Shown: positions 1 to 64,000 of the stretch, piece by piece
How the letters are laid out: each line of letters begins with the position of its first letter
How positions within the stretch are numbered: the first letter of the stretch is position 1
Assembly (NCBI GenBank): GCA_032718475.1
Contig: JAUCBJ010003333.1
Location: 1 to 64,000 of the forward strand
From: Nemertoderma westbladi
Lineage: Eukaryota > Animalia > Xenacoelomorpha
Length of the DNA stretch: 64,000 nucleotides
Direction: 5' to 3'
Notes under the pieces: generated by a model
What the model was told of the DNA's origin: nothing
The model's database searches: none
Seen by the model: only the letters and a program-made list of their open reading frames with translations
Translations under genes and position numbers: made by a program

Positions 1-194
1 AGTTTATCAATAAAGACATATAAATTTCGGCAGGTTAAACTGCTGAAGGTCTATAAAAGCGCGTACAGTTATACTGTATATACAATTAGTACTACAATTT
101 TCGATTATTTAAAATTTGATGTTTTTTTTTTCATAATTAAAAACATCAAAATTTTATAAATAATCATAAAATATTTATAATATAGCGGGAAAAG

Positions 195-662
195 TCAAGA
201 ATCAATGATATTATCAACATATTCAACATTATCTGTTGATTCTTCAGTTTCGACAAAGGATTCTTTTGAAATCATTACAATAAAGAAAGACATAATTTCG
301 TAGGGGCTATGCCGATTTAGCCGTATTTCAAACTTTTCACCAGCTTCGTTGTATTGTGTAATAACAATTAACCCCTATTGTGTAATAACAATTAACCCCT
401 CTATCATGGATAATAGTAAGATATTGATTAATTTTCCCTCATGCTCAACTTTCAGGTTGTAATCTAAGAGATGAATACTATTATCAGAAGCATCAATATC
501 AATTGAGCTTAAAACTTTCCTGGCTTTTTCAGAAAACTCAATTTTATATTTATCATCTCCCCGACGGTAAATTGTATAATCAATAACAATATAGGCTTCA
601 CCATCTTCTGCAAAAAATGAATGCCTTACTATTGGCATAACCATATCGGAAATAGAAGACAT
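195..662 (-). pseudogene. Unknown ~147-aa ORF interrupted by an in-frame 24-bp tandem duplication that creates a TAG (ORF track shows only 375..662)
   Basis: TATTGTGTAATAACAATTAACCCC is repeated in tandem at ~352-399. The frame reads ...EGLIVITQ*GLIVITQYNEAGEKFEIRL...NIIDS* to a TGA at 195-197. No homology recognised. Confidence 0.4.
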
Positions 663-1364
663 TAATTAATTTATTTTATTGTAAATCAAACAAACAAAGT
701 AAAAACTTTTAAACTAAAACCATTACAAATGATTAATTGTGATTAAAGCAAGAGATTATATATAAGATATTTTCAAAAATAATACAGGTCTTAAACTGAG
801 AAATAGCCTAAATTCGGTTTATTGATTGGTTGATTAGCCGGTAGGGAAATACAGTATAATCAAAAAGTATTTGGTTCTGCGTAATAATAATAATAATCAC
901 TAATGCTCGTATACGCGTAGCTGGAACGTGGCGGAATTTCATGTATCATACTGGTTGGTTTGTTGATTTGGCGACAGCAGTCAAGGAGTTGGCAATCGAT
1001 ATAATATAATATATGCGTGATGCGTGTAGATGGCCACGTCGTCGTTGTCGTCACCATATACAGTATACAGTGGTGGTAGTGGTAGCGTGGCGAAAAGGGG
1101 AATAACCGAAGGGTTATGACAAGCATCGCTGGTGGTTGGGTGGGTAACAGCCATGGATCAAGTAGCGATGGGTTGGGGGCTAGCCATGCATCGCGAGGTT
1201 AGGCTATGCGAAGATGAATATGCAATGGTTGGTGAATATGAAAATACTGGTTGCTGAAAAATAGTGATTTGAAAAATAGTAGAAGTTACCTGATGCTAAG
1301 TATAGACACCCGAACACCTGTAAAATAAAGGTTGGTGATTGGATGGAGTACTAGCGTTGGGTGA

Positions 1365-2441
1365 CTAATAACGCCTCTCGCGGAAGATGCGGGAACTTGA
1401 GAAGTTGCCATGGTTACGGATGAAATGCTGACATCTGATTGGTTGAAATAATAACGACCATTGGAAAAGGTTGAAATGGTGGCTTCTGATTGGATGGAGT
1501 ACTAAAATTGGATGGTAATGATGGGCTATGGGTGACCATGGCGCCGGTTCATACAATTGTATACTACTAGTATCTTGCCTTCCATAGTTTCCGGAGAGTT
1601 CTCGGTCTCTTTCCAGTAAACATAAACGGCCAACTGGGCGATTGAGCTGCTGTGTCTCAAAGACAATTCCCGGTTTCTTAAAGTTACGTCGCATGACGAC
1701 GAGTTCTACCGATCGCACCAAACCATCATCCGAGATGTGAGTCTCGATGATACGACCTGTCTGCCACCGCTTACGTGGAAGATCTGAATCCACAATAAGG
1801 ACCATGTCTCCAGCGCTGACGTTCTCTTCCTGCGCAAACCACTTAGTTCGAAGTTGTAGTGTGGGCAGATAATGTTTTTCGAAATGGTCAGCGAAACGAC
1901 GGGATAACAACTGCATAAGTTGCCAAGTTTGCCGGCAGTATTCGTCTCCGTCTGTGATTTCCGATCGTGGGAGCATGGCTACAGGTTTCTTCAGTAGGAA
2001 GTGCGCGGGTGTTAGCGCTTCCAGGGAATCGGGACTCGATGAGACTGGCATAAGCGGTCTCTCGTTGAGATAGGCGGCGATTTCCTCCATTAACGTCCGC
2101 AAAAGTTCGTTGGTGAGATACGCGCGGCACGGCACTATAAAGTGAAATGCGGTCTTCATGCTCCTGATTAATCTCTCCCAACTTCCTCCCCACCAAGGGG
2201 CGTCGGCGGCGTTGAAGGTCCAGCTAGACGCTGTTACCCTTAGCTGATCGTCCACCTGTCTTTGGTTCCAATCTTTGACGTAAGCCTTGATTTCATTGTT
2301 GGCACCAATGAAATTCGTTCCCTTATCAGATCTCATCGTGTTACTAGTTCCAAAGCGAGCGATCTGTTGTCGTAAGCTCAATAGGAAGCTGTTGGTAGAT
2401 AAATCGTTCACCATATCGAGATGGATAGCTCTACAAGTCAT
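1365..2441 (-). CDS. pol: BEL/Pao integrase core and C-terminus (element 1)
   Basis: RAIHLD, SDKGTNFIGA, APWWGGSWERL, LNERPL, LTPAHFL, DGLVRSV. In frame with the upstream ORF across a TGA at 2460 (KR*C, probably from TGG). Confidence 0.92.
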   Translation of the reverse strand: MTCRAIHLDMVNDLSTNSFLLSLRQQIARFGTSNTMRSDKGTNFIGANNEIKAYVKDWNQRQVDDQLRVTASSWTFNAADAPWWGGSWERLIRSMKTAFHFIVPCRAYLTNELLRTLMEEIAAYLNERPLMPVSSSPDSLEALTPAHFLLKKPVAMLPRSEITDGDEYCRQTWQLMQLLSRRFADHFEKHYLPTLQLRTKWFAQEENVSAGDMVLIVDSDLPRKRWQTGRIIETHISDDGLVRSVELVVMRRNFKKPGIVFETQQLNRPVGRLCLLERDRELSGNYGRQDTSSIQLYEPAPWSPIAHHYHPILVLHPIRSHHFNLFQWSLLFQPIRCQHFIRNHGNFSSSRIFRERRY

Positions 2442-2459
2442 ACAAACAAAGATGACACA

Positions 2460-5400
2460 TCATCTCTTGACTATAGTCCTAGCACGATATACTTCAATAG
2501 GGCCAAATAAATCTACACCGGTATTAGTAAAGGGTGGTTCATAGAAGCTTACTCGTTCCCTAGGTAATTCTGCCTCTCGCTGTGTTAAAGGCCTACTGAA
2601 TGCTTTCCTACAGGGTATGCAGTTCCTAAGAACTTGGTTCAGAGCTCTACGGGGTTTATAAAAATAATAGCGAGTTCGAATTTCGCTAAGAACTCGTTCT
2701 CTACCAGCATGATAAAGTTTGCTGTGAACATCTACAATCATCTTGATTTGTATTTCAAGATTTCTAATGAGTATGGGAAACTTAGTGTCAAAGGATAATG
2801 GAGCATTAGTTAATCTTCCTCCAACACGTATCAACCCATCTATCATTGTGCTAGAGAAACGATCCCTTAAGCGCATCTGTAGATTTCTCAACAACAGGAA
2901 ATACTTATCGGAATCCTCATAGCATTGCAGGAGTCGCAGCAACTGCTTATTGGTTTCTTCATGCTCCTGATAACTGATCTTCTCCTTCAGAAACCTGTCG
3001 GATATCTTATATTTGGGAAGATCTTTAACAACATGGACCTGCACAGATGTCAGTGGAGAGGTATCACTATTGGTCTTCGTCCTGGAGTAGTGATGATGAA
3101 AACATCGCTTCAAATATGTAACGGCCTTACAGAGCCGATTCCAGGAACTGTAGTGATATATCGCTCTCTGCAGGAGAGGTGAGAGTCCTTGTGAGACGTC
3201 TGGTATTCCAGATTTCCAATCCTTCTCTCTGATTTCCACAACAGACTTATTTGTGGCTGTGGGTTTCGAATCCAAAGCGTCGTCTCCGGAAATGTGTAGT
3301 ACAGACAGATCTACCACGGGTTTAAATAACTTCGATTTACTCACCCGAGTTTTAGGTTTGACTTTCTCAGCTCCCTTGGCCTGTCTAATCTCCGCCGTAG
3401 TAAGATGAGGAGGCCATTCATCCTCTTCTTTGCTTAGGAAGTTGGGTCCACCTAACCAGTCTGGAGTATCTATCAGTTCTTGTGGAGTTGCTCCCCTGGA
3501 GACGATGTCTGCTGGATTAATCGTTCCGGGGCAATGTCTCCATTGATCCATCTTCGTGCGACTAAGTATAATGGCTACTCTGTTGGTAACGAAGACGCTG
3601 AACTGACAGACTTCATTGGTTATATACTCCAACACGAGCAATGCATCGGTCCAATAGACAGTTTTCTCCAGTGGATATTCGATCTGTTCTGTTACATTCT
3701 GGCCGATGGCTGTAGCGTATAGAGCCGCTTTTAACTCCGCTCGAGGAACTTTCAACTTGTTGTTTATCAATGCCTTAGAGGTAACCAAGGCGACTTTGAT
3801 TCCATCCGGAGTTTCAACTCTCAGGTAGGCTACTATACCTATTCCCATATCGCTGGCGTCTCCAAACACATGGAGTTGATAGGAATACGTAGGGAGAACA
3901 TGACCAAAATATGAACGGGAAATTATTAAGTTCTCGATGGCTGGTAGAGAATCTTCCCATTTCATCCACTTCTTTAATAGTTCTCCCTTAAGTGGATCGT
4001 CCCATGAGTGGTTTTCAAGCCACATTTGTTGTACTAAACTCCGAGCAATCAATATAACTGGGCTAATAAATCCCAATGGATCGAAATAAGTGCTCAGGAT
4101 ACTTAAACAAATCCGTTTAGTCCGAACTGGATTATCTCGCTGTTTGAGCTGGAAAAACAGGGTATCTCTCTCTGTGTCCCATTTCAAACCAAGTGTTTTG
4201 GTTTCTGGAAGATCGTCTTTGATTAGGTCTAGATCTTTCGCTCCTCGATCTTCTACCGGGATCGATTCCAGAAACTCACGGGAGTTGCTGGTGAATTTAG
4301 TTAATCGAAATCCACCTCTTTTTAAGCACTCTACCATTCCTTTGGCAACATCAATGGCTTCTTCCACCGATGGAAGGGACTTTAAATTGTCGTCCATGTA
4401 AATATCCCGTTTGATGTTGTCGATCACCTCTTTAGAGAAGGCGTCCCGGTTGTCCTCAGCAGTGGTGCGCACCACTGAGCAGGCGTTTGAAGGGCTTGAG
4501 ATGATCCCAAAAGCCTGGATGGTCATCCAATACTCCACCGGTTTCTGGTTGAGGTCTCCTTCAGGCCACCACAGAAATCGTAGGCTGTCTCGATCCCTAT
4601 CCAGCGCCTTGACTTGTAAGAACATGCCTTCTATATCGGAGGCGAAAGCGATTGAATATTGTCGTAATCTTAAGAGTATTCCCAACAAGGATTGGAGTAA
4701 GTTGGGTCCTGGTAACAACTCGGAATTAAGGGATTGGCCCATGTAGAGGGCGGAGCCGTCAAATACTACCCGTACTTCATGGGGTTTACCGGGTTTGGGA
4801 ACATAATGATGTGTTAAATAGTACGTTCTCTCAGTTATGGGTGTTTCTTCCGGTACTCGCTCCGCATATCCCTTGTTAATAAATTTCTTCAACTGAGTCT
4901 GATACATTTCTTTAGCTGAAGCATTTGCCGTAAGGCGTCGATGTAGTTGAGCAATTATTTTCTTCGCCAAGGGTCGGTTGTTTATGAATTTTGGTTCTCG
5001 CTTTCGGAATGGTAGACCGATTTCATATCTACCTTGATCTTTAAGAAAACGTGTAGTTGTCTCCTGGATCTGCTTGGCTCTTTCTTCCTCTACCGATAGG
5101 GCCTTATCGTAGGAATTGGGCTCTACAGCCTCTTGAGTAAAGAATCGTACGGCGTGTTCATCCCGAGTCTTCGCGTTATAGCGCTCTATTACGTCATTCA
5201 GTTCGTCATTATAGTCGACTTGTCCTGATGGACGAATGAGTTGACATAGGTTCACTTGGTTTTGCCAAGTCTCGTTTTCCGTAAGGAGATCGATGGTATT
5301 ATCCTCGTCGAAGAGTTGGTGGATATCGTCATTATCTGAGGAGTATGGTGTTCCCTCAGTTGGGTCGTCTACCTCACTGCTCTCCGCTTCCCATTCACTT

Positions 5401-5798
5401 ACTTGGTATACCCGTTCTTTTGGTAACCTTTCCATGAGAGTTCTACGGGAAGGGCCAGTAAAGTACCAACCTACTCTAGTTCTTCCCGCATAGGCTTGTA
5501 GTGGTTGCGGTTGAGCAGGCCGTTTCTCCAATGTCTCAAGCGCCTCATGCGCATTTTGGCCGATGAGTATTTGCACTCCAGGGTAATCTGTGTTGAATCT
5601 AGGTATATTAAGCTGCTGGGTGAAATCGTCCTCATCCCAGTTATAAGGTTCTACTTGGCTGGTAGCGAAGTTCTTTATCGCCACCATTTTTACTGACCTT
5701 ATGCTGTGTTCTCCTAGTTCATCCTGGGGGGTGGACAACGCACCTACATAATAATCCGCTATTACTGTAGATTTCCAAACCTGCATAATTCCTGACAT
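2460..5798 (-). CDS. pol: BEL/Pao Pol: protease C-terminus, RT, RNase H, integrase Zn finger (element 1)
   Basis: RVVFDGSA, LNSELLPGPNL, SDIEGMFLQV, YMDD, FDPLG, FGDASD, PRAEL, WTD, NPADIVSRG, HxxxxH...CIPC. Continues in frame from 5853 across a TAA. Confidence 0.92.
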   Translation of the reverse strand: MSGIMQVWKSTVIADYYVGALSTPQDELGEHSIRSVKMVAIKNFATSQVEPYNWDEDDFTQQLNIPRFNTDYPGVQILIGQNAHEALETLEKRPAQPQPLQAYAGRTRVGWYFTGPSRRTLMERLPKERVYQVSEWEAESSEVDDPTEGTPYSSDNDDIHQLFDEDNTIDLLTENETWQNQVNLCQLIRPSGQVDYNDELNDVIERYNAKTRDEHAVRFFTQEAVEPNSYDKALSVEEERAKQIQETTTRFLKDQGRYEIGLPFRKREPKFINNRPLAKKIIAQLHRRLTANASAKEMYQTQLKKFINKGYAERVPEETPITERTYYLTHHYVPKPGKPHEVRVVFDGSALYMGQSLNSELLPGPNLLQSLLGILLRLRQYSIAFASDIEGMFLQVKALDRDRDSLRFLWWPEGDLNQKPVEYWMTIQAFGIISSPSNACSVVRTTAEDNRDAFSKEVIDNIKRDIYMDDNLKSLPSVEEAIDVAKGMVECLKRGGFRLTKFTSNSREFLESIPVEDRGAKDLDLIKDDLPETKTLGLKWDTERDTLFFQLKQRDNPVRTKRICLSILSTYFDPLGFISPVILIARSLVQQMWLENHSWDDPLKGELLKKWMKWEDSLPAIENLIISRSYFGHVLPTYSYQLHVFGDASDMGIGIVAYLRVETPDGIKVALVTSKALINNKLKVPRAELKAALYATAIGQNVTEQIEYPLEKTVYWTDALLVLEYITNEVCQFSVFVTNRVAIILSRTKMDQWRHCPGTINPADIVSRGATPQELIDTPDWLGGPNFLSKEEDEWPPHLTTAEIRQAKGAEKVKPKTRVSKSKLFKPVVDLSVLHISGDDALDSKPTATNKSVVEIREKDWKSGIPDVSQGLSPLLQRAIYHYSSWNRLCKAVTYLKRCFHHHYSRTKTNSDTSPLTSVQVHVVKDLPKYKISDRFLKEKISYQEHEETNKQLLRLLQCYEDSDKYFLLLRNLQMRLRDRFSSTMIDGLIRVGGRLTNAPLSFDTKFPILIRNLEIQIKMIVDVHSKLYHAGRERVLSEIRTRYYFYKPRRALNQVLRNCIPCRKAFSRPLTQREAELPRERVSFYEPPFTNTGVDLFGPIEVYRARTIVKR

Positions 5799-5852
5799 GT
5801 TTAACTTAGTTCGGAACTTGGGTTGTCCAGCAAAGGTGTCTTCGGCTAGTTC

Positions 5853-8800
5853 TTAGTCGATGAATGTTCCTGTGCTACCGGAGTCAAGGAGGGCGTTAAC
5901 TATATAACTCCTTTTAGGTCCGTGGACCCTCAACTGCACTACGGGAAATTCTCGGATTCCTACATTGGAAGTTGGTGCTTTCCAAGATGGTTGTTGGTCA
6001 GAATTAGTTAGGGGGAGCTCGCTGTCGGTGTCCCTTTCATACGTAAGTGCTCGATACACTGCGGTATTTATCAGGTAACATGATTCGTTTTCGTCGGAGA
6101 ATTCGTCCGTATAGAATCCTTCCATCTCAGAACTTTGGTCAGTGTCGTTCACATCACTGAATTGGACATATAGTTCGGTCTCACTTACCTGACTCGGGCT
6201 GTTTCGTTCGAATTCAGTGTGCAACAAGATATGATGTTTTGCGCCGCACTTCGCACACCTTGCGTCGGAGTAACAGGTTCGCCGTTGGTGTCCTTGTCTG
6301 AGGCAATTATAACACAACCGCTTATCCCACATGACTTCCCATCTATCCTTTAATGATTTCTTTAGGAATTCATCACACACATTCAAACGGTGGGGCCTGT
6401 CACACAGCGCACATTTCGGTTTGATGTTACTTACCTTATTTTGAGTAACGTTGTGCACACTCGTTCTTTCTTCGGGCTTTCTTACCTGAATTCTCTTAGG
6501 AGACGTAGGAGTTTTTCTTACCTGTTCTCTCTTGTCATTGGTTCGAGACTTGAATTTACTGACGTCTTTAGGCGTTTTGTTGACATAATAAGATCTTTCA
6601 GTGTCTTTCCCGCTGTCCTCTTCTTGAGAAGCCTGGCTTTTGCCGTCGTCGGTATAACACACTGGTGTTACCTTTCTCCTAGAAACGGGTTTCTCACTTA
6701 CCTTGTTTTCCGGTGTCTTCTCTCTGGACTGCTTTAGGAGCTGTAATTTCACTTCTCCATCTAAGAATGACATGAGATCAGCCATGGTAGGGTCTCGTCG
6801 TTGTTGTTCTATCATATATAACACTTTCTTATCCAAGCGTGTACCTACTCCACCCTTCGTTAAAGTAGAGGCCACGGCTCCAATAACCATAGAACTCTGA
6901 TATTCATGAGACTTACCTAGCCAATCTAATTGTCTACAGATCTCCTGAATCTCATCGGAAAACTCTATAATCCCGCTGCTAATGAACTTTCGGGGGGCTA
7001 CCAATTTTGCATACAAATACCTAGCTATGTTATTCCTATTACCATACCTGATGTTTAGTGTATCCCAAACTTGTCTTAATCCATCTGGATGTCCAATAAA
7101 CTTTAACGCCATTAACTTGGGAGATCCTTCCAAGCATTCAATGAGGAATCTAAGTTTCTCTCCGTTAGATAGCACAGAGTTCTGTATGTTATCTTTGTAA
7201 TATTCATTAAAAGGTAACCATTTCATCTCATCTCCATTGAACTTGACGATCTCTCCCACCTTTACCGCTTGACGGGCTTCGGTTCTAGCCATTTGACGCG
7301 CAAAACTTTCTTGGGCCATCGTATTATTTAATATTGAGTTATCGGTATATAAATTTCTCGGATTAGGATCAGGTCTATATGGAATATCATTATCAACAGG
7401 TTTATAATTACCCTTAATAGGGTTTACTATAGGAGTTTCTACTTCACTAGCAGTATAGATGTGTGTAGGCTCCACACCTTGCGCATGAAATACTTCAGAC
7501 CTAACAGGTTGACACATTGTTACCGGGGTTGATGGTATACCCCTTTGGGTATTTACTAATTTGTCGCGTTCTAATGCGATACTCTGCTGCACCTCTTGCA
7601 ACTCTAACCTACTTTCCCTTACTGTGCCCTTGAACTGCTGAACAGTTCCTTCCATCTCCCGGACCTGCTGAGAGGAGCACTTACGGTGTTCCCTCAGCTG
7701 CCCGAGCAGGAGACCCATCTCCCGTCGTCCCTCAGCTACCCACTCGACTGCCGAAGCGGGAGTCGCCAACATAGTAGCGGGCGAGCGAGAGACGACGGGC
7801 GATAAATTTTTGATATCTCGCTCGGCGTCCAGGACGGGTTCGGACTCGTGAACAGTCCTACTGGGCACAGGTAGTTTAGTACTGTGTAAAGGGAATTTAG
7901 AGGTAGGTTCTGGGAGTACAGGTGTCTCTATCACCGAAGGGGTGGCTTCAAGAACAGGCCTAATTATTTCAGGCTCATCTACTATAGTAGGGAGTCTTTC
8001 TATTTTAATTATTTGGTCTGTGGGTTCTGTACTACCTAAGTCTGTGTTAGTTAGTTGCCTTCTAACAGCTGGGGGCAAATCAGGCAATTTCTGACAGTGG
8101 GACATTCTTCTACGTCTGCTTAGACGAGATCTATTTCCTCCGCCTTCAGGATCGGTGGTATCGCCTTCATCAGATGATGTATATCCCTGTCTTTTGGGAG
8201 TAGATCGATTCATCATCTGCATTTGACTAGCTGTTAACTGTTTATTTATGCAGTCTTGATTCTCTTGAATATTTTCCAACTCTAGTTGGGTGGTCTCTTC
8301 AGATGCTCTTCGTTCTGCTTCTGCCACTGCTCGCTTTCTTTCCGCTTCTGCCGCTGCCGCTTTTCTTTCTGCTTCTATTACTGCAGCTGCCGCTTTTCTT
8401 TCCGCTTCTACTGCTGCAGCTGCCGCTTTTGCCTCTGCCGCTGCCTCTGCCGCCTTTCTTTCCGCTTCTACCTCTGCCATTGCCACTGCTGCTGTCTTTC
8501 TGTCTTCTATACGTTTTTTCTTGACTTGTTCTTCTTGGACCCTAGCGATGCGGAGTCTTTCATCAAATTTAGCTTGGTTCGCAGCTAACATTTCCGCATC
8601 TATTGCGTCCAACACAAGCTTAGCTCCTTCACTATTAGGGCGAAGTCCAGACAACCGTCTCCTCAACTCTTCATCACCTAGAAATCGTTGATAGTCTGAC
8701 AGATAGATGTCAATAGCATCCCTCTTATGCGGTTTCTCTGCGGTCACTTCACTTTCCACTTGGGAAAAGGTAGCGTCTGTTGATTCTCCATGGGTTGAGC

Positions 8801-9194
8801 GCTCAGCCAGCTGAGATTTCCACTGGGCAGTTCCTTGAACTTTGAGACTCACCCGCTGAAACCAAGTCTTCACGGCAACTTGCAACGACGTGTCTTGTCT
8901 TCTTTTCAAAGCCTCCTCAAAGGCCGATAAGATTAGTCTGATTCTTAGAATTCTTTCTCTAACTTGATAAAGCAGCTCTCCCTGCTCTTGAGGTCCTTGG
9001 GGTTGTCGAAACAGTTGTTCCTCTAATCGCTCCATAGAGCTGAAGAATCCCTGTACGTATCCTGCTGCTGACCTCTTCCACACAGCTGGATCGCTGGTTT
9101 CTTTTGTCACTCCCATCCTGTGTATGTCTTCCCAGGCAGCTTCCGATAAGTCAAATGGGAGTCTGGGTCCGGGGAAGTTCCATTGACTCGACAA
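5853..9194 (-). CDS. gag: BEL/Pao Gag plus start of aspartic protease (element 1)
   Basis: Ala/Glu coiled coil; KFNGDEMKWLPF capsid-like motif; CALCDRPHRLNVC, CYNCLRQGHQRRTC and CAKCGAKHHILLH knuckles; LLDSGSTGTFI. The true start is probably ATG 9354 with a 1-bp frameshift near 9155. Confidence 0.88.
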   Translation of the reverse strand: MSSQWNFPGPRLPFDLSEAAWEDIHRMGVTKETSDPAVWKRSAAGYVQGFFSSMERLEEQLFRQPQGPQEQGELLYQVRERILRIRLILSAFEEALKRRQDTSLQVAVKTWFQRVSLKVQGTAQWKSQLAERSTHGESTDATFSQVESEVTAEKPHKRDAIDIYLSDYQRFLGDEELRRRLSGLRPNSEGAKLVLDAIDAEMLAANQAKFDERLRIARVQEEQVKKKRIEDRKTAAVAMAEVEAERKAAEAAAEAKAAAAAVEAERKAAAAVIEAERKAAAAEAERKRAVAEAERRASEETTQLELENIQENQDCINKQLTASQMQMMNRSTPKRQGYTSSDEGDTTDPEGGGNRSRLSRRRRMSHCQKLPDLPPAVRRQLTNTDLGSTEPTDQIIKIERLPTIVDEPEIIRPVLEATPSVIETPVLPEPTSKFPLHSTKLPVPSRTVHESEPVLDAERDIKNLSPVVSRSPATMLATPASAVEWVAEGRREMGLLLGQLREHRKCSSQQVREMEGTVQQFKGTVRESRLELQEVQQSIALERDKLVNTQRGIPSTPVTMCQPVRSEVFHAQGVEPTHIYTASEVETPIVNPIKGNYKPVDNDIPYRPDPNPRNLYTDNSILNNTMAQESFARQMARTEARQAVKVGEIVKFNGDEMKWLPFNEYYKDNIQNSVLSNGEKLRFLIECLEGSPKLMALKFIGHPDGLRQVWDTLNIRYGNRNNIARYLYAKLVAPRKFISSGIIEFSDEIQEICRQLDWLGKSHEYQSSMVIGAVASTLTKGGVGTRLDKKVLYMIEQQRRDPTMADLMSFLDGEVKLQLLKQSREKTPENKVSEKPVSRRKVTPVCYTDDGKSQASQEEDSGKDTERSYYVNKTPKDVSKFKSRTNDKREQVRKTPTSPKRIQVRKPEERTSVHNVTQNKVSNIKPKCALCDRPHRLNVCDEFLKKSLKDRWEVMWDKRLCYNCLRQGHQRRTCYSDARCAKCGAKHHILLHTEFERNSPSQVSETELYVQFSDVNDTDQSSEMEGFYTDEFSDENESCYLINTAVYRALTYERDTDSELPLTNSDQQPSWKAPTSNVGIREFPVVQLRVHGPKRSYIVNALLDSGSTGTFID

Positions 9195-12100
9195 TAGACT
9201 TCAGTTCTTCCCTTGTGTATCCCGCATAACTATCCTTGGTCGATCGCTTACTTCTCGCCCAATCAATCTGGTGTTCCTCCACCGCAATCAATACCCTAGT
9301 GAGTACGGCTGCAGGAAGGATGAGAAGGGGATCCGAATAAACCGCATCTGCCATCTTTGCTCCGCGCTCGGGTGTCAGCTCTACAGTATCCGCGCTACTG
9401 GAGCTGTCGAGCCGCTGAGAAATAAGTTCTCGGCTCGAGTGTTGCTGCTGTTCAACAGCTGCCTCTTGGTCCCGCTTGACCCGAGCTCTAGTGCCTATGA
9501 TAGAACTACGGTATTGGACTAGCCTAGGGTCTGATACTACTACTGGAGGGATGATTTTCTTACAGTAGGAGGTGAGTTGAACTTCGGTCTCACACGTTCC
9601 ACACTCCTGTCTGGGTCACAGATGGTTGTATCTAGGAGACTGTCTGACAGGTTTAGCTTTGTGTCAGACATGTTTGTTTGTACAGTTGAATGCCTACTGC
9701 TATATTACAGTTAAAGCAAGTCTAGTAATTCAGTATCAACTGTTAGCCTAGTAATTAATTACCGATACTGTTACTCAGTGTAACGTGATATATATATATA
9801 ATATATTAGAATACCGGTATACACTTATACTATGTATATAAGTATTATTACAGACTAGGTTTGTCACAGAATACCGGTATGTAATTTCAACACAAATATA
9901 TATAAATATATAAAAGGCCTATCGTGAATACCGGTATACAGCTTACACTTGTAGTATATATAAGTATAATTATGGAATAGAATTAATTACAGAATACCGA
10001 TATAATTTCAGCCTAAATTTATAGAAATAAATATAATAAACCTATTGTAAATACCAGTATGTCAATTATTTTAGAATAATTGAATTTCTGAATTTTAGGG
10101 GTTATTTGGTTACTTTACTTTACTTGATTACTGTTATTTAAGCAGTAGTCCAACTGACATTAAGACCTAATTGTTGTAAGTCAGGCCTACTATTTTATAA
10201 ATCGGTTTGAGTTGATTTATAATATATATATACCCGTATAATGGGTTTTTGTCAATATTTGAAATAAATGTTATTATTTCTGGGAAAGAGTCACCGCACA
10301 GAAGCTGTACGCTCTCAGTGAAGTGCTACTTGTTGGACACTAAAACAAATAATTCTAATTTACCTAAGTTACTTAATACTACAAATTACGTACAATTCGG
10401 GGTGAGATTACAATCTCTAAATAAACACAAAAATTACACGTACGAATTTTTAGGGTAATTTTACAAGAAGTCTACAAACCAGCCTAACAAAGGGTTAGAA
10501 TATCTGGTTATTACAAACAGACAGGATTCTACGGTATTTGAAAATAACAAAGCAGTAGTAAATATACTGCGTTGTCCAGATAGGAAAAATACCACCGTCT
10601 GACGACTTATAGCCGTATCGCTATAAGTACTACGTTATGTTTCACGGAGTGTTCCTACCTAGAAGTTAATTACCGCGGCCTACCAGAGCCAACGTGCCTA
10701 TTAACCACTTTACAACACAAATATACTGCCTACACACTAATTACCTTCGGAAAGCACTGTACACTAAACCCTAAATTAGGTACAAGTACTTATACAACAA
10801 ATAACCAGCAGTTAGAAATACTTGTACAGCCAAAAGAACCACGGTATCTGCCGGAGTGACCGGAGCATAAAATCACCAGTCTTTACCTACGCCAAACAGC
10901 CCTGATGTAGTACCGGTGTTAATTTAACTATAACGGTATATATAACACGCACAATTACTGTAGGAATAAACTTGGGGTATGAATGTTGCGAATAATCGCA
11001 TAAACTCTGAATAATAAATATTACGCTACCCTTACAGACTACACAAACAAAAATACAGACCAAACGCTGGCAGACTACTATCAAGCCTAAATAAACTACA
11101 GTATATGCAGACTCCGAAATGGTTAGTTAGTATGCGTTCTAACCGAGTAGTGCGACTTATTCTTTCGGGGGGATTTACCTTACAGCTCTGGAAGCCCACC
11201 ACGTTCCTAACTAGTACTTTATCGGACATACACTCTACACACACTGCAATCTCTTCAGACTTAACAACAGTCAGACAACAGTCCAGCCTACAAATTTTCT
11301 GTACAATCTGAGCAGGCTTACACGTCTTCTGCTCAATAATAACTTACAGATAAATAAAACTGACAGAAATAAATAAGCTCCAAAATAAACAAGGGGTGTA
11401 CAGTCCCTAATCTCTTAAACAGCCTACCGGTATACAATATCACAATCGAAATAATACTTATGTACCTGTACTGCGGTAAGTACCGGTTCGGGTGGTTAGG
11501 CAGTTAGGCCTACTAGTTACCGGTCGACCGGTACTTTAGTCTTTATTGCCTACGTCGCAATAAAGATCCTATAACTGTTATTGTTCTTACCAGAACAATA
11601 GACAACTATATTTATTGCCTACACTGCAATCAGAATTGCAATAACTGTTATTGTTCGCGCTTTCAGACCTTTAGCAGTTTAACCTGCCAAATTTAGGTGT
11701 CTTCTAGGTTATAAATCGACTTTAGCCTATGACGAGTATTTGATACACTACATTAGCCGAAGCCAGTCTATGCGCGACCATTCAACCGCTGGATATACCC
11801 GGGAGACTGGATTCGGAAGCTCTGACCTTATTGCGGTGTAGGCCTACTGTATTATTCGACTGATCGTTAATATATAATCTCTGACAAATATTATTCACTT
11901 TCGGGAAATATCAACAGTTCCTTTAGGACGTGGCGCTCTAAGTATGTAAACAGAGTTATGACTTACACTAAACACAACGGGATGGCTAATGATTCACATA
12001 TAAGGCGCATTCTTTAGGAGATGCTTTGTTATCTGTCACAGTCATGCACACTACCGCACAATGCTGCACACCGATCTGCCGACCTTCACTAATTTTAGTC

Positions 12101-12920
12101 ACATATAAAGAGAACAGCAACCGACACATGTAGTGCCTATGAAATAGCATTAGATTCACTCCAAAACCACTTTAATGTAAGTCGCAATCGTTATATGTAA
12201 CCGGTCTCTTACCTTCAGAATATCAAGAAGATTGGGGTTTTATGATTATTTATCGATATTATCCAAATATAACAATATTCCATCAACTGATATAATTAAT
12301 AACCGACAGTAAATAGCAGTAAAATAATGTGGTGTTTGTATGAGATATGACCATATGACAAGTGTGATTCGTTTGATATGTTGCGTTTGACTTGTGACAT
12401 GAGATAACAGTTATACGTTTCTATGATCAAAGCCTACTAATGTTTTGCTAAAGCCTGAAACACAGAAATATTCCACAGCCGGTCTTCTGGCATCAGGAAA
12501 AAAGGTAAACATAAACCGTAATGCATTGCGCGATTTCCCGGAGGTTTCTGTACAAATAACATGAGAATCGCTCTGATTGGTTGACCGAACAAAGAAACAA
12601 AGGAAAAGTTACACATGTACATATCAGCTGTTAGATGTCGTCATGGTAACTACACTGTATCAAGAGGATTTTGGCTTATTGCGACATAAAATCGCTAGTT
12701 ATGTCCGCTAAAGTACACATACAGAAGAAATGGCTTTTTATATCCACTAAAACACCGGTACAGTAAGGAAACGGTTTTTTATGTCCGTTAAAACACCTAC
12801 AGAGTACTTTGCGGGAAAAATAACCAGCTAATTCCGCAAAAGCCTTTACAATATAACAACATAAAGTCTTATAATTCATTATTGATGTTTTGGGTGAATG
12901 AGTGGTATCATGTTATTACA

Positions 12921-13018
12921 ATGACGTCAGATGGAATCGAACTGGTGACCTCCGAGTTGGAAGTCTGACGCTCTAACCATTCCGCTAGAGGCTCAGGAAA
13001 AAGCTAAACCTGGAAATA
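12921..13018 (-). repeat. tRNA-derived SINE-like head or tRNA pseudogene, copy 1
   Basis: Minus strand has an A box (TAGCGGAATGG) and B box (GTTCGATTCC) with degenerate stems. A related copy lies at 51828-51925. Confidence 0.6.
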
Positions 13019-14380
13019 TACCTGATACCATGTATGTCCACAATTTACGTCTTCATGGCCGCCCATCTGTCGCTACCATCATCTACTGCCGCTGTGCTCA
13101 ATCCTACTAAAGTACTTTGCTGTCTTAAACCACTCACTACAATGAAACGCTAGTGTATACCAACCATGAACCCGCCACCGATCATCAGAGCAATTGGTGG
13201 CACATGAAATAATGTTTATTTATTGTTTCTGTTATAACACAGCGCTCCTTTCACTTGATTTTATACTTTAAATAAAATAAATTTTTGAAATCCAATAAAC
13301 ACAAGATTTGCTATTTGCGTTAATTTTAACGCAATAAAAAACAAAAAGGTGAAATTTTGAGTGAAACATAATGTGTAATGTTTCTTCTATAGTAGCCAGT
13401 AGGTGGTGTACACTTAATCTGACATTTAACAACATTACAGTCTTGTTTCTTAAGAATTAAATGGCCAGCCAGCATTTGAAATTACGGTATTAGTAATTTC
13501 TAATAGATTTATATTTGCCATGAAGCAACTAATTCAAGGGCTCTGATTGGAAGGCCCCTTCTCCCATCAATGACATTCAATATTATTATATTGTATTACT
13601 GTTGGAATTCGGTGGATTGCTGCGGCTGGTTTGTCTTTGTATACCGGTATACACGTATAGGCTTACACATACAGCTTACACATACACTAGTTAGGTCGCC
13701 TTGGTTTTAACCAAGGCGTCCTTTAATACAGGCCATGCAGCCGAGATTTAGGTAAAATTAGCCTAGGCTGAAAGTTTTACAATGGGCAAAATAGGAATTC
13801 CAATGAATATTATGGGTAGTAAGACAATGTTTGTATCTTATTAGTTGAAATATACCTCAGCAAGCAATATTTTGTAATTTATTATGTACTAATATTTAGA
13901 CATTTCAAATGGCGTCTAATCAAAAATCTTCTTAATAATATTATATTTATTTACTATAATTAACCATTCATTTTCATTTAATACTAATTGTACAAGGCAT
14001 GGCTTTGGTGGATATGGTGACATAATGGCGGTTACGTTTGGGTGGACCTGGTGACATGGTGCTGTAGCGGTGGTGTTATGGTTATGGACTTATGGTTATA
14101 AGATATATTATTACTTTATATTATTAGTAGGTACCTATACTTTTACTTTATATCATTGTCTAGTACTTTATGTTATTACTTTATTATTTATATATATATA
14201 TATTCGATTAAAAACTTATATTAACTTTGTTATTCATATTTTTATTTATTTTAATACGATTACCGACCCAATATTCCCCACCCCAGGGTGAAAACACATA
14301 AACCAAAATTAAACGTGTGACCCCCAGTAGATAAATATCTCAGTTGCAATTTAAAGAGTCTCTCCGAGCTCGGACTCAAC

Positions 14381-14642
14381 TTATGACCCCCCAGTAGAGA
14401 AATGTCTAGGTTTTAATGAGTCTCTCCGGGCTCTGAAGTACTGTGTGCTGTGCGGAATAAATAAATCCATGCTTCGGAGTATTGCAACTTGCCGATTAAT
14501 GTAAATAAAACGTTTATCAGTCTGCTGGTAATTACTCAGATAGCGAACAATCTCTTCAATTTCTGACCAGGCAAATGCGAGTTTTGGGTTCTTTATGAAT
14601 GGTATAGGCCTAGAAACTTTTGCCAACCCAAAATACGTTGTG
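14381..14642 (-). pseudogene. Decayed coding remnant (possibly transposase-derived) that was the target of BEL element A; continues beyond 35555
   Basis: The peptide FAWSEIEEIVRYL...FIYINRQVAIL lies next to the AAATT target duplication. The family assignment is a guess. Confidence 0.25.
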
Positions 14643-14647
14643 AAATT

Positions 14648-15195
14648 TGTGACGGGATCCGGGGATCCCGATTTATCCGGTGTATTCGCTTACGCGTCCC
14701 CGCCGCTAGTGAAAGAGTTTGTTATAGTTGTCGTTCCGATTGTTAATATAGATATGATGGCATAGTATAAAATGAGATAATATTGACAGATAGCACAGTT
14801 GATGTTTAGTTGAGGTTACCGGTAATAGTGATGGTAGCGGCAATGACGGTAACGAAAGTCACCGCTCTGCCCTCTAACTGTACTGGGATAACTGAATGAA
14901 ATGACACGGTTACTGGTAATATGTATTGCACAGTTGGCCGTATTGTGTCACTCAGTCGATGCCTTCCCCCCCATTGGCTAATATCCTACTTGTCACCCTT
15001 TGCCCCCCTCTGAAGTGCTTCCCTTCGCCCTTGCTATTCTCTCTCTGTCAGGGGTGTAACCCCTGGCCCCTATTGTACGTTTCTCCTTCCCACTTTATTG
15101 GGGTGACACGAGGTAGGGTAATCAACCTCGTGCTCCCAATATTGCTTAACGGCTCACTTTATGGGGTTTGGTGAGGCGGAATTGATTCGCTAACA
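14648..15195 (-). repeat. 3' LTR of element A (548 bp)
   Basis: Direct repeat of 35020-35550 with about 7 substitutions and a 17-bp indel. Adjacent to a polypurine tract (CTCCCCCCC on +). Confidence 0.95.
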
Positions 15196-15784
15196 CTCCC
15201 CCCCATGCTATCTTCCCGGTGAGAAGAAAGCATCAACCTCTAAGTGCGCTTCAATTCCGCTGGAACTCGATCTATTATCGGGTGTGGGGTGGAGTTATTT
15301 TTCTAGGAGTCGGCTTTCCAGGCCGCTCCCTATGGGTATGATATCACTACCCTCTGGCGTCTCGTGTCGGGCCGATCGTGCGCTTCTCTCACACAATTTT
15401 GTTTCCCCAACACTCTCACCACTCTAACTCCGCTCTCTGACTCAACTCGCTCTTATTCTCTCCCCACACCTGAATCGCACTCTTCTCTCTCGCCAACAGC
15501 TCTTCTCACTATCTCCTCCCTACTCTCTGCCACTCCCTAAGGCCCTAATCTCTAATGCTACCCCTGTGCTATCATATTATCTACCTACTACTCACTTGCT
15601 AACTATCTAACTCTCTTACTCTCTACTAACTCTCCGACTCTAACTAGCTCTACTAAGTCTAACTAACTCCTACTAATTCTCTACTAACCTCTAGCTCTAA
15701 CTCTACTAACCACTAACTCTACTCTCTGCTAAGTCTACTAACTCTTACCCTGTTACTACCTCTAACTCTGCTAACCACCTTTAT

Positions 15785-16545
15785 CTACGTGGCGCTTGTG
15801 GTGCCCACAACCATTCTACTACTACTTCCCTCTACGTGGCGCTTGCGGTGCCCACAACCACTCTACTACTACTTCTACTCTGCTACTAACTCTCTAATTC
15901 TACTAACTCTCTCTAACTCTTTAAGCCTACTAACTCTTACCAACTCTTCTACTACGTGGCGCTTAGGGTGCCCACAACCTTCTGCTACTACCTCCATCTA
16001 CGTGGCGCTTGCGGTGCCCACAACCACTCTACTACTACTTTAACTAAAACCCTCTAACCCCCTACTAACTCTAACTCTACTTAGTCTACCCCTTTCTACT
16101 CTTTATGTGGCGCTTGCGGTGCCCACAACCACTCTGTTACTACCTCTATCTACGTGGCGCTTGCGGTGCCCACAACCACCCTACTACTACTTTAACTAAA
16201 ACCCTCTAACTCCCTACTAACTCTAACTCTACTTAGTCTACCCCTTTCTACTCTCTACGTGGCGCTTGCGGTGCCCACAACCACTCTGTTACTACCTCTA
16301 TCTACGTGGTGCTTGCAGTGCCCACAACCACCCTACTACTACTTCCATCTACGTGGCGCTTCCGATGCCCACAACCTCTCTACTATCTGGTCCGTCTCTA
16401 CTACTCTACTACCTCTAACTCTCCACCATCTCTAACTCTACTAACCACCCACCTCCACTACTACCTCTATCTACGTGGCGCTTGCGGTGCCCACAACCAC
16501 TCTACTACTGCTTTCTACGTGGCGCTTACGGTGCCCACAACCCCC
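15785..16545 (-). repeat. Array of ~11 conserved ~28-bp motifs (CTACGTGGCGCTTGCGGTGCCCACAACC on +) in low-complexity spacers, 3' UTR of element A
   Basis: Motif read directly at ~15785, 15832, 15952, 15998, 16104, 16150, 16255, 16302, 16349, 16471 and 16515. Confidence 0.85.
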
Positions 16546-16769
16546 CTACTACTACTCGTGGCATGGCAATTTGCCACACTCCCTTACCCCGCCGCCTTCT
16601 AACTTACTTACTTCTACTAACTTATCTCCTGACTACTACTTACTATCTCTTCTAACTATTATTTAATTATTTTTATTATTTATTTTTAATTAAATAATTA
16701 ATTTTCTTGTGGGAAGGGCGTCTCGTCTCGCCCTCATTCCCACCCCCCTCAGTCCAAAACCTTGGACGA

Positions 16770-17345
16770 CTAAACTCTAAGGTGCCCCTTCTTCCAGTAG
16801 GCACTCTCCCACTGCCCTCCTATACGTCCTCTTACTCTTCGCCACACTTTCTTTGCCAATTCCACCTGACCAGGAATTGGCTCTCCCTCTTCCGCCACCT
16901 TATTAACTATCCCGTCTCCTGGCATCAAAATGCCAGCTCCCACCTTGTTGTCTCCCGGCGGCAGAATGAAAAGAAAGTGAAAGAGCAGGCAAAAAAGAAG
17001 GTACAATAATAGTCCTATCCCTTTCCATCCTGTCTTCCTTCTCGACTTCCCCATTGTCGGTATGCGTCCCAACCGGACCGGCGTCTCTTCCGGACACTCC
17101 TCCAGACACTCCTCCGGACTATTGTCCCCCTGACACTCCACCGGACACTCCTCCGGTTTGTCCTCCGGCGCCGCCCGCTCCTCTCCATCTCCATACCGAT
17201 GCTTGCTGGGAAATCCATTCTCCTCCGCCATCTCTCCTACGTCTACCTCCCTGTCTGGCTCTACTATCTCCCATTTCTCCTCTTCGTCCTCTGCGTCTAC
17301 GGTGCCTATGGTAACATGCACCCTGATGTCTCTGTCACACTGCAT
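16770..17345 (-). CDS. Acidic, PEEC-repeat ORF with a hydrophobic segment, occupying the pol position of element A
   Basis: 191-aa ORF containing KSRRKTGWK followed by IGLLLYLLFCLLFHFLFIL. Its 3' end rejoins sequence homologous to the end of B pol (16709-16795 vs 22717-22810). Confidence 0.4.
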   Translation of the reverse strand: MQCDRDIRVHVTIGTVDAEDEEEKWEIVEPDREVDVGEMAEENGFPSKHRYGDGEERAAPEDKPEECPVECQGDNSPEECLEECPEETPVRLGRIPTMGKSRRKTGWKGIGLLLYLLFCLLFHFLFILPPGDNKVGAGILMPGDGIVNKVAEEGEPIPGQVELAKKVWRRVRGRIGGQWESAYWKKGHLRV

Positions 17346-18031
17346 GGGATCTTGGTTTTAACTGGGCCGCTAAGCGTCCATCCGAATGGCGTGAGGATCG
17401 CCGTCGGGTCCCGCTGCCTGTCTTCGCCGAAGACCGTCTGTGTTCTCTCGTGGGCCGTCGGGCAGTCCATTCCTACTATAATAGACACCTTCCTAACATC
17501 CACCTTTGGTATTGAGAAATCGATACCGTCCAGGAATCTATACTGCTCGACCTCAATGTTGGTTGGTCGCCTGGCGTTGATATTTATCGATTCTATGACG
17601 TGGATGGGGTCGATCGTCGCCCCATAGTCGCATCCCGGTGCAATCGCTGCTATCCTGCACCGCCCCGTCCTCGTCTCCAGGACCTCATCTTTACTCAAGA
17701 CGGTAGTTACCGCCATTCTATTCGGCCTCGTCTTTAGCCCTATCTCTTCGGCCACCCAGTTCTCCACCAGCGTGAAGGCTGCTCCGCTGTCGACCAGCAT
17801 TAATGTCGTTACTGATCGACCGCCCTCTCCTGATATCTTTACTGGTACTACCCCGAGTAGTACTTTTCTCTTCTTCTCCTCTTCTGTCATGCTTGTAGCC
17901 ATTGTTTGGCCTCCAGTCTCCTCCTCTCTTGCTGCTGTTTCTCTACACTCTCCGGGTCTGTGTCCTTCTACCACACATCGATGACATAGTCCATTTGCGT
18001 CTGTGTAGGCTATACGATCTTGTTTGGGCAA
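17306..18031 (-). CDS. Element A Gag zinc knuckle plus aspartic protease (distal half of gag split by element B)
   Basis: CHRCVVEGHRPGEC, LMLVDSGAAFT, IIVGMD, AILTPFGWTLSGP. Joins WQALP at ~31996 across the GGCAA TSD. Confidence 0.85.
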   Translation of the reverse strand: MPKQDRIAYTDANGLCHRCVVEGHRPGECRETAAREEETGGQTMATSMTEEEKKRKVLLGVVPVKISGEGGRSVTTLMLVDSGAAFTLVENWVAEEIGLKTRPNRMAVTTVLSKDEVLETRTGRCRIAAIAPGCDYGATIDPIHVIESININARRPTNIEVEQYRFLDGIDFSIPKVDVRKVSIIVGMDCPTAHERTQTVFGEDRQRDPTAILTPFGWTLSGPVKTKIPCSVTETSGCMLP

Positions 18032-20202
18032 TGTGACGGGATCCAAGGGGGATCCCGATTTATCCGGTTGTGGTAATTTAGTCCACGCGTCCCCGCCGTG
18101 TATAAGGATGAAATAAAGTGACTGAGTTCTGAAGTTCGGTGTATAATAGGAGGTTATAAGATATAGATATATTGTGAATGTGTACAAGGCGGGATACGGT
18201 AACTAAAGTCCCGTGATCCCCTAACTAAACTAATTGGCTGTACCCTACGCTAGCACTGCTGCACTTGAGATAACTGAATCACTGATTAATAGGTTATTGG
18301 TTATATTGCACGGTGGCCTTACTGCTACTCAATCGATGCCATTCCCCCCTCTGATTGGTTAATACCCTTGTTGGCCCTTGTTGTCAAAGTAATACGGCAT
18401 TTTAGGCTATTACTAGCGAAACCTGTTGTGTAATAAATTAGAATTACGCATTCTGGAACTCTTAGTAATTAGTACGCTGTTACATATTTGTGACTGTAAT
18501 TGATTAGTAAAATTAAGAATTAGTACGCAGCATAGCGGAGAGTAGCTAAGGTAATAATTTAGAGTACCGTAAACTATTCACGCTGAGCGGTTATTTGCAT
18601 TAGCGGGCAATAAGCTAGATCGCAGTAGTCAGTACGCAAGACACTAGTAGATTGCTGGCCTAAAGCCAGCTGCAGGCAAGTTTAGACCCAGAGCGGTATC
18701 ACCTACGAAAGACAGTGTACTGTACCAATTTTTTTGATTATTTTAAATATTCTCGCATTCACACATTCCGTTAGGGAACCGGAACCCCCAGTATTCGCGA
18801 TTAGAAAAGACGTAGGCAATAGCGTGCTTCAATAGTGGTAAAATTAGGCGTAAGAATACTCTGAGTGCAAAGCCCCTCGCACTCGTCTTAAGTAAGCTTA
18901 GGGAGCCGACTCGGGTTTATTGTTTTGGTTATTCCTGCGTGGCTCATAGATTCGAACAGTTAGCTCTCTATCGAGCGATCGGTAGAGAAAGGAACAAGCG
19001 ATTTTGCAGGAGCCGTGTAAATTTAGTAAAATATATTAGCGGACGGCAGATTAGCGCCATCCAACGGTAAGTAGCGGTTTTGTATTTAGCAGCCTTTACA
19101 ATTTAGTAATAGCACGCTCCTGATCCCCTTTACTTAATAGTAGAGCAGTCTTTATGTCTTATTGGTTAGGCGAGAACTCATTAGGTTGGCAGAGAAGTAT
19201 ACGGGTATTTGTCTGTTCAACAGTTCTGCTGTCAGTATAGGGGTCGCAGTTGTTTAACAGAGTCAATTAAACGTAAACAATGAAACGATTGCGATGGACA
19301 ACTGAGTGTCTATTCAATCCATAACGATACGATGGCAATGGAGTCTATTACAGTATTAAACACGCAACCAGCAACCAAAGTGATCAGACGATGGCGAGGT
19401 AATCTACAAAACACATAATGACAGGAAGGCGACGGAGTTTATTAAACCCAGTAAGATGGTGCATAGCGAAGCGATCGAGACGGATAACGGAGTCTATCAC
19501 AGTATTAAACCTGGAACGAAGACAGTGGAGTCTGTGTTCCAGGCCTAACTAAACCTAGAACAATGCGAACAAGGCTACCGGTACTGTAAAGTTAGACTAG
19601 ACTGGTTTGTGAGATTAACTTGCCAATACTAACTCAATACAATTTGCTTTCTTCGAATTCCTAATAATATTTTAATCTTAATAATAATTATTCAACATCA
19701 ATTATTTTATAAGTAGTATGTATAAGTAGTATTTTATAAGTACGAGTACGCATATCGGAGGAGACTATACCACATAGACCTCAGGTAAGGACGCCTGTCC
19801 CGAATATCCATAATCCCAATTTCGAAAACTCAGCCGAGAAATTTATACAAGATGCTTGGGTCAGGGCCTCGGCGCGCAAACCAACACGAGCGCTAAGGAC
19901 TGACACCGAGTCAAGCGATGAAGAGGAAGACATGAGACGTCAGAAGTCCCGAAACTATAAGGAAAGAAGGACGGACGCGGAGCAGGTAAGTTTTAATCCC
20001 CGGGAAAGGACCACGTGGAGTATTCCCGTTCACTCCACCTGTTCTCTGGGTTAGGGGTTTGGCCCCTGACCCTCTATTGTGTGCTTCCTTCCCATTCTTA
20101 TTGGGATGGCGTGAGTTGGTTAATTACCCAATCTCGCGGCTCCCAATATTGCTTATCGGCTAATAACTTTATGGGGTGTTGGCGGGATTGAATAAGCTAA
20201 CA
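18032..20202 (-). repeat. 3' LTR of element B, split by a ~1.64-kb insertion
   Basis: 18032-18375 and ~20014-20202 match the 5' LTR at 31454-31990. Confidence 0.9.
18376..20013. mobile_element. Unclassified ~1.64-kb insertion (LTR/leader-like) inside the 3' LTR of B
   Basis: Absent from the 5' LTR. Starts near TGTTGTC after a CCCTTGTTG micro-duplication; no clean TSD; weak internal GGAGTCT...CAGTATTAAAC repeats. Confidence 0.55.
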
Positions 20203-20580
20203 CTCCCCCCCATGCTATCTTCCCGGTAAGAAGATAGCATCAACCAAAAAAGTGCGCTACAATCCCGCTGGATCCCGATCTAGTATCGGGTGTGGGGTGG
20301 AAATCTTTTCTCTCGGAGTCGGCTTTCTGGGCCGCTCCCTCTGGGTATGATAACGCTACCCTTTACGCCTGGCGTCTCATGTCGGGCCGATCGCGCTCAC
20401 CTCTTCACGCGATTTTTGTTTCCCCAACACTTTCGCCCTATCTCACCTTCACTCTCACCCTAACTCTCTCATACCCCCGGACCTCCTCGTCCCTCACTCA
20501 GCCTCTTATTCTCCCCTCCCCACACTAGAATTGCGTTCGCACTCTCTCCGCACTTCACTCTATCACTTCGATCCTCAACC

Positions 20581-21306
20581 TCACTTCGACTGTTTTATCT
20601 TTCCTGACGAACCTCCCCCCCCTCTCGTGCCGTCGCACTCGAGAAGTGTGAAATTGTCAGTTGTCTCGTCCATAGTGCCATAGTCAATTGTCCCCCAGTC
20701 CCAGTAGCTAATTGAGAAAGGTTGCATGACTATAGTAGATCCCACTTTCGTCGTCGACTTCTCTCTTACTAAGACCTGTACCGCTTTCGGCAGTCGGTCT
20801 AATTTCGGCCCGTCCTTCTTCCCGTACGTCCCTAGGTCGAATAAGAAGATGTCCCCATTTGGCGCTGCCAAATGCAAGAGTATGGTCCTGGCCGACCCTG
20901 CCGTTCCTCGTCTCGAACCCGCTTCGTCTTCCACGGTCCCCTCGTCATCTAGGATCATATATCCTCCTCTGTTGACGGACTCTATGAATCTTTTCCAGTC
21001 CTTTCTCGGCGATTCCCTCGGATACTTCGGAATCCCGAACTTCGCCTCGTCTCCTTTCACTACGTAGTGGAAGTGTTGGAAGATCGCGTTGTCCAGCGAC
21101 GGCGTCCCGTAGGTCCCGACCAACCGCTGTTCGTGCGCCTCCCGGAAGTGATCCTGCAGCGCTCGTGCCGCGTGACCCCTTTCCAACCTCTCGTAGTATC
21201 CTCTCGTCTTCTCCTCCGGGTGTCTTTCGGTGAAATCCACCAATATTTCTTTTCCTCCTGACTCCGCCTTTCTCTTCCTGATCAGCTTACTCGCCATTCC
21301 GAACAC
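20581..21306 (-). CDS. Extra ORF of element B: DEDDy (WRN/RNase D/EXD-type) 3'-5' exonuclease-like domain, C-terminally truncated
   Basis: ILDDEGT (ExoI D-x-E), then TILLHLAAPNGDIFLFDL and LPKAVQVLVREKSTTKVG, matching the LLQLA..G..FLFD and LP..L..LL......KVG pattern. First ATG at 21297. Confidence 0.68.
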   Translation of the reverse strand: MFGMASKLIRKRKAESGGKEILVDFTERHPEEKTRGYYERLERGHAARALQDHFREAHEQRLVGTYGTPSLDNAIFQHFHYVVKGDEAKFGIPKYPRESPRKDWKRFIESVNRGGYMILDDEGTVEDEAGSRRGTAGSARTILLHLAAPNGDIFLFDLGTYGKKDGPKLDRLPKAVQVLVREKSTTKVGSTIVMQPFSISYWDWGTIDYGTMDETTDNFTLLECDGTRGGGGSSGKIKQSK

Positions 21307-21799
21307 TACACTCGCTCACCTGCAGGGTGGTGCCTTACCAAGGCGCAATACAGATGAGTGATGTATTGAGATGTTTCCTACAGTTCGATAATGGCCTACT
21401 TTTCTACTTAACTGCGCCTTTCAAGCTTAATTTAATCTAATTAATTTCGGAGCTAGTAAATCAGCCTAATTTACAATTTCCGTCCGTTACTTTTATTATG
21501 TTCTAGAACGACTTTCTTTGTGTTACCACTATTTTTCGATTTTTAGCCCTATTTTATTTATTTTATTTGATTCTACTGTCCTAGTACTTACTACTGCCTA
21601 TGGATTTATTCTATTCTCTCTCTGATCCATATTCTGGCCTACTCAGTGGGCCTATGCAGTACAGCAGTATGCGTCGTGTGGCCACACGATTTATCCAGCT
21701 GCACTCATATGCCCCCCTCTCGCTACTAACTCTACTTACTGCTAACTAATATCTATATCCTATTTTACCCCTTTTACCTCTCACTCTCTCTCTCTAACT

Positions 21800-22686
21800 A
21801 ATGGTACTACGTACCCTCTAACTCTAACTCTGACTAGGTACCACGTACCTACTAACTCTAACTCTATCGGTACTACCTACCCTCTAACTCTAACTCTAAC
21901 TAGGCATTACGCACCCTCTAACTCTAACTCTAACTAATGGTACTACGTACCCTCTAACTCTAACTCTAACTAGGCATTACGCACCCTCTAACTCTAACTC
22001 TATCGGTACTACCTACCCTCTAACCCTAACTCTAACTAGGCATTACGCACCCTCTAACTCTAACTCTAACTAATGGTACTACGTACCCTCTAACTCTAAC
22101 TCTAACTAGGCATTACGCACCCTCTAACTCTAACTCTATCGGTACTACCTACCCTCTAACTCTAACTCTAACTAGGCATTACGTACCCTCTAACTCTAAC
22201 TCTAACTAGGCACTACGTACCTACTAACTCTCTAACTATCGGTACTACGTACCCTCTAACTCTAACTCTACCTAGGTACTACGTACCTACTAACTCTAAC
22301 TCTATCGGTACTACCTACCCTCTAACTCTAACTCTAACTAGGCATTACGTACCCTCTAACTCTAACTAGGTACTACGTACCCTCTAACTCTAACTCTAAC
22401 TAGGTACTACGTACCTACTAACTAACTAAGTCTAGGTACTACGTACCTATCAACTAACTAACTCTAGGTACTACGTACCTATCAACTAACTAACTCTAGG
22501 TACTACGTACCTACTAACTAACTAACTCTAGGTACTACGTACCTATCAACTAACTAACTCTAGGTACTACGTACCTACTAACTAACTAACTCTAGGTACT
22601 ACGTACCTACTAACTAACTAACTCTAGGTACTACGTACCTACTGACTAACTAACTCTAGGTACTACGTACCTACTAACTAACTAAC
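21800..22686 (-). repeat. Tandem array between pol and the extra ORF of element B (CTCTAA runs with GGTACTACGTACC/GGCATTACGCACC cores; 28-bp units at the right end)
   Basis: Directly visible tandem units. AGGTAC-TAC-GTACCT is a small hairpin. Confidence 0.9.
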
Positions 22687-22794
22687 TTTTATTTATTTTT
22701 ATTTTATTTTATTTGTGTGGGAAGGGCGTCTCGCCCTCAATCCCACCCCCCTCAGTCCAAAACTTGGACGACTAAACTTCACACTAACTCTAAT

Positions 22795-25700
22795 TTAAGG
22801 TGCCCCTTCTAGAAGACAGCATTTACCTACTGCTCTCCTGTAGGTTTTTCTGTCTTTCGCACCTATCTTTCCACCTATCCGCACTTCTACCGATCGGACT
22901 CTTCCGTCCTCGTCGGAGTAGGTGCCTACAACTCTCGCCAACCGCCATTGGTTGTTGATGATAGTATCATCCGTGACGATTACGAGATCTCCCTCTCTCA
23001 ACTCCCTGTTTGGCTTCCTCCACTTGCTTCGCTTATGGAGCGTGGGTAGGTATTCTTCTACCCACCTCCTCCAATACTCTGCGCTAATTGCTTTAGCTAC
23101 TTTCCAACTTTGGCGGGAGTGTATATCATCTGGGTCTATACCCCGCATATCTATGGTCGCTGGCCTTTCCATCAGGAAATGGCTAGGCGTCAACACGTCT
23201 AATGACTCAGGGTCATCATTCTCCGGGTATAGCGGTCTGCTATTAATGATCCCCTCGCACTTCGCAAGTACTGTCCGTAAGACGTCTTCAGTGACCATGT
23301 GGGTGTTCATCAGCTTCGTCATTAGACGTTTTGAACTGCCCACGAGTCTCTCGACGCATCCTAATGTATGTGGTGCATACGGCGTCCTTCTCTCCCACTT
23401 CACTTGTCGTCTTCTCATGGCCGCCCTGACTTCTTCTCCCTCCAAGATGTCTAAGGCCTCTGCCATCTCACTCTCTGCGCCCACAAAGTTGGTGCCGTTG
23501 TCGCTGTATATCACTGCGATCGTCCCACCTTTGCGGTCCCTAAACCTTTCTAAGGCGTTAATGAAGGCTGATGCGGTTGCATCTTGGGCGAGTTCTATCC
23601 CTACCGCCCGCGTATTGTTGCATACGAAGATAATACCGTAGCGTTTCTCCGTGTGTCGCATCACCTTGATCTTTATCGGCCCGAACATGTCCACACCGCA
23701 ATGTGTAAATGGCGGGTCGTGCTGTCTTACCCTACTCGCCGGTAGTGGCGCCATCTCCTGTACGGCTCGCTCCTTCTTCGCTCGTCGGCAGGTCTGACAC
23801 TGTCCCACTACCGCTTTCACCTTCTTCCTTAATTGTTTGACCCAATAGGTCCTCCTTATCTCTGTGAGGGTTCGGTTGGTGCCCCCATGCAGTATCGATT
23901 TGTGGGAGTCCCATATGATCTGGTGGACTATGGGCGATCCTGTGGGAATGATGATGGGTTTCGGTGGTACGACTATACTGTTGTTATATCCCACCCTAGA
24001 ATTCATTACTAGGATCCCATCCTCGTTGAGTTGTGGCGACAGCGTGATCAGCTCGCTATCCCGTCGGAGATGTTGTTGGTTACCGACACGTTCCACCTCG
24101 TCGCCGTAGTTCTTGCGTTGTTCATAGCGGATCACTGCCTTGGCCGCTCCTTCCAGATCTATGGTTGTCCTGGTCTTCTTGTCCTTGCCGACTCCCGCAA
24201 GGAAATTCCCAAAGGCTCTCCAGTATGCCACTAGTTTCTTGGTCTTATACCAACTAGAACTGTAGCTGAGGAGTTTATCCGTCGGGTTATCGCACAGTTC
24301 CCTTCCTGGTTGCACGTCCCTGATCTCCCTCACCATCTGGGAGTATATCTCTTCTCCCTCTGAATCTCCCTCTTCTCCTTCTGATACTACTTCCGAGCCC
24401 GGGTCCACCTTCCTCATCGGCGGCCAGGCCTCCCTATCGCTCAGAAATTGTGGCCCGTGTTGCCACAATGCTTCTTTCTTTAAGAAAGTGTGGCGTTCCA
24501 CGCCCCTCGACAGCAAGTCCGCTGGGTTCTCGTCTGTTGGGCAGTAGTGCCACCTTTCCAGTTCTGTGCTCGCCCTTATTTCGTCCACTCTATTCGCGAC
24601 GAATATCGGGTACCTCGTCTTTTCGTTGTGTAGCCAACCAAGCACTACCATGGAGTCCGTCCAGTAGTGTGTCTCCACTATGTTGGGAATTGTATCCACT
24701 AGGTAGGCTGTGGCTCTAACTCCTAGTCTCGCGGCTATCAATTCTAACTTGGGAACAGATGCTGAATCTGGCGGCGTTGACTTAGCTTTGCTAAAGGCTA
24801 GTCTGGGCTTGTGAGGCCCCTCTCGTTGTACTAAATAGAGTGCCGCTCCGTATGCCTCTAACGACGCGTCGGAGAACATATGTAGGTCCAGATTCGACAT
24901 GTTCCCGTCCGGGAAATACACTCGCGGCATGTTGTATGTTCCCATCCTCTCCAAGTCTCCTGTCCATTTGCTCCACTGTTTCTTGATGTCTTCTGGTACC
25001 TCTACGTCCCACTCATCCTTCAACTTATATACTCTCTTGAGTATCTGTTTCCCCGTGACTAGTAATGGGGATGCTAGGCCTAGGGGATCGTATATCCTTG
25101 CTATATACGATACGTAACCCCTCTTCGTATGGGTGTCTGCGCCCTCCTGGCTCAGCTGATACTTCAGTTCGTCTGTTTTTCTATCCCACACGATTCCCAA
25201 CGCCTTCTGCTGGGATTCCGTTCTCTTAATCGCCATGTCCTGTCCTTTGGCTGTTGTAGGGTTGTCCATGGTCGATTCTGGTTTCTTGTCTACTATTTCC
25301 CTGATAAATTCTTCTGAACTGGATTGGAATTTGGTCAGGTTGAAGCCGGATCCTTTCAGGATGTCGCGAACCTCGCGCCCTGTTTCCAGTATCTCCTCAA
25401 CCGTATTTCCAGACTCCATGCCGTCGTCTACGTAGAAACCGCGTCTGATCATGTCGACGGCCCTACTGCTATATCTATCTTCCTTGCCCTTTACCGTGTC
25501 TCTCACTGCCATAGTCGTCGTAAACGAGGACGACTTGGCCCCCATATTTTGTACTACCATCTTATACGCTGGTATTACCGGCGGTTCTTCTTCGCCGTTA
25601 TACCATAAGAAGCGTTGACTGTCACTATCTTCTTCTGTTACTCGGACTTGGTTGAACATGCCTTCTATGTCACACGTGAAGGCGTGTTTCCCATTCCTAA

Positions 25701-26229
25701 ATCTAAGTAGTACTTCTATGCCCGAATTGTATATGTTTGGGCCCTCTAGTAGGTAATCGTTTAAGCACTTTCCGTCGGTCTTTGCCGATGCATCGACTAC
25801 CATCCTAAGTTTACCTTTCTTTGGGTCTAAAGCTACGTGGAGTGGCAGGTAGTATGTCCTGTCCGTGTTCGGTTCGTCGACCGGTAACTCCACGGCCCAT
25901 CCTTTCTCGACGTACTTCTTAATGGTTTTGTGAATGTACTCGTTCTTCTCGGGGCTCCGTTGTAGTGTTTGTTTCAGCTTGCGGAGTCTCGTGAGCACCA
26001 TCCCTCTATTATCGGGTAGCGGTATCTTCGGTAGTTTCCACACCATTCCTATTGTATACCGCCCCTCATCACACGTCATCGTTTCCTCCACACTTTGTAA
26101 AGCCTGCTTGTCTTCTGCCGAGGTCCCGACCCCGGTCTCTTTCAGTCCCTCGAAGTCCTGTCTGAGCAGTCTTTTAAGCTGCTCCTCTGCTCCCTCGTCA
26201 CCCATTTCCTGCATTGTTCCCGCGAACAT
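22795..26229 (-). CDS. pol: BEL/Pao Pol (RT-RNase H-integrase) of element B, uninterrupted 1144 aa
   Basis: LRMVVDASA, LNDYLLEGP, CDIEGMFNQV, FYVDDG, YDPLG, FSDASL, PKLEL, NPADLLSRG, HKSILH...CQTC, VDMFGP, SDNGTNF, VERL, LTPSHFL. Confidence 0.96.
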   Translation of the reverse strand: MFAGTMQEMGDEGAEEQLKRLLRQDFEGLKETGVGTSAEDKQALQSVEETMTCDEGRYTIGMVWKLPKIPLPDNRGMVLTRLRKLKQTLQRSPEKNEYIHKTIKKYVEKGWAVELPVDEPNTDRTYYLPLHVALDPKKGKLRMVVDASAKTDGKCLNDYLLEGPNIYNSGIEVLLRFRNGKHAFTCDIEGMFNQVRVTEEDSDSQRFLWYNGEEEPPVIPAYKMVVQNMGAKSSSFTTTMAVRDTVKGKEDRYSSRAVDMIRRGFYVDDGMESGNTVEEILETGREVRDILKGSGFNLTKFQSSSEEFIREIVDKKPESTMDNPTTAKGQDMAIKRTESQQKALGIVWDRKTDELKYQLSQEGADTHTKRGYVSYIARIYDPLGLASPLLVTGKQILKRVYKLKDEWDVEVPEDIKKQWSKWTGDLERMGTYNMPRVYFPDGNMSNLDLHMFSDASLEAYGAALYLVQREGPHKPRLAFSKAKSTPPDSASVPKLELIAARLGVRATAYLVDTIPNIVETHYWTDSMVVLGWLHNEKTRYPIFVANRVDEIRASTELERWHYCPTDENPADLLSRGVERHTFLKKEALWQHGPQFLSDREAWPPMRKVDPGSEVVSEGEEGDSEGEEIYSQMVREIRDVQPGRELCDNPTDKLLSYSSSWYKTKKLVAYWRAFGNFLAGVGKDKKTRTTIDLEGAAKAVIRYEQRKNYGDEVERVGNQQHLRRDSELITLSPQLNEDGILVMNSRVGYNNSIVVPPKPIIIPTGSPIVHQIIWDSHKSILHGGTNRTLTEIRRTYWVKQLRKKVKAVVGQCQTCRRAKKERAVQEMAPLPASRVRQHDPPFTHCGVDMFGPIKIKVMRHTEKRYGIIFVCNNTRAVGIELAQDATASAFINALERFRDRKGGTIAVIYSDNGTNFVGAESEMAEALDILEGEEVRAAMRRRQVKWERRTPYAPHTLGCVERLVGSSKRLMTKLMNTHMVTEDVLRTVLAKCEGIINSRPLYPENDDPESLDVLTPSHFLMERPATIDMRGIDPDDIHSRQSWKVAKAISAEYWRRWVEEYLPTLHKRSKWRKPNRELREGDLVIVTDDTIINNQWRLARVVGTYSDEDGRVRSVEVRIGGKIGAKDRKTYRRAVGKCCLLEGAP

Positions 26230-27893
26230 GTCTCCGACATCCTGAATGGTATCTTGCTCTTAATTGGACCACTCAGCGTCCACCCGAATGGCGTTAATAT
26301 GGCCACCGGGTCGCTCTGCTTGTCTTCGCCGAAGACCGTCTGCATTCTCTCGTGGGCCGTTGGGCAGTCCATGCCTACTATGATGGATACCTTCCTAACG
26401 TCCACGTCTGGGATTGAGAAGTCAATGTTGTCCAGGAATTTGTATTGCTCGACCTCGATGTTGGTTGGCCGCCTGGCATTGATGTTAATTGACTCTATTA
26501 CTTGGATGGGGTCGATGGTTGCCCCATAATCGCATCCTGGTGCCACTGCTGCAATTGCGCACCGTCCTGTCCTCATCTCTAGGATCTCGTCTTTGCTAGA
26601 GATGGTTGTCACCGCCATCCTGCTTGGCCTCGTTCTCAACCCTATTTCTTCGGCTACCCATTCCTCAACTAATGTGAAGGCAGCTCCACTATCAAACAGC
26701 ATTAATGTTGTTACTGATCGATTGCCTTCCCCGATCACTCGTACTGGTACTACTCCAAGTAGCACTGTTCCTCTCTTCTTCGCCCCTACTGTGCACGTTG
26801 CCATCGTCTGGCCTCTCCTCTGGCCAAACTTGACCGGTTTCTCTTGGCATTCCCTGGCCTTGTGTCCACTTTTCACACATCGCGAGCAGATTTTATTGCT
26901 CGACGCGTAATCTATCTGGTCTTGCCTCGGTAGCGCCTGCCAGTACCTGCAGTTCATGGTTTTATGAAGCGCATTTGCGTGTAACTGGCATTTGCTCTTT
27001 GGGTCGTAGCCCTCTTTATATAATGCATTGCGTATCGCAGTTATATTCGTACCAAAGTCTCTACTATTCTTATTGACTGGGTTTGACCTACTGGACGTAC
27101 TGGGGTTATGTTTATTCATGTTGTTATTGTTCCCCTGTCCGTCCCTTGATGTTGTCCTATCTTCGCTTGCCTGTGGACTTGCAGTCCCCTGCGTCGCTGC
27201 ATATGGCAATGATTGTCTGAGTCTCGGTAACGCGTTCGATGTATTGTGCTCTGGTTTGGGCCTGTAATGATCTGTCTTTGGTCCCTTTCCCAGGCTATCT
27301 TCACTATAAACTGGGTCCGTTATTAGTTCAGCCTCGTAATTTAAGAAGTTTGACATTTCTTCTAAACCTGGTTCCGCACCCTTCTTGTCTCGAGTGGAGA
27401 AAGCGACCTTCCTCCATTTGTTGCGCAGCCAACTCGGTAGTGCCTGCGCTATCGTGGTGATGTTATTGGACGCGTTGAGTTCGTATGGCGCGTCTAGCGT
27501 CTTCAGCACGATCAGTGCCTTCTCGACTTTGTTAGCAAACGTCTTAATGCTAACGGGATTATCCTGTAGGCCACCCGATGTTATGCCTCTTAGCGTTTGC
27601 CTGATGATCTTGGCCGGGTGCCCGTATTCCCTATCCAGTGCCCGCCATGCTGTCGTGAAGCCGCCCTCTATTCCTTGGTATTGCCTCACGATATCGTATG
27701 CTGGGCCTCCCGTGTACACTTGTAGATACTTTAGGCACTCCGCCTGCGTCAAGTTTTTTGTTAGTATTTCGTTACTATACATTCGCCGAAACTGTAAGTA
27801 TTCTTCCGGCCTGCTCCCATCGAATTTGAACGGTTCCACGGGTGGTAATTCGATCCTCGTTTTCAACGCATCGATCAACGTGGCCATCCCCAT
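26142..27893 (-). CDS. gag: BEL/Pao Gag core plus protease of element B
   Basis: ELPPVEPFKFDG capsid-like motif; CQLHANALHKTMNC and CSRCVKSGHKAREC; LFDSGAAFT; IIVGMD. Confidence 0.92.
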   Translation of the reverse strand: MGMATLIDALKTRIELPPVEPFKFDGSRPEEYLQFRRMYSNEILTKNLTQAECLKYLQVYTGGPAYDIVRQYQGIEGGFTTAWRALDREYGHPAKIIRQTLRGITSGGLQDNPVSIKTFANKVEKALIVLKTLDAPYELNASNNITTIAQALPSWLRNKWRKVAFSTRDKKGAEPGLEEMSNFLNYEAELITDPVYSEDSLGKGPKTDHYRPKPEHNTSNALPRLRQSLPYAATQGTASPQASEDRTTSRDGQGNNNNMNKHNPSTSSRSNPVNKNSRDFGTNITAIRNALYKEGYDPKSKCQLHANALHKTMNCRYWQALPRQDQIDYASSNKICSRCVKSGHKARECQEKPVKFGQRRGQTMATCTVGAKKRGTVLLGVVPVRVIGEGNRSVTTLMLFDSGAAFTLVEEWVAEEIGLRTRPSRMAVTTISSKDEILEMRTGRCAIAAVAPGCDYGATIDPIQVIESININARRPTNIEVEQYKFLDNIDFSIPDVDVRKVSIIVGMDCPTAHERMQTVFGEDKQSDPVAILTPFGWTLSGPIKSKIPFRMSETCSREQCRKWVTREQRSSLKDCSDRTSRD

Positions 27894-30800
27894 TGCCGCG
27901 CTTCTAATGGATTCGACGGGTGCTGTATAGTTTCCCTTGTCTGGTGCGGTTCGTCCGTCCTATTTCTTGATCTTCTCTGACTCGGATATGTCATCGGGGG
28001 TAGCGGCCCCCTCCATATGTCTGTATCACACGACCTGTTTTCATCTAGGGGTCTCGTTGTTTTTGTTCCTGTCGGGGTATATTGTTGATATTGTGATGGG
28101 GGAATGTCACCCTGTCCCCCCCCCCACCGGTATGTCTGGTACTGGGGTTGATGTTAATATGTTGGGGCCCATACACCTATCCGCAATAATTCCCCCCTCC
28201 CCTGGGTATATGTTATGTCCCTGCATGCTGTAGTCATACTGCTGTGCTGGTACCGGTATAGGCCTATCAGCTTCTGGCCTACCCGCCGGTATGTATTCCG
28301 CGACTTCCGGGTTTAATCCCGTTGTCCGCGCTATCCTATCGCCTACATTGCCTCTCTCAGTATGGCCTACGGTATGTGCAGTAAGACCTACAGTATGCCC
28401 TACAGTCTGCATGTGTTGCTCGGGATCGAAGTTTATTCTTCTCGAATAATCCTCCCCGCGGCTACCGTATTCTCCATCGGTAGGTATATTCCGTCGGAAA
28501 GTTTCTCTTCGACCCCCCTCTCCACTGTTTTCATCTTCGTACCGGTACATCGCGTACCCCTCTCTCGGCGTGTAGTGCGTCTCACCGGATCGCATCCCTC
28601 CGGGGCGACGGCAATCTCCCGGAGTCCGACCCCATTGACTCTCCGTTCTCATCTCGACTACCGACGGCTCGCTGTCCGTCCTCGCTCTTCTATCGTTTGC
28701 GGCGATACTTCTACTACTGTCCTCCTCTCTTCTCCTATCAGTGGAATATTCCCGCTCACGAGATCTCTCGTCGACCTCCCGGTTAAACCCCACTGTTCTT
28801 CTTTCCTCCTCTGATCGGGCTCGACGCTCCGTCTGCCCTCCCGCGACGTCAACCTGTCCTTCTCTGCTCGATCGCACGTCGCCGGGGATACTCGCAATCC
28901 CCCTATTACTCTCCGTCGCCGGTTGTTGCGGTTTACCTTGTTCGGCCCTCGCATTGTCCGCTGACGGCTGTGGGACACTCTCTGCCCCCCCCTCTCGCCG
29001 CTAACTCTCTGTTGTGGGGTGCTCGTAGCCCCCCCCCCACTCGCTACATCTAACTTCGCTACCTCTCGCCCCGCTACTATATATCTCTCTAGTCGACACA
29101 TCAACCCTACCACAGTCGGGTCTATTCACCCCCGCCTCTCCCTCTGCTATTGCGTGGCCTTCCAGGCCCTCTGCTCCCTGTCTACCAACTACGTGGCCTA
29201 CCAGGCCCTCTGCTCCCTGTCTACTAACTACGTGGCCTACCAGGCCCTCTGCTCCCTGTCTACTAACTACGCGGCCTACCAGGCCCTCTGCTCCCTGTCT
29301 ACTAACTACGTGGCCTACCAGGCCCTCTGCTCCCTGGTTACGTAGGCCCGACGTGTCTACACTAATAGCACCCATATTGGAAACGGAAGTAATTTGCTCA
29401 TTTGAAACAAAATCATTTGTATTATTCTGCGCGACTATGTTATCTGAATTATTTTGTAAATTCGGGCTAAGATCATTATTTGAATTATTCGAATTATTCT
29501 GTGTAATTGCGTTATTTAAGTTATTTTGTAGGTCCGAATTCGAGTTATTATTTTGATTATTTGAATTATTTTGCGTAACTACATCAATATTAGGATTATT
29601 TTCTACATTAACACTGGGATTGTTCTGATTTAAATTTGAATTACTACCACCAGGCAAAGTATTTCCTGTAATAAAGGTTTGATTAGCGTTATCCCATACG
29701 GTACTATTAATATCAACAACGTCTACTGTACCATTATTATTATTATTACCCCCCCCCCCGCTCGTACGGTCGCACCAGTCTTGAGTCTGTCGTGCGGTCC
29801 CTGTCAGTGGAGTATTAACAAATACGTCTACGGCCCTTGGCTCCTCAAAAATACTCGAGCCGGCCCCTCTTTCAGACGGCGGTCCCACTTGCACGTATTC
29901 CAACTTGTGCGTCCCTCTAATTATATTTTTCGCATACTCACTCTGCCGTTCCTTTAATTCCCTATGCTCCCTTTCACCCTTTGCCACTATCCCCTCACGC
30001 TCCTGGGTGTCCTTGATGGCCGAGTCTGCGGCACTCTTAATGCTCTCCCTTCGTCTCGCCCCACGCTCCTTACGTTCCTCTTCCTTCTTCGCCTCACGCT
30101 CCTTGCGTTCCTTTTCCTTCCTCGCCTCACGTTCCTTGCGTTCCTTTTCCATTCTCGCCTCACGCTCCTCGCGTTCCTTTTCCTCTCTCGCTTCACGCTC
30201 CTCGCGTTCCTTTTCCTCTCTCGCTTCACGCTCCCTACACTCCCTTTCCTCTATCTCATCATACTCCCTTAGGCTTTTCAAAGCCCTTTCGGCCCTTTCT
30301 CCGGTTTCTCTAAGCAATACCGTTTCCCTCTCTAGCCGCACTCTTCCCTCCTCTAGCCGTTCCTTCATTTCTCTCTGACCTTGCTCTGCCATGCTGAGAC
30401 GGTATGTGGCTCCTATTTTTCTCACCGCTCTTTCTTTCGCGGAGGATGTAGCAGACTTATCGGTTACGACGGACTTCCCCCGCCTTCCCGACCTACTAGC
30501 TTTCCCCCCCTTTTCGGAGCTTTCTCCGACCGACGAGGCCGAATCCTCGGTGTTAGCCTCGGATTCGCCCTCCTCAGGTCCCTTCCAACCCACTGGTTTC
30601 ACTCCCCGGGCATCGACCAAGTATGGCCCTATGTACACTGGCGCTACGCTAGGTCCCATACTCCCACACTCCCATAGTTCAAACAGTTCGCCGGCTATCC
30701 TTTTTGCTCTCTCCCCGGCCAGTTTTCTCTGCTCAAAACGTATTAGGTAATTTAAGTGTTTATCCGACTCACCTAGTCGCTTTCTCAGTCTCACCTCGTC

Positions 30801-31338
30801 TACCTTCGCCCCTTCCTTCTTGGCGTCGTTTATCAGCTTCCGGGTCGCGTTGTAGGCCCGTCGAAGTCGCTCAGAAACCCCGACGTCCTCGTCGCCGACC
30901 TCTCCTCCGTCCCTCCGGGTTCGACGTCGTACCGGCGGCTCCACCGTCGCCGTTCCGGTGGGCCGTCCGTCGCCCTCGGCCTGTAGCTGGCCGGCGACAT
31001 CGGTACCGATCTCTCCTCCGTCTCTTCGCGTCCGGCGTCGCACCGTCGGCCCCACCGTCGCCGTTTCGGTGGGCCGCCCGTCGCCCTCGGCCGGTAGCTG
31101 GCCGGCGACATCGGCGCGCCATTCTCCGTTCCGTGTCGACTCATCTCCATCTCCCTCCGTCTCGCTCTCTCTCTCTCTTGGCTCGACTTCGGGTTCCAGG
31201 CCCTCCTCGTCCTGTGCTTCCGGTTCGCCCGTTATCGATGGCTCCGGCGTCGTGGGCCTGTATCATTTGGTCGCGGCCTCGCGGATCGTTAGGTCTTCGT
31301 CCGGGGTCCGCGTCGGTGTCTCGCCCGATTCACTCATC
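27894..31338 (-). pseudogene. N-terminal Gag region of element B (ORFs 29001-31055 and 28107-28877), broken by stops and frameshifts
   Basis: Glu/Arg coiled coil, Asn-rich tract and 39-bp repeats encoding QGAEGLVGHVVSR. Homologous to element A 31996-34941. TGA at ~31263 where A has Arg. Confidence 0.75.
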
Positions 31339-31444
31339 TCGTCTGGTGGCTGATGGCTCGGCTAGGTAGGGTGGAGTTCTTTGAGTTTAACTAGGGCGGC
31401 AGCTCGGTTTTAGTTACTGAGTTTAGCTGGGGAAGCAACACCGT

Positions 31445-31453
31445 TTTAGTTAC
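31445..31453 (-). promoter_or_regulatory. Non-tRNA primer-binding site of B (GTAACTAAA), complementary to LTR 31621-31629
   Basis: Abuts the 5' LTR end, lacks the TGG start of a tRNA PBS, and is an exact 9-nt inverted match to the LTR. Confidence 0.7.
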
Positions 31454-31990
31454 TGTGACGGGATCCAAGGGGGATCCCGATTTATCCGGTTGTGGTAATT
31501 TAGTCCACGCGTCCCCGCCGTGTATAAGGATGAAATAAAGTGACTGAGTTCTGAAGTTCGGTGTATAATAGGAGGTTATAAGATATAGATATATTGTGAA
31601 TGTGTACAAGGCGGGATACGGTAACTAAAGTCCCGTGATCCCCTAACTAAACTAATTGGCTGTACCCTACGCTAGCACTGCTGCACTTGAGATAACTGAA
31701 TCACTGATTAATAGGTTATTGGTTATATTGCACGGTGGCCTTACTGCTACTCAATCGATGCCATTCCCCCCTCTGATTGGTTAATACCCTTGTTGGCGCC
31801 CCGTGGAGTATTCCCGTTCACTCCACCTGTTCTCTGGGTTAGGGGTTTGGCCCCTGACCCTCTATTGTGTGCTTCCTTCCCATTCTTATTGGGATGGCGC
31901 GAGTTGGTTAATTACCCAATCTCGCGGCTCCCAATATTGCTTATCGGCTAATAACTTTATGGGGTGTTGGCGGGATTGAATAAGCTAACA
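31454..31990 (-). repeat. 5' LTR of element B (537 bp)
   Basis: TGTTAGC...CGTCACA on the minus strand; flanked by TSD GGCAA. Confidence 0.95.
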
Positions 31991-31995
31991 GGCAA

Positions 31996-34941
31996 CGCTT
32001 GCCAGTACTTGCAACTCCTGGTCTTATGGGTTCCGTCCCGATGTAATTGACATTGGAATCCTGGATTATAGCGTTTCCTGTATAGTCCTTCACGTATCGC
32101 GCTTAGGTTTATATGTACCGATTTAATGTTTTGGTTGTCTAGACTCGGCCTACTGGGTATATTGGGATTGTGTTTATTTTTGGTGTTATTTTCTTTCTGT
32201 CCCTGCCACGGTGTGGCCCTGCTACCAGCTAACTGTGGACTAGCAGTCCCCTGTACGGCCGCGTGTGGTAGTGACTGTCCGCATGACCTGTTCTCGTCCA
32301 AGGGGTTCGATGTTCTTGCTCCTATTGGGGTATATTGTCGATATTGTGATGGGGGAATGTCACCCTGTCCCCCCCCCCCCCCCAGCCGGTATGTTTGGTA
32401 CTGGGGTTGATGTTAATATATTGGGGCCCATACATCTATCTCCAATAACTCCCCCCTCCCCTGGATATATGTTATGTCCCTGTGTATTATAGTCATGCTG
32501 CTGTACCGATATAGGCCTACCTACCTCTCGCCTACCTACCGGTATGTACTCCGCGACTTCCGGGTTTAATCCCGTCGTTCGCGCTACCCTATCGCCTACT
32601 CTATCTCTCCCAGCATGGCCTATAATAGTATGTGCAGTAAGGCCTACAGTATGTCCTGCAGTCTGCATGTGCCCTTCCGAACCGAAGTTTATTCTTCGCG
32701 AATCTCGAATCTCCCCGCGACTACTGCACTCTCGATCGGCAGCTATATCCCGTCGGGAAGCTTCTCTTCGATCCCCTCTCCTGTTCTCGACTTTGTGTTG
32801 GTACGTCCTGTACCCCTCTCTTGGTGTGCGGTGCGTTTCTCCGGGGCGACGGCAATCTCCCGAAGTTCGACCCCACTGACTCCCCAACTCCATCTCTACT
32901 ATCGACGGTCCGCTATCCGTCCTCGCACTCGTATCGTTCGTGGCGACACTTCTTCTACTATCTTCTCCTCTTCTCTTTTTAGTGCAGTATTCCGGCTCGT
33001 GAGATCTCTCGTCGACCTCCCGGTTAAACTCCACTGTTCTTCTTCCCTCTTCTGATCGGGCTCAACGCTTCGTCTGCCCTCTCGCGACGTCAACGTGCCT
33101 CTCTGCTCGATCGCACGCCGCTGGGGATACTCGCAATCCCCCCATTACTCTCCATCGCCGGGTGTTGCGGTTTACCTAGCTCGGCCCGCGCATTATCCGC
33201 CGACGCCTGTGGGACACTCTCTGCCCCCCTCCTCTCGCTACTAATCTCTCGCGGTGGGGTGCCCGTAGCCCCCCCCCCCCCCCCCCACCCGCCACTTCTA
33301 ACTTCACTATCTCTTACTACACTTCTGCACCCTCTTGTCGGACATTCTCTACCCCCCTTCTCTCGCCACTAATCTTCCGTGATGGGGCTCCTGTAGCCCC
33401 CCCCCCCCCCCCCCCCCACTCGCCACATCTAACTTCACTATCTCTTACTTCACTTCTACACCCCTCTCTAGTCGACACACTATCTCTACTACGGCTGGGT
33501 CTATTCACCCCCGCCTCTCTCTCTACTACTGCGTGGCCTATCAGGCCCACCTCGGGTTGGCTCAACCCCGCTACCTCCTGCCTACCAACTACGTGGCCTA
33601 CCAGGCCGCCGTCGGGTTGGCTCAACCCCGCCACTTCCTGCCTACTAACTACGTGGCCTACCAGGCCGCCGTCTGCCGGGCTATACACGTCTGACACGCT
33701 CACATTAATAGCACCATTCCCAATATTATTTGTTAAATCAATTAAATCCCCTAAATCAATTAAATTATTAGAATTATTAGAATTTGAAACGGGATTATTA
33801 TTTAAATTAGAATTATTATTATTTTCAAAATTTAAATTATTATTCGAATTATTTGAATTATTCTGAATATTTGAATTAATATTATTATTTGAATTTAAAT
33901 TATTACCGGGTAAAATATTTCCTGTAATAAAGGGATTAGGGTTATCCTACTACGGTACTATTAATACCAACATTTCCTAACGTACTACTACTACCCCCCC
34001 CCCCCCCCGTACGGCTACTATGCGTACTGTACGTGTACCGCACGCTCTGTTCTCTTGCCTCACGCTCTTTGCGTTCACTCTCTTGCTCCTTCCTTCCCCT
34101 CAGTCGCCACTCTAATTCTTCCATTTTTAATTTATATGCCATGCGTTCATCTCTCTCGCACCCGTCTTTCTTTTGCGGAGGATGTAGCAGACTTATCGGT
34201 TGCGACGGACTCCCGCCGCCCCTCCGTCCTACTAACTTTCCCCCGCTTCCCGGGCTTCTCGCTGACCGACGAGACCGAATCCTCGGAGTTAACCTCGGAT
34301 TCGCCCTCGTGCGGTCCCTCCCAACCCACTAACTTAACTTCCCTGGCATCGACTAAGTATGGCCCTATGTACACTGCACCAGGCCCCATACCCCTACGTC
34401 CCATAGCCCAAACAGTTCGAAGGCAACCCCTCTCGCTCTCTCGCTGGCTAGTTCTCCCTGCCCAGAACGCACTAGGTAATCAAAGTATCTGTTCGACTCA
34501 CCTAGTCGCCTTTTCAACTTCACCTGGTCTATCTCGGCCCCTCCTCTAGCTTCTTTCAGTTGTTCCCGGGTCGCGGCGTAGGCTCGTCGGAGCCGGACGA
34601 CCCCGACGTCCTCGTCGCCGACATCTCCTCTCTCCCTCCGGGTCCGGCGTCGTACCGGCGGCTCCACCGTTGCCGTTCCGGTGGGCCGTCCGTCGCCCTC
34701 GGCCTGTGGCTGGCCGGCGACATCGGCACGTCGACCGCCACTCGTGTGTCGACTCGTCTCTCTCTCCTCCCGACTCGTCTCTCCCTTCTCGTTGTAGACG
34801 GCCCCCCTCCGTTTGGATTGCCGGATCGTCTGTAGTCGACGGATCCGGCGTCGCGGGTCGATACCGTCTCGCCGCGGCCTCGCGGATCGTTAGGTCGTCG
34901 TCCGGGGTCCGCGGCGGTGTCGTCTCTCTTTCTCGACTCAT
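31996..34941 (-). pseudogene. Degenerate proximal gag of element A with the capsid domain deleted
   Basis: Peptides collinear with B (TPDDDLTIREAA, YIGPYLVDAR, GLNPEVAEYIP, SLPHAAVQGTASP). DENRSC is fused directly to QSLP, skipping B ~27215-28030. Confidence 0.85.
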
Positions 34942-35010
34942 GTTATCCTGGCAGTCCTGTCTTTTCTTTAGATTGGTGGCTGGCAGTCACAGTCTTGGGC
35001 AACTTTGGGA

Positions 35011-35019
35011 TTTCGTTAC
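35011..35019 (-). promoter_or_regulatory. Non-tRNA primer-binding site of A (GTAACGAAA), complementary to LTR 35204-35212
   Basis: Abuts the 5' LTR end; exact 9-nt inverted match inside the LTR at the position homologous to B. Confidence 0.7.
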
Positions 35020-35550
35020 TGTGACGGGATCCGGGGATCCCGATTTACGCGTCCCCGCCGCTAGTGAAAAAGTTTGTTATAGTTGTCGTTCCGATTGTTA
35101 ATATAGATATGATGGCATAGTATAAAATGAGATAATATTGACAGATAGCACAGTTGATGTTTAGTTGAGGTTACCGGTAATAGTGATGGTAGCGGCAATG
35201 ACGGTAACGAAAGTCACTGCTCTGCCCTCTAACTGTACTGGGATAACTGAATGAAATGACACGGTTACCGGTAATATGTATTGCACCGTTGGCCGTATTG
35301 TGTCACTCAGTCGATGCCTTCCCCCCCATTGGCTAATATCCTACTTGTCACCCTTTGCCCCCCTCTGATGTGCTTCCCTTCGCCCTTGCTATTCTCTCTC
35401 TGTCAGGGGTGTAACCCCTGGCCCCTATTGTGCGTTTCTCCTTCCCACTTTATTGGGGTGACACGAGGTTGGGTAATCAACCTCGTGCTCCCAATATTGC
35501 TTAACGGCTCACTTTATGGGGTTTGGTGAGGCGGAATTGATTCGCTAACA
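35020..35550 (-). repeat. 5' LTR of element A (531 bp)
   Basis: Direct repeat of 14648-15195; flanked by TSD AAATT. Confidence 0.95.
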
Positions 35551-36957
35551 AAATTAATCCTGGTAGAGGCGTGTTGTTATTTAGAAACTCTACAGTCCAC
35601 TGAGCGACTGGACCTTCTCTCTGTCTGGTGGCTCATCGACAATAAATAGTTCTCCCGAATAATCACGTCCATTGTTGTCCCAAAACGGTCAACTAAGTTG
35701 GGATGGAACGTTTCTTGCCCGATGAAATCTTTCTCTACCAAATTTCATGAAAATCTGAGCAAGTTAAGTATTTTTGGAAGTTTGGCAAATTTTGGTCAAA
35801 ATTTTTTTCATTTTTTCATTTTTTTTTATTTTAGCCTCAGATTACTTCAAAATATACTATATAGGTACATTTTGATGTGCTGAATCCGAATATGCACGCC
35901 ATTTTCGATTTCGACGTTGTGTGTAGGTATGACAGACAAATAAAAAAAGTCCGTTAAATGACCGTCTTTTTGAAAGTCTGAGCTTTAGTTTAAGAACTTC
36001 CTAGGAATTATATTTTCTAAAACTGTGCTCAATTAAAGAACGTTTAGGGTAAGAAAAATGACAATGGCAACAATTTATATGAGTTGGCCCAACCCACCCA
36101 ATTTTACTCCAAACCGTCAAATTTTCACTGATTTTTAACGAAATTAACCAATTTTCACCACAAAATTACATATTTTATAAAAAATAAAACAACTTCCTAG
36201 GAATGATATTTTTTTAACTTTGGTCAATTATAGAACATGATAGTAGAACAAAATTGGCATATTCCAAAATTTTCAAGAGTTGCACGAACCTGGTCAATTT
36301 TGTGGTCAAATCTGGCTTACGTAGCCACAATTTGGCAATTCCCGGCTCTTAAACTCTTATAGTTTAAAAATCATACAAATTATAAATATATTGAGTATAG
36401 TAATTGTAAACGCATTAATTTCCACACGTAACAATGAAAATTTCATCGAATGCGGTCGTGTTGCACCAGAGTTACAGCGATTTTTATAAATGCACATCAT
36501 ATTAAAAATTTCATTATTGTTGTATTATTTGACCATTTTGAAATTCCCTCCATCAATCCATTTGAATATGGCAGTGATTTTTTATGCCCTTTTATTTGAC
36601 TTTTTGTCCTCCTTTTTTTACGAATTGTGCATAAAGACTTTTGTTGTCCTTTTAATGACTTTTGTTGTCCTTTTTTAATGACTTTTTATGTATGTATTTC
36701 TTCAAACTGTCAGACTGCTGATTTCTGGACTGTCAGACAGTTGATTTCAACATGCCTATGCCAAAATATTCAAAATTTGTTGATTTCTGGTCTGTCGGAC
36801 AGTTGGTTTCACTATGCCTGTGCCAAAACATTCCATGATTTATAGACTATGAGATAGAATTCCATATGCGCCTGTGGTAAAAGACTCTAAATTTAATAGT
36901 TTGTGGTTGTTGTCGATAATCGATTACCACATGACGTAGCAAAACACTCATTTTATA

Positions 36958-37476
36958 GCCAAAAACAATTACCAATTGATGGAAAGGAGCAGGTTAAGGC
37001 CGGATTTTCTAACCAAAACAATAAACAGCCGCTTTACCAAATCAGGGAAAGGAGCAGGTTACAGAGGCGGGATTTTCTAACCAAAACAATAAACGATCAT
37101 TTAACTAATTGAGGGAAAGGAGCAGGTTACAGAGACGGGATTTTCTAACCAAAACAATAAACGATAACATTACCAATTGAGAGAAAGGAGCAGGTTACAG
37201 AGGCGGGATTTTCTAACCAAAACAATAAACAGTCACTTTACCAAATCAGGGAAAGGAGCAGGTTACAGAGACGGGATTTTCTAACCAAAACAATAAACGA
37301 TAACATTACCAATTGAGAGAAAGGAGCAGGTTACAGAGGCGGGATTTCCTAACCAAAACAATAAACGATCTCTTAACTAATTGAAGGAAAGGAGCAGGTT
37401 ACAGAGGCGGGATTTTCTAACCAAAACAATAAACGATCATTTAACTAATTGAGGGAAAGGGGCAGGTTACAGAGGC
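36958..37476. repeat. 68-bp minisatellite, ~8 copies
   Basis: GAAAGGAGCAGGTTACAGAGGCGGGATTTTCTAACCAAAACAATAAAC recurs about every 68 bp with a more variable ~20-bp segment. Confidence 0.9.
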
Positions 37477-37923
37477 TGATAAATACTGCATATAATCAAA
37501 TTGTTTGGTCAAATAACAAGAGCAACCAATCATGGTAGACAATTTAGTCTCCCCCTTCCCTTGTCAAGGGGTTAACATATTAAATACAGTACATCCTTGC
37601 CCTATCGTGAACAAAGGCAATAAAAAGCATAGAGGATCGATAAGAACCATCGGCCTATTTCCTTTGTAAACTATTTTTGAACTCTAAACATTAATTATTA
37701 ACACATTTTACCGCCCGCAACGCATGAAGTGAAGAATATGTAGTCTTCGCGTATTCCTCTATTATAGAGTATACAGGTATAGGATGCATTACTGTTGAAA
37801 GCATTTGATGGTTGTGGGTTGTTTATTGAACATACCGTATTGTGTCTTTTTTTAGTACTGACTCGCTTGGAATACGTAAGCCTACTAATGATAAACGACG
37901 TATAGGCATCGTTATGGGTAGCA

Positions 37924-38093
37924 CCTATGCGTAGGTCGCGTAGGACCTATGCGTAGGTCGCGGAGGACCTACGCGTAGGTCGCGTAGGACCTACGCGTAG
38001 TTATTGTTGAAACTCTGAAACTGGTGATATATGACCCAATGTTGCGAACTACGCGTAGCTACGCGTAGCTACGCGTAGGCCTACGCGTAGGTC
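37924..38093. repeat. Short palindromic CTACGCGTAG-type repeats
   Basis: Repeated CCTA(C/T)GCGTAGGTCGCG and CTACGCGTAG units. Confidence 0.7.
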
Positions 38094-40075
38094 GAAAAGA
38101 TTTACCCCACAGCTGGCTGTGTAGCAGTTACCGGTAGTGTTTGATTTTATATACCGGTCTGCCCCTCCACTGGAACGCCTGCTGCAGTACTGCAGTAGCG
38201 TACCACCGCCCGCACTTTCACAGGCCTTACTACGGTAGGCCTACCTGCCTACTATACATTTCACTTGTATTCTAGGCTTGTCTGCAGGTTATCAGGTTTG
38301 GTACGGCTGTATGCAGGCAGCAGGTATGGTCTGACGGTTGTTGTATAATTAAATTTAGGCCTATTTCTGTATTTCAGTATTTCATGTATTATTTGTTAAT
38401 TTTTAGTGAGCCTAATACTGTGATTGTACTAGGCCTAGCATTTTTGTTTTCTCATGTTCTTTCAGCAACCAATCCACATTCACCCATTTGGCTAATAACC
38501 TCAGGATTTTAGTAAACTCATGAGTCTGACTTCCCTCTGAAGCTCTGATCTACGTTCCACCTACCTACCTACTGCTTATTTTATACAATCTGCCTGCATT
38601 ATAGGCCTACTGCAGTTCTAAACTTCAAGTTCGAAAGTTGTAATCCTGTAATCCTTATATCAGTATTTCCGAGGATCCCTATGAGGCAGTGAGGTGAGGA
38701 TCACTTGCAGCTTATCCTAACGAATCGTCTCCTTCTGCATATACAGATATCCAGATATCAGGATATAGATGACTGCTGAGTCTTCAACGTTGACGACACA
38801 AACTGGCGGACTGGGTGCCAGCACGTTTGCGATAACATTATCGTATATCTCTGGACGGCCAAGGTCGAGAGAGGGTCGTACCGGAACTCTATCATCGCGA
38901 CATCCGGCCCTTAGCCTCGTTTCTCCGACGCAATGCTGAAAGATGCAAAAGTGCGCCTACTGGGCATGCTCGAATCCGGTGGGAAAACTACCGGTAGTTC
39001 CAATCGCATTGTACGTATACGTTAGCAGGACTTCGCTAAAAGCAAACATGCATGTGAAACGAAAGAGACTTCGTGGTATCGGTACGATTATAGCGCGTGG
39101 TTTATGGTACTTGCAACGTTTACCGGATGAAATCTTAGGCTCTAGAATCAGCGGTATGAAATACTGAAATACAAAGTGCAAAACTTTCGTGGGTCAACTG
39201 CGGTAGAGCAATTCAGTGCAACAGCAAGCGATGAGTTATTATCGGTTGCGTTCCGGAGCGAGTTGGGATCCCCAGTTTAAATTCGCGAGTGGTTCGGTGT
39301 TTATCAGTCGACCAAACACGCTTTGGTTCGTTGAGTTTTTAACTTTCATGTCTTCGTTTCATCCAAACCGCACCCGGGTAGGGATACCAAACCACCGCGT
39401 TATTTAATGCTTTTTAATTTTGTTATTGTCTATCGATTGACTTATATATAACCTGTGCCGATATTCAGTTACTGTGTTAACATTTATGACGTCGTATTGG
39501 TTTAAATGTATGCAGGTATGCCCATGTATTAATTATTTGTGGTCCTACTGTATATTGCCATGAGCAGAAATTATTTTATTAATTGAACAAATTAAATTCA
39601 CAATTTAGTATTGAATCTTTAATATATTATACTAAATAATAATAATATTAATTATATTATGTAAATATATTAATAGTATAAACAGCTATAGCTATATACC
39701 ATAAATATATTGTTATATTTCATAATTAAAATTTGTTTAATAAATTATTTTGCATTTTGTACAAATACTGATATATTTTTTAGCGTATTTACAAAAGCAA
39801 AGAATATAAAGGTGCTTTTGTGATAATTATGCAAATAAATTTTTTATTTTAATTCAAATACTTACAGTAATATTAACCAAGTATTTTGTTAAACAGTAAA
39901 ATTAAGTTTTCATTCTTTGATATATTTTTTTGGTGGTTTTAAATAAAATTTGAAATATTTTTGGTACTAAACAAGATCCCCAATGTCCCGTCAACATCTT
40001 GGGTAGACGAGAGGGACATTGGGGCTAATCTATAATAAGGAATTCTACCCCCCCCCCCTCCTTACTTTCGGACTA

Positions 40076-41159
40076 CTACTACTAGGATCGGCATGCTGCA
40101 TTGCAGCTGCATTTTTATGAATGCTGTGCCGGCTTGTCAACAAAATTGCATCGCCACAACTCCCTATCACCCATGACATTTGCTAGATCATCCGCATCTT
40201 TAAGGCCAGTGTCCTTTAAGATGCGTCTCAAGAAAGTCATGGGCTGTCCACCATGCTTATTCACTCCATGAGGCTGCCAAAGTACAAGATTATGCACTGG
40301 CTGGTCCTCACGGCGAAAGCAATGTCCTGCAAAGCGGAGGCGATTTTGTTCTAGTGTCAAGCTTGGGGGAACCAATGAGACACCTCCAATGTTATATAGT
40401 GTCTGGTTGGAGATGTGTGCATTGTACTTGACACAATGAACCCGGCGTAGCATTCTTGTGAATGTGCCATCCAGAGATTTGGTGTCTTCAGCAGTTAGAG
40501 CCTAGCATGGACTCGCGTAGAGGAGTACTGGAACTACTGCTGCTCTAAATAATCGGACCTTGAGTTTCCGATTAATTCTCGGTGACTTCCAAATCCTGGA
40601 AAGCCTATTCAAGGCTGCCCATGCCTTTCCCTTACGTATTCGAAGGTCCTCACCTGACTTCCGGATCCATGATCCCAGGTAACAGAAGTCGTCCACATGC
40701 TCAAGCATACCATCCTCTGAGCTTATGCTCATCCGATCAGAGACTTGCTGAGGACTTTCAAAGTTAACTGTCAGAATTTTGGTCTTTCTGGAGTTAATAA
40801 AAAGACCAACACTAGAAGCAGCATGTTCCAATGAGCTGAGGAGCCTTTGGGCTCCCTCTAATGATTCTGAGAGTACTCCTAAGTCATCAGCAAAGTCCAC
40901 CAGTAGGTGGAGTTATCATCACCCCATCATCATTATAATGATCTGAGGACATGCGTAGAACATAGTCAACCACAATAATGAACAAGAATGGTGCAAGTGT
41001 GTCTCCTTGGAGGACGCCCCATAACACTTCAAATGGTTCTGTGTCACCATCAACAGTAGACACAAATGTTGTCGAACCATCGTATACTGATCTGATTGCT
41101 GCAATAATTTCATCAGGAATCCCATATAATGAAAGTATGCTGAACATACGTGAGCGAGA
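40076..41159 (-). mobile_element. 5'-truncated RTE-like LINE, copy 1
   Basis: GVLQGDTLAPFLF, DFADDL, FCYLGS, RLRFAGHC; (TAG)n tail; 15-bp TSD CTTACTTTCGGACTA at 40061-40075 and 41160-41174. Confidence 0.92.
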
Positions 41160-41642
41160 CTTACTTTCGGACTAACAATCACTCTTATATGAAAAGAACT
41201 TCACAGTCTACTCCAATATTAAAATTGTTTGCGAATTCGAATTGTTTGTGAAACATATATGTTTCATCATAATATGAATTTTTATCGTAGTTGTTAATGG
41301 AAGATGGCACAACCGAATTATATTTAGAATGTATAGGCCCTAGCCAGCAAACTTGTGGTGCTGTATGTTGGTACAGTACATTAATAGTTGTTATGGGTAA
41401 AATGAATTATTGCGGAATTTCAGAACAGTAATAATATTTATTAATAATGTTAATAACCTACTGCATTAGCTTTATGATGTTTAGGATGCATATTTGGTGT
41501 CCAGAATCGATAATGGATATACTCTGTGTTCCTATTAAAGTACTGATAATGTAATAATATATATGATTATTGCTTATTTGTTTTTTTTTAATAATATAAA
41601 TAAGGTATTAATTATTATAAAACAAAGAATCTTAATAATGAA

Positions 41643-41803
41643 TGGGAGCATCTTTTAGGCTCGTTAAGCCAAGGAATGCCTGTTCACCACCATTAAACCC
41701 TTCCACTCTGTTTCCCAAGTTGCCTTGGTTCCCATTTATCGCCCACTGAAGGATGAAAGCCCGGCTTAGGCTAGGGGTTAGGCTAGGGGCTAGGGGTTAG
41801 GCT
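41643..41803 (+). mobile_element. 161-bp retroposed fragment with telomere-like (TAGGGG/TTAGGC) tail
   Basis: 17-bp direct repeat AGAATCTTAATAATGAA at 41626-41642 and 41804-41820 brackets the insert. Confidence 0.7.
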
Positions 41804-42285
41804 AGAATCTTAATAATGAAATTATTAAGAGTTAATTAAGCCACCGCAAACTGACGTTACAAGGCGGGAAATTTGAGACTACTACTAAGACAAACACAGT
41901 AACATGGACTGGCAGAAATGAGTGTGGGCTATTCCTCCGTTTCTATACCGACCACACCCCCCCCCCCCCCCTTCTCTGTCTACCCCCATCCCTCCCCTAG
42001 CACCCGCACCCCTTGTTACAACATTAAACAATAATTCTAGGTATAAGTCCGTTTTATATTTAAAAAAATCCATGTTTTCATTAATTTATACGCTCAATAA
42101 TTCCGATATCGGAAGTATTTTATCACAAAGAAATATAATGTCGACGCACCGAAGCCATTACATTACGTCATAACAAAGATACAGCTAGCATAAAGTCAAT
42201 CAAATTGTTTTAGAAAAAAATTGTGGATATTTTGATAAGCACATTAAGACATTTAGAAGTGTTCAACTTGGGTTTTAATATTAAT

Positions 42286-42450
42286 CGGGGGGCAAAAGTC
42301 TGGGACAATTATCCGGGGAGCAATTGTCCAGGGGCAATTGTCCGGGGGGTAATAATTGTCCAGGGTAATTGTGCGCGGGGGGCAATTGTCCAGGGGGCAA
42401 TTGTCTGCGGGCAATTTCCGGGGGGTAATTTCATGGGGTCAATTGTCCTA
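42286..42450. repeat. GGGGCAATTGTCC minisatellite
   Basis: About 9 degenerate ~15-bp units. Confidence 0.8.
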
Positions 42451-43712
42451 GTTCCGTTAGTGTCACACCTCCCCCTGATCTACGGGCTTACAGCAGGCAA
42501 GGGCGTCAACCAAAGTCTTACCTCCTCTGGCATGGGCGCTCTCAGGCTGTCGAGTCATTTCTTCCCAATAATTTTATCTCATTGATTCATAACTTCGGAT
42601 CTGCGCAGTTGTGTAAAAAAATTATACTAAAATACAAAATGTAGGACAACTAATTCTGGATTCAAATATTCTTTATTGATTTGTCGCAAATGACGTTCAA
42701 TGTAAAATTAATTATCTAATAACGTCGACCTTAGTCTAAGGCTACAATTAATTTTGAAAATATTTAATAATTATTATAAAAACGAAAAACACAATACATT
42801 CCAAATTTTACAAATATTAAATTATCAATAACAGCACAACCAATTAAATAATAATTATTAAAAAGTGAAACTGGGAAAGAGCAGTTTACTCTGCTAAAGG
42901 AATATATAAATGTTCATTATTTAAATATAAACCGCTCTGAGTTTGCAAAGAAAATAAAATGTTAATTATCTGCAGTTTAAATGAATAAATATCCACAGAA
43001 ATGCGTTGAGAGCATTAAAAGCATCGTAAAAGCGAAACTGTAGAGCGAAGCGTTATCGCTTTAGCAACAACGCTTTGTGTAAATGTGGTTGCAGAAATAT
43101 TTAAACAGCTGCGACAATGTTTGAGAAAAGCGAAAGATCAATAACAATAAACTATTAACAATACAACTACAATAAACTACCGGTATTAATTAATCGCTAA
43201 GAAATTGGAATATATTTTATACTAGGGAATTTATGAGAAAAGTATGAAAAGTATAAAATAGCCGTACTGATAAAATGGAACGATTTAGAGCGGAAAGTTA
43301 AACATTTCTCTCAACTCTGGGTTTTCAGAGCACTTTGAACGCACTCTCAACGCATTTGAAATGCGTTGTCGTTAAAGATCTAAAATGCTCTGAAAGTGCT
43401 TTGAAAGCCAAAGCAAAGCGTGTCGCTAAACCGGGTCTTAAAGTCTAGTTATTGGTATTAAAATATTAAATTATTATAACAAATTAATATATTTATATGT
43501 AATTGAATGTATTTAAAATAATAATTAAACCACCTGTATTCACTTAATTGTTAATATTTGTTAAAAAAATAATTTATTGCAAGTTGAGCTGTTTGAATTT
43601 GCATTTTGTTACAATGAGAAATAGTTATTCCAAGTAATTTACATTGGAAGTTAATATCTTCCGGCGAAAAATTTAGTATTAAATGTCAATAGGTATAATA
43701 ATAACATAATAA

Positions 43713-46084
43713 TTAATTAATTAACCTATTTAATTGTTTAAACATATAAATATTACCATCCTCACCAACAACTACAAACTTCAATGAGTTTAAAGAACAG
43801 CTGATATTAATAGAATAAAGAACAGTTCTTATAGGAATTCTTTGTAAAAATTCACCTTTAACTGAAAATAACGAAATATTTAAATCGCCTCTAATAATAA
43901 TCGTATCACAATCTTTGTTTACAAAGTTCACAGCTCTGACCCCCTCTACAGTGTTTATTACAGCCGTAGGTTTGTAATTAAACTTAGTAATAATAGATAA
44001 TTTATTAACCCAATTAGTCGCTTTGCTAATCCAATCTAATTCCTTTATATTTAAACTTTCATTATTTATAGGAAACTGAATTCCGTCTTTAGAATAAACT
44101 AATACAACTGAACCCTTTACTACGGCTATGTAGGAGCTGTTGGGAGAGAAAGCGAATGCGGTTAAACTGAAACTTTCTAACTCAGTAACTGGGAATCCGT
44201 CGTCAGTTACTTTTACTAACCAACTGAATAACTTATTGTTACTTAACCCATAAACAAAAATAATTCTAGAATCAGATAAAACTACCAACCCGCAACCCTT
44301 TGCGAATTCACCAACAACCGAATGTTTCCCAGTTAATATATCGGTAAGAACTAATTTACCGCTCTCATCTAGAGTTGCTACTGTATTGTTACAGTTTAAT
44401 GCTACTAACTCACTAATCTTAGACCCCGGATTGGGTTGTAATTCTCTAATTAAGTGCCCCGGTTTCCCTACCAAGCAACGATATAATTCCCATCGTAATT
44501 CAGATTCTTCCTGTTCCCCTAAGAATCTCCCATATCGATAATATTCTCGGAGTAACTCAGCCGACTCTTTATAACTCCACACACTGAGTTTATCAGCCGC
44601 TCTACTAACTAAATAGTTCGATGGAGCAACAAAAACTAATTTCTCTACACGTTCAGTAGATGTTTTTGGTAAAGTAATAAATTTATTTTCATAATAAACA
44701 CAAATAATTCCGTTGCGACATGCGTAAGCGAAAACCGGTTGGTTTTCTATTCCAGTTAACGACATTATCCGACTCTCTCCGTCGTTATTTAGTTCAATAT
44801 TCCCTTCCATATCCATTATATGGAGGGAGTCCCACGTACTCGCTGCTATGGTAACCGGTTCCGTATCTAGAACAGCTCGAACCCCCAGGTATCCAGTTAG
44901 TTTACCACCGCTGGACGATTTTGTACCGACGCTGTTAATGTTTAGGGTTACAGTATCGGCCCCAATGTTACAGTAACACATAAACTTACCAGATTGAGTT
45001 ACATCCACGCGGCTGGATGTCAACTTAACCGGTCCGATTGTACCGGTTACCATTCGGTGGTGGGTTAGTTCTCCGGTTTTACCGACCAGTAGTTCCGCAC
45101 CCGATCGCCCGAATGGAAGTTCGGTTATTATAAGAACGCGATCCACCGCTCCGAGGTATTTAATTCCTTGGAGATGAATTTTGTATAACTCGTTGGTAAA
45201 TCTCCACCCCCATATCAGCTTCCCATCCAATAAGTTCCAACATTCTACATGGAACCATATCAACTCAACATTATCTTTATAACCTATAATTATTATATCG
45301 TCCGCAACCCAATCGAGACATTCTATAGCAAATCCACTGAACTCAAAGACTTTAATTGGCTTTTGTATTGAAGATAAATTAATAAAATCCCAAAGTTTAA
45401 CCCCCGGAGTTGGAGTTGGGTAAGTGGAGTAGGTTATTAGATGTTTAGCTGTTGGTGAGAATGAAACTCCAATATGAAGGGGGGTAATGAGGTTATATAG
45501 AAGATAATAAAGAAAGTTCTGCCTCGGGTCAGTTGGAGGAATTGGAGGTAGGCTGATAGGGGAGTGGGCCTCCCAAGTTATAGTGGAGTCGGGGACCTCC
45601 GTATTGATACAACTGATAGTCCCGTTGTGGGATGAGAAACAGAATATATTTGAATCCTTTGGATGGAAGTTTATACTGTTTGTGAGTATCGGTGATGTTT
45701 TATTGATTAAATCTTCCTCCTTTATTACCGAATGGGAATCAAAATGATCGAATATTAATTCTCCATCAGTTGAATCCCGAATATGAATCCATCCATCTAA
45801 AGTTCGGTAACATATTCTTCTTCCATCAGCCGATAATTTTGCATCATATAGCGATGGTTTGATATTAATTTTATCTTCTGTAATAATCTTCTTCCCACTG
45901 GCAGCATCGCAAATCATTAACTTATTATTGACGTAAACTAGAATCGTTTTTCCATCAGCAGATAACTGAATTCCATACGTCAACCGGGTCTCGTAATCCT
46001 TCAGTAACTTTATCGATAAGGTTTCATCTGTTTCATCTCTTGTTCTATTCATTGAGTTGATGAGATCGAAATAAAGTTTATTTT
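43713..46084 (-). CDS. Exon 2: WD40/beta-propeller region (~790 aa)
   Basis: Repeated propeller turns (LSADGK, LSADGR, FHPKDS, FSPTAK, VKLWDF, VECWNL, FSPNSS); uninterrupted ORF. Confidence 0.88.
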
Positions 46085-49000
46085 CTGCAAATAATGAAAT
46101 AACAACACAAACTAAGCAGATGATTATAATAAATTATAATTGATTAATAATAAAATATTATTTACAATTTACAAATATTAATAGGGTATTGTTCTACTTC
46201 TAATATGGTATGTCCGGCTGTCCGGTACAATGCCAGACAACTGTAGCCTGTAGGCTGAGGTAAAAGTGGATGCTGGAGCGACACAACCGGTCCATATAAT
46301 ATAAGCAGCATGCAAGCAAGATATATAGGCCCGTGCCATAGACAGTAAAGGGGATAATGAAATAGGCCTATACTGTATATATCCATACCAACTCCCCCTT
46401 TAGGCGATTTTGTCAGTTCAAAATTGTTTACAGTGAACCCCATACAACATATTATAGTTTAAAAATAATAAATGACTACACATTATTCTAGTGTAATAAT
46501 TAATTGTTATAGTCTCCAAATCTAACAGTAGGTTTTGTTACACGAGTGCTGCGGCGTATTACACTCTTACTTTCAGTTTCCAATTCCGGTGTTGGAACTG
46601 TTTTCTGTTGGATTGGGTTCGGTGGTGTTTCGAGTTCAATGACCTCGTGGTAGCGACGGAGAAAACGTCTGTTTCGCCACCATGTACGACCTGAAGGTAG
46701 TTTAACGTGGTAGTCTCGTCGTTTTCCGGCCCCAACTATAATACCGACACGATCCCAACGTTTAGATCTGGAGTCTTGCAGGCAAACTTTTGTGCCTATT
46801 AGGAATGGTTTGAGGTCCCGCGCCGTTGAATTGTAGTGTTTGACGGCTTTCTCGCGAATAGTTTCGTGTCGTGTGTCAGCTGTCTCGGCTGACTGCTGCC
46901 ATTTCGGGTCAAATGAAGTGTGATGGGCTGGTACACGCGATCGCAGGTTGCGCCCAAAAACGATCTGGCTTGGTGAGCGACCATCCGCGTGTGGTGTGTT
47001 TCGTACCTCGAGTAAACCTTCGAGGAATTCCTCAGAATTTATGTCTGAGGTTGTCGTTTTTGCCAATATAACTTTAATGAGTTTTACGTGGCATTCCGCG
47101 TCCGCGTGCCCGTTACTGGACGGCGTACTAGGCGCCCATTCGACCCCCCAACGTTGCAGGAATTTCCTAAAGTTGGATGTGGCGAATTGAGGTCCTCCAT
47201 CGCTTCAAAGTTTGGTTGGAACGCCTAAGTCGACGAAACATTTCCGTAACAAGCTGACGACTTGTTGTGATGTTGGGTCATTACGCCATTGACCAACGAG
47301 TGGATAACCAGATAACAAATCTGTGCAAACAATGTAGTGTCGGCCGGCGAGAGAGAATAGGTCTGTCAATGCATGTTCAAAGGGTCTGGTTGGCTGTGGG
47401 TCGGCAACCAACGTCTCCTTCGGCAGGCTTGGTAGTCGTTCTTGGCACTGATGACATTGCTGAACCATTTGGATTATGTCATTGTTTATTCCCGGCCAGT
47501 AGACTGCGGACCGCGCTCTTTGTTTTGTCCGCGTCATACCCTGGTGGGCGGCATGTAGGCGTTCTAGAATTTCGGCTCGTTTCGCACTAGGTATAACCAG
47601 GCGTGGACCATATAATACCAGGCCGTTATCTACGGAGAGTTCGTTATGTATGGATTTAAATTGCTGGACGAATCCGGAGGTGTGGTTTTCAGTTGTGAAG
47701 CCGCTTAGGATTTCAGTAACTAATTGCAGATAGGCCTTATCGTTTAAGGCTACCTTCCGGATTTCCTCGATAATGGGGTCTGTTGTAGGTGGTTCTAGAA
47801 CGTTTTCAGGATCTAAGTCCCGAGTATCAGTCAATGCTATCCGTATAGCTGCTATGGTTCTTGTGACATCGTCATCTTCCTTTAATAATTCATCAGTGGT
47901 ATCGGGGTCATCCACTGGAGCTCGGCTGAGACAGTCTGCAATTTTATTGTCTTTACCTTTTTGCCACACTAATTCAAATTGATATTTCGATTGCAGCTGA
48001 GCTTTAATTTGCTGGAGTTTTGTATTATCGACTTGATCCAGGGTTTGTTTATTGAAGATTGAAAGTAAAGGCCGATGGTCAGTCATAACTTTAAAACTTT
48101 ATAATCCAGCTAAATATAGGTGGCATTTACTCATTGCATATTTTATAACAATGGCTTCCAATTCTATTGAGGCATACCGGGTTTCGGCATCCGATATAAA
48201 TCGGCTTCCACAGGCAATGAACTTCCATTTATTATTATTATTTTGCAGTAAATCGAAGCCAAATCCGTTCAATCGACTGGCGTCTACTTCTAACCATGTT
48301 TCTGCGTGCGGATCGAAGGGTACCAGGATTGGAGGTTTTAGAAGTGTGGATTTAACAGCCTCGAATGCATTATCATGCATTATTTCCCATGTAAAATGGT
48401 TGCGAGTTCATACTCGCGCAATGGAGTCGCTGCAGCACTGCCTTCCGAGGAAAAGCAACCGAGTTGGTTAACGAGTCCCATAAAACTTCTGAGTTCACTT
48501 ATGTTAGTTGGTTTGGGAAACTCGGAGATTGCCTTTACTTTGTTGGGGTCTGCCTCGATGCCGTTGTGTGAAACGATATATCCTGCGAACTTTACTCGTT
48601 CTTGAGCAAAGTTGAACTTTTCAGGATGGAGGGTGATGCGACCTACTCATCGGTTTAAGTTGGCCTTTGATGGCAAAGACGTCACTAAACTCTTCCAGAA
48701 GTTTTTGTTTTATTTTGTCTACGAGTTCAGCATCTATGTTAATAGGTGCAACCACTTGATTTTCCTTCACTAAATGGAGTGGTATGGGGAATTCGTCGTG
48801 GACGATGTTGAAGGCTTTACAAGCTGTAAAGGAAAGATAAATATCTTTAATTCCGTCACAAATATAAACCCATTCGTTGTAACGCATGTTTTCAATCTGT
48901 AGAGTTAGTTTTAAATGTCCCATACATTTTATTGGATTGCTGTTTATTGCTTCCAGTGGCTCGTCTAATTCTCTAAGTTTATTTATAGATATACCGAGGC

Positions 49001-52000
49001 GATTTAGAATACCGATTCCACCAGCGGTGACGTCTGCGCCGGTGTCTGCAATGCAAGCGCTTGTTGTTAGCAGTTTCCCCGTACCGGTATGCACGAATTG
49101 TACGGAGATGCGAGGTTTACCGGCCTCCCAGGCTAGTTCGCGTGGTTCGAGCCAATTTTCGCGAGGGAAATCGCACCGGAAGTTGCCTTCTTTGGTTGGC
49201 GACATAGATGGGTGCCTGTATGGAATCCATCCAAAAAGTGCGCCGGATAGCGCGCCGACCAATTTTTATGCGCGCCGCGCGCCGATGCCATTTCGAAGAT
49301 AAACCCCACGCCAACTAAATTTTTAAGCACGCCGATGCAATTTCGAAGAAACCCCGCGCCAACTAAATTTTTAAGCGCGCCACACATTGAAACAATTTTG
49401 AAGAGCGCCACGCCAATGCAAATTCAATTTTGAGGGAGTGTAACCAATCTGTTTCTGAATCTGAATCAATTTTTAAACAGCTAATGCTATTTTTAAGGCA
49501 CTTATCCATAATTGTTAAACCTGTAATGCTGTAGCCTAAACTAACAAATCGGCGCCGGTTTTTTTTTTGGGAGCGCCACGCGCCGCGGCCGCCCTATATC
49601 TGTATACAACAGTAGCCTAACCACTGAACCATATAACAGAAAAAGAAAGGCGAGCAAAGCGAGCCGAAATTTTTAAACAGCTAATGCTATTTTTAAGGCA
49701 CTTATCCATAATTGTTAAACCTGTAAACTAACAAATCGGCGCCGGTTTTTATTTTTGGGAGCGCCACGCGCCAAAGCTGAAAGCCGGCGCGCTTTACGAT
49801 TTTCAAGCGCGCCGCGCGCCACGCGCCTAAGTCGGCGCGCTTTACGATTTACGAGCGCGCCACGCGCCACATTGGCGCGCTTTTATTGCAAAGTGCGCCG
49901 GATTAATCCGGCGCAAAGTGTATGGATTCCAGTCTGGGATGGGTGAAGTGGCCGATACGTTCACATTTTTTGCATTCGCGGCCAATGGCTTTACACAGTT
50001 TATCTTTCTCGTGAGGTCAAACTCCACCATATTTCCATCAGCGATTATTGTCTCGTATTTGTGGATGGGGTTTGAATTGTCGACCTTTACTGGAGCTCCG
50101 TTGGCTATCTGACTTACTAAAATTACGCCCTCGGTTCTGAGGTTTAACTGCGTTAACTTTGTATGTCAGTCGTAGTTCTTCCCGAACAGCCAGCTCCCGA
50201 TTACGGCAAAAATCGACAGTTTCATCGCGGGATAGGGCAAGCCTTTTACCCAAAAGTTCCTGGCGTACCTCCTCATCCCGTATACCGCAAACTATTAAAG
50301 TGGAGATCCAGTCATCCTTTGTCATAACTTCGATGTTTGCGTCATCCACCAGTTCGCACAACTGAATGTAGTAATCGTCGAACGACTGTTTGTCTTCCTG
50401 TTTAGTCCGTACCAGTTTGTAGCGGTCTACAGTTATATTCTGTTGTGCGCGGAGGTGTTCCCGTATTTTTACAAGGATTTCGTCCATTGACAGTCGGGTA
50501 TCTTGAGGAATTTTGACAGCATAATGCATCCGGTTCAGGAAATCAGGGCTGCAATAGGGTATGAAAAGAACGTTGCCACCTGATCTTCCATCGGTTTGCT
50601 GTCGAGTTTTGTCACCCGGGCATAATTGCGCCATGTTGTCTCCCACCATTTAAATGTTTTGTAGGAAACGTCATCCTCGATAATGTTTGGCGGGTGTACT
50701 GTACAGTGAGTTTGGTTGCCTCGCGGTCTTGGGGACGTCTGGAGCTTCCGTGTGTTGCCGATCCCGGGCCCGCAGCTGCTATTACGTCGCGCTCTTCCCG
50801 CAATCCCTCAAGTAAACGCTGTTGGTTTGATCGACGAGGTAGAGGAGTTGTCTGTGCTCTTCCGCCCGTTCTCGTCGTTCAACCCGCTGTTCTTCCATTC
50901 GTTTAGCATCCTGGTCGACAAAGTGCGCGAAGAGTTTAGCTAAATCGGAACCTCCGACTTCTCCGGTTTGTTCAGGTTCTGATTCTGCTCCTTCTACGAA
51001 CTTTAGCAACCGTTTTCTAAGAACTGTTGTTGCCGTTCTGTCGCTGTGCTTAATTCCGGCATTTGCGAGGTGTGCTTTAATAGTCGCCCGGTCAAGGTGT
51101 TCTATCAAAGCTGGATCAATTTCCCACGTTTCATCCTGGGTTGGGAGTTCGTCCATCACGCAAATTAAATATGTTTTTTTAATATATGAAAATTCCAATT
51201 ATTAATTATTAAGTAAACAACGTCAGAACGTGCAGAAGTGCAGTCGATCGATGATGGATCGGTGATATTGCAGTGCAGTTTATTGCGTAAGTTCAAGCGC
51301 AGCGCGGTACTGGTACTGCGCCTATCTCACACGCCATGGTATGTCCGGCTGTCCAGTACATAGCCAGACAACTGTAGCCTGTAGGCTGAGGTAAAAGTGG
51401 ATGCTGGAGCGACACAACCGGTCCATATAATATAAGCAGCATGCAAGCAAGATATATAGGCCCGTGCCATAGACAGTAAAGGGGATAATGAAATAGGCCT
51501 ATACTGTATATATCCATACCATAATAGAGAGGGATATTTATAATACCGGTACGAATAATCTGCTATCCAATATTAAGTAATATCCATGCTATGGGGGGGG
51601 GGGTCTTTTTTTAAATTTCTTTGTAATACATCTGTATCTTTGAGTCAACATCGTTGGAAAAACAGAGATTTCGTGACTTTTCATAAAGTTTAATGGGCAA
51701 TCCAACAGAGCAAACGCCAAAACATCTCTTTCGTCCCTTTCTTGTACCCATCTCAGTATTTTCTGTGCTAAAATTGCAACAGATTTTATTATAACTTTTC
51801 GTTGGCACAGCTTTTGCAAAGTCGTCTATGACATCCAGATGGGATAGAACTGGTGACCTCCGGGTTGGAAGTTTGACGCTCTAACCATTCAGCTAGCGGC
51901 CAGGCAAAAGATAGAACTGGAAATAACAATTCTATCTGGTAAATAAAGTGTCACAGTACGCCGATGATGCAAAGTTTTTTATAATTGATGATGACGCTGA

Positions 52001-55000
52001 TGTTCTAGAATTCCTACTAGTTTTATTATAACAATTTTCTCTGGTCTCAGGCCTCGAACTAAAATGAATCCAAAACCGAAATTATCCGTATCGGCAAAAC
52101 AAAGAATTCTAGAGTGAAACTATGCCCCCATCGTAAATTAAAATGGTTAGAGCCGGATTAACCCTTCAATGTCCTCGGTGTTTTAATATCCTCTGATACT
52201 ACCAAAATAGAAAAAATGAATTTTACACGATGCATTAAAAAAGTTAAGATGACAATAAATTTATGGAGAAAACATAAGCTGACACTTTTAGGTAGAGCTA
52301 CCATCATTAAATCACTCATACTGCCAAAATTTATGTATAGCTTCTCGTGTTTGAAAACACTATCGCAAACTACCATGAACAATGACATTAAACGACATTT
52401 TGTGGGAAGGAAAACCTCCAAAATTCAAACATAATATACTTATTGCGGATATTACAACTGGGGGTATAAAACTGCCAGACATAGTGGAGTATGCAAAAAG
52501 TCAGAAAATAAAAAGGATAGCTAAAATCTCTAAAAGAGAAAGCTAAGTTATATGGAACGAACTCGCATGAAATAGCTTTACAACAAGTATAAATAATGAG
52601 ATTTTTATATGTTGCTGTAACTTACACGAGAAGGTATGGGCCTGTGTAAAAATGAATTCTGGGAAGAAGTTCTTGCTATCTGGTGCAAACTTATTAATAC
52701 ATGTGATCAGAAAGACACAGATCTACAAGAAACAAAAATAATAAATTAAGATTACATCTGGCTTAATTCCAAAATAAAAATTAACAATAAACCACTATTT
52801 TGGCCAGATTGGATCTCAAAAGGAGTATATTTATTGTGCCACTTAATTGCACCAGTAGCTAACAATCAGTTCCGTTATATAAGTCTCATCGATGCTATTA
52901 CGCCGACCCACAGAAAGAAACTAAGAACTAAAATTCAAAGTCCAGCCTTTATAAAATCTCATTATATTTTAGGAGTAGTGGGGTCAACAAACCGCGCGTA
53001 CCTCACTTTCATACATGAAAAAATACAAACAAATAAATTAATAATTTAATTAATAATTAATTTGAAAATAAATAATTCAATATTAAAATATAAATTTAAA
53101 GCTGTGCCCAACAAAAAGTTATAGGGCCAAATAATTTGATAAATGAATTGAATTAAATGAATGGATAAAATAAATTATTTTTTCCATTTCTGAACAAAAC
53201 ATTTAACATCACACCATAATAATTTGAAACCACTCATTCGCCCTAACACCAATAATAAAAGATTTTATGGCTCACTAAAATTAATTTATTTGCAGTATTG
53301 CGGTATTTTTGCAGGGAGCAGGTGAGAGGCGTATTGTTGCAAAGGCTGCCTGGGGGTACATGTTGTGACAGGAGAAACAGTTAAGAAGATTATTTTTTCG
53401 ATTCAGTTATTCAGTACTGAGTAATAAATAGCCTTTCAAATAAATGTAAAGTGCATTTTTTATTCGTATGAAATTAAATTTTCTGCTAACTTATTTCATA
53501 GACTAAATTTAGTGAATTTGTTATCGATATTTCGCTTATTCCACTTTTCGTTGTTTCATTCTCGAGTTATGGAAACTTTTGTAATTTTCACCCAAAATTG
53601 AAAAATTTGTAATTTTGGTGCAGCACCACATTTGACACCAAAAAATGATCATAAAACACACAAAAATTTCGAAATATCTTGCCATTTACGGATTCAGCGC
53701 CGAAACTTACTACTAGAGGTACTTCTTCAGCCGTTAGGCCAGGGTTTCCTCCACTAGAGTTTCCTCAGGGGGACCGCGCTGGAAATAGTAATCATACGTT
53801 AACGTTGTGCGTATTGCACAACGTTAACGTATGATTACTATTTCCAGCGCGGTCCCCCTGAGGAAACTCTAGTACTCATTTAACTTCCATTTAAGTTTGC
53901 AAGGCAGATTTTGCGCCCTGGCTTTAAAACATTCTCGCCGGCCTCCATGCGGGGATCAAAAACACGACCTCCGGAGAGATATGAACCACTACACCAAGAA
54001 GGTGGGACTAACATACATGTCGCACAATCTCAGAATTGAGTTAACAGACTCCATCTCATGCTGCACAATTTCCGAATTGAGTTAACAGACTCCGTATCAT
54101 GCTGCACAATCTCCGGATTGAGTTAACAGACTACGTCTCATGTCGCACAATCTCCGGATTGAGTTAACAGACTCCGTCTCATGTCACACAATCTCCGTAT
54201 TGAGTTAACAGACTCCGTATCATGTCGCACAATCTCTGGATTGAGTTAACAGACTCCGTCTCATGTCGCACAATCTCCGGAATGAGTTAACAGACTCCGT
54301 ATCATGTCGCACAATCTCCGGATTGAGTTAACAGACTCCGTATCATGTCGCACAATCTCCGGATTCAGTTAACAGACTCCGTCTCATGTCGCACAATCTC
54401 TGGATTGAGTTAACAGACTCCGTATCATGTCGCACAATCTACGGATTGAGTTAACAGACTACGTATCATGCTGCACAATCTCCGGATTGAGTTAACAGAC
54501 TAGGTCTCATGTCGCACAATCTCTGGATTGAGTTAACAGACTCCGTCTCATGTCGCACAATCTCCGGAATGAGTTAACAGACTCCGTATCATGTCGCACA
54601 ATCTCCGGATTCAGTTAACAGACTCCGTCTCATGTCGCACAATCTCTGGATTGAGTTAACAGACTCCGTATCATGTCGCACAATCTACGGATTGAGTTAA
54701 CAGACTACGTATCATGCTGCACAATCTCCGGATTGAGTTAACAGACTAGGTCTCATGTCGCACAATCTCTGGATTGAGTTAACAGACTCCGTCTCATGTC
54801 GCACAATCTCCGGAATGAGTTAACAGACTCCGTATCATGTCGCACAATCTCCGGATTGAGTTAACAGACTAGGTCTCAAGTCGCACAATCTCCGGATTGA
54901 GTTAACAGACTCCTTCTCATGTCACACAATCTCCGTATTGAGTTAACAGACTCCGTATCATGTCGCACAATCTCTGGATTGAGTTAACAGACTCCGTCTC

Positions 55001-58000
55001 ATGTCGCACAATCTCCGGATTGAGTTAACAGACTCCTTCTCATGTCGCACAATCTCCGGATTGAGTTAACAGACTCCGTATCATGTCGCACAATCTCCGG
55101 ATTGAGTTAACAGACTCCGTATCATGCTGCACAATCTCCGGATTGAGTTAACAGAATCCGTATCATGTCGCACAATCTCCAGATTAAGTTAACAGACTCC
55201 TTCTCATGTCGCACAATCTCTGGATTGTGTTAACAGACTCCGTATCATGTCGCACAATCTCCGGATTGAGTTAACAGACTCCTTCTCATGTCGCACAATC
55301 TCTGGATTGTGTTAACAGACTCCGTATCAGGCTGCACAATCTCCGGATTGAGTTAACAGACTACGTCTCATGTCGCACAATCTCCGGATTGAGTTAACAG
55401 ACTACGTCTCATGTCGCACAATCTCCGAATTGAGTTAACAGACTACGTCTCATGTCGCACAATCTCCGGATTGAGTTAACAGACTACGTCTCATGTCGCA
55501 CAATCTCCGAATTGAGTTAACAGACTACGTCTCATGTCGCACAATCTCCGGATTGAGTTAACAGACTACGTCTCATGTCGCACAATTTCCGGATTAAGTT
55601 AACAGACTACGTCTCATGTCGCACAATCTCCGGATTGAGTTAACAGACTACGTCTCATGTCGCACAATTTCCGGATTGAGTTAACAGACTACGTCTCATG
55701 TCGCACAATCCCGGATTGAGTTAACAGACTACGTCTCATGTCGCACAATCTCCGGATTGAGTTAACAGACTCCGTATCATGTCGCACAATCTCCGGATTG
55801 AATTAACAGACTACGTCTCATGTCGCACAATCTCCGGATTGAGTTAACAGACTACGTCTCATGTCGCACAATCTCCGGATTGAGTTAACAGACTCCGTAT
55901 CATGTCGCACAATCTCCGGATTGAATTAACAGACTACGTTTCATGTCGCACAATCTTCGGATTGAGTTAACAGACTACGTTTCATGTTGCACAATCTCCG
56001 AATTGAGTTAACAGACTCCGTATCATGTCGCACAATCTCCGGATTGAGTTAACAGACTACGTCTCATGTCGCACAATCTCCGGAATGAGTTAACAGACTC
56101 CGTCTCATGTCGCACAATCTCCGGATTCAGTTAACAGACTACGTCTCATGTCGCACAATCTCCGGAATGAGTTAACAGACTCCGTCTCATGTCGCACAAT
56201 CTCCGGATTCAGTTAACAGACTCCGTATCATGTCGCACAATCTCCAGATTTAGTTAACAGACTCCGGCTCATGCTGCACAATCTCCAGATTCAGTTAACA
56301 GACTCCGTATCATGTCGCACAATCTCCAGATTTAGTTAACAGACTCCGGCTCATGCTGCACAATCTCCAGATTCAGTTAACAGACTCCGTATCATGTCGC
56401 ACAATCTCCGGATTGAGTTAACAGACTACGTCTCATGTCGCACAATCTCCGGAATGAGTTAACAGACTCCGTCTCATGTCGCACAATCTCCGGATTCAGT
56501 TAACAGACTCCGTATCATGTCGCACAATCTCCAGATTTAGTTAACAGACTCCGGCTCATGCTGCACAATCTCCAGATTCAGTTAACAGACTCCGTATCAT
56601 GTCGCACAATCTCCAGATTTAGTTAACAGACTCCGGCTCATGCTGCACAATCTCCAGATTCAGTTAACAGACTCCGTATCATGTCGCCCAATCTCCGGAT
56701 TCAGTTAACAGACTCCGTCTCATGTCGCACAATCTCCGGATTGAGTTAACAGACTCCGTCTTTTGTCGCACAATCTCCGTATTGAGTTAACAGACTCCGT
56801 CCCATGTCGCACACTCTCTGAATTGAGTTAACAGACTCCGTCTCATGTCGCACAATCTCCGGATTGAGTTAACAGACTCCGTCTCATGTCGCACAATCCG
56901 GATTGAGTTAACAGATTCCGTATCATGTCGACAATCTCCGGATTGAGTTAACAGACTACGTCTCAAGTCGCACAATCTCCGGATTGAGTTAACAGACTCC
57001 GTCTCCAGTCGCACAATCTCTCGATTGAGTTAACAGACTCCGTCTGATGTCGCACAACCTCCGGATTGAGTTAACAGACTCCGTCTGATGTCGCACAACC
57101 TCCGGATTGAGTTAACAGACTCCTTCTTATGTCGCACAATCTCCAGATTCAGTTAACAGTCCCCTGTAACATTGCCCTGAGTCGCTCAAAAATTACGTAA
57201 ACTTAGATTTTACAAACTTATGTACAGTATATTCTGTGCTACATTAATTAATATTATACCATCTACATTAATCAATAATGTTGGGTATTATTATGTATTT
57301 GTGTTTATCTGTTATATAAGTTTATGCAACTATTGAACGGTCGGTGCGCTTATTGTATTTGTTAATTATTTAATTATTGTTAAATGATTTGCATTTCGTC
57401 ATTAAAACTAATTAAATAACTATTAGAAAGACTGTTGAGTGGAAACTCACTCAGGTAATGGGTAACTTACACCTTATCCATTAACTACGTATTATTCCAT
57501 AGTATGTTACTGGGATAGATTGTGCGAATTTTATAATTCAGCTCAATGTCTCTCACTTACTTCTATACATTTTTACGTAGGTTATACAGTGTGTTACATA
57601 TTTAGTTGACACACTTACCATCATTGCATAACTCTTGAACTGCGAATTCCCGTGACTTTTTGTAAAATCCCGATGTTTTTGGAGCCATCAATCCGACTTG
57701 AATTATGTCGCACCTTTCTGTCCCAGTGAGGTTCGCACATAGTCGACGGATTGTCGATCGGAATATTTCCTGTTCTGCTTTTTGGTCTTCCGAAAGTTTC
57801 TGGTCAGCCAATTCGTAATCAGCAATAAGATTCGCAGGTCCACTGAACTTAATCTTTGATTTAATCCAAAGAATGTTAGTTAGTAGTTGGTGTCTTTCTT
57901 CCCAGAGAGTTGCTTTCGCCATATGATTAGCAAGGAATTCATACTTATAGTTGGAAAGTTTCTGTCCCTCCTCCGCTAATTTCAATTCATTGAACTTATA

Positions 58001-59830
58001 AACTATTAGCCGATGATATTTAAATGCATCTTCTTGCTTCTCGTTAATAAATTCATTCAACAATGGATGTAAAGACCAAAGTTCAAAACCTGAATTATAG
58101 GATAGAAGAGATTTATTTACCAGATTATTCAATGTAAATATTGTATCGAAAATATCTAAATCCCAGAAGAATGCAACAATTTCTTTTTGAAATTGTTGAC
58201 AGCCAACTTGTGAAAAAAGAGCAAGATTAATATAACGGTCTCTATCTGCCTCTGATAGATACTCAATACTGAGTTCGATTGTTGAATTGATTGAATCTTT
58301 ATATTTCAACTTTGACATTTTTCTCCCATCTATTTGACATAGACGATCTTCAATATTGCTCCATGTTACTTGAGGATTGTATTTCTTTATGGCCCCTACT
58401 ATGTTTACTGCCAAAGGTGAGCCATGGCATTTAGAAATTAAATGTTTAACTTCCATCATCTTTAAAATTTCTCCATCTCCAAGCCATTTTGCAAGTAACT
58501 CAAAACATTGAAGTTCACTTAATCCAACCTTAACTTCAATTTCAGATACATTGGTAGAGCAATCAGAATAAATACACATCTTATCACGTGTTGTCAGCAT
58601 AATTAGGCAATTTATATCGAAAGCTTCTGTTACAAATTCATCCCAAACATCATCTAAAACTATCAATATACGTTTTGAGGGAAACTTGTGAATTAATTTA
58701 TTCAATGCATTTTTGCAGCTCTTAATACTAAACAACTGGCTGACTAATTGAGAACTTGTTTCATCTAACATTAAACAGATTTCTTTCATTTTCTGCAGGA
58801 GACTATTTTCACCACCAGGACTGACTCCCAAAGGTCCAATATTCTGCCAAATTATACCATCGGGAAACGATTTTATAATAACTTCATCGTTTACGGCATC
58901 GATTGCCAAAGTTGTTTTCCCTATGGCAGCCATTCCCGATATAACTACCCAACCTGGTTGACCTTTCAGCTCATTCAGACCCTTTCTAACCTTTTCTACC
59001 ATGTCGGGGCGGGGAATGTGATAATTGGGAACCCTTGGAATTAACCAGCGCGGAAAATCAGGTGGAATTTGTGGAACAAATTCTAAAAGGTGTGCTGATT
59101 TTGCTAAATAATCATATATTTGTGGATGTGATATAATAGAATTTCCATCTGTACCTCGATGCACAATGTTATAATTCCTCAACACTGGTAATAAATCCAC
59201 TTTAACATCATCCCCAGCTTTTTTTTTATTTAGGATATTGTTAACTACTTTACAAACATAATGTATGAAAGTCGACCCCTGGTCTTCGTACATTGGTAAA
59301 GTCTCACCTGGACTGCAACCGATTGCTACAGCTGTATGTTCAAATATACGATCAGAGAAATTTAAATCGAAGTCTGGATAAGGGTTTGATTGACAGGCTT
59401 CTACAAAGAATATCCGAGGTTTTGGAACCGGACCACTTAGTGCCAAACATTCTGTTGAGAATAGTTCCACAATTTTTTTTATAGGTACTGTTACTTCGTT
59501 GGAACAAACAAGCTTACCCTCAATTCCATGACTCATAAGGAATACAAATAAACACTCAATGTCATTTAATTGTTTCTGATTACTAAATTCAGTTAGGAAT
59601 TGTATCAACTCATCATCTGTTATGTTCTTCTTCACTTCACCTTTCTCATCTATATATTCCACTATCTCACAACCCAACTTGCCTCCAAATATTTCCTTAA
59701 TGATTTTTACATCATGTGATGACCCTTCTCCTCTGTCAGAGTATTTAGTACCGCGATAATCTGTAATATTTATTATCAGACATAATTGTTTACCATCTCC
59801 TGTAATTTTGTATGAGTTTGATTCCGCCAT
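43713..59830 (-). CDS. APAF1-like: Caspase-domain/NB-ARC/WD40 fusion protein (Apaf-1-like), 2 exons join(59830..57619, 46084..43713), 1527 aa
   Basis: Donor G|GTAAGT at 57619/57618 and acceptor TTTCATTATTTGCAG| at 46085/46084 join in frame (phase 1). The junction peptide QELCNDENKLYFDLINS resembles Apaf-1 QEVDNGMLYLEWIN. Confidence 0.85.
46206..46390 (-). repeat. 3' LTR of the Gypsy element
   Basis: TGGTATG...CATACCA; matches 51337-51521. Confidence 0.95.
46500..49130 (-). pseudogene. pol: Gypsy pol remnants (PR, RT C-terminus, RNase H, integrase) with stops and frameshifts
   Basis: IADTGADVT; KFAGYIV...LRSFMGL; VDAS...YASIELEA; TDHRPL; NKIADCLSR; HAAHQG...CHQC; GRSPSQIVFGR. The YxDD region is missing at ~48640. 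Confidence 0.9.
49215..49937. mobile_element. 723-bp non-autonomous DNA transposon (MITE) with 8-bp TSD (hAT-like)
   Basis: TSD GATGGGTG at 49207-49214 and 49938-49945. Imperfect TIRs CC(T/A)G..TGGAATCCAT and GCGCGCC subterminal repeats. Removal restores CKKCERIGHFTHLC. Confidence 0.85.
49946..51156 (-). pseudogene. gag: Gypsy gag remnants (ORFs 50782-51198 and 50038-50649)
   Basis: RTKQEDKQSFDDYYIQL, LIVCGIRDEEVRQELL, and a CCHC knuckle split by the MITE. Confidence 0.8.
51337..51521 (-). repeat. 5' LTR of the Gypsy element
   Basis: Matches 46206-46390; followed on the minus strand by a TGG-starting tRNA-type PBS. Confidence 0.95.
51828..51925 (-). repeat. tRNA-derived SINE-like head, copy 2
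   Basis: Similar to 12921-13018, with A/B-box-like motifs. Confidence 0.58.
51935..53040 (+). mobile_element. Decayed L1/Tx1-clade LINE RT fragment
   Basis: KVSQYADD, FSLVSGLEL, LTLLGRATIIKSLILPKFMY, GGIKLPD; many stops. Confidence 0.82.
53753..53873. repeat. Perfect foldback, 58-bp arms and 5-nt loop
   Basis: 53753-53810 is the exact reverse complement of 53816-53873. Confidence 0.92.
54016..57159. repeat. 41-bp tandem satellite, ~76 copies, intronic
   Basis: Consensus GAGTTAACAGACTCCGTCTCATGTCGCACAATCTCCGGATT, head-to-tail with no unique spacers. Confidence 0.96.
57619..59830 (-). CDS. Exon 1: caspase (peptidase C14) domain plus Apaf-1-type NB-ARC, WHD and HD2 (ORF reads on to a stop at 57602 if unspliced)
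   Basis: Caspase motifs CLIINI, FLMSHG, KPRIFFVEACQ, SPG...GSTFI. NB-ARC motifs Walker A GMAAIGKT, Walker B LIVLDDVWD, MLTTRDK, CHGSPLA, LVNKSLL, LHPLL, WIKSKIKFSGPANLIADY. Confidence 0.93.
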
Positions 59831-60014
59831 AACATAAAAGAAGCTTTGTAGTTTATGTTGTTATTAATTGATTTATGCTGTACGCACGTAATTTATCAAG
59901 CTACTTTTGTCAATAAACTAACCAACAAGTTGTCAAAGTGTTTACAATATTTAATTATATATATCTACGCAATTAATATAACTACGTTTTTTTAAACAAT
60001 AACTTAGTTTATAT

Positions 60015-60347
60015 ACTACTACTAATACTAGGTCGAGCGAACTCGGACAGTGGAAATGAGATCCTTCCAGGCTTCCCGATTCTCCATAGTTTGTCGCAAT
60101 TTCGTTTCTCCCAAGTTCAGTATCCCTTTCAAGCTGATCTATATATGTTATGGCCGGTCGGCCACGACTACGCTTTCCATGAGTTGGTCGCCAGAAAAGT
60201 AGATCTGGTATGACCTCGTCTTTACTAAAAGCACGGCGTTTTTATGTGTTGTCTCCAGGTGATGTTTAGGGCTGCCCTCAGGAGTCTTGTGTAGCAACCA
60301 TCAAATCGTTGTTCAAGTGATTTAGTCAGTGTCCAGGTCTCACCCCC
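60015..60347 (-). mobile_element. Short 3' fragment of a second RTE-like LINE family
   Basis: GETWTLTKSLEQRFDGCYTRLLRAALNITWRQH...WRPTHGKRSRGRP; (TAG)n-like tail. Confidence 0.8.
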
Positions 60348-60460
60348 GTTTAAAAAAGTTTAGTTTAGTTTAGTTTATATAATTTCGTAAAATAATATAC
60401 AAAATAATATAAACCTTTATTAATGATTATAATATAGTTTGAGCTGTTAAAAAATCGAGT

Positions 60461-61527
60461 CTACTACTAGGATCTGCATGCTGCATTGCAGCTGCATTTT
60501 TAAGAATGCTGTGCTGGCTTGTCAACAAAATTGCACCGCCACAACTCCCTATCACCCATGACATTTGCTAGATCATCCGCATCTTTAAGGCCAGTGTACT
60601 TTAAGATGCGTCTCAAGAAAGTCATGGGCTGTCCACCATGCTTATTCACTCCATGAGGCTGCCAAAGTACAAGATTATGCACTGGCTGGTCCTCACGGCG
60701 AAAGCAATGTCCTGCAAAGCGGAGGCGATTTTGTTCTAGTGTCAAGGTTGGGGGAACCAATGAGACACCTCCAATGTTATATAGTGTCTGGTTGGAGATG
60801 TGTGCATTGTACTTGACACAATGAACCCGGCGTAGCATTCTTGTGAATGTGCCATCCAGAGATTTGGTGTCCTCAGCAGTTAGAGCCCAGCATGGACTCC
60901 CGTAGAGGAGTACTGGAACTACTGCTGCTCTAAATAATCGGACCTTAAGTTTCCGATTAATTCTCGGTGACTTCCAAATCCTGGAAAGCATATTCAAGGC
61001 TGCCCATGCCTTTCCCTTACGTATTCGAAGGTCCTAACCTGACTTCCGGATCCATGATCCCAGGTAACAGAAGTCGTCCACATGCTCAAGCATACCATCC
61101 TTTGAGCTTATGCTCATCCGATCAGAGACTTGCTGAGGACTTTCAAAGTTAACTGTCAGAATTTTGGTCTTTCTGGAGTTAATAAAAAGACCAACACTAG
61201 AAGCAGCATGTTCTAATGAGCTGAGGAGCCGTTGGGCTCCCTCTAATAATTCTGAGAGTACTCCTAAGTCATCAGCAAAGTCTAGATCAGTTAGGTACTT
61301 GGCAGGATTTCCTCAACTTCTGGAGCCAGTAGGTGGAGTTATCATCACCCCATTATCAATATAATGATCTAAGGACATGCGTAGAACATAGTCAACCACA
61401 ATAATGAACAAGAATGGTGCAAGTGTGTCTCCTTGGAGGACGCCCCATAACACTTCAAATGGTTCTGTGTCACCATCAACAGTAGACACAAATGTTGTCG
61501 AACCATCGTATACTGATCTGATTGCTG
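60461..61527 (-). mobile_element. 5'-truncated RTE-like LINE, copy 2 (near-identical to 40076-41159)
   Basis: Long direct repeat of copy 1; retains ~40 bp before DFADD that copy 1 lacks. Confidence 0.92.
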
Positions 61528-63404
61528 ATGATTGTACATGAGAGATTCGTGTTTGTAAACCAATAGGCAGATAATTGTAATATTAAATACGATAAATATT
61601 TCTTGCCAATAGCTCAGCCTAAGCAATCATAATAATATTGGACCTTGTATAGCAAAGTTGGCGAACAGTGCCTGGTAACCTAGCAACCAATATGATAGGA
61701 GTGGTTTATACATGTTAACCCACCACCCCCCCCCCCCCCCCCCCCCCGCCCTTTCCCTGGCCAATAATTATATGACACCATCGGCACAGCCTATCAGAAT
61801 AGCTATTCGATTAGCCAATCAACATTCCTTACTACATTAATCAGTAGTATCTAATATCGTTTGATTAATTAATGTCGTCAGGCGAGCCACGAAGTTGGCG
61901 GAGTCTTAACAAACTAATACTGTTACTGATTTAGTAAAGTAATAGCTATCCATTATATTATTGTAAAAAAATTTGGAAAATTTTCAGAATACACCTTCTT
62001 GCAATCACTGCCATGAAATAGAACATTTATACCTTAATAAGTTACAACATTTGAAACGGAATGGAAGTAAATATGGTAGAAACAAAAATAGTTAAGATTA
62101 GAAAAGCCGGCCGTCTCACTCAAAATGACTCTTTCACATACTTTACGACTACAAACCCGTCACAATGTCAAATAAGTATGAATACCTCGTGTCACCCTAC
62201 AAACAGCGCTGTGCTTCACCAACCATATAAAAACCAAAATAAAAAAATGTTACGGTGCAATCGGCTCCATTTCTCACCTATATCTGCTCTCGGGCCAGTT
62301 ATAAAGTCTATAACATGTCCCTCGGGTAAATAACTCGTAAAATAACTAAATAACCTGGTAATAAATTATGTTATAAAGTTGGAAACAATTTCTATTAATG
62401 ACAAATTTAAATTCTTATAAAATATGTAACTTTTATAGCTAATAGGAATAGAACAGTTGTCAACAATAAAACAGGGGTAATATTGAAGGGGCACTTTAGC
62501 ATAGCCCGATGTGTGGGCGTTTTTTGAAAATTTTGCAGCATTTTTAAAATAATTTTTTTTTAGTTTTTAAATGGTAACTGGAACAAATATAATATTATGT
62601 TCAAATAAAATAAAACAAGTCGGCAATTTAATCAAATGAACGATCGAAATGAACACAAATTAATTTTAGATAATAATTCTTTAAATGTTCAAGAAAAATG
62701 TCAGCTATTTGTTATATTTTGTTATATATTATTATATATATTATTTTATAAAAAATAATGTTCTAGAACAAATATTTTTACCCTGGAACTTTTTTTTCCC
62801 GAGAAAAAAAACAAGGCTTGCATTAATATAAACCATAAACCTCTAAAACGCGAGAAAGGAGTTGTCACAAGCAATTGAACTATTGAAAGGATTTACAAAA
62901 TTTCGTGCTGGCACCAAAATTGCAAAACTGCACCGAAAAATACAAGTTTGATACGCCTGGTGAAACTCGTATACTGAATATTCTATCGAAACCAGAAACC
63001 CAAAAACCCCTATTGCGTAAAAAAAAACAGGTTCAAAACAATCAATTTACAAAATTGACTTATTTAAAAATTTGGTGCTGCACCAAAATTTGGCCCCGAG
63101 AAAAACAAGTTTGAAATTTTTAAATTAATTTATATGAATTCCATCTAATTGCAAACACCAACAGTCCACTGATGCACCCGTCTAGTTATATTAATATTCA
63201 GTTGAAATATTTCAAATTAATAAAATACTAAGAAGGTATTATATTCTAGTTCAAAATAAATACTAACCAAATATCATCTTCAAACTTACGTGAGGACAAC
63301 ATCTGTTATTCACACACAATAAACTCTCGACGGCTCGTCGTGACTACAACATAAACACTGATAGTTGGATTAACCGTTAAACTCCTCCCAACGTTCCATT
63401 ACAT

Positions 63405-63518
63405 TTAATTATAAATGATTTGTTGTGGGGTGGGTGACGGCGAATAAATATATGTTAAAATACTATAACATATATTTATTCGCCGTCACCCACCCCACAA
63501 CAAATCATTTATAATTAA
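63405..63518. repeat. Perfect foldback, 53-bp arms and 8-nt loop
   Basis: 63405-63457 is the reverse complement of 63466-63518. Confidence 0.9.
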
Positions 63519-63812
63519 TTAACACGCACGGCCGGCATACGGGGTTACAGTGGTTTCTACAACACTGTATAATAGTTATTCTTTGAGGCATGGTTGCCAT
63601 TTCTGGCAGAGCACGGGAATAACATTGTACTTTCCTATGAGTGACGTAAAAAGGCCTAAAAATGATAAAAGAAAAAAGTACTATATCATATATTCCATTA
63701 GATTTACATTTCGGGGCTCGCTAGCCCCCCCCCCCCCCCCCCCCCCTTATTATATATAATTATATTCGAATAAGAAGAATAAATTATAGTTAAATGTTAT
63801 TTTATCTTTTAG

Positions 63813-64000
63813 ATTCAATAATCCCCCTAACAATGGCGGCGATCCTGGAACTCAAACTGATCCCGGGTACCGAGGAGGTTGTATTTGTGTCTCACAACCT
63901 CCCCTGTATCATAAACTCATCGACTCTCTACGAAAAGGAATATCTACCACGATCCGGAGGTTCTATCGATTACTACACAGTCGCGGTTTCTTCGGACGGG
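63813..64000 (+). CDS. Probable coding exon running off the window, WD40-like
   Basis: Acceptor TTTTATCTTTTAG| then an open frame SIIPLTMAAILELKLIPGTEEVVFVS...YYTVAVSSDG, more GC-rich than the flank. Confidence 0.45.

Follow-up and report, generated by a model that had tools for sequence, protein, structure and literature searches.

A candidate self-primer inside the LTRs of two nested BEL/Pao elements of Nemertoderma westbladi

Background

Self-priming of reverse transcription has been shown for the LTR retrotransposon Tf1, in which the RNA's first 11 bases act as the primer and RNase H cuts between nucleotides 11 and 12 (PMC7175516, available excerpts). The accessible portions of two further papers propose self-priming for Tj1 (PMC4600332) and predict it for two plant lineages, Tcn1 and TAR, the latter being Ty1/copia elements such as Houba and Osr-1 for which the prediction stems from complementarity between their primer binding site (PBS) and LTR (PMC6317226). 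In the available text on these systems, a tRNA site is absent from Tf1 and Tf2 of S. pombe, from Tj1 and from chromoviruses of the Tf1/sushi and Tcn1 types (Metaviridae); the PBS of all these elements complements their own 5' RNA. Elements of the Tf1/sushi group reportedly also carry a U5-IR-like stem as a supporting RNA structure beside the PBS.

Among BEL elements, Cer7 of C. elegans is said to have been proposed to encode its own primer, not as an LTR segment but as a sequence that resembles a tRNA and is located in the 3' region. The ICTV describes the Belpaoviridae as carrying an 18-nt PBS for host tRNA-Arg or tRNA-Gly and as primed by host tRNA, and considers BEL/Pao replication poorly understood (PMC8742986). 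Literature searches, with most subscription papers outside their scope, found no paper on BEL/Pao self-priming. Term searches found no discussion of the PBS in the searchable portions of a survey of metazoan BEL/Pao elements (PMC3118150) and of the Sinbad paper (PMC554778). The available parts of PMC3601003, PMC8220671, PMC5445492, PMC7472051 and PMC11042837 do not report BEL self-priming.

Here we analyze a window of 64,000 nt from the xenacoelomorph Nemertoderma westbladi (the whole stretch at positions 1 to 64,000 of contig JAUCBJ010003333.1, assembly GCA_032718475.1). The window contains two elements, A and B, which on sequence grounds are candidates for Tf1-like priming, yet belong to BEL/Pao and not to Tf1/sushi.

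Results

Two nested BEL/Pao elements

Self-comparison of the window revealed two nested BEL/Pao LTR elements, both on the minus strand, as are all features described below. Element A spans 35550 to 14648 and has LTRs with TG...CA termini and the target site duplication (TSD) AATTT on both sides. Its 5' LTR (35020..35550) measures 531 bp, and its 3' LTR (14648..15195) measures 548 bp and follows a polypurine tract (PPT). The two LTRs are identical at 524 of 531 aligned bases, with one 17-nt gap. Element B (31990 to 18032, TSD TTGCC) is inserted within the gag-protease region of element A. The 5' LTR of element B (31454..31990) measures 537 bp, and the 3' LTR (18032..20202) is split into two pieces (18032-18375 and 20011-20202) by a 1.6-kb insert at 18376-20010. 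The 5' LTR differs from the two pieces at only 2 positions (534/536 identical).

Element B has an open pol frame of 1154 aa (22795..26259) encoding reverse transcriptase (RT, with YVDD), RNase H (FSDAS...NPAD) and integrase. Inspection of the motifs indicates that those of RT and RNase H are retained. Pfam recovered Peptidase_A17, Integrase_H2C2 and DUF5641 over the cut-off and rve under it, and the best database proteins are Pao proteins with just 30-36% identity. The gag-protease frame (26142..27959) carries DUF1759 and Asp_protease_2, and stops interrupt the region upstream of it. The domain set and the PR-RT-RH-IN order are Pao-type, and the pol is thus not the Ty3/gypsy chromovirus pol of the Tf1/sushi group. 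The TG...CA ends, the TSDs and the PPT are likewise features of BEL/Pao. In element A, tblastn identified a gag-protease remnant (17327..18031, continuing at 31990-32313 beyond the insertion of element B) that matches the gag-protease of element B at 74%. The same search found no RT, RNase H or integrase core in element A, which makes the element non-autonomous. Judged by its homology to element B, element A is itself BEL/Pao.

The PBS and its complement in the LTR

A first-pass annotation of the window had reported that both elements lack a tRNA PBS. This is borne out, as no TGG follows the 5' LTR of either element at ends that are fixed by the TSDs. The PBS lies directly after the 5' LTR and reads GTAACGAAA in element A (35011..35019) and GTAACTAAA in element B (31445..31453), with a second copy of the latter 36 nt downstream in the leader (31409..31417). 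The 18-nt tRNA PBS, which is part of the ICTV description rather than a phylogenetic criterion, is absent from both elements. ARAGORN found no tRNA within the window, and Rfam gave no match in 11000-36000 at E<=1.

The annotation had further claimed that each PBS exactly complements a motif at a homologous site in the LTR of the same element, which the coordinates confirm. The motif, the candidate 3' end of a self-primer, reads TTTCGTTAC in element A (35204..35212) and TTTAGTTAC in element B (31621..31629), and lies 184 nt and 167 nt from the LTR end, respectively. Its context, GACTTT[C/A]GTTACCGT, is common to both elements. The G/T difference between the two PBSs is compensated in each element's own LTR motif. 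The motif is also contained in the 3' LTRs of element A (14849) and element B (18199). As in Tf1/sushi elements, the PBS complements RNA of the element's own LTR, and the 3' end of the putative primer falls at the LTR boundary. A gypsy-like element in the same window has a TGG site and a self-match of just 4 nt.

Such complementarity might have arisen by chance in one ancestor, followed by one chance compensating change. The case consists of just two related elements with a 9-nt match, shorter than the 10-14 nt in all 15 self-complementary relatives described below. When LTR ends are left free, a blind search yields other chance matches of 10-11 nt that outrank the true site in both elements. 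The 9-nt match is meaningful only because the TSD fixes the LTR boundary independently. With the boundary so fixed, a contiguous 9-nt match at spacer 0 was reached in 1/1000 (A) and 4/1000 (B) dinucleotide shuffles. Allowing spacers of 0-6 nt and splicing, shuffles reached 9 nt in 9/300 (A) and 12/300 (B) cases. No GT-AG junction gave a spliced primer for either element that was better than the contiguous 9 nt. As relatives, elements A and B are not independent tests and amount to little more than one case and one compensated change. The anchored shuffles, a helix adjoining the motif and a like complementarity in 15 of the 17 relatives make chance an extremely improbable explanation.

Predicted transcription start and poly(A) signals

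An initiator-like sequence, TTCAGTTATC, is found at 35242..35251 in element A and at 31691..31700 in element B, within an 11-nt block identical in the two elements. The predicted transcription starts are at 35248, with a CCAAT box at -84 (35326-35332), and at 31697, with a CCAAT box at -83. Counted from these starts, the motif would occupy +37..45 in element A and +69..77 in element B. The spacing from CCAAT to initiator is kept (84/83 nt), and the spacing from initiator to motif is not (37/69 nt). Conserved spacing within the promoter but not towards the motif suggests that an internal position of the motif in the RNA is more probable than a 5'-terminal one. The pairing motif is hence predicted to be internal to the RNA, unlike the 5'-terminal primer of Tf1.

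An arrangement truly of the Tf1 type would require transcription to start at the motif or a few bases before it, with the first 9-16 nt of the RNA serving as primer. Both 5' LTRs have a CA dinucleotide 6-7 nt upstream of the motif, which would suit such a start, as would the TATA box of one relative (L007), which precedes the primer's first base by exactly 31 nt. However, the 3' LTR of element A has CG instead of the upstream CA, and no consensus TATA was found upstream of the motif in element A or B. In two other relatives, TATA lies 122-124 nt (L036) and 49 nt (L021) upstream of the primer. Together with the unequal distances between initiator and motif, these observations make a Tf1-type start unlikely.

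The motif could alternatively mark a poly(A) cleavage site, with the 3' end of the genomic RNA as primer. The presence of the motif in the 3' LTRs would allow this, as would the lack of any poly(A) signal elsewhere in elements A and B, including a canonical hexamer downstream of the motif. Yet the 45 nt upstream of the primer end contain neither AATAAA nor ATTAAA in element A, element B or any of the 15 relatives. Downstream of the primer end, one of these hexamers is found at a distance of 6-58 nt in 8/15 relatives, which is what a model of cleavage in the 5' part of the RNA needs. A primer derived from the poly(A) end is thus very unlikely.

Predicted RNA structure at the expected cut site

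Helix P1, formed by the motif as the 5' strand and the PBS, has a pair probability of 0.92-0.99 in element A if the RNA is folded from the predicted start, dropping to 0.02-0.09 in some shorter RNA windows. For element B, the corresponding probability is just 0.10-0.40, a low value due to competing folds. A second helix, P2, is predicted to start at the base after the primer end in both elements. In element A, P2 pairs 35190..35203 with 35050..35063, the latter in a 14-nt U5 block identical in elements A and B. In element B, it is predicted to pair 31605..31620 with 31510..31524. A U5 hairpin, P3, is predicted 5 nt before the LTR end (35026..35041 in A and 31459..31479 in B). With P1 enforced, P2 comprises 13 predicted pairs in element A and 14 in element B, matched in 0/60 shuffles each. 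A second shuffle test gave 0/500 (A) and 2/500 (B). Cognate P2 duplexes are stronger (-20.1/-19.8 kcal/mol) than crossed ones (-14.2/-17.0 kcal/mol). The longest LTR blocks identical between the elements are the initiator, the 3' strand of P2, and P3 with the LTR end.

With P2 opening at the next base and P3 beside it, the expected cut site would sit in a helix-helix, three-way junction. The models predict this junction to be conserved between elements A and B. P2 and P3 would also provide an RNA structure beside the PBS, as reported for the Tf1/sushi group. A long duplex between the R region and the leader, also suggested by the fold, was marginal against shuffles (53/1000 and 41/1000; crossed pair 49/1000) and was rejected. 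G-U pairs account for 86/625 pairs in inner helices and for none in P1, a contrast without evidential value, as the search for P1 allowed Watson-Crick pairs only.

Relatives with self-complementary primer binding sites

Relatives were retrieved by a metagenome scan with a pol alignment, in which the best 80 of 593 confirmed stretches yielded 79 loci. We analyzed the 17 loci with an LTR-leader junction readable via a second LTR piece or a contig-end overlap; those left out include short loci and loci lacking the 5' end, and L073, identical to L072 in the tree described below, was counted once with it. In 15/17 relatives, the PBS is an exact 10-14-nt complement of the element's own LTR, with differing letters. 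The match is contiguous in 4 of these 15 and found only across a GT..AG junction in the other 11, with introns of 33-1064 nt. The remaining 2/17 relatives have a tRNA-type TGGTCC site, and their self-match scores 4 nt. The PBS begins with GT in 14/15 self-complementary relatives. One relative (L036) has the same junction in two versions, one preceded by an acceptor and one contiguous. A scripted complement search overturned an initial by-eye reading of two loci (L007 and L009) as tRNA-type. No relatives were found among viral contigs, and the LTR-end pattern common to elements A and B had 0 matches in prokaryote genome contigs.

Shuffles reached the observed match length in at most 5/300 cases for 14/15 self-complementary relatives and in 35/300 for L021, values that are optimistic for the 13/17 loci at which the LTR end was placed by visual inspection close to the complement. 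A second LTR copy fixed the ends at 4/17 loci (3 self-complementary and 1 tRNA-type). In a blind search, the same site was the top match in 11/15 self-complementary relatives. A P2-like helix opening at the base after the primer end was present in just 6/15 relatives (about 16% expected), so this junction is not a general feature. Five further loci, selected visually from 15, formed a second tier and included 2 self-complementary elements (L033 and L065), 1 tRNA-type element, 1 truncated element and 1 without a match. The PBS of L033 begins with GTAAC, as in elements A and B.

In a quick tree, element B is a long branch and groups with two self-complementary relatives, L030 and L044 (SH-aLRT 96), whose PBS begins with GTA. 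Several clades contain self-complementary elements, and both tRNA-type elements retained in this tree fall into one subclade together with the self-complementary L019. The tree is unrooted and without named reference elements, and neither dates nor counts origins. Element B was joined to a different long branch in a first tree, which was rejected, and the long branches L070, L065, L059 and element C were excluded thereafter. The first-pass annotation had interpreted self-priming as an independent innovation of one BEL lineage against a tRNA norm. This view does not hold among the examined relatives, the majority of which have a self-complementary PBS, across several clades.

The relatives also bear on whether the helices merely form a structural stem between R, U5 and the leader that serves packaging, translation or masking of the PBS, while the real primer is a host RNA, for instance a tRNA half. 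In both folds, P1 is surrounded by long irregular stems, and half-tRNA primers are described for copia lineages in the available text of PMC6317226. Nevertheless, the differing PBSs of the 15 relatives each match their own LTR exactly from the first PBS base, 11 of them only after splicing, and such a self-match is missing from elements that have a TGG site. A host primer would require a different RNA for every element and is therefore quite unlikely.

Discussion

Self-priming in some form is highly probable for elements A and B. The proposal of self-priming in the first-pass annotation is supported by the adjoining helix and by relatives that follow the same rule with different letters. The pairing segment, though, is predicted to be internal and not to consist of the first RNA bases as in Tf1. 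We suggest that the two elements likely prime reverse transcription with an internally cut fragment of their own 5' RNA, a reading that draws on the modelled folds. The common initiator, which precedes the motif by 37 nt (A) or 69 nt (B), would be where transcription starts. The RNA would then fold such that the motif pairs with the PBS in P1, the next base opens P2 with U5, and P3 forms shortly before the LTR end. At the junction of P1 and P2, a cut between TAC and CG, by analogy with Tf1 most likely made by the element's own RNase H, would free a capped fragment of 45 nt (A) or 77 nt (B). RT would extend the 3'-OH of this fragment, beginning at the LTR end's first base. Lacking pol, element A would be served in trans by an element similar to B.

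Plus-strand synthesis would finally copy the primer back into the PBS. Such copying is established for tRNA primers, and by analogy we infer it for elements A and B and their relatives. Copying of the primer into the PBS would maintain exact complementarity and would also explain how a PBS can match a spliced junction. A match that exists only after splicing, as in 11 relatives, implies that the pairing partner must be RNA. These splice-junction-only matches are the strongest indirect support for self-priming.

The proposed mechanism resembles that of Tf1 in that the primer would be freed by a cut in folded RNA. Unlike Tf1, elements A and B belong to the Belpaoviridae, and their predicted primer is internal, ending at +45 or +77, compared with the first 11 nt of the Tf1 RNA. 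The match is 9 nt long as opposed to 11, and for many relatives splicing is required to create it. The plant TAR lineage shares the predicted self-priming but consists of copia elements, a superfamily separate from BEL/Pao. Elements A and B agree with the ICTV description of the Belpaoviridae in their LTRs, the PPT, the gag-PR-RT-RH-IN order and Pao-specific Pfam domains, and differ in having no 18-nt PBS for a host tRNA (PMC8742986).

Much of BEL/Pao, especially in aquatic animals, might be tRNA-free and primed by a long capped fragment cut inside the element's own R region. Many lineages would assemble this fragment by splicing, with elements like A and B representing the intron-free form. 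We regard the odds of this broader scenario as even. If elements A and B self-prime, they would represent a third LTR superfamily with the Tf1 strategy, in another geometry that uses an internal and sometimes spliced primer. Self-priming would predict exact RNA ends. It could also explain why many BEL/Pao elements would be missed by PBS finders based on tRNAs, and the elements may be insensitive to silencing by 3' tRNA fragments. If much of BEL/Pao self-primes, tRNA priming would be the minority state in the family.

Genomic surroundings of the nested elements

The contig segment around the nested BEL/Pao elements A and B carries several further retroelement-related and repetitive features. 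A third Pao-type gag-pol region lies on the minus strand at 1365-9671, shares 33% identity with the pol of B and is split by two stops. No LTR pair flanking this region was detectable within 1.4 kb downstream or 5 kb upstream. A gypsy-like element on the minus strand (46205-51521) has LTRs of ~186 bp, and its primer site is a canonical TGG; it served as an internal control for the comparison of primer-binding sites (PBS). Repeats include two perfect hairpins of 53-58 bp (53753-53873 and 63405-63518), a 41-bp unit repeated in tandem more than 70 times (53908-57200), and a 1-kb direct repeat pair with 94% identity and without TG...CA ends (40076-41101 and 60461-61527). A short tRNA-like repeat is present in two copies (12921-13018 and 51828-51925), and ARAGORN made no tRNA call at either. 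The stop-free frame of 752 aa at 57602-59860 (minus strand) combines caspase, NB-ARC and APAF-1 helical domains and is, by this predicted domain content, a caspase-fused Apaf-1-like gene, with introns not evident within that stretch.

Insertion into the 3' LTR of B

The 3' LTR of B is split by a 1.6-kb insert (18376-20010, minus strand), which starts with TGGTCCTTTCC. This start is similar to the tRNA-type PBS of three metagenomic relatives (L006, L013 and L070). The insert ends in a short microhomology, and no target site duplication was seen. The insert possibly stems from a template switch involving a tRNA-primed element.

Primer sites and LTR junctions

Both partners of the proposed self-priming interaction recur in B on the minus strand. 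The 9-nt PBS has a second copy in the leader, 36 nt in (31409-31417), and the LTR motif complementary to it has a second copy with an 8/9 match (31643-31651), 22 nt upstream of the first. By-eye inspection found repeated PBS-like segments in the leaders of the relatives L023 and L065, too. Downstream of the motif, the LTRs of A and B share an identical 10-nt block, ATATCTATAT (35101-35110 and 31583-31592, minus strand), which may be a 3'-end signal of a non-canonical kind or else resemble a TATA box.

The primer-forming introns of the relatives L030 and L044 measure just 33 and 38 nt, respectively. By eye, both loci resemble A and B in having CG after the predicted primer 3' end, as well as a CG-CGT word close to the U5 strand of the predicted helix opening at the base after that end. 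The relative L036 carries two LTR-junction forms on one contig (at 95-165 and 6880-6945 of that contig). One form has a pyrimidine tract and CAG ahead of the last bases of the primer, and in the other the 11-nt primer is contiguous. The pair has the appearance of an intron lost through reverse transcription, or alternatively of a chimera made during assembly.

Follow-up and report, generated by a model that had tools for sequence, protein, structure and literature searches.

A gene on the minus strand of the window (the whole stretch of 64,000 nucleotides analysed here) is predicted to encode a caspase catalytic domain joined directly to an Apaf-1-type nucleotide switch and two beta-propellers. 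One-piece proteins of this protease-STAND-sensor design have so far been described from bacteria and fungi alone; here the design looks to have been assembled anew, and independently, out of animal components. In its broadest form, which we hold tentatively and with a little less than even confidence, the reading is that in an animal lineage the initiator caspase and the apoptosome became a single polypeptide that activates itself, responds to a new ligand, cleaves with a new specificity and branches outside the sampled animal Apaf-1, re-creating the all-in-one protease-NLR of bacteria and fungi.

Gene structure and predicted protein

The gene and its surroundings comprise the following features:

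59954..61626, minus strand: broken LINE remnant directly upstream of the start codon (Pfam)
59084..59830, minus strand: caspase catalytic domain, aa 1-249 (Pfam C14, PDB caspase matches)
59042..59083, minus strand: proline-rich tether of about 14 aa, 250-263 (alignment to animal Apaf-1)
57619..59041, minus strand: Apaf-1-type NBD, HD1, WHD and HD2, aa 264-737 (Pfam, human Apaf-1 alignment)
46085..57618, minus strand: predicted single phase-1 GT-AG intron, 11,534 bp (splice consensus, Apaf-1 profile junction score)
54016..57159, no strand assigned: intronic 41-bp tandem satellite, 76.8 copies (repeat analysis)
46205..51521, minus strand: broken intronic LTR retrotransposon of Ty3/gypsy type, gene-sense (RNase H and integrase Pfam matches)
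43713..46084, minus strand: exon 2, with the HD2-propeller linker strand (LYFDL) and two predicted, highly diverged beta-propellers (Apaf-1 profile, AF2 model, Foldseek)

The caspase domain, the Apaf-1-type NB-ARC and HD2 are encoded in a single uninterrupted exon 1 (59830-57619, minus strand, 2212 nt), whose probability of being stop-free by chance, from composition, is about 1e-26. Pfam places Peptidase_C14 at aa 15-198 (E 6.4e-21), NB-ARC at aa 276-523 (E 2.2e-28) and APAF1_C (HD2) at aa 606-732 (E 9e-21), and residues 119-590 of human Apaf-1 align with aa 264-736 of the fusion protein (E 2.3e-58). The splice to exon 2, predicted from sequence, is strongly inferred: a consensus donor ATG/GTAAGT at 57618 and acceptor TTTGCAG/ at 46084, both phase 1, yield a predicted product of 1527 aa, as the earlier note had proposed for one spliced frame. 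The animal Apaf-1 profile runs colinearly over this junction and scores it highest among 65 frame-compatible junctions (120.1 bits; runner-up, 114.8); the motif that follows HD2 keeps the register it has in animal Apaf-1. Of the domains that the earlier note expected, Peptidase_C14, NB-ARC and APAF1_C are found, with no CARD or DED, but Pfam reports no WD40.

The resulting 4.6 kb of frame hold no stop or frameshift at about 30% identity to the nearest relatives, and the neighbouring transposon frames are broken, which together suggest purifying selection. The terminal repeats of the intronic retrotransposon (46205-46390 and 51336-51521) are 98.4% identical, and its edge lies 120 bp from the intron acceptor.

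The caspase domain and its tether

The caspase domain lacks the CARD or DED prodomain of initiator caspases, having three residues ahead of a segment that matches caspase-3 from residue 34 onward. It has the caspase fold with the His-Gly and Cys dyad of animal caspases (C14A): His101 (codon 59530-59528, followed by Gly102) and Cys146 (59395-59393) are both intact and lie where they had been placed from inspection, near 59528 and 59393. Identity to known caspases is about 30%; the best solved-structure match of aa 4-149 is the PDB caspase-3/6/7 ancestor (E 8.2e-11), and the 60 PDB matches listed are all of animal caspase-3 type. The small subunit alone gave no caspase match in the search, and its positions, together with the C-terminal 50 caspase residues, are assigned from motifs and motif spacing only. 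The beta6 strand, QIYDY (aa 237-241), presumably resembles that of caspase-9 in its bulky aromatics. The inter-subunit linker is short.

The S1 residues named for Asp specificity are Arg179, Gln283 and Arg341 (PMC2064784). Arg33 of the fusion corresponds to Arg179 and is kept, and Glu144 replaces Gln283 in the alignment to the caspase-3/6/7 ancestor. Met180, going by motif spacing, probably occupies the position of Arg341; read this way, the canonical basic triad of C14A caspases is missing. The cysteine motif is EACQS, with Ser where Gly usually follows. Given Glu144, the probable Met180 and this Ser, protease activity may be low or absent, and by its sequence the protease is not a canonical aspartase. 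A metacaspase or paracaspase identity is not supported, given the retained Arg, the Met at the presumed 341 position and the listed solved matches, all of animal caspase-3 type. Those families have an acidic S1 pocket, with Leu for Arg179, Asp for Gln283 and Asp or Glu for Arg341 (PMC2064784).

The tether stands in place of the Apaf-1 CARD-NBD linker and helix alpha8 region and lacks the G-x-[VI]-P motif present in 22 of 28 animal Apaf-1. Published work reports that short linkers impair caspase-9 activation and that dimerization alone leaves caspase-9 about 35-fold less active than the apoptosome does.

The main rival to a one-piece apoptosome, which we regard as unlikely, is that the caspase domain, feeble or inactive as an enzyme, works as a docking module resembling cFLIP, presented by the ring to activate or block a separate caspase by heterodimerization; the domain would then be an adaptor that replaces the CARD. 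The S1 changes at Glu144 and, probably, Met180 favour such a scaffold, as does the very short tether, which restricts pairing inside one ring. Inactive caspase-domain regulators exist, cFLIP being an example (PMC8195603). However, His101-Gly102 and Cys146 are retained despite the low identity to known caspases, and replacements of Gln283 or Arg341 are known in other invertebrate caspases (PMC3037946, which documents occurrence, activity apart).

Nucleotide switch and propellers

The NB-ARC, WHD and APAF1_C (HD2) are homologous to those of animal Apaf-1, and the switch retains Walker A Lys305, Walker B DD393-394, sensor I Arg415, GxP, His588 and the ISM helices (as the ISM is defined in PMC5050015). 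The likeness to Apaf-1 had been described as running motif by motif; this is broadly true of the NB-ARC/WHD/HD2, but several motifs are altered. The P-loop Gly, found in 33/33 animal Apaf-1 rows, is Ala302; LHD has become LHP (Asp439 = Pro589, His588 kept), with Pro in 0/33 rows; and the equivalent of Asp392, which is Asp in 25/33 rows, is Val542 (all counts leave out P0140, which is not animal). The closed-state LHD motif and acidic triad of Apaf-1 (Asp244, Asp392, Asp439) are accordingly incomplete.

Exon 2 is open for 790 codons to a stop at 43715-43713, with AATAAA at 43578, and reaches position 1229 of 1232 in the Apaf-1 profile, which is the Apaf-1 C-terminus. It has no Pfam WD40 and no PDB sequence match, yet two C-terminal beta-propellers are predicted from sequence and modelling. 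Exon 2 scores 39.3 bits against a custom Apaf-1 profile (best listed of 200 shuffles, 1.6). Its AlphaFold (AF2) model reaches pLDDT 61 when built with the Apaf-1 alignment, so is not independent, and its opening 80 residues, which are misaligned, cannot be relied on; from the single sequence pLDDT is 34. The top Foldseek match of the model is murine Apaf-1 (E 1.5e-20), with TM 0.51 to 3sfz. Of the roughly 790 aa of WD40 claimed earlier, the Apaf-1-like character is borne out by profile and model, and the family label is not, as the propellers escape Pfam WD40.

A rather improbable alternative is a switch that has degenerated or is bypassed: control in the manner of CED-4, by expression or an inhibitor and not by ligand, would then act on a leaky full-length protein or on a 742-aa product that lacks the propellers. 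The short product would come from reading exon 1 to the stop at 57604-57602, which its frame meets 5 codons past the start of the intron, or from an end inside the transposon-filled intron, which holds polyadenylation-like hexamers at 57374 and 51284. The LHP and Val542 substitutions abolish closed-state contacts, and Apaf-1 1-570 activates caspase-9 without cytochrome c; on the other side, exon 2 is open throughout, with a strong acceptor at its start and the Apaf-1 C-terminal motif at its end.

Origin, relatives and proposed action of the fusion

That the gene is a chimera of the assembly, or a fusion of recent date and without function, appears very unlikely. No second copy turned up in any search, and the caspase part is short of CpG (12 observed versus 21.9 +/- 3.8 expected), which exon 2 is not (86 versus 74.8 +/- 5.6). 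However, the join lies in frame within one exon, leaving both domains whole and removing exactly the CARD and its linker, third-position GC is alike in the three gene parts (0.26, 0.30, 0.33), and the 4.6-kb frame is intact.

The caspase had been said to replace the CARD, and this holds within the window: Pfam and a CARD profile detect no CARD in the fusion protein or in any of the six frames, and the 50 upstream minus-strand frames of at least 25 aa contain no CARD, DED or DD. There is only a slight chance that the gene has a further exon past 64000 encoding a CARD or DED, in which case the protein would combine death fold, caspase and Apaf-1 and would still depend on adaptors. In favour, the window reaches 4.2 kb upstream of the start, introns in this genome are large (11.5 kb here) and the LINE remnant crowds the apparent promoter. 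Against it, besides these negative scans, the Met lies 3 residues ahead of the caspase core, an in-frame stop precedes this Met by 10 codons, and a search for a pyrimidine-rich acceptor in front of it found none. Krasovec et al. define Apaf-1 by CARD plus NB-ARC; under this strict definition the fusion protein, having no N-terminal CARD, falls outside Apaf-1.

Among 1.84 billion representatives, animal Apaf-1 proteins head the matches, 10 of the first 11 bearing that name directly or via cluster members. Sequence searches found no relative carrying both caspase and Apaf-1-type domains: the caspase part matches none of the 168 relatives fetched (lowest E 0.075; Pfam was run on 30 of them, best 25 families each), a word search with the caspase part alone found no relative, and metagenome scans with each exon separately gave no match. 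An Atlas search led to bacterial STAND and caspase-STAND clusters (best score 0.90), as a lead only. The switch groups with animal Apaf-1 against non-animal NB-ARC-WD40 rows (SH-aLRT 99); its long branch is placed, tentatively, beside the whole of the animal Apaf-1 sampled. Grouping with two sponges (p-AU 0.0007) or two vertebrates (0.017) is rejected under LG+G4, which shares the long-branch bias; nesting in a non-animal NB-ARC-WD40 subclade is likewise rejected (p-AU 5e-5). Descent from microbial protease-STAND-WD40 proteins is rejected on the Apaf-1 matches, the animal caspase matches, the tree and the 168 relatives, none with the caspase part. No paper describing a caspase-Apaf-1 fusion was found in the openly accessible articles searched, in agreement with the earlier note, which knew of no characterised animal counterpart.

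The fusion is colinear from NBD to C-terminus with the Apaf-1 that joins caspase-9 in the apoptosome (CARD-NB-ARC-WHD-HD2-WD40 x2). It differs from animal Apaf-1 in having a caspase domain where Apaf-1 has the CARD and helix alpha8 region, in the LHP, Val and P-loop Ala changes, in propellers about 150 aa longer and unseen by Pfam WD40, and in its long branch outside the sampled clade. The N-terminal slot is also swappable in Apaf-1-like paralogues of Nematostella, sea urchin and amphioxus, for which the portions of PMC2246300 and PMC10959488 available list 2xCARD, DD, DED and TIR; those listed are interaction domains and none is a protease, whereas the fusion has gained one. Amphioxus TNFR-caspase and LRR-caspase 'shortcut' proteins, one cDNA-confirmed (PMC2575513), similarly join an animal sensor directly to a caspase domain, but as described there they keep QACXG and have no STAND switch. 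The order protease, STAND NTPase, repeat sensor is shared with bacterial metacaspase-NACHT/NB-ARC-WD40 proteins (PMC3501461) and fungal CHAT/S8 protease-NLR 'all-in-one' receptors (PMC12881547); one fetched relative, P0150, is itself CHAT-NB-ARC. The existence of such proteins indicates that the design is viable. By contrast with them, the fusion has a protease whose best solved-structure matches are animal caspases and a switch of animal Apaf-1 type.

The most likely mechanism, at about even odds, is the one proposed in the earlier note, that oligomerization dimerizes the tethered protease, making the fusion a one-piece apoptosome; the S1 changes, the P-loop Ala, the tether of about 14 aa, the single known copy and the motif-only caspase C-terminus count against it. 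The earlier note had overlooked the S1 pocket, the altered acidic residues and P-loop glycine, and the shortness of the tether. Ligand binding would open the propellers and the nucleotide switches would assemble into a ring, which would dimerize and activate the tethered caspase without a CARD adaptor. The resting monomer may be kept shut mainly by the propellers, since neither of the acidic residues with which closed Apaf-1 holds sensor I is present, and the divergence of the propellers, far beyond that of other Apaf-1, suggests a ligand other than cytochrome c. For Apaf-1-like proteins, dsDNA is reported as a ligand (PMC11747288). The caspase may remain monomeric until ringed, since its beta6 presumably has bulky aromatics like caspase-9; it would need no linker cleavage and could have a non-canonical P1 preference. 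The output would be an immune or death response, and the fusion a putative 'death switch'.

Whether the apoptosome activates caspase-9 by proximity-driven dimerization or by allosteric contact with the CARD disk is in open dispute (PMC1088972, PMC5050015). In the fusion protein, caspase and switch would stand at a fixed 1:1 ratio, joined by 14 residues and with no CARD disk, so that the effect of proximity could be tested cleanly by itself. The fusion would also mean that the microbial protease-STAND design, which dispenses with adaptors, is open to animals, and would offer a compact single-gene ligand-gated protease. If the host belongs to a group reported to lack Apaf-1, that loss would need rewriting.

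A caspase and an Apaf-1-type switch in one exon

Two long open frames lie on the minus strand of the window (57605-59860 and 43716-46133), and the first encodes three Pfam domains.

aa 15-198 of the exon-1 protein (Met at 59830), minus strand: Peptidase_C14, E 6.4e-21
aa 276-523, minus strand: NB-ARC, E 2.2e-28
aa 606-732, minus strand: APAF1_C, E 9e-21

All three share one exon, intron-free between domains, and the caspase-switch fusion is therefore independent of the splice prediction. Residues 264-736 align with human Apaf-1 119-590 (E 2.3e-58) and residues 4-150 with caspase-3 type chains. The fusion is real, and the direct joining of caspase to NB-ARC proposed in the earlier note is borne out; about 14 proline-rich residues tether the caspase to the NBD.

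Catalytic pocket, nucleotide switch and putative activation

The match to caspase-3, from its residue 34 on, sets in after only three residues of the caspase domain, which is thus without a prodomain. His101-Gly102 and Cys146 are intact, as first claimed. The S1 substrate pocket comprises Arg179, Gln283 and Arg341 (available text of PMC2064784). Arg179 is kept as Arg33, and Gln283 is replaced by Glu144. Arg341 presumably corresponds to Met180, if the caspase-3 small-subunit motif spacing applies; no tool aligns this region, and the Pfam match extends to aa 198. Judged by these residues, the predicted pocket fits neither the caspase nor the metacaspase type, setting the Nemertoderma protein apart from canonical caspases. 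We take the inter-subunit linker to be ~10 residues shorter than in caspase-3. The predicted β6 reads QIYDY and, in the register suggested by its flanks, presumably places aromatics at the caspase-9 Phe404 and Phe406 positions. Caspase-9 is kept monomeric by a Phe404/Phe406 feature of β6 (PMC1088972, in part).

The switch retains Lys305, Walker B, sensor I Arg415, GxP, His588 and the α12-13 ISM helices, which line the apoptosome pore (PMC5050015, in part). The P-loop Gly is Ala302 (Gly in 33/33 animal rows), Asp439 is Pro589 (Asp in 25/33, Pro in 0/33), Asp392 is Val542 (Asp in 25/33), and the G-x-[VI]-P motif preceding the NBD, present in 22 of 28 animal Apaf-1 proteins, is absent. Asp244, Asp392 and Asp439 form an acidic triad in closed Apaf-1, where Arg265 bonds to Asp439 (sections of PMC4691890 and PMC5050015). 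The switch would appear to keep nucleotide binding and ring formation under a looser latch.

Here the anatomy is observed, and how it works may be put as a scheme with about an even chance of being right: a ligand would open the propellers, nucleotide exchange would drive ring formation, the C-terminally tethered caspase domains would pair up, and the pairs would cut substrates with a non-canonical preference. The non-canonical S1 pocket, the Ala302 substitution in the P-loop and the short tether count against ring-driven pairing, as does the reportedly poor activation of caspase-9 by short linkers or dimerisation alone (PMC5050015 and PMC1088972, both in part). It is rather unlikely that the caspase is dead or weak and acts as a docking module, a reading to be set beside both the altered pocket and the intact catalytic pair.

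Exon 2, the intron and the absence of a CARD

A consensus donor at 57618 (ATG/GTAAGT) and an acceptor rich in pyrimidines at 46084 (TTTGCAG/), both phase 1, give a predicted join of exons 1 and 2 into 1527 aa. When 11 donors and 19 acceptors are combined, 65 joins keep the frame, and this one scores best (120.1 bits vs 114.8 for the second). An animal Apaf-1 profile (28 proteins, 1232 positions) runs unbroken over the junction (113-728) and resumes at 918-1229; aa 899-1142 lie outside its alignment. Exon 2 carries, a few residues in and at the usual spacing, the motif found after HD2 in animal Apaf-1 proteins, which argues that no exon is missing.

Scored by itself against the profile, exon 2 reaches 39.3 bits (best of 200 shuffles, 1.6), and it has neither a Pfam WD40 nor a PDB sequence match; of the domain set expected earlier, Peptidase_C14, NB-ARC and APAF1_C without CARD were found, and WD40 was not. 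A model shows β-propeller strands (pLDDT 61, pTM 0.52), and Foldseek ranks murine Apaf-1 first (E 1.5e-20) among many double-propeller proteins, both results depending on the Apaf-1 alignment used for folding. Two helical or proline-rich insertions without Apaf-1 counterpart (~45570-45480 and 44580-44460; model helices 186-199 and 504-538) are candidate sites for a ligand or partner in the modelled propellers.

A gypsy element, a satellite and further repeats account for the 11.5-kb intron.

46205-51521, gene's strand: Ty3/gypsy element, terminal repeats 98.4% identical, broken
53753-53873: perfect 58-bp inverted repeat, 5-nt loop, possibly a collapsed DNA-transposon remnant
54016-57159, within the intron: 41-bp satellite, 76.8 copies, 91% matches

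The Ty3/gypsy element, young yet already broken, lies 120 bp from the exon-2 acceptor and could end transcripts prematurely. A propeller-less or leaky form is improbable; it may be weighed with this element and the putatively looser latch on one side and the fully open exon 2 on the other. An artefact or non-functional fusion is slightly less probable again. From base composition, a stop-free frame would arise by chance at ~1e-26 per exon. CpG observed/expected is 0.56 in the caspase, 0.73 in NB-ARC and 1.06 in exon 2, the depletion being confined to the gene's 5' end, and may reflect uneven methylation or separate origins of gene parts. The CARD profile finds no match in six frames of the window (best E 1.1), and Pfam death-fold domains are absent from the minus-strand frames of at least 25 aa that were scanned, 50 of them upstream and 35 in the intron outside its satellite and gypsy stretches; the reported lack of a CARD holds within the window and separates the protein from Apaf-1 in the strict sense, and a distant CARD exon past 64000 is very improbable.

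Relatives, known systems and genomic setting

Word searches return 5 longer and 15 similar-length proteins, all covering at most 61% of exon 1. Searched exhaustively, 1.84 billion representatives yield 4342 matches, of which the best 150 always have their top stretch within the switch region, and the caspase part is unmatched in the 168 relatives retrieved (best E 0.075); the same architecture, sought in this way among proteins, did not recur. The best matches (28-32% identity) are Apaf-1 of lamprey, zebrafish, hemichordate, nemertean, amphioxus, sea urchin, hagfish and horseshoe crab, along with unannotated jellyfish and sponge proteins. The caspase domain as lone query finds no close relative, and metagenome scans give no match.

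In switch-region trees the protein falls on the animal Apaf-1 side, apart from the non-animal rows (SH-aLRT 99), and its long branch is sister to every animal Apaf-1 sampled; midpoint rooting gives the same position, drawn on the other side. Of the ten outgroup rows looked up, only two are named bacterial, the others being assumed microbial by source and architecture. AU tests (LG+G4, 21 rows; subject to long-branch bias) reject placement inside an outgroup clade of four rows (p 5e-5) and grouping with two sponges (p 0.0007) or two vertebrates (p 0.017). Given this position and these tests, the protein would be an early paralogue or else an Apaf-1 that evolved fast in an unsampled lineage.

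Apaf-1-like proteins are described with 2xCARD, DD, DED or TIR N-termini (parts of PMC2246300 and PMC10959488), and amphioxus has TNFR-caspase and LRR-caspase proteins (PMC2575513, in part). Metacaspase-NACHT-WD40 proteins are widespread in bacteria (PMC3501461, in part), and protease-NLRs are present in fungi (PMC12881547, in part). The Nemertoderma protein may work like such microbial all-in-one protease receptors but is built from animal parts. An animal caspase-NB-ARC fusion is absent from the available portions of PMC11747288, PMC8891106 and PMC8195603, and from literature searches, including a phrase search, whose coverage leaves out most subscription journals; the earlier note likewise knew of no characterised animal protein of this architecture. 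As far as searched, it is an undescribed variant of Apaf-1-like STAND proteins.

Likeness to true caspases, a GT-AG intron, and BEL/Pao and gypsy elements as neighbours suggest an animal host. The caspase-switch gene is the sole host gene seen in the 64 kb, which also hold the following elements.

1368-9200, minus strand: BEL/Pao retrotransposon with Peptidase_A17, DUF1759 and DUF5641
22798-27959, minus strand: second of the BEL/Pao pair, same domains
16773-18202 and 28110-35000: BEL/Pao-related pieces
40118-41200 and 59954-61626, same strand: near-identical LINE copies

Both BEL/Pao elements have long, almost intact frames, and one LINE copy lies on each side of the gene.
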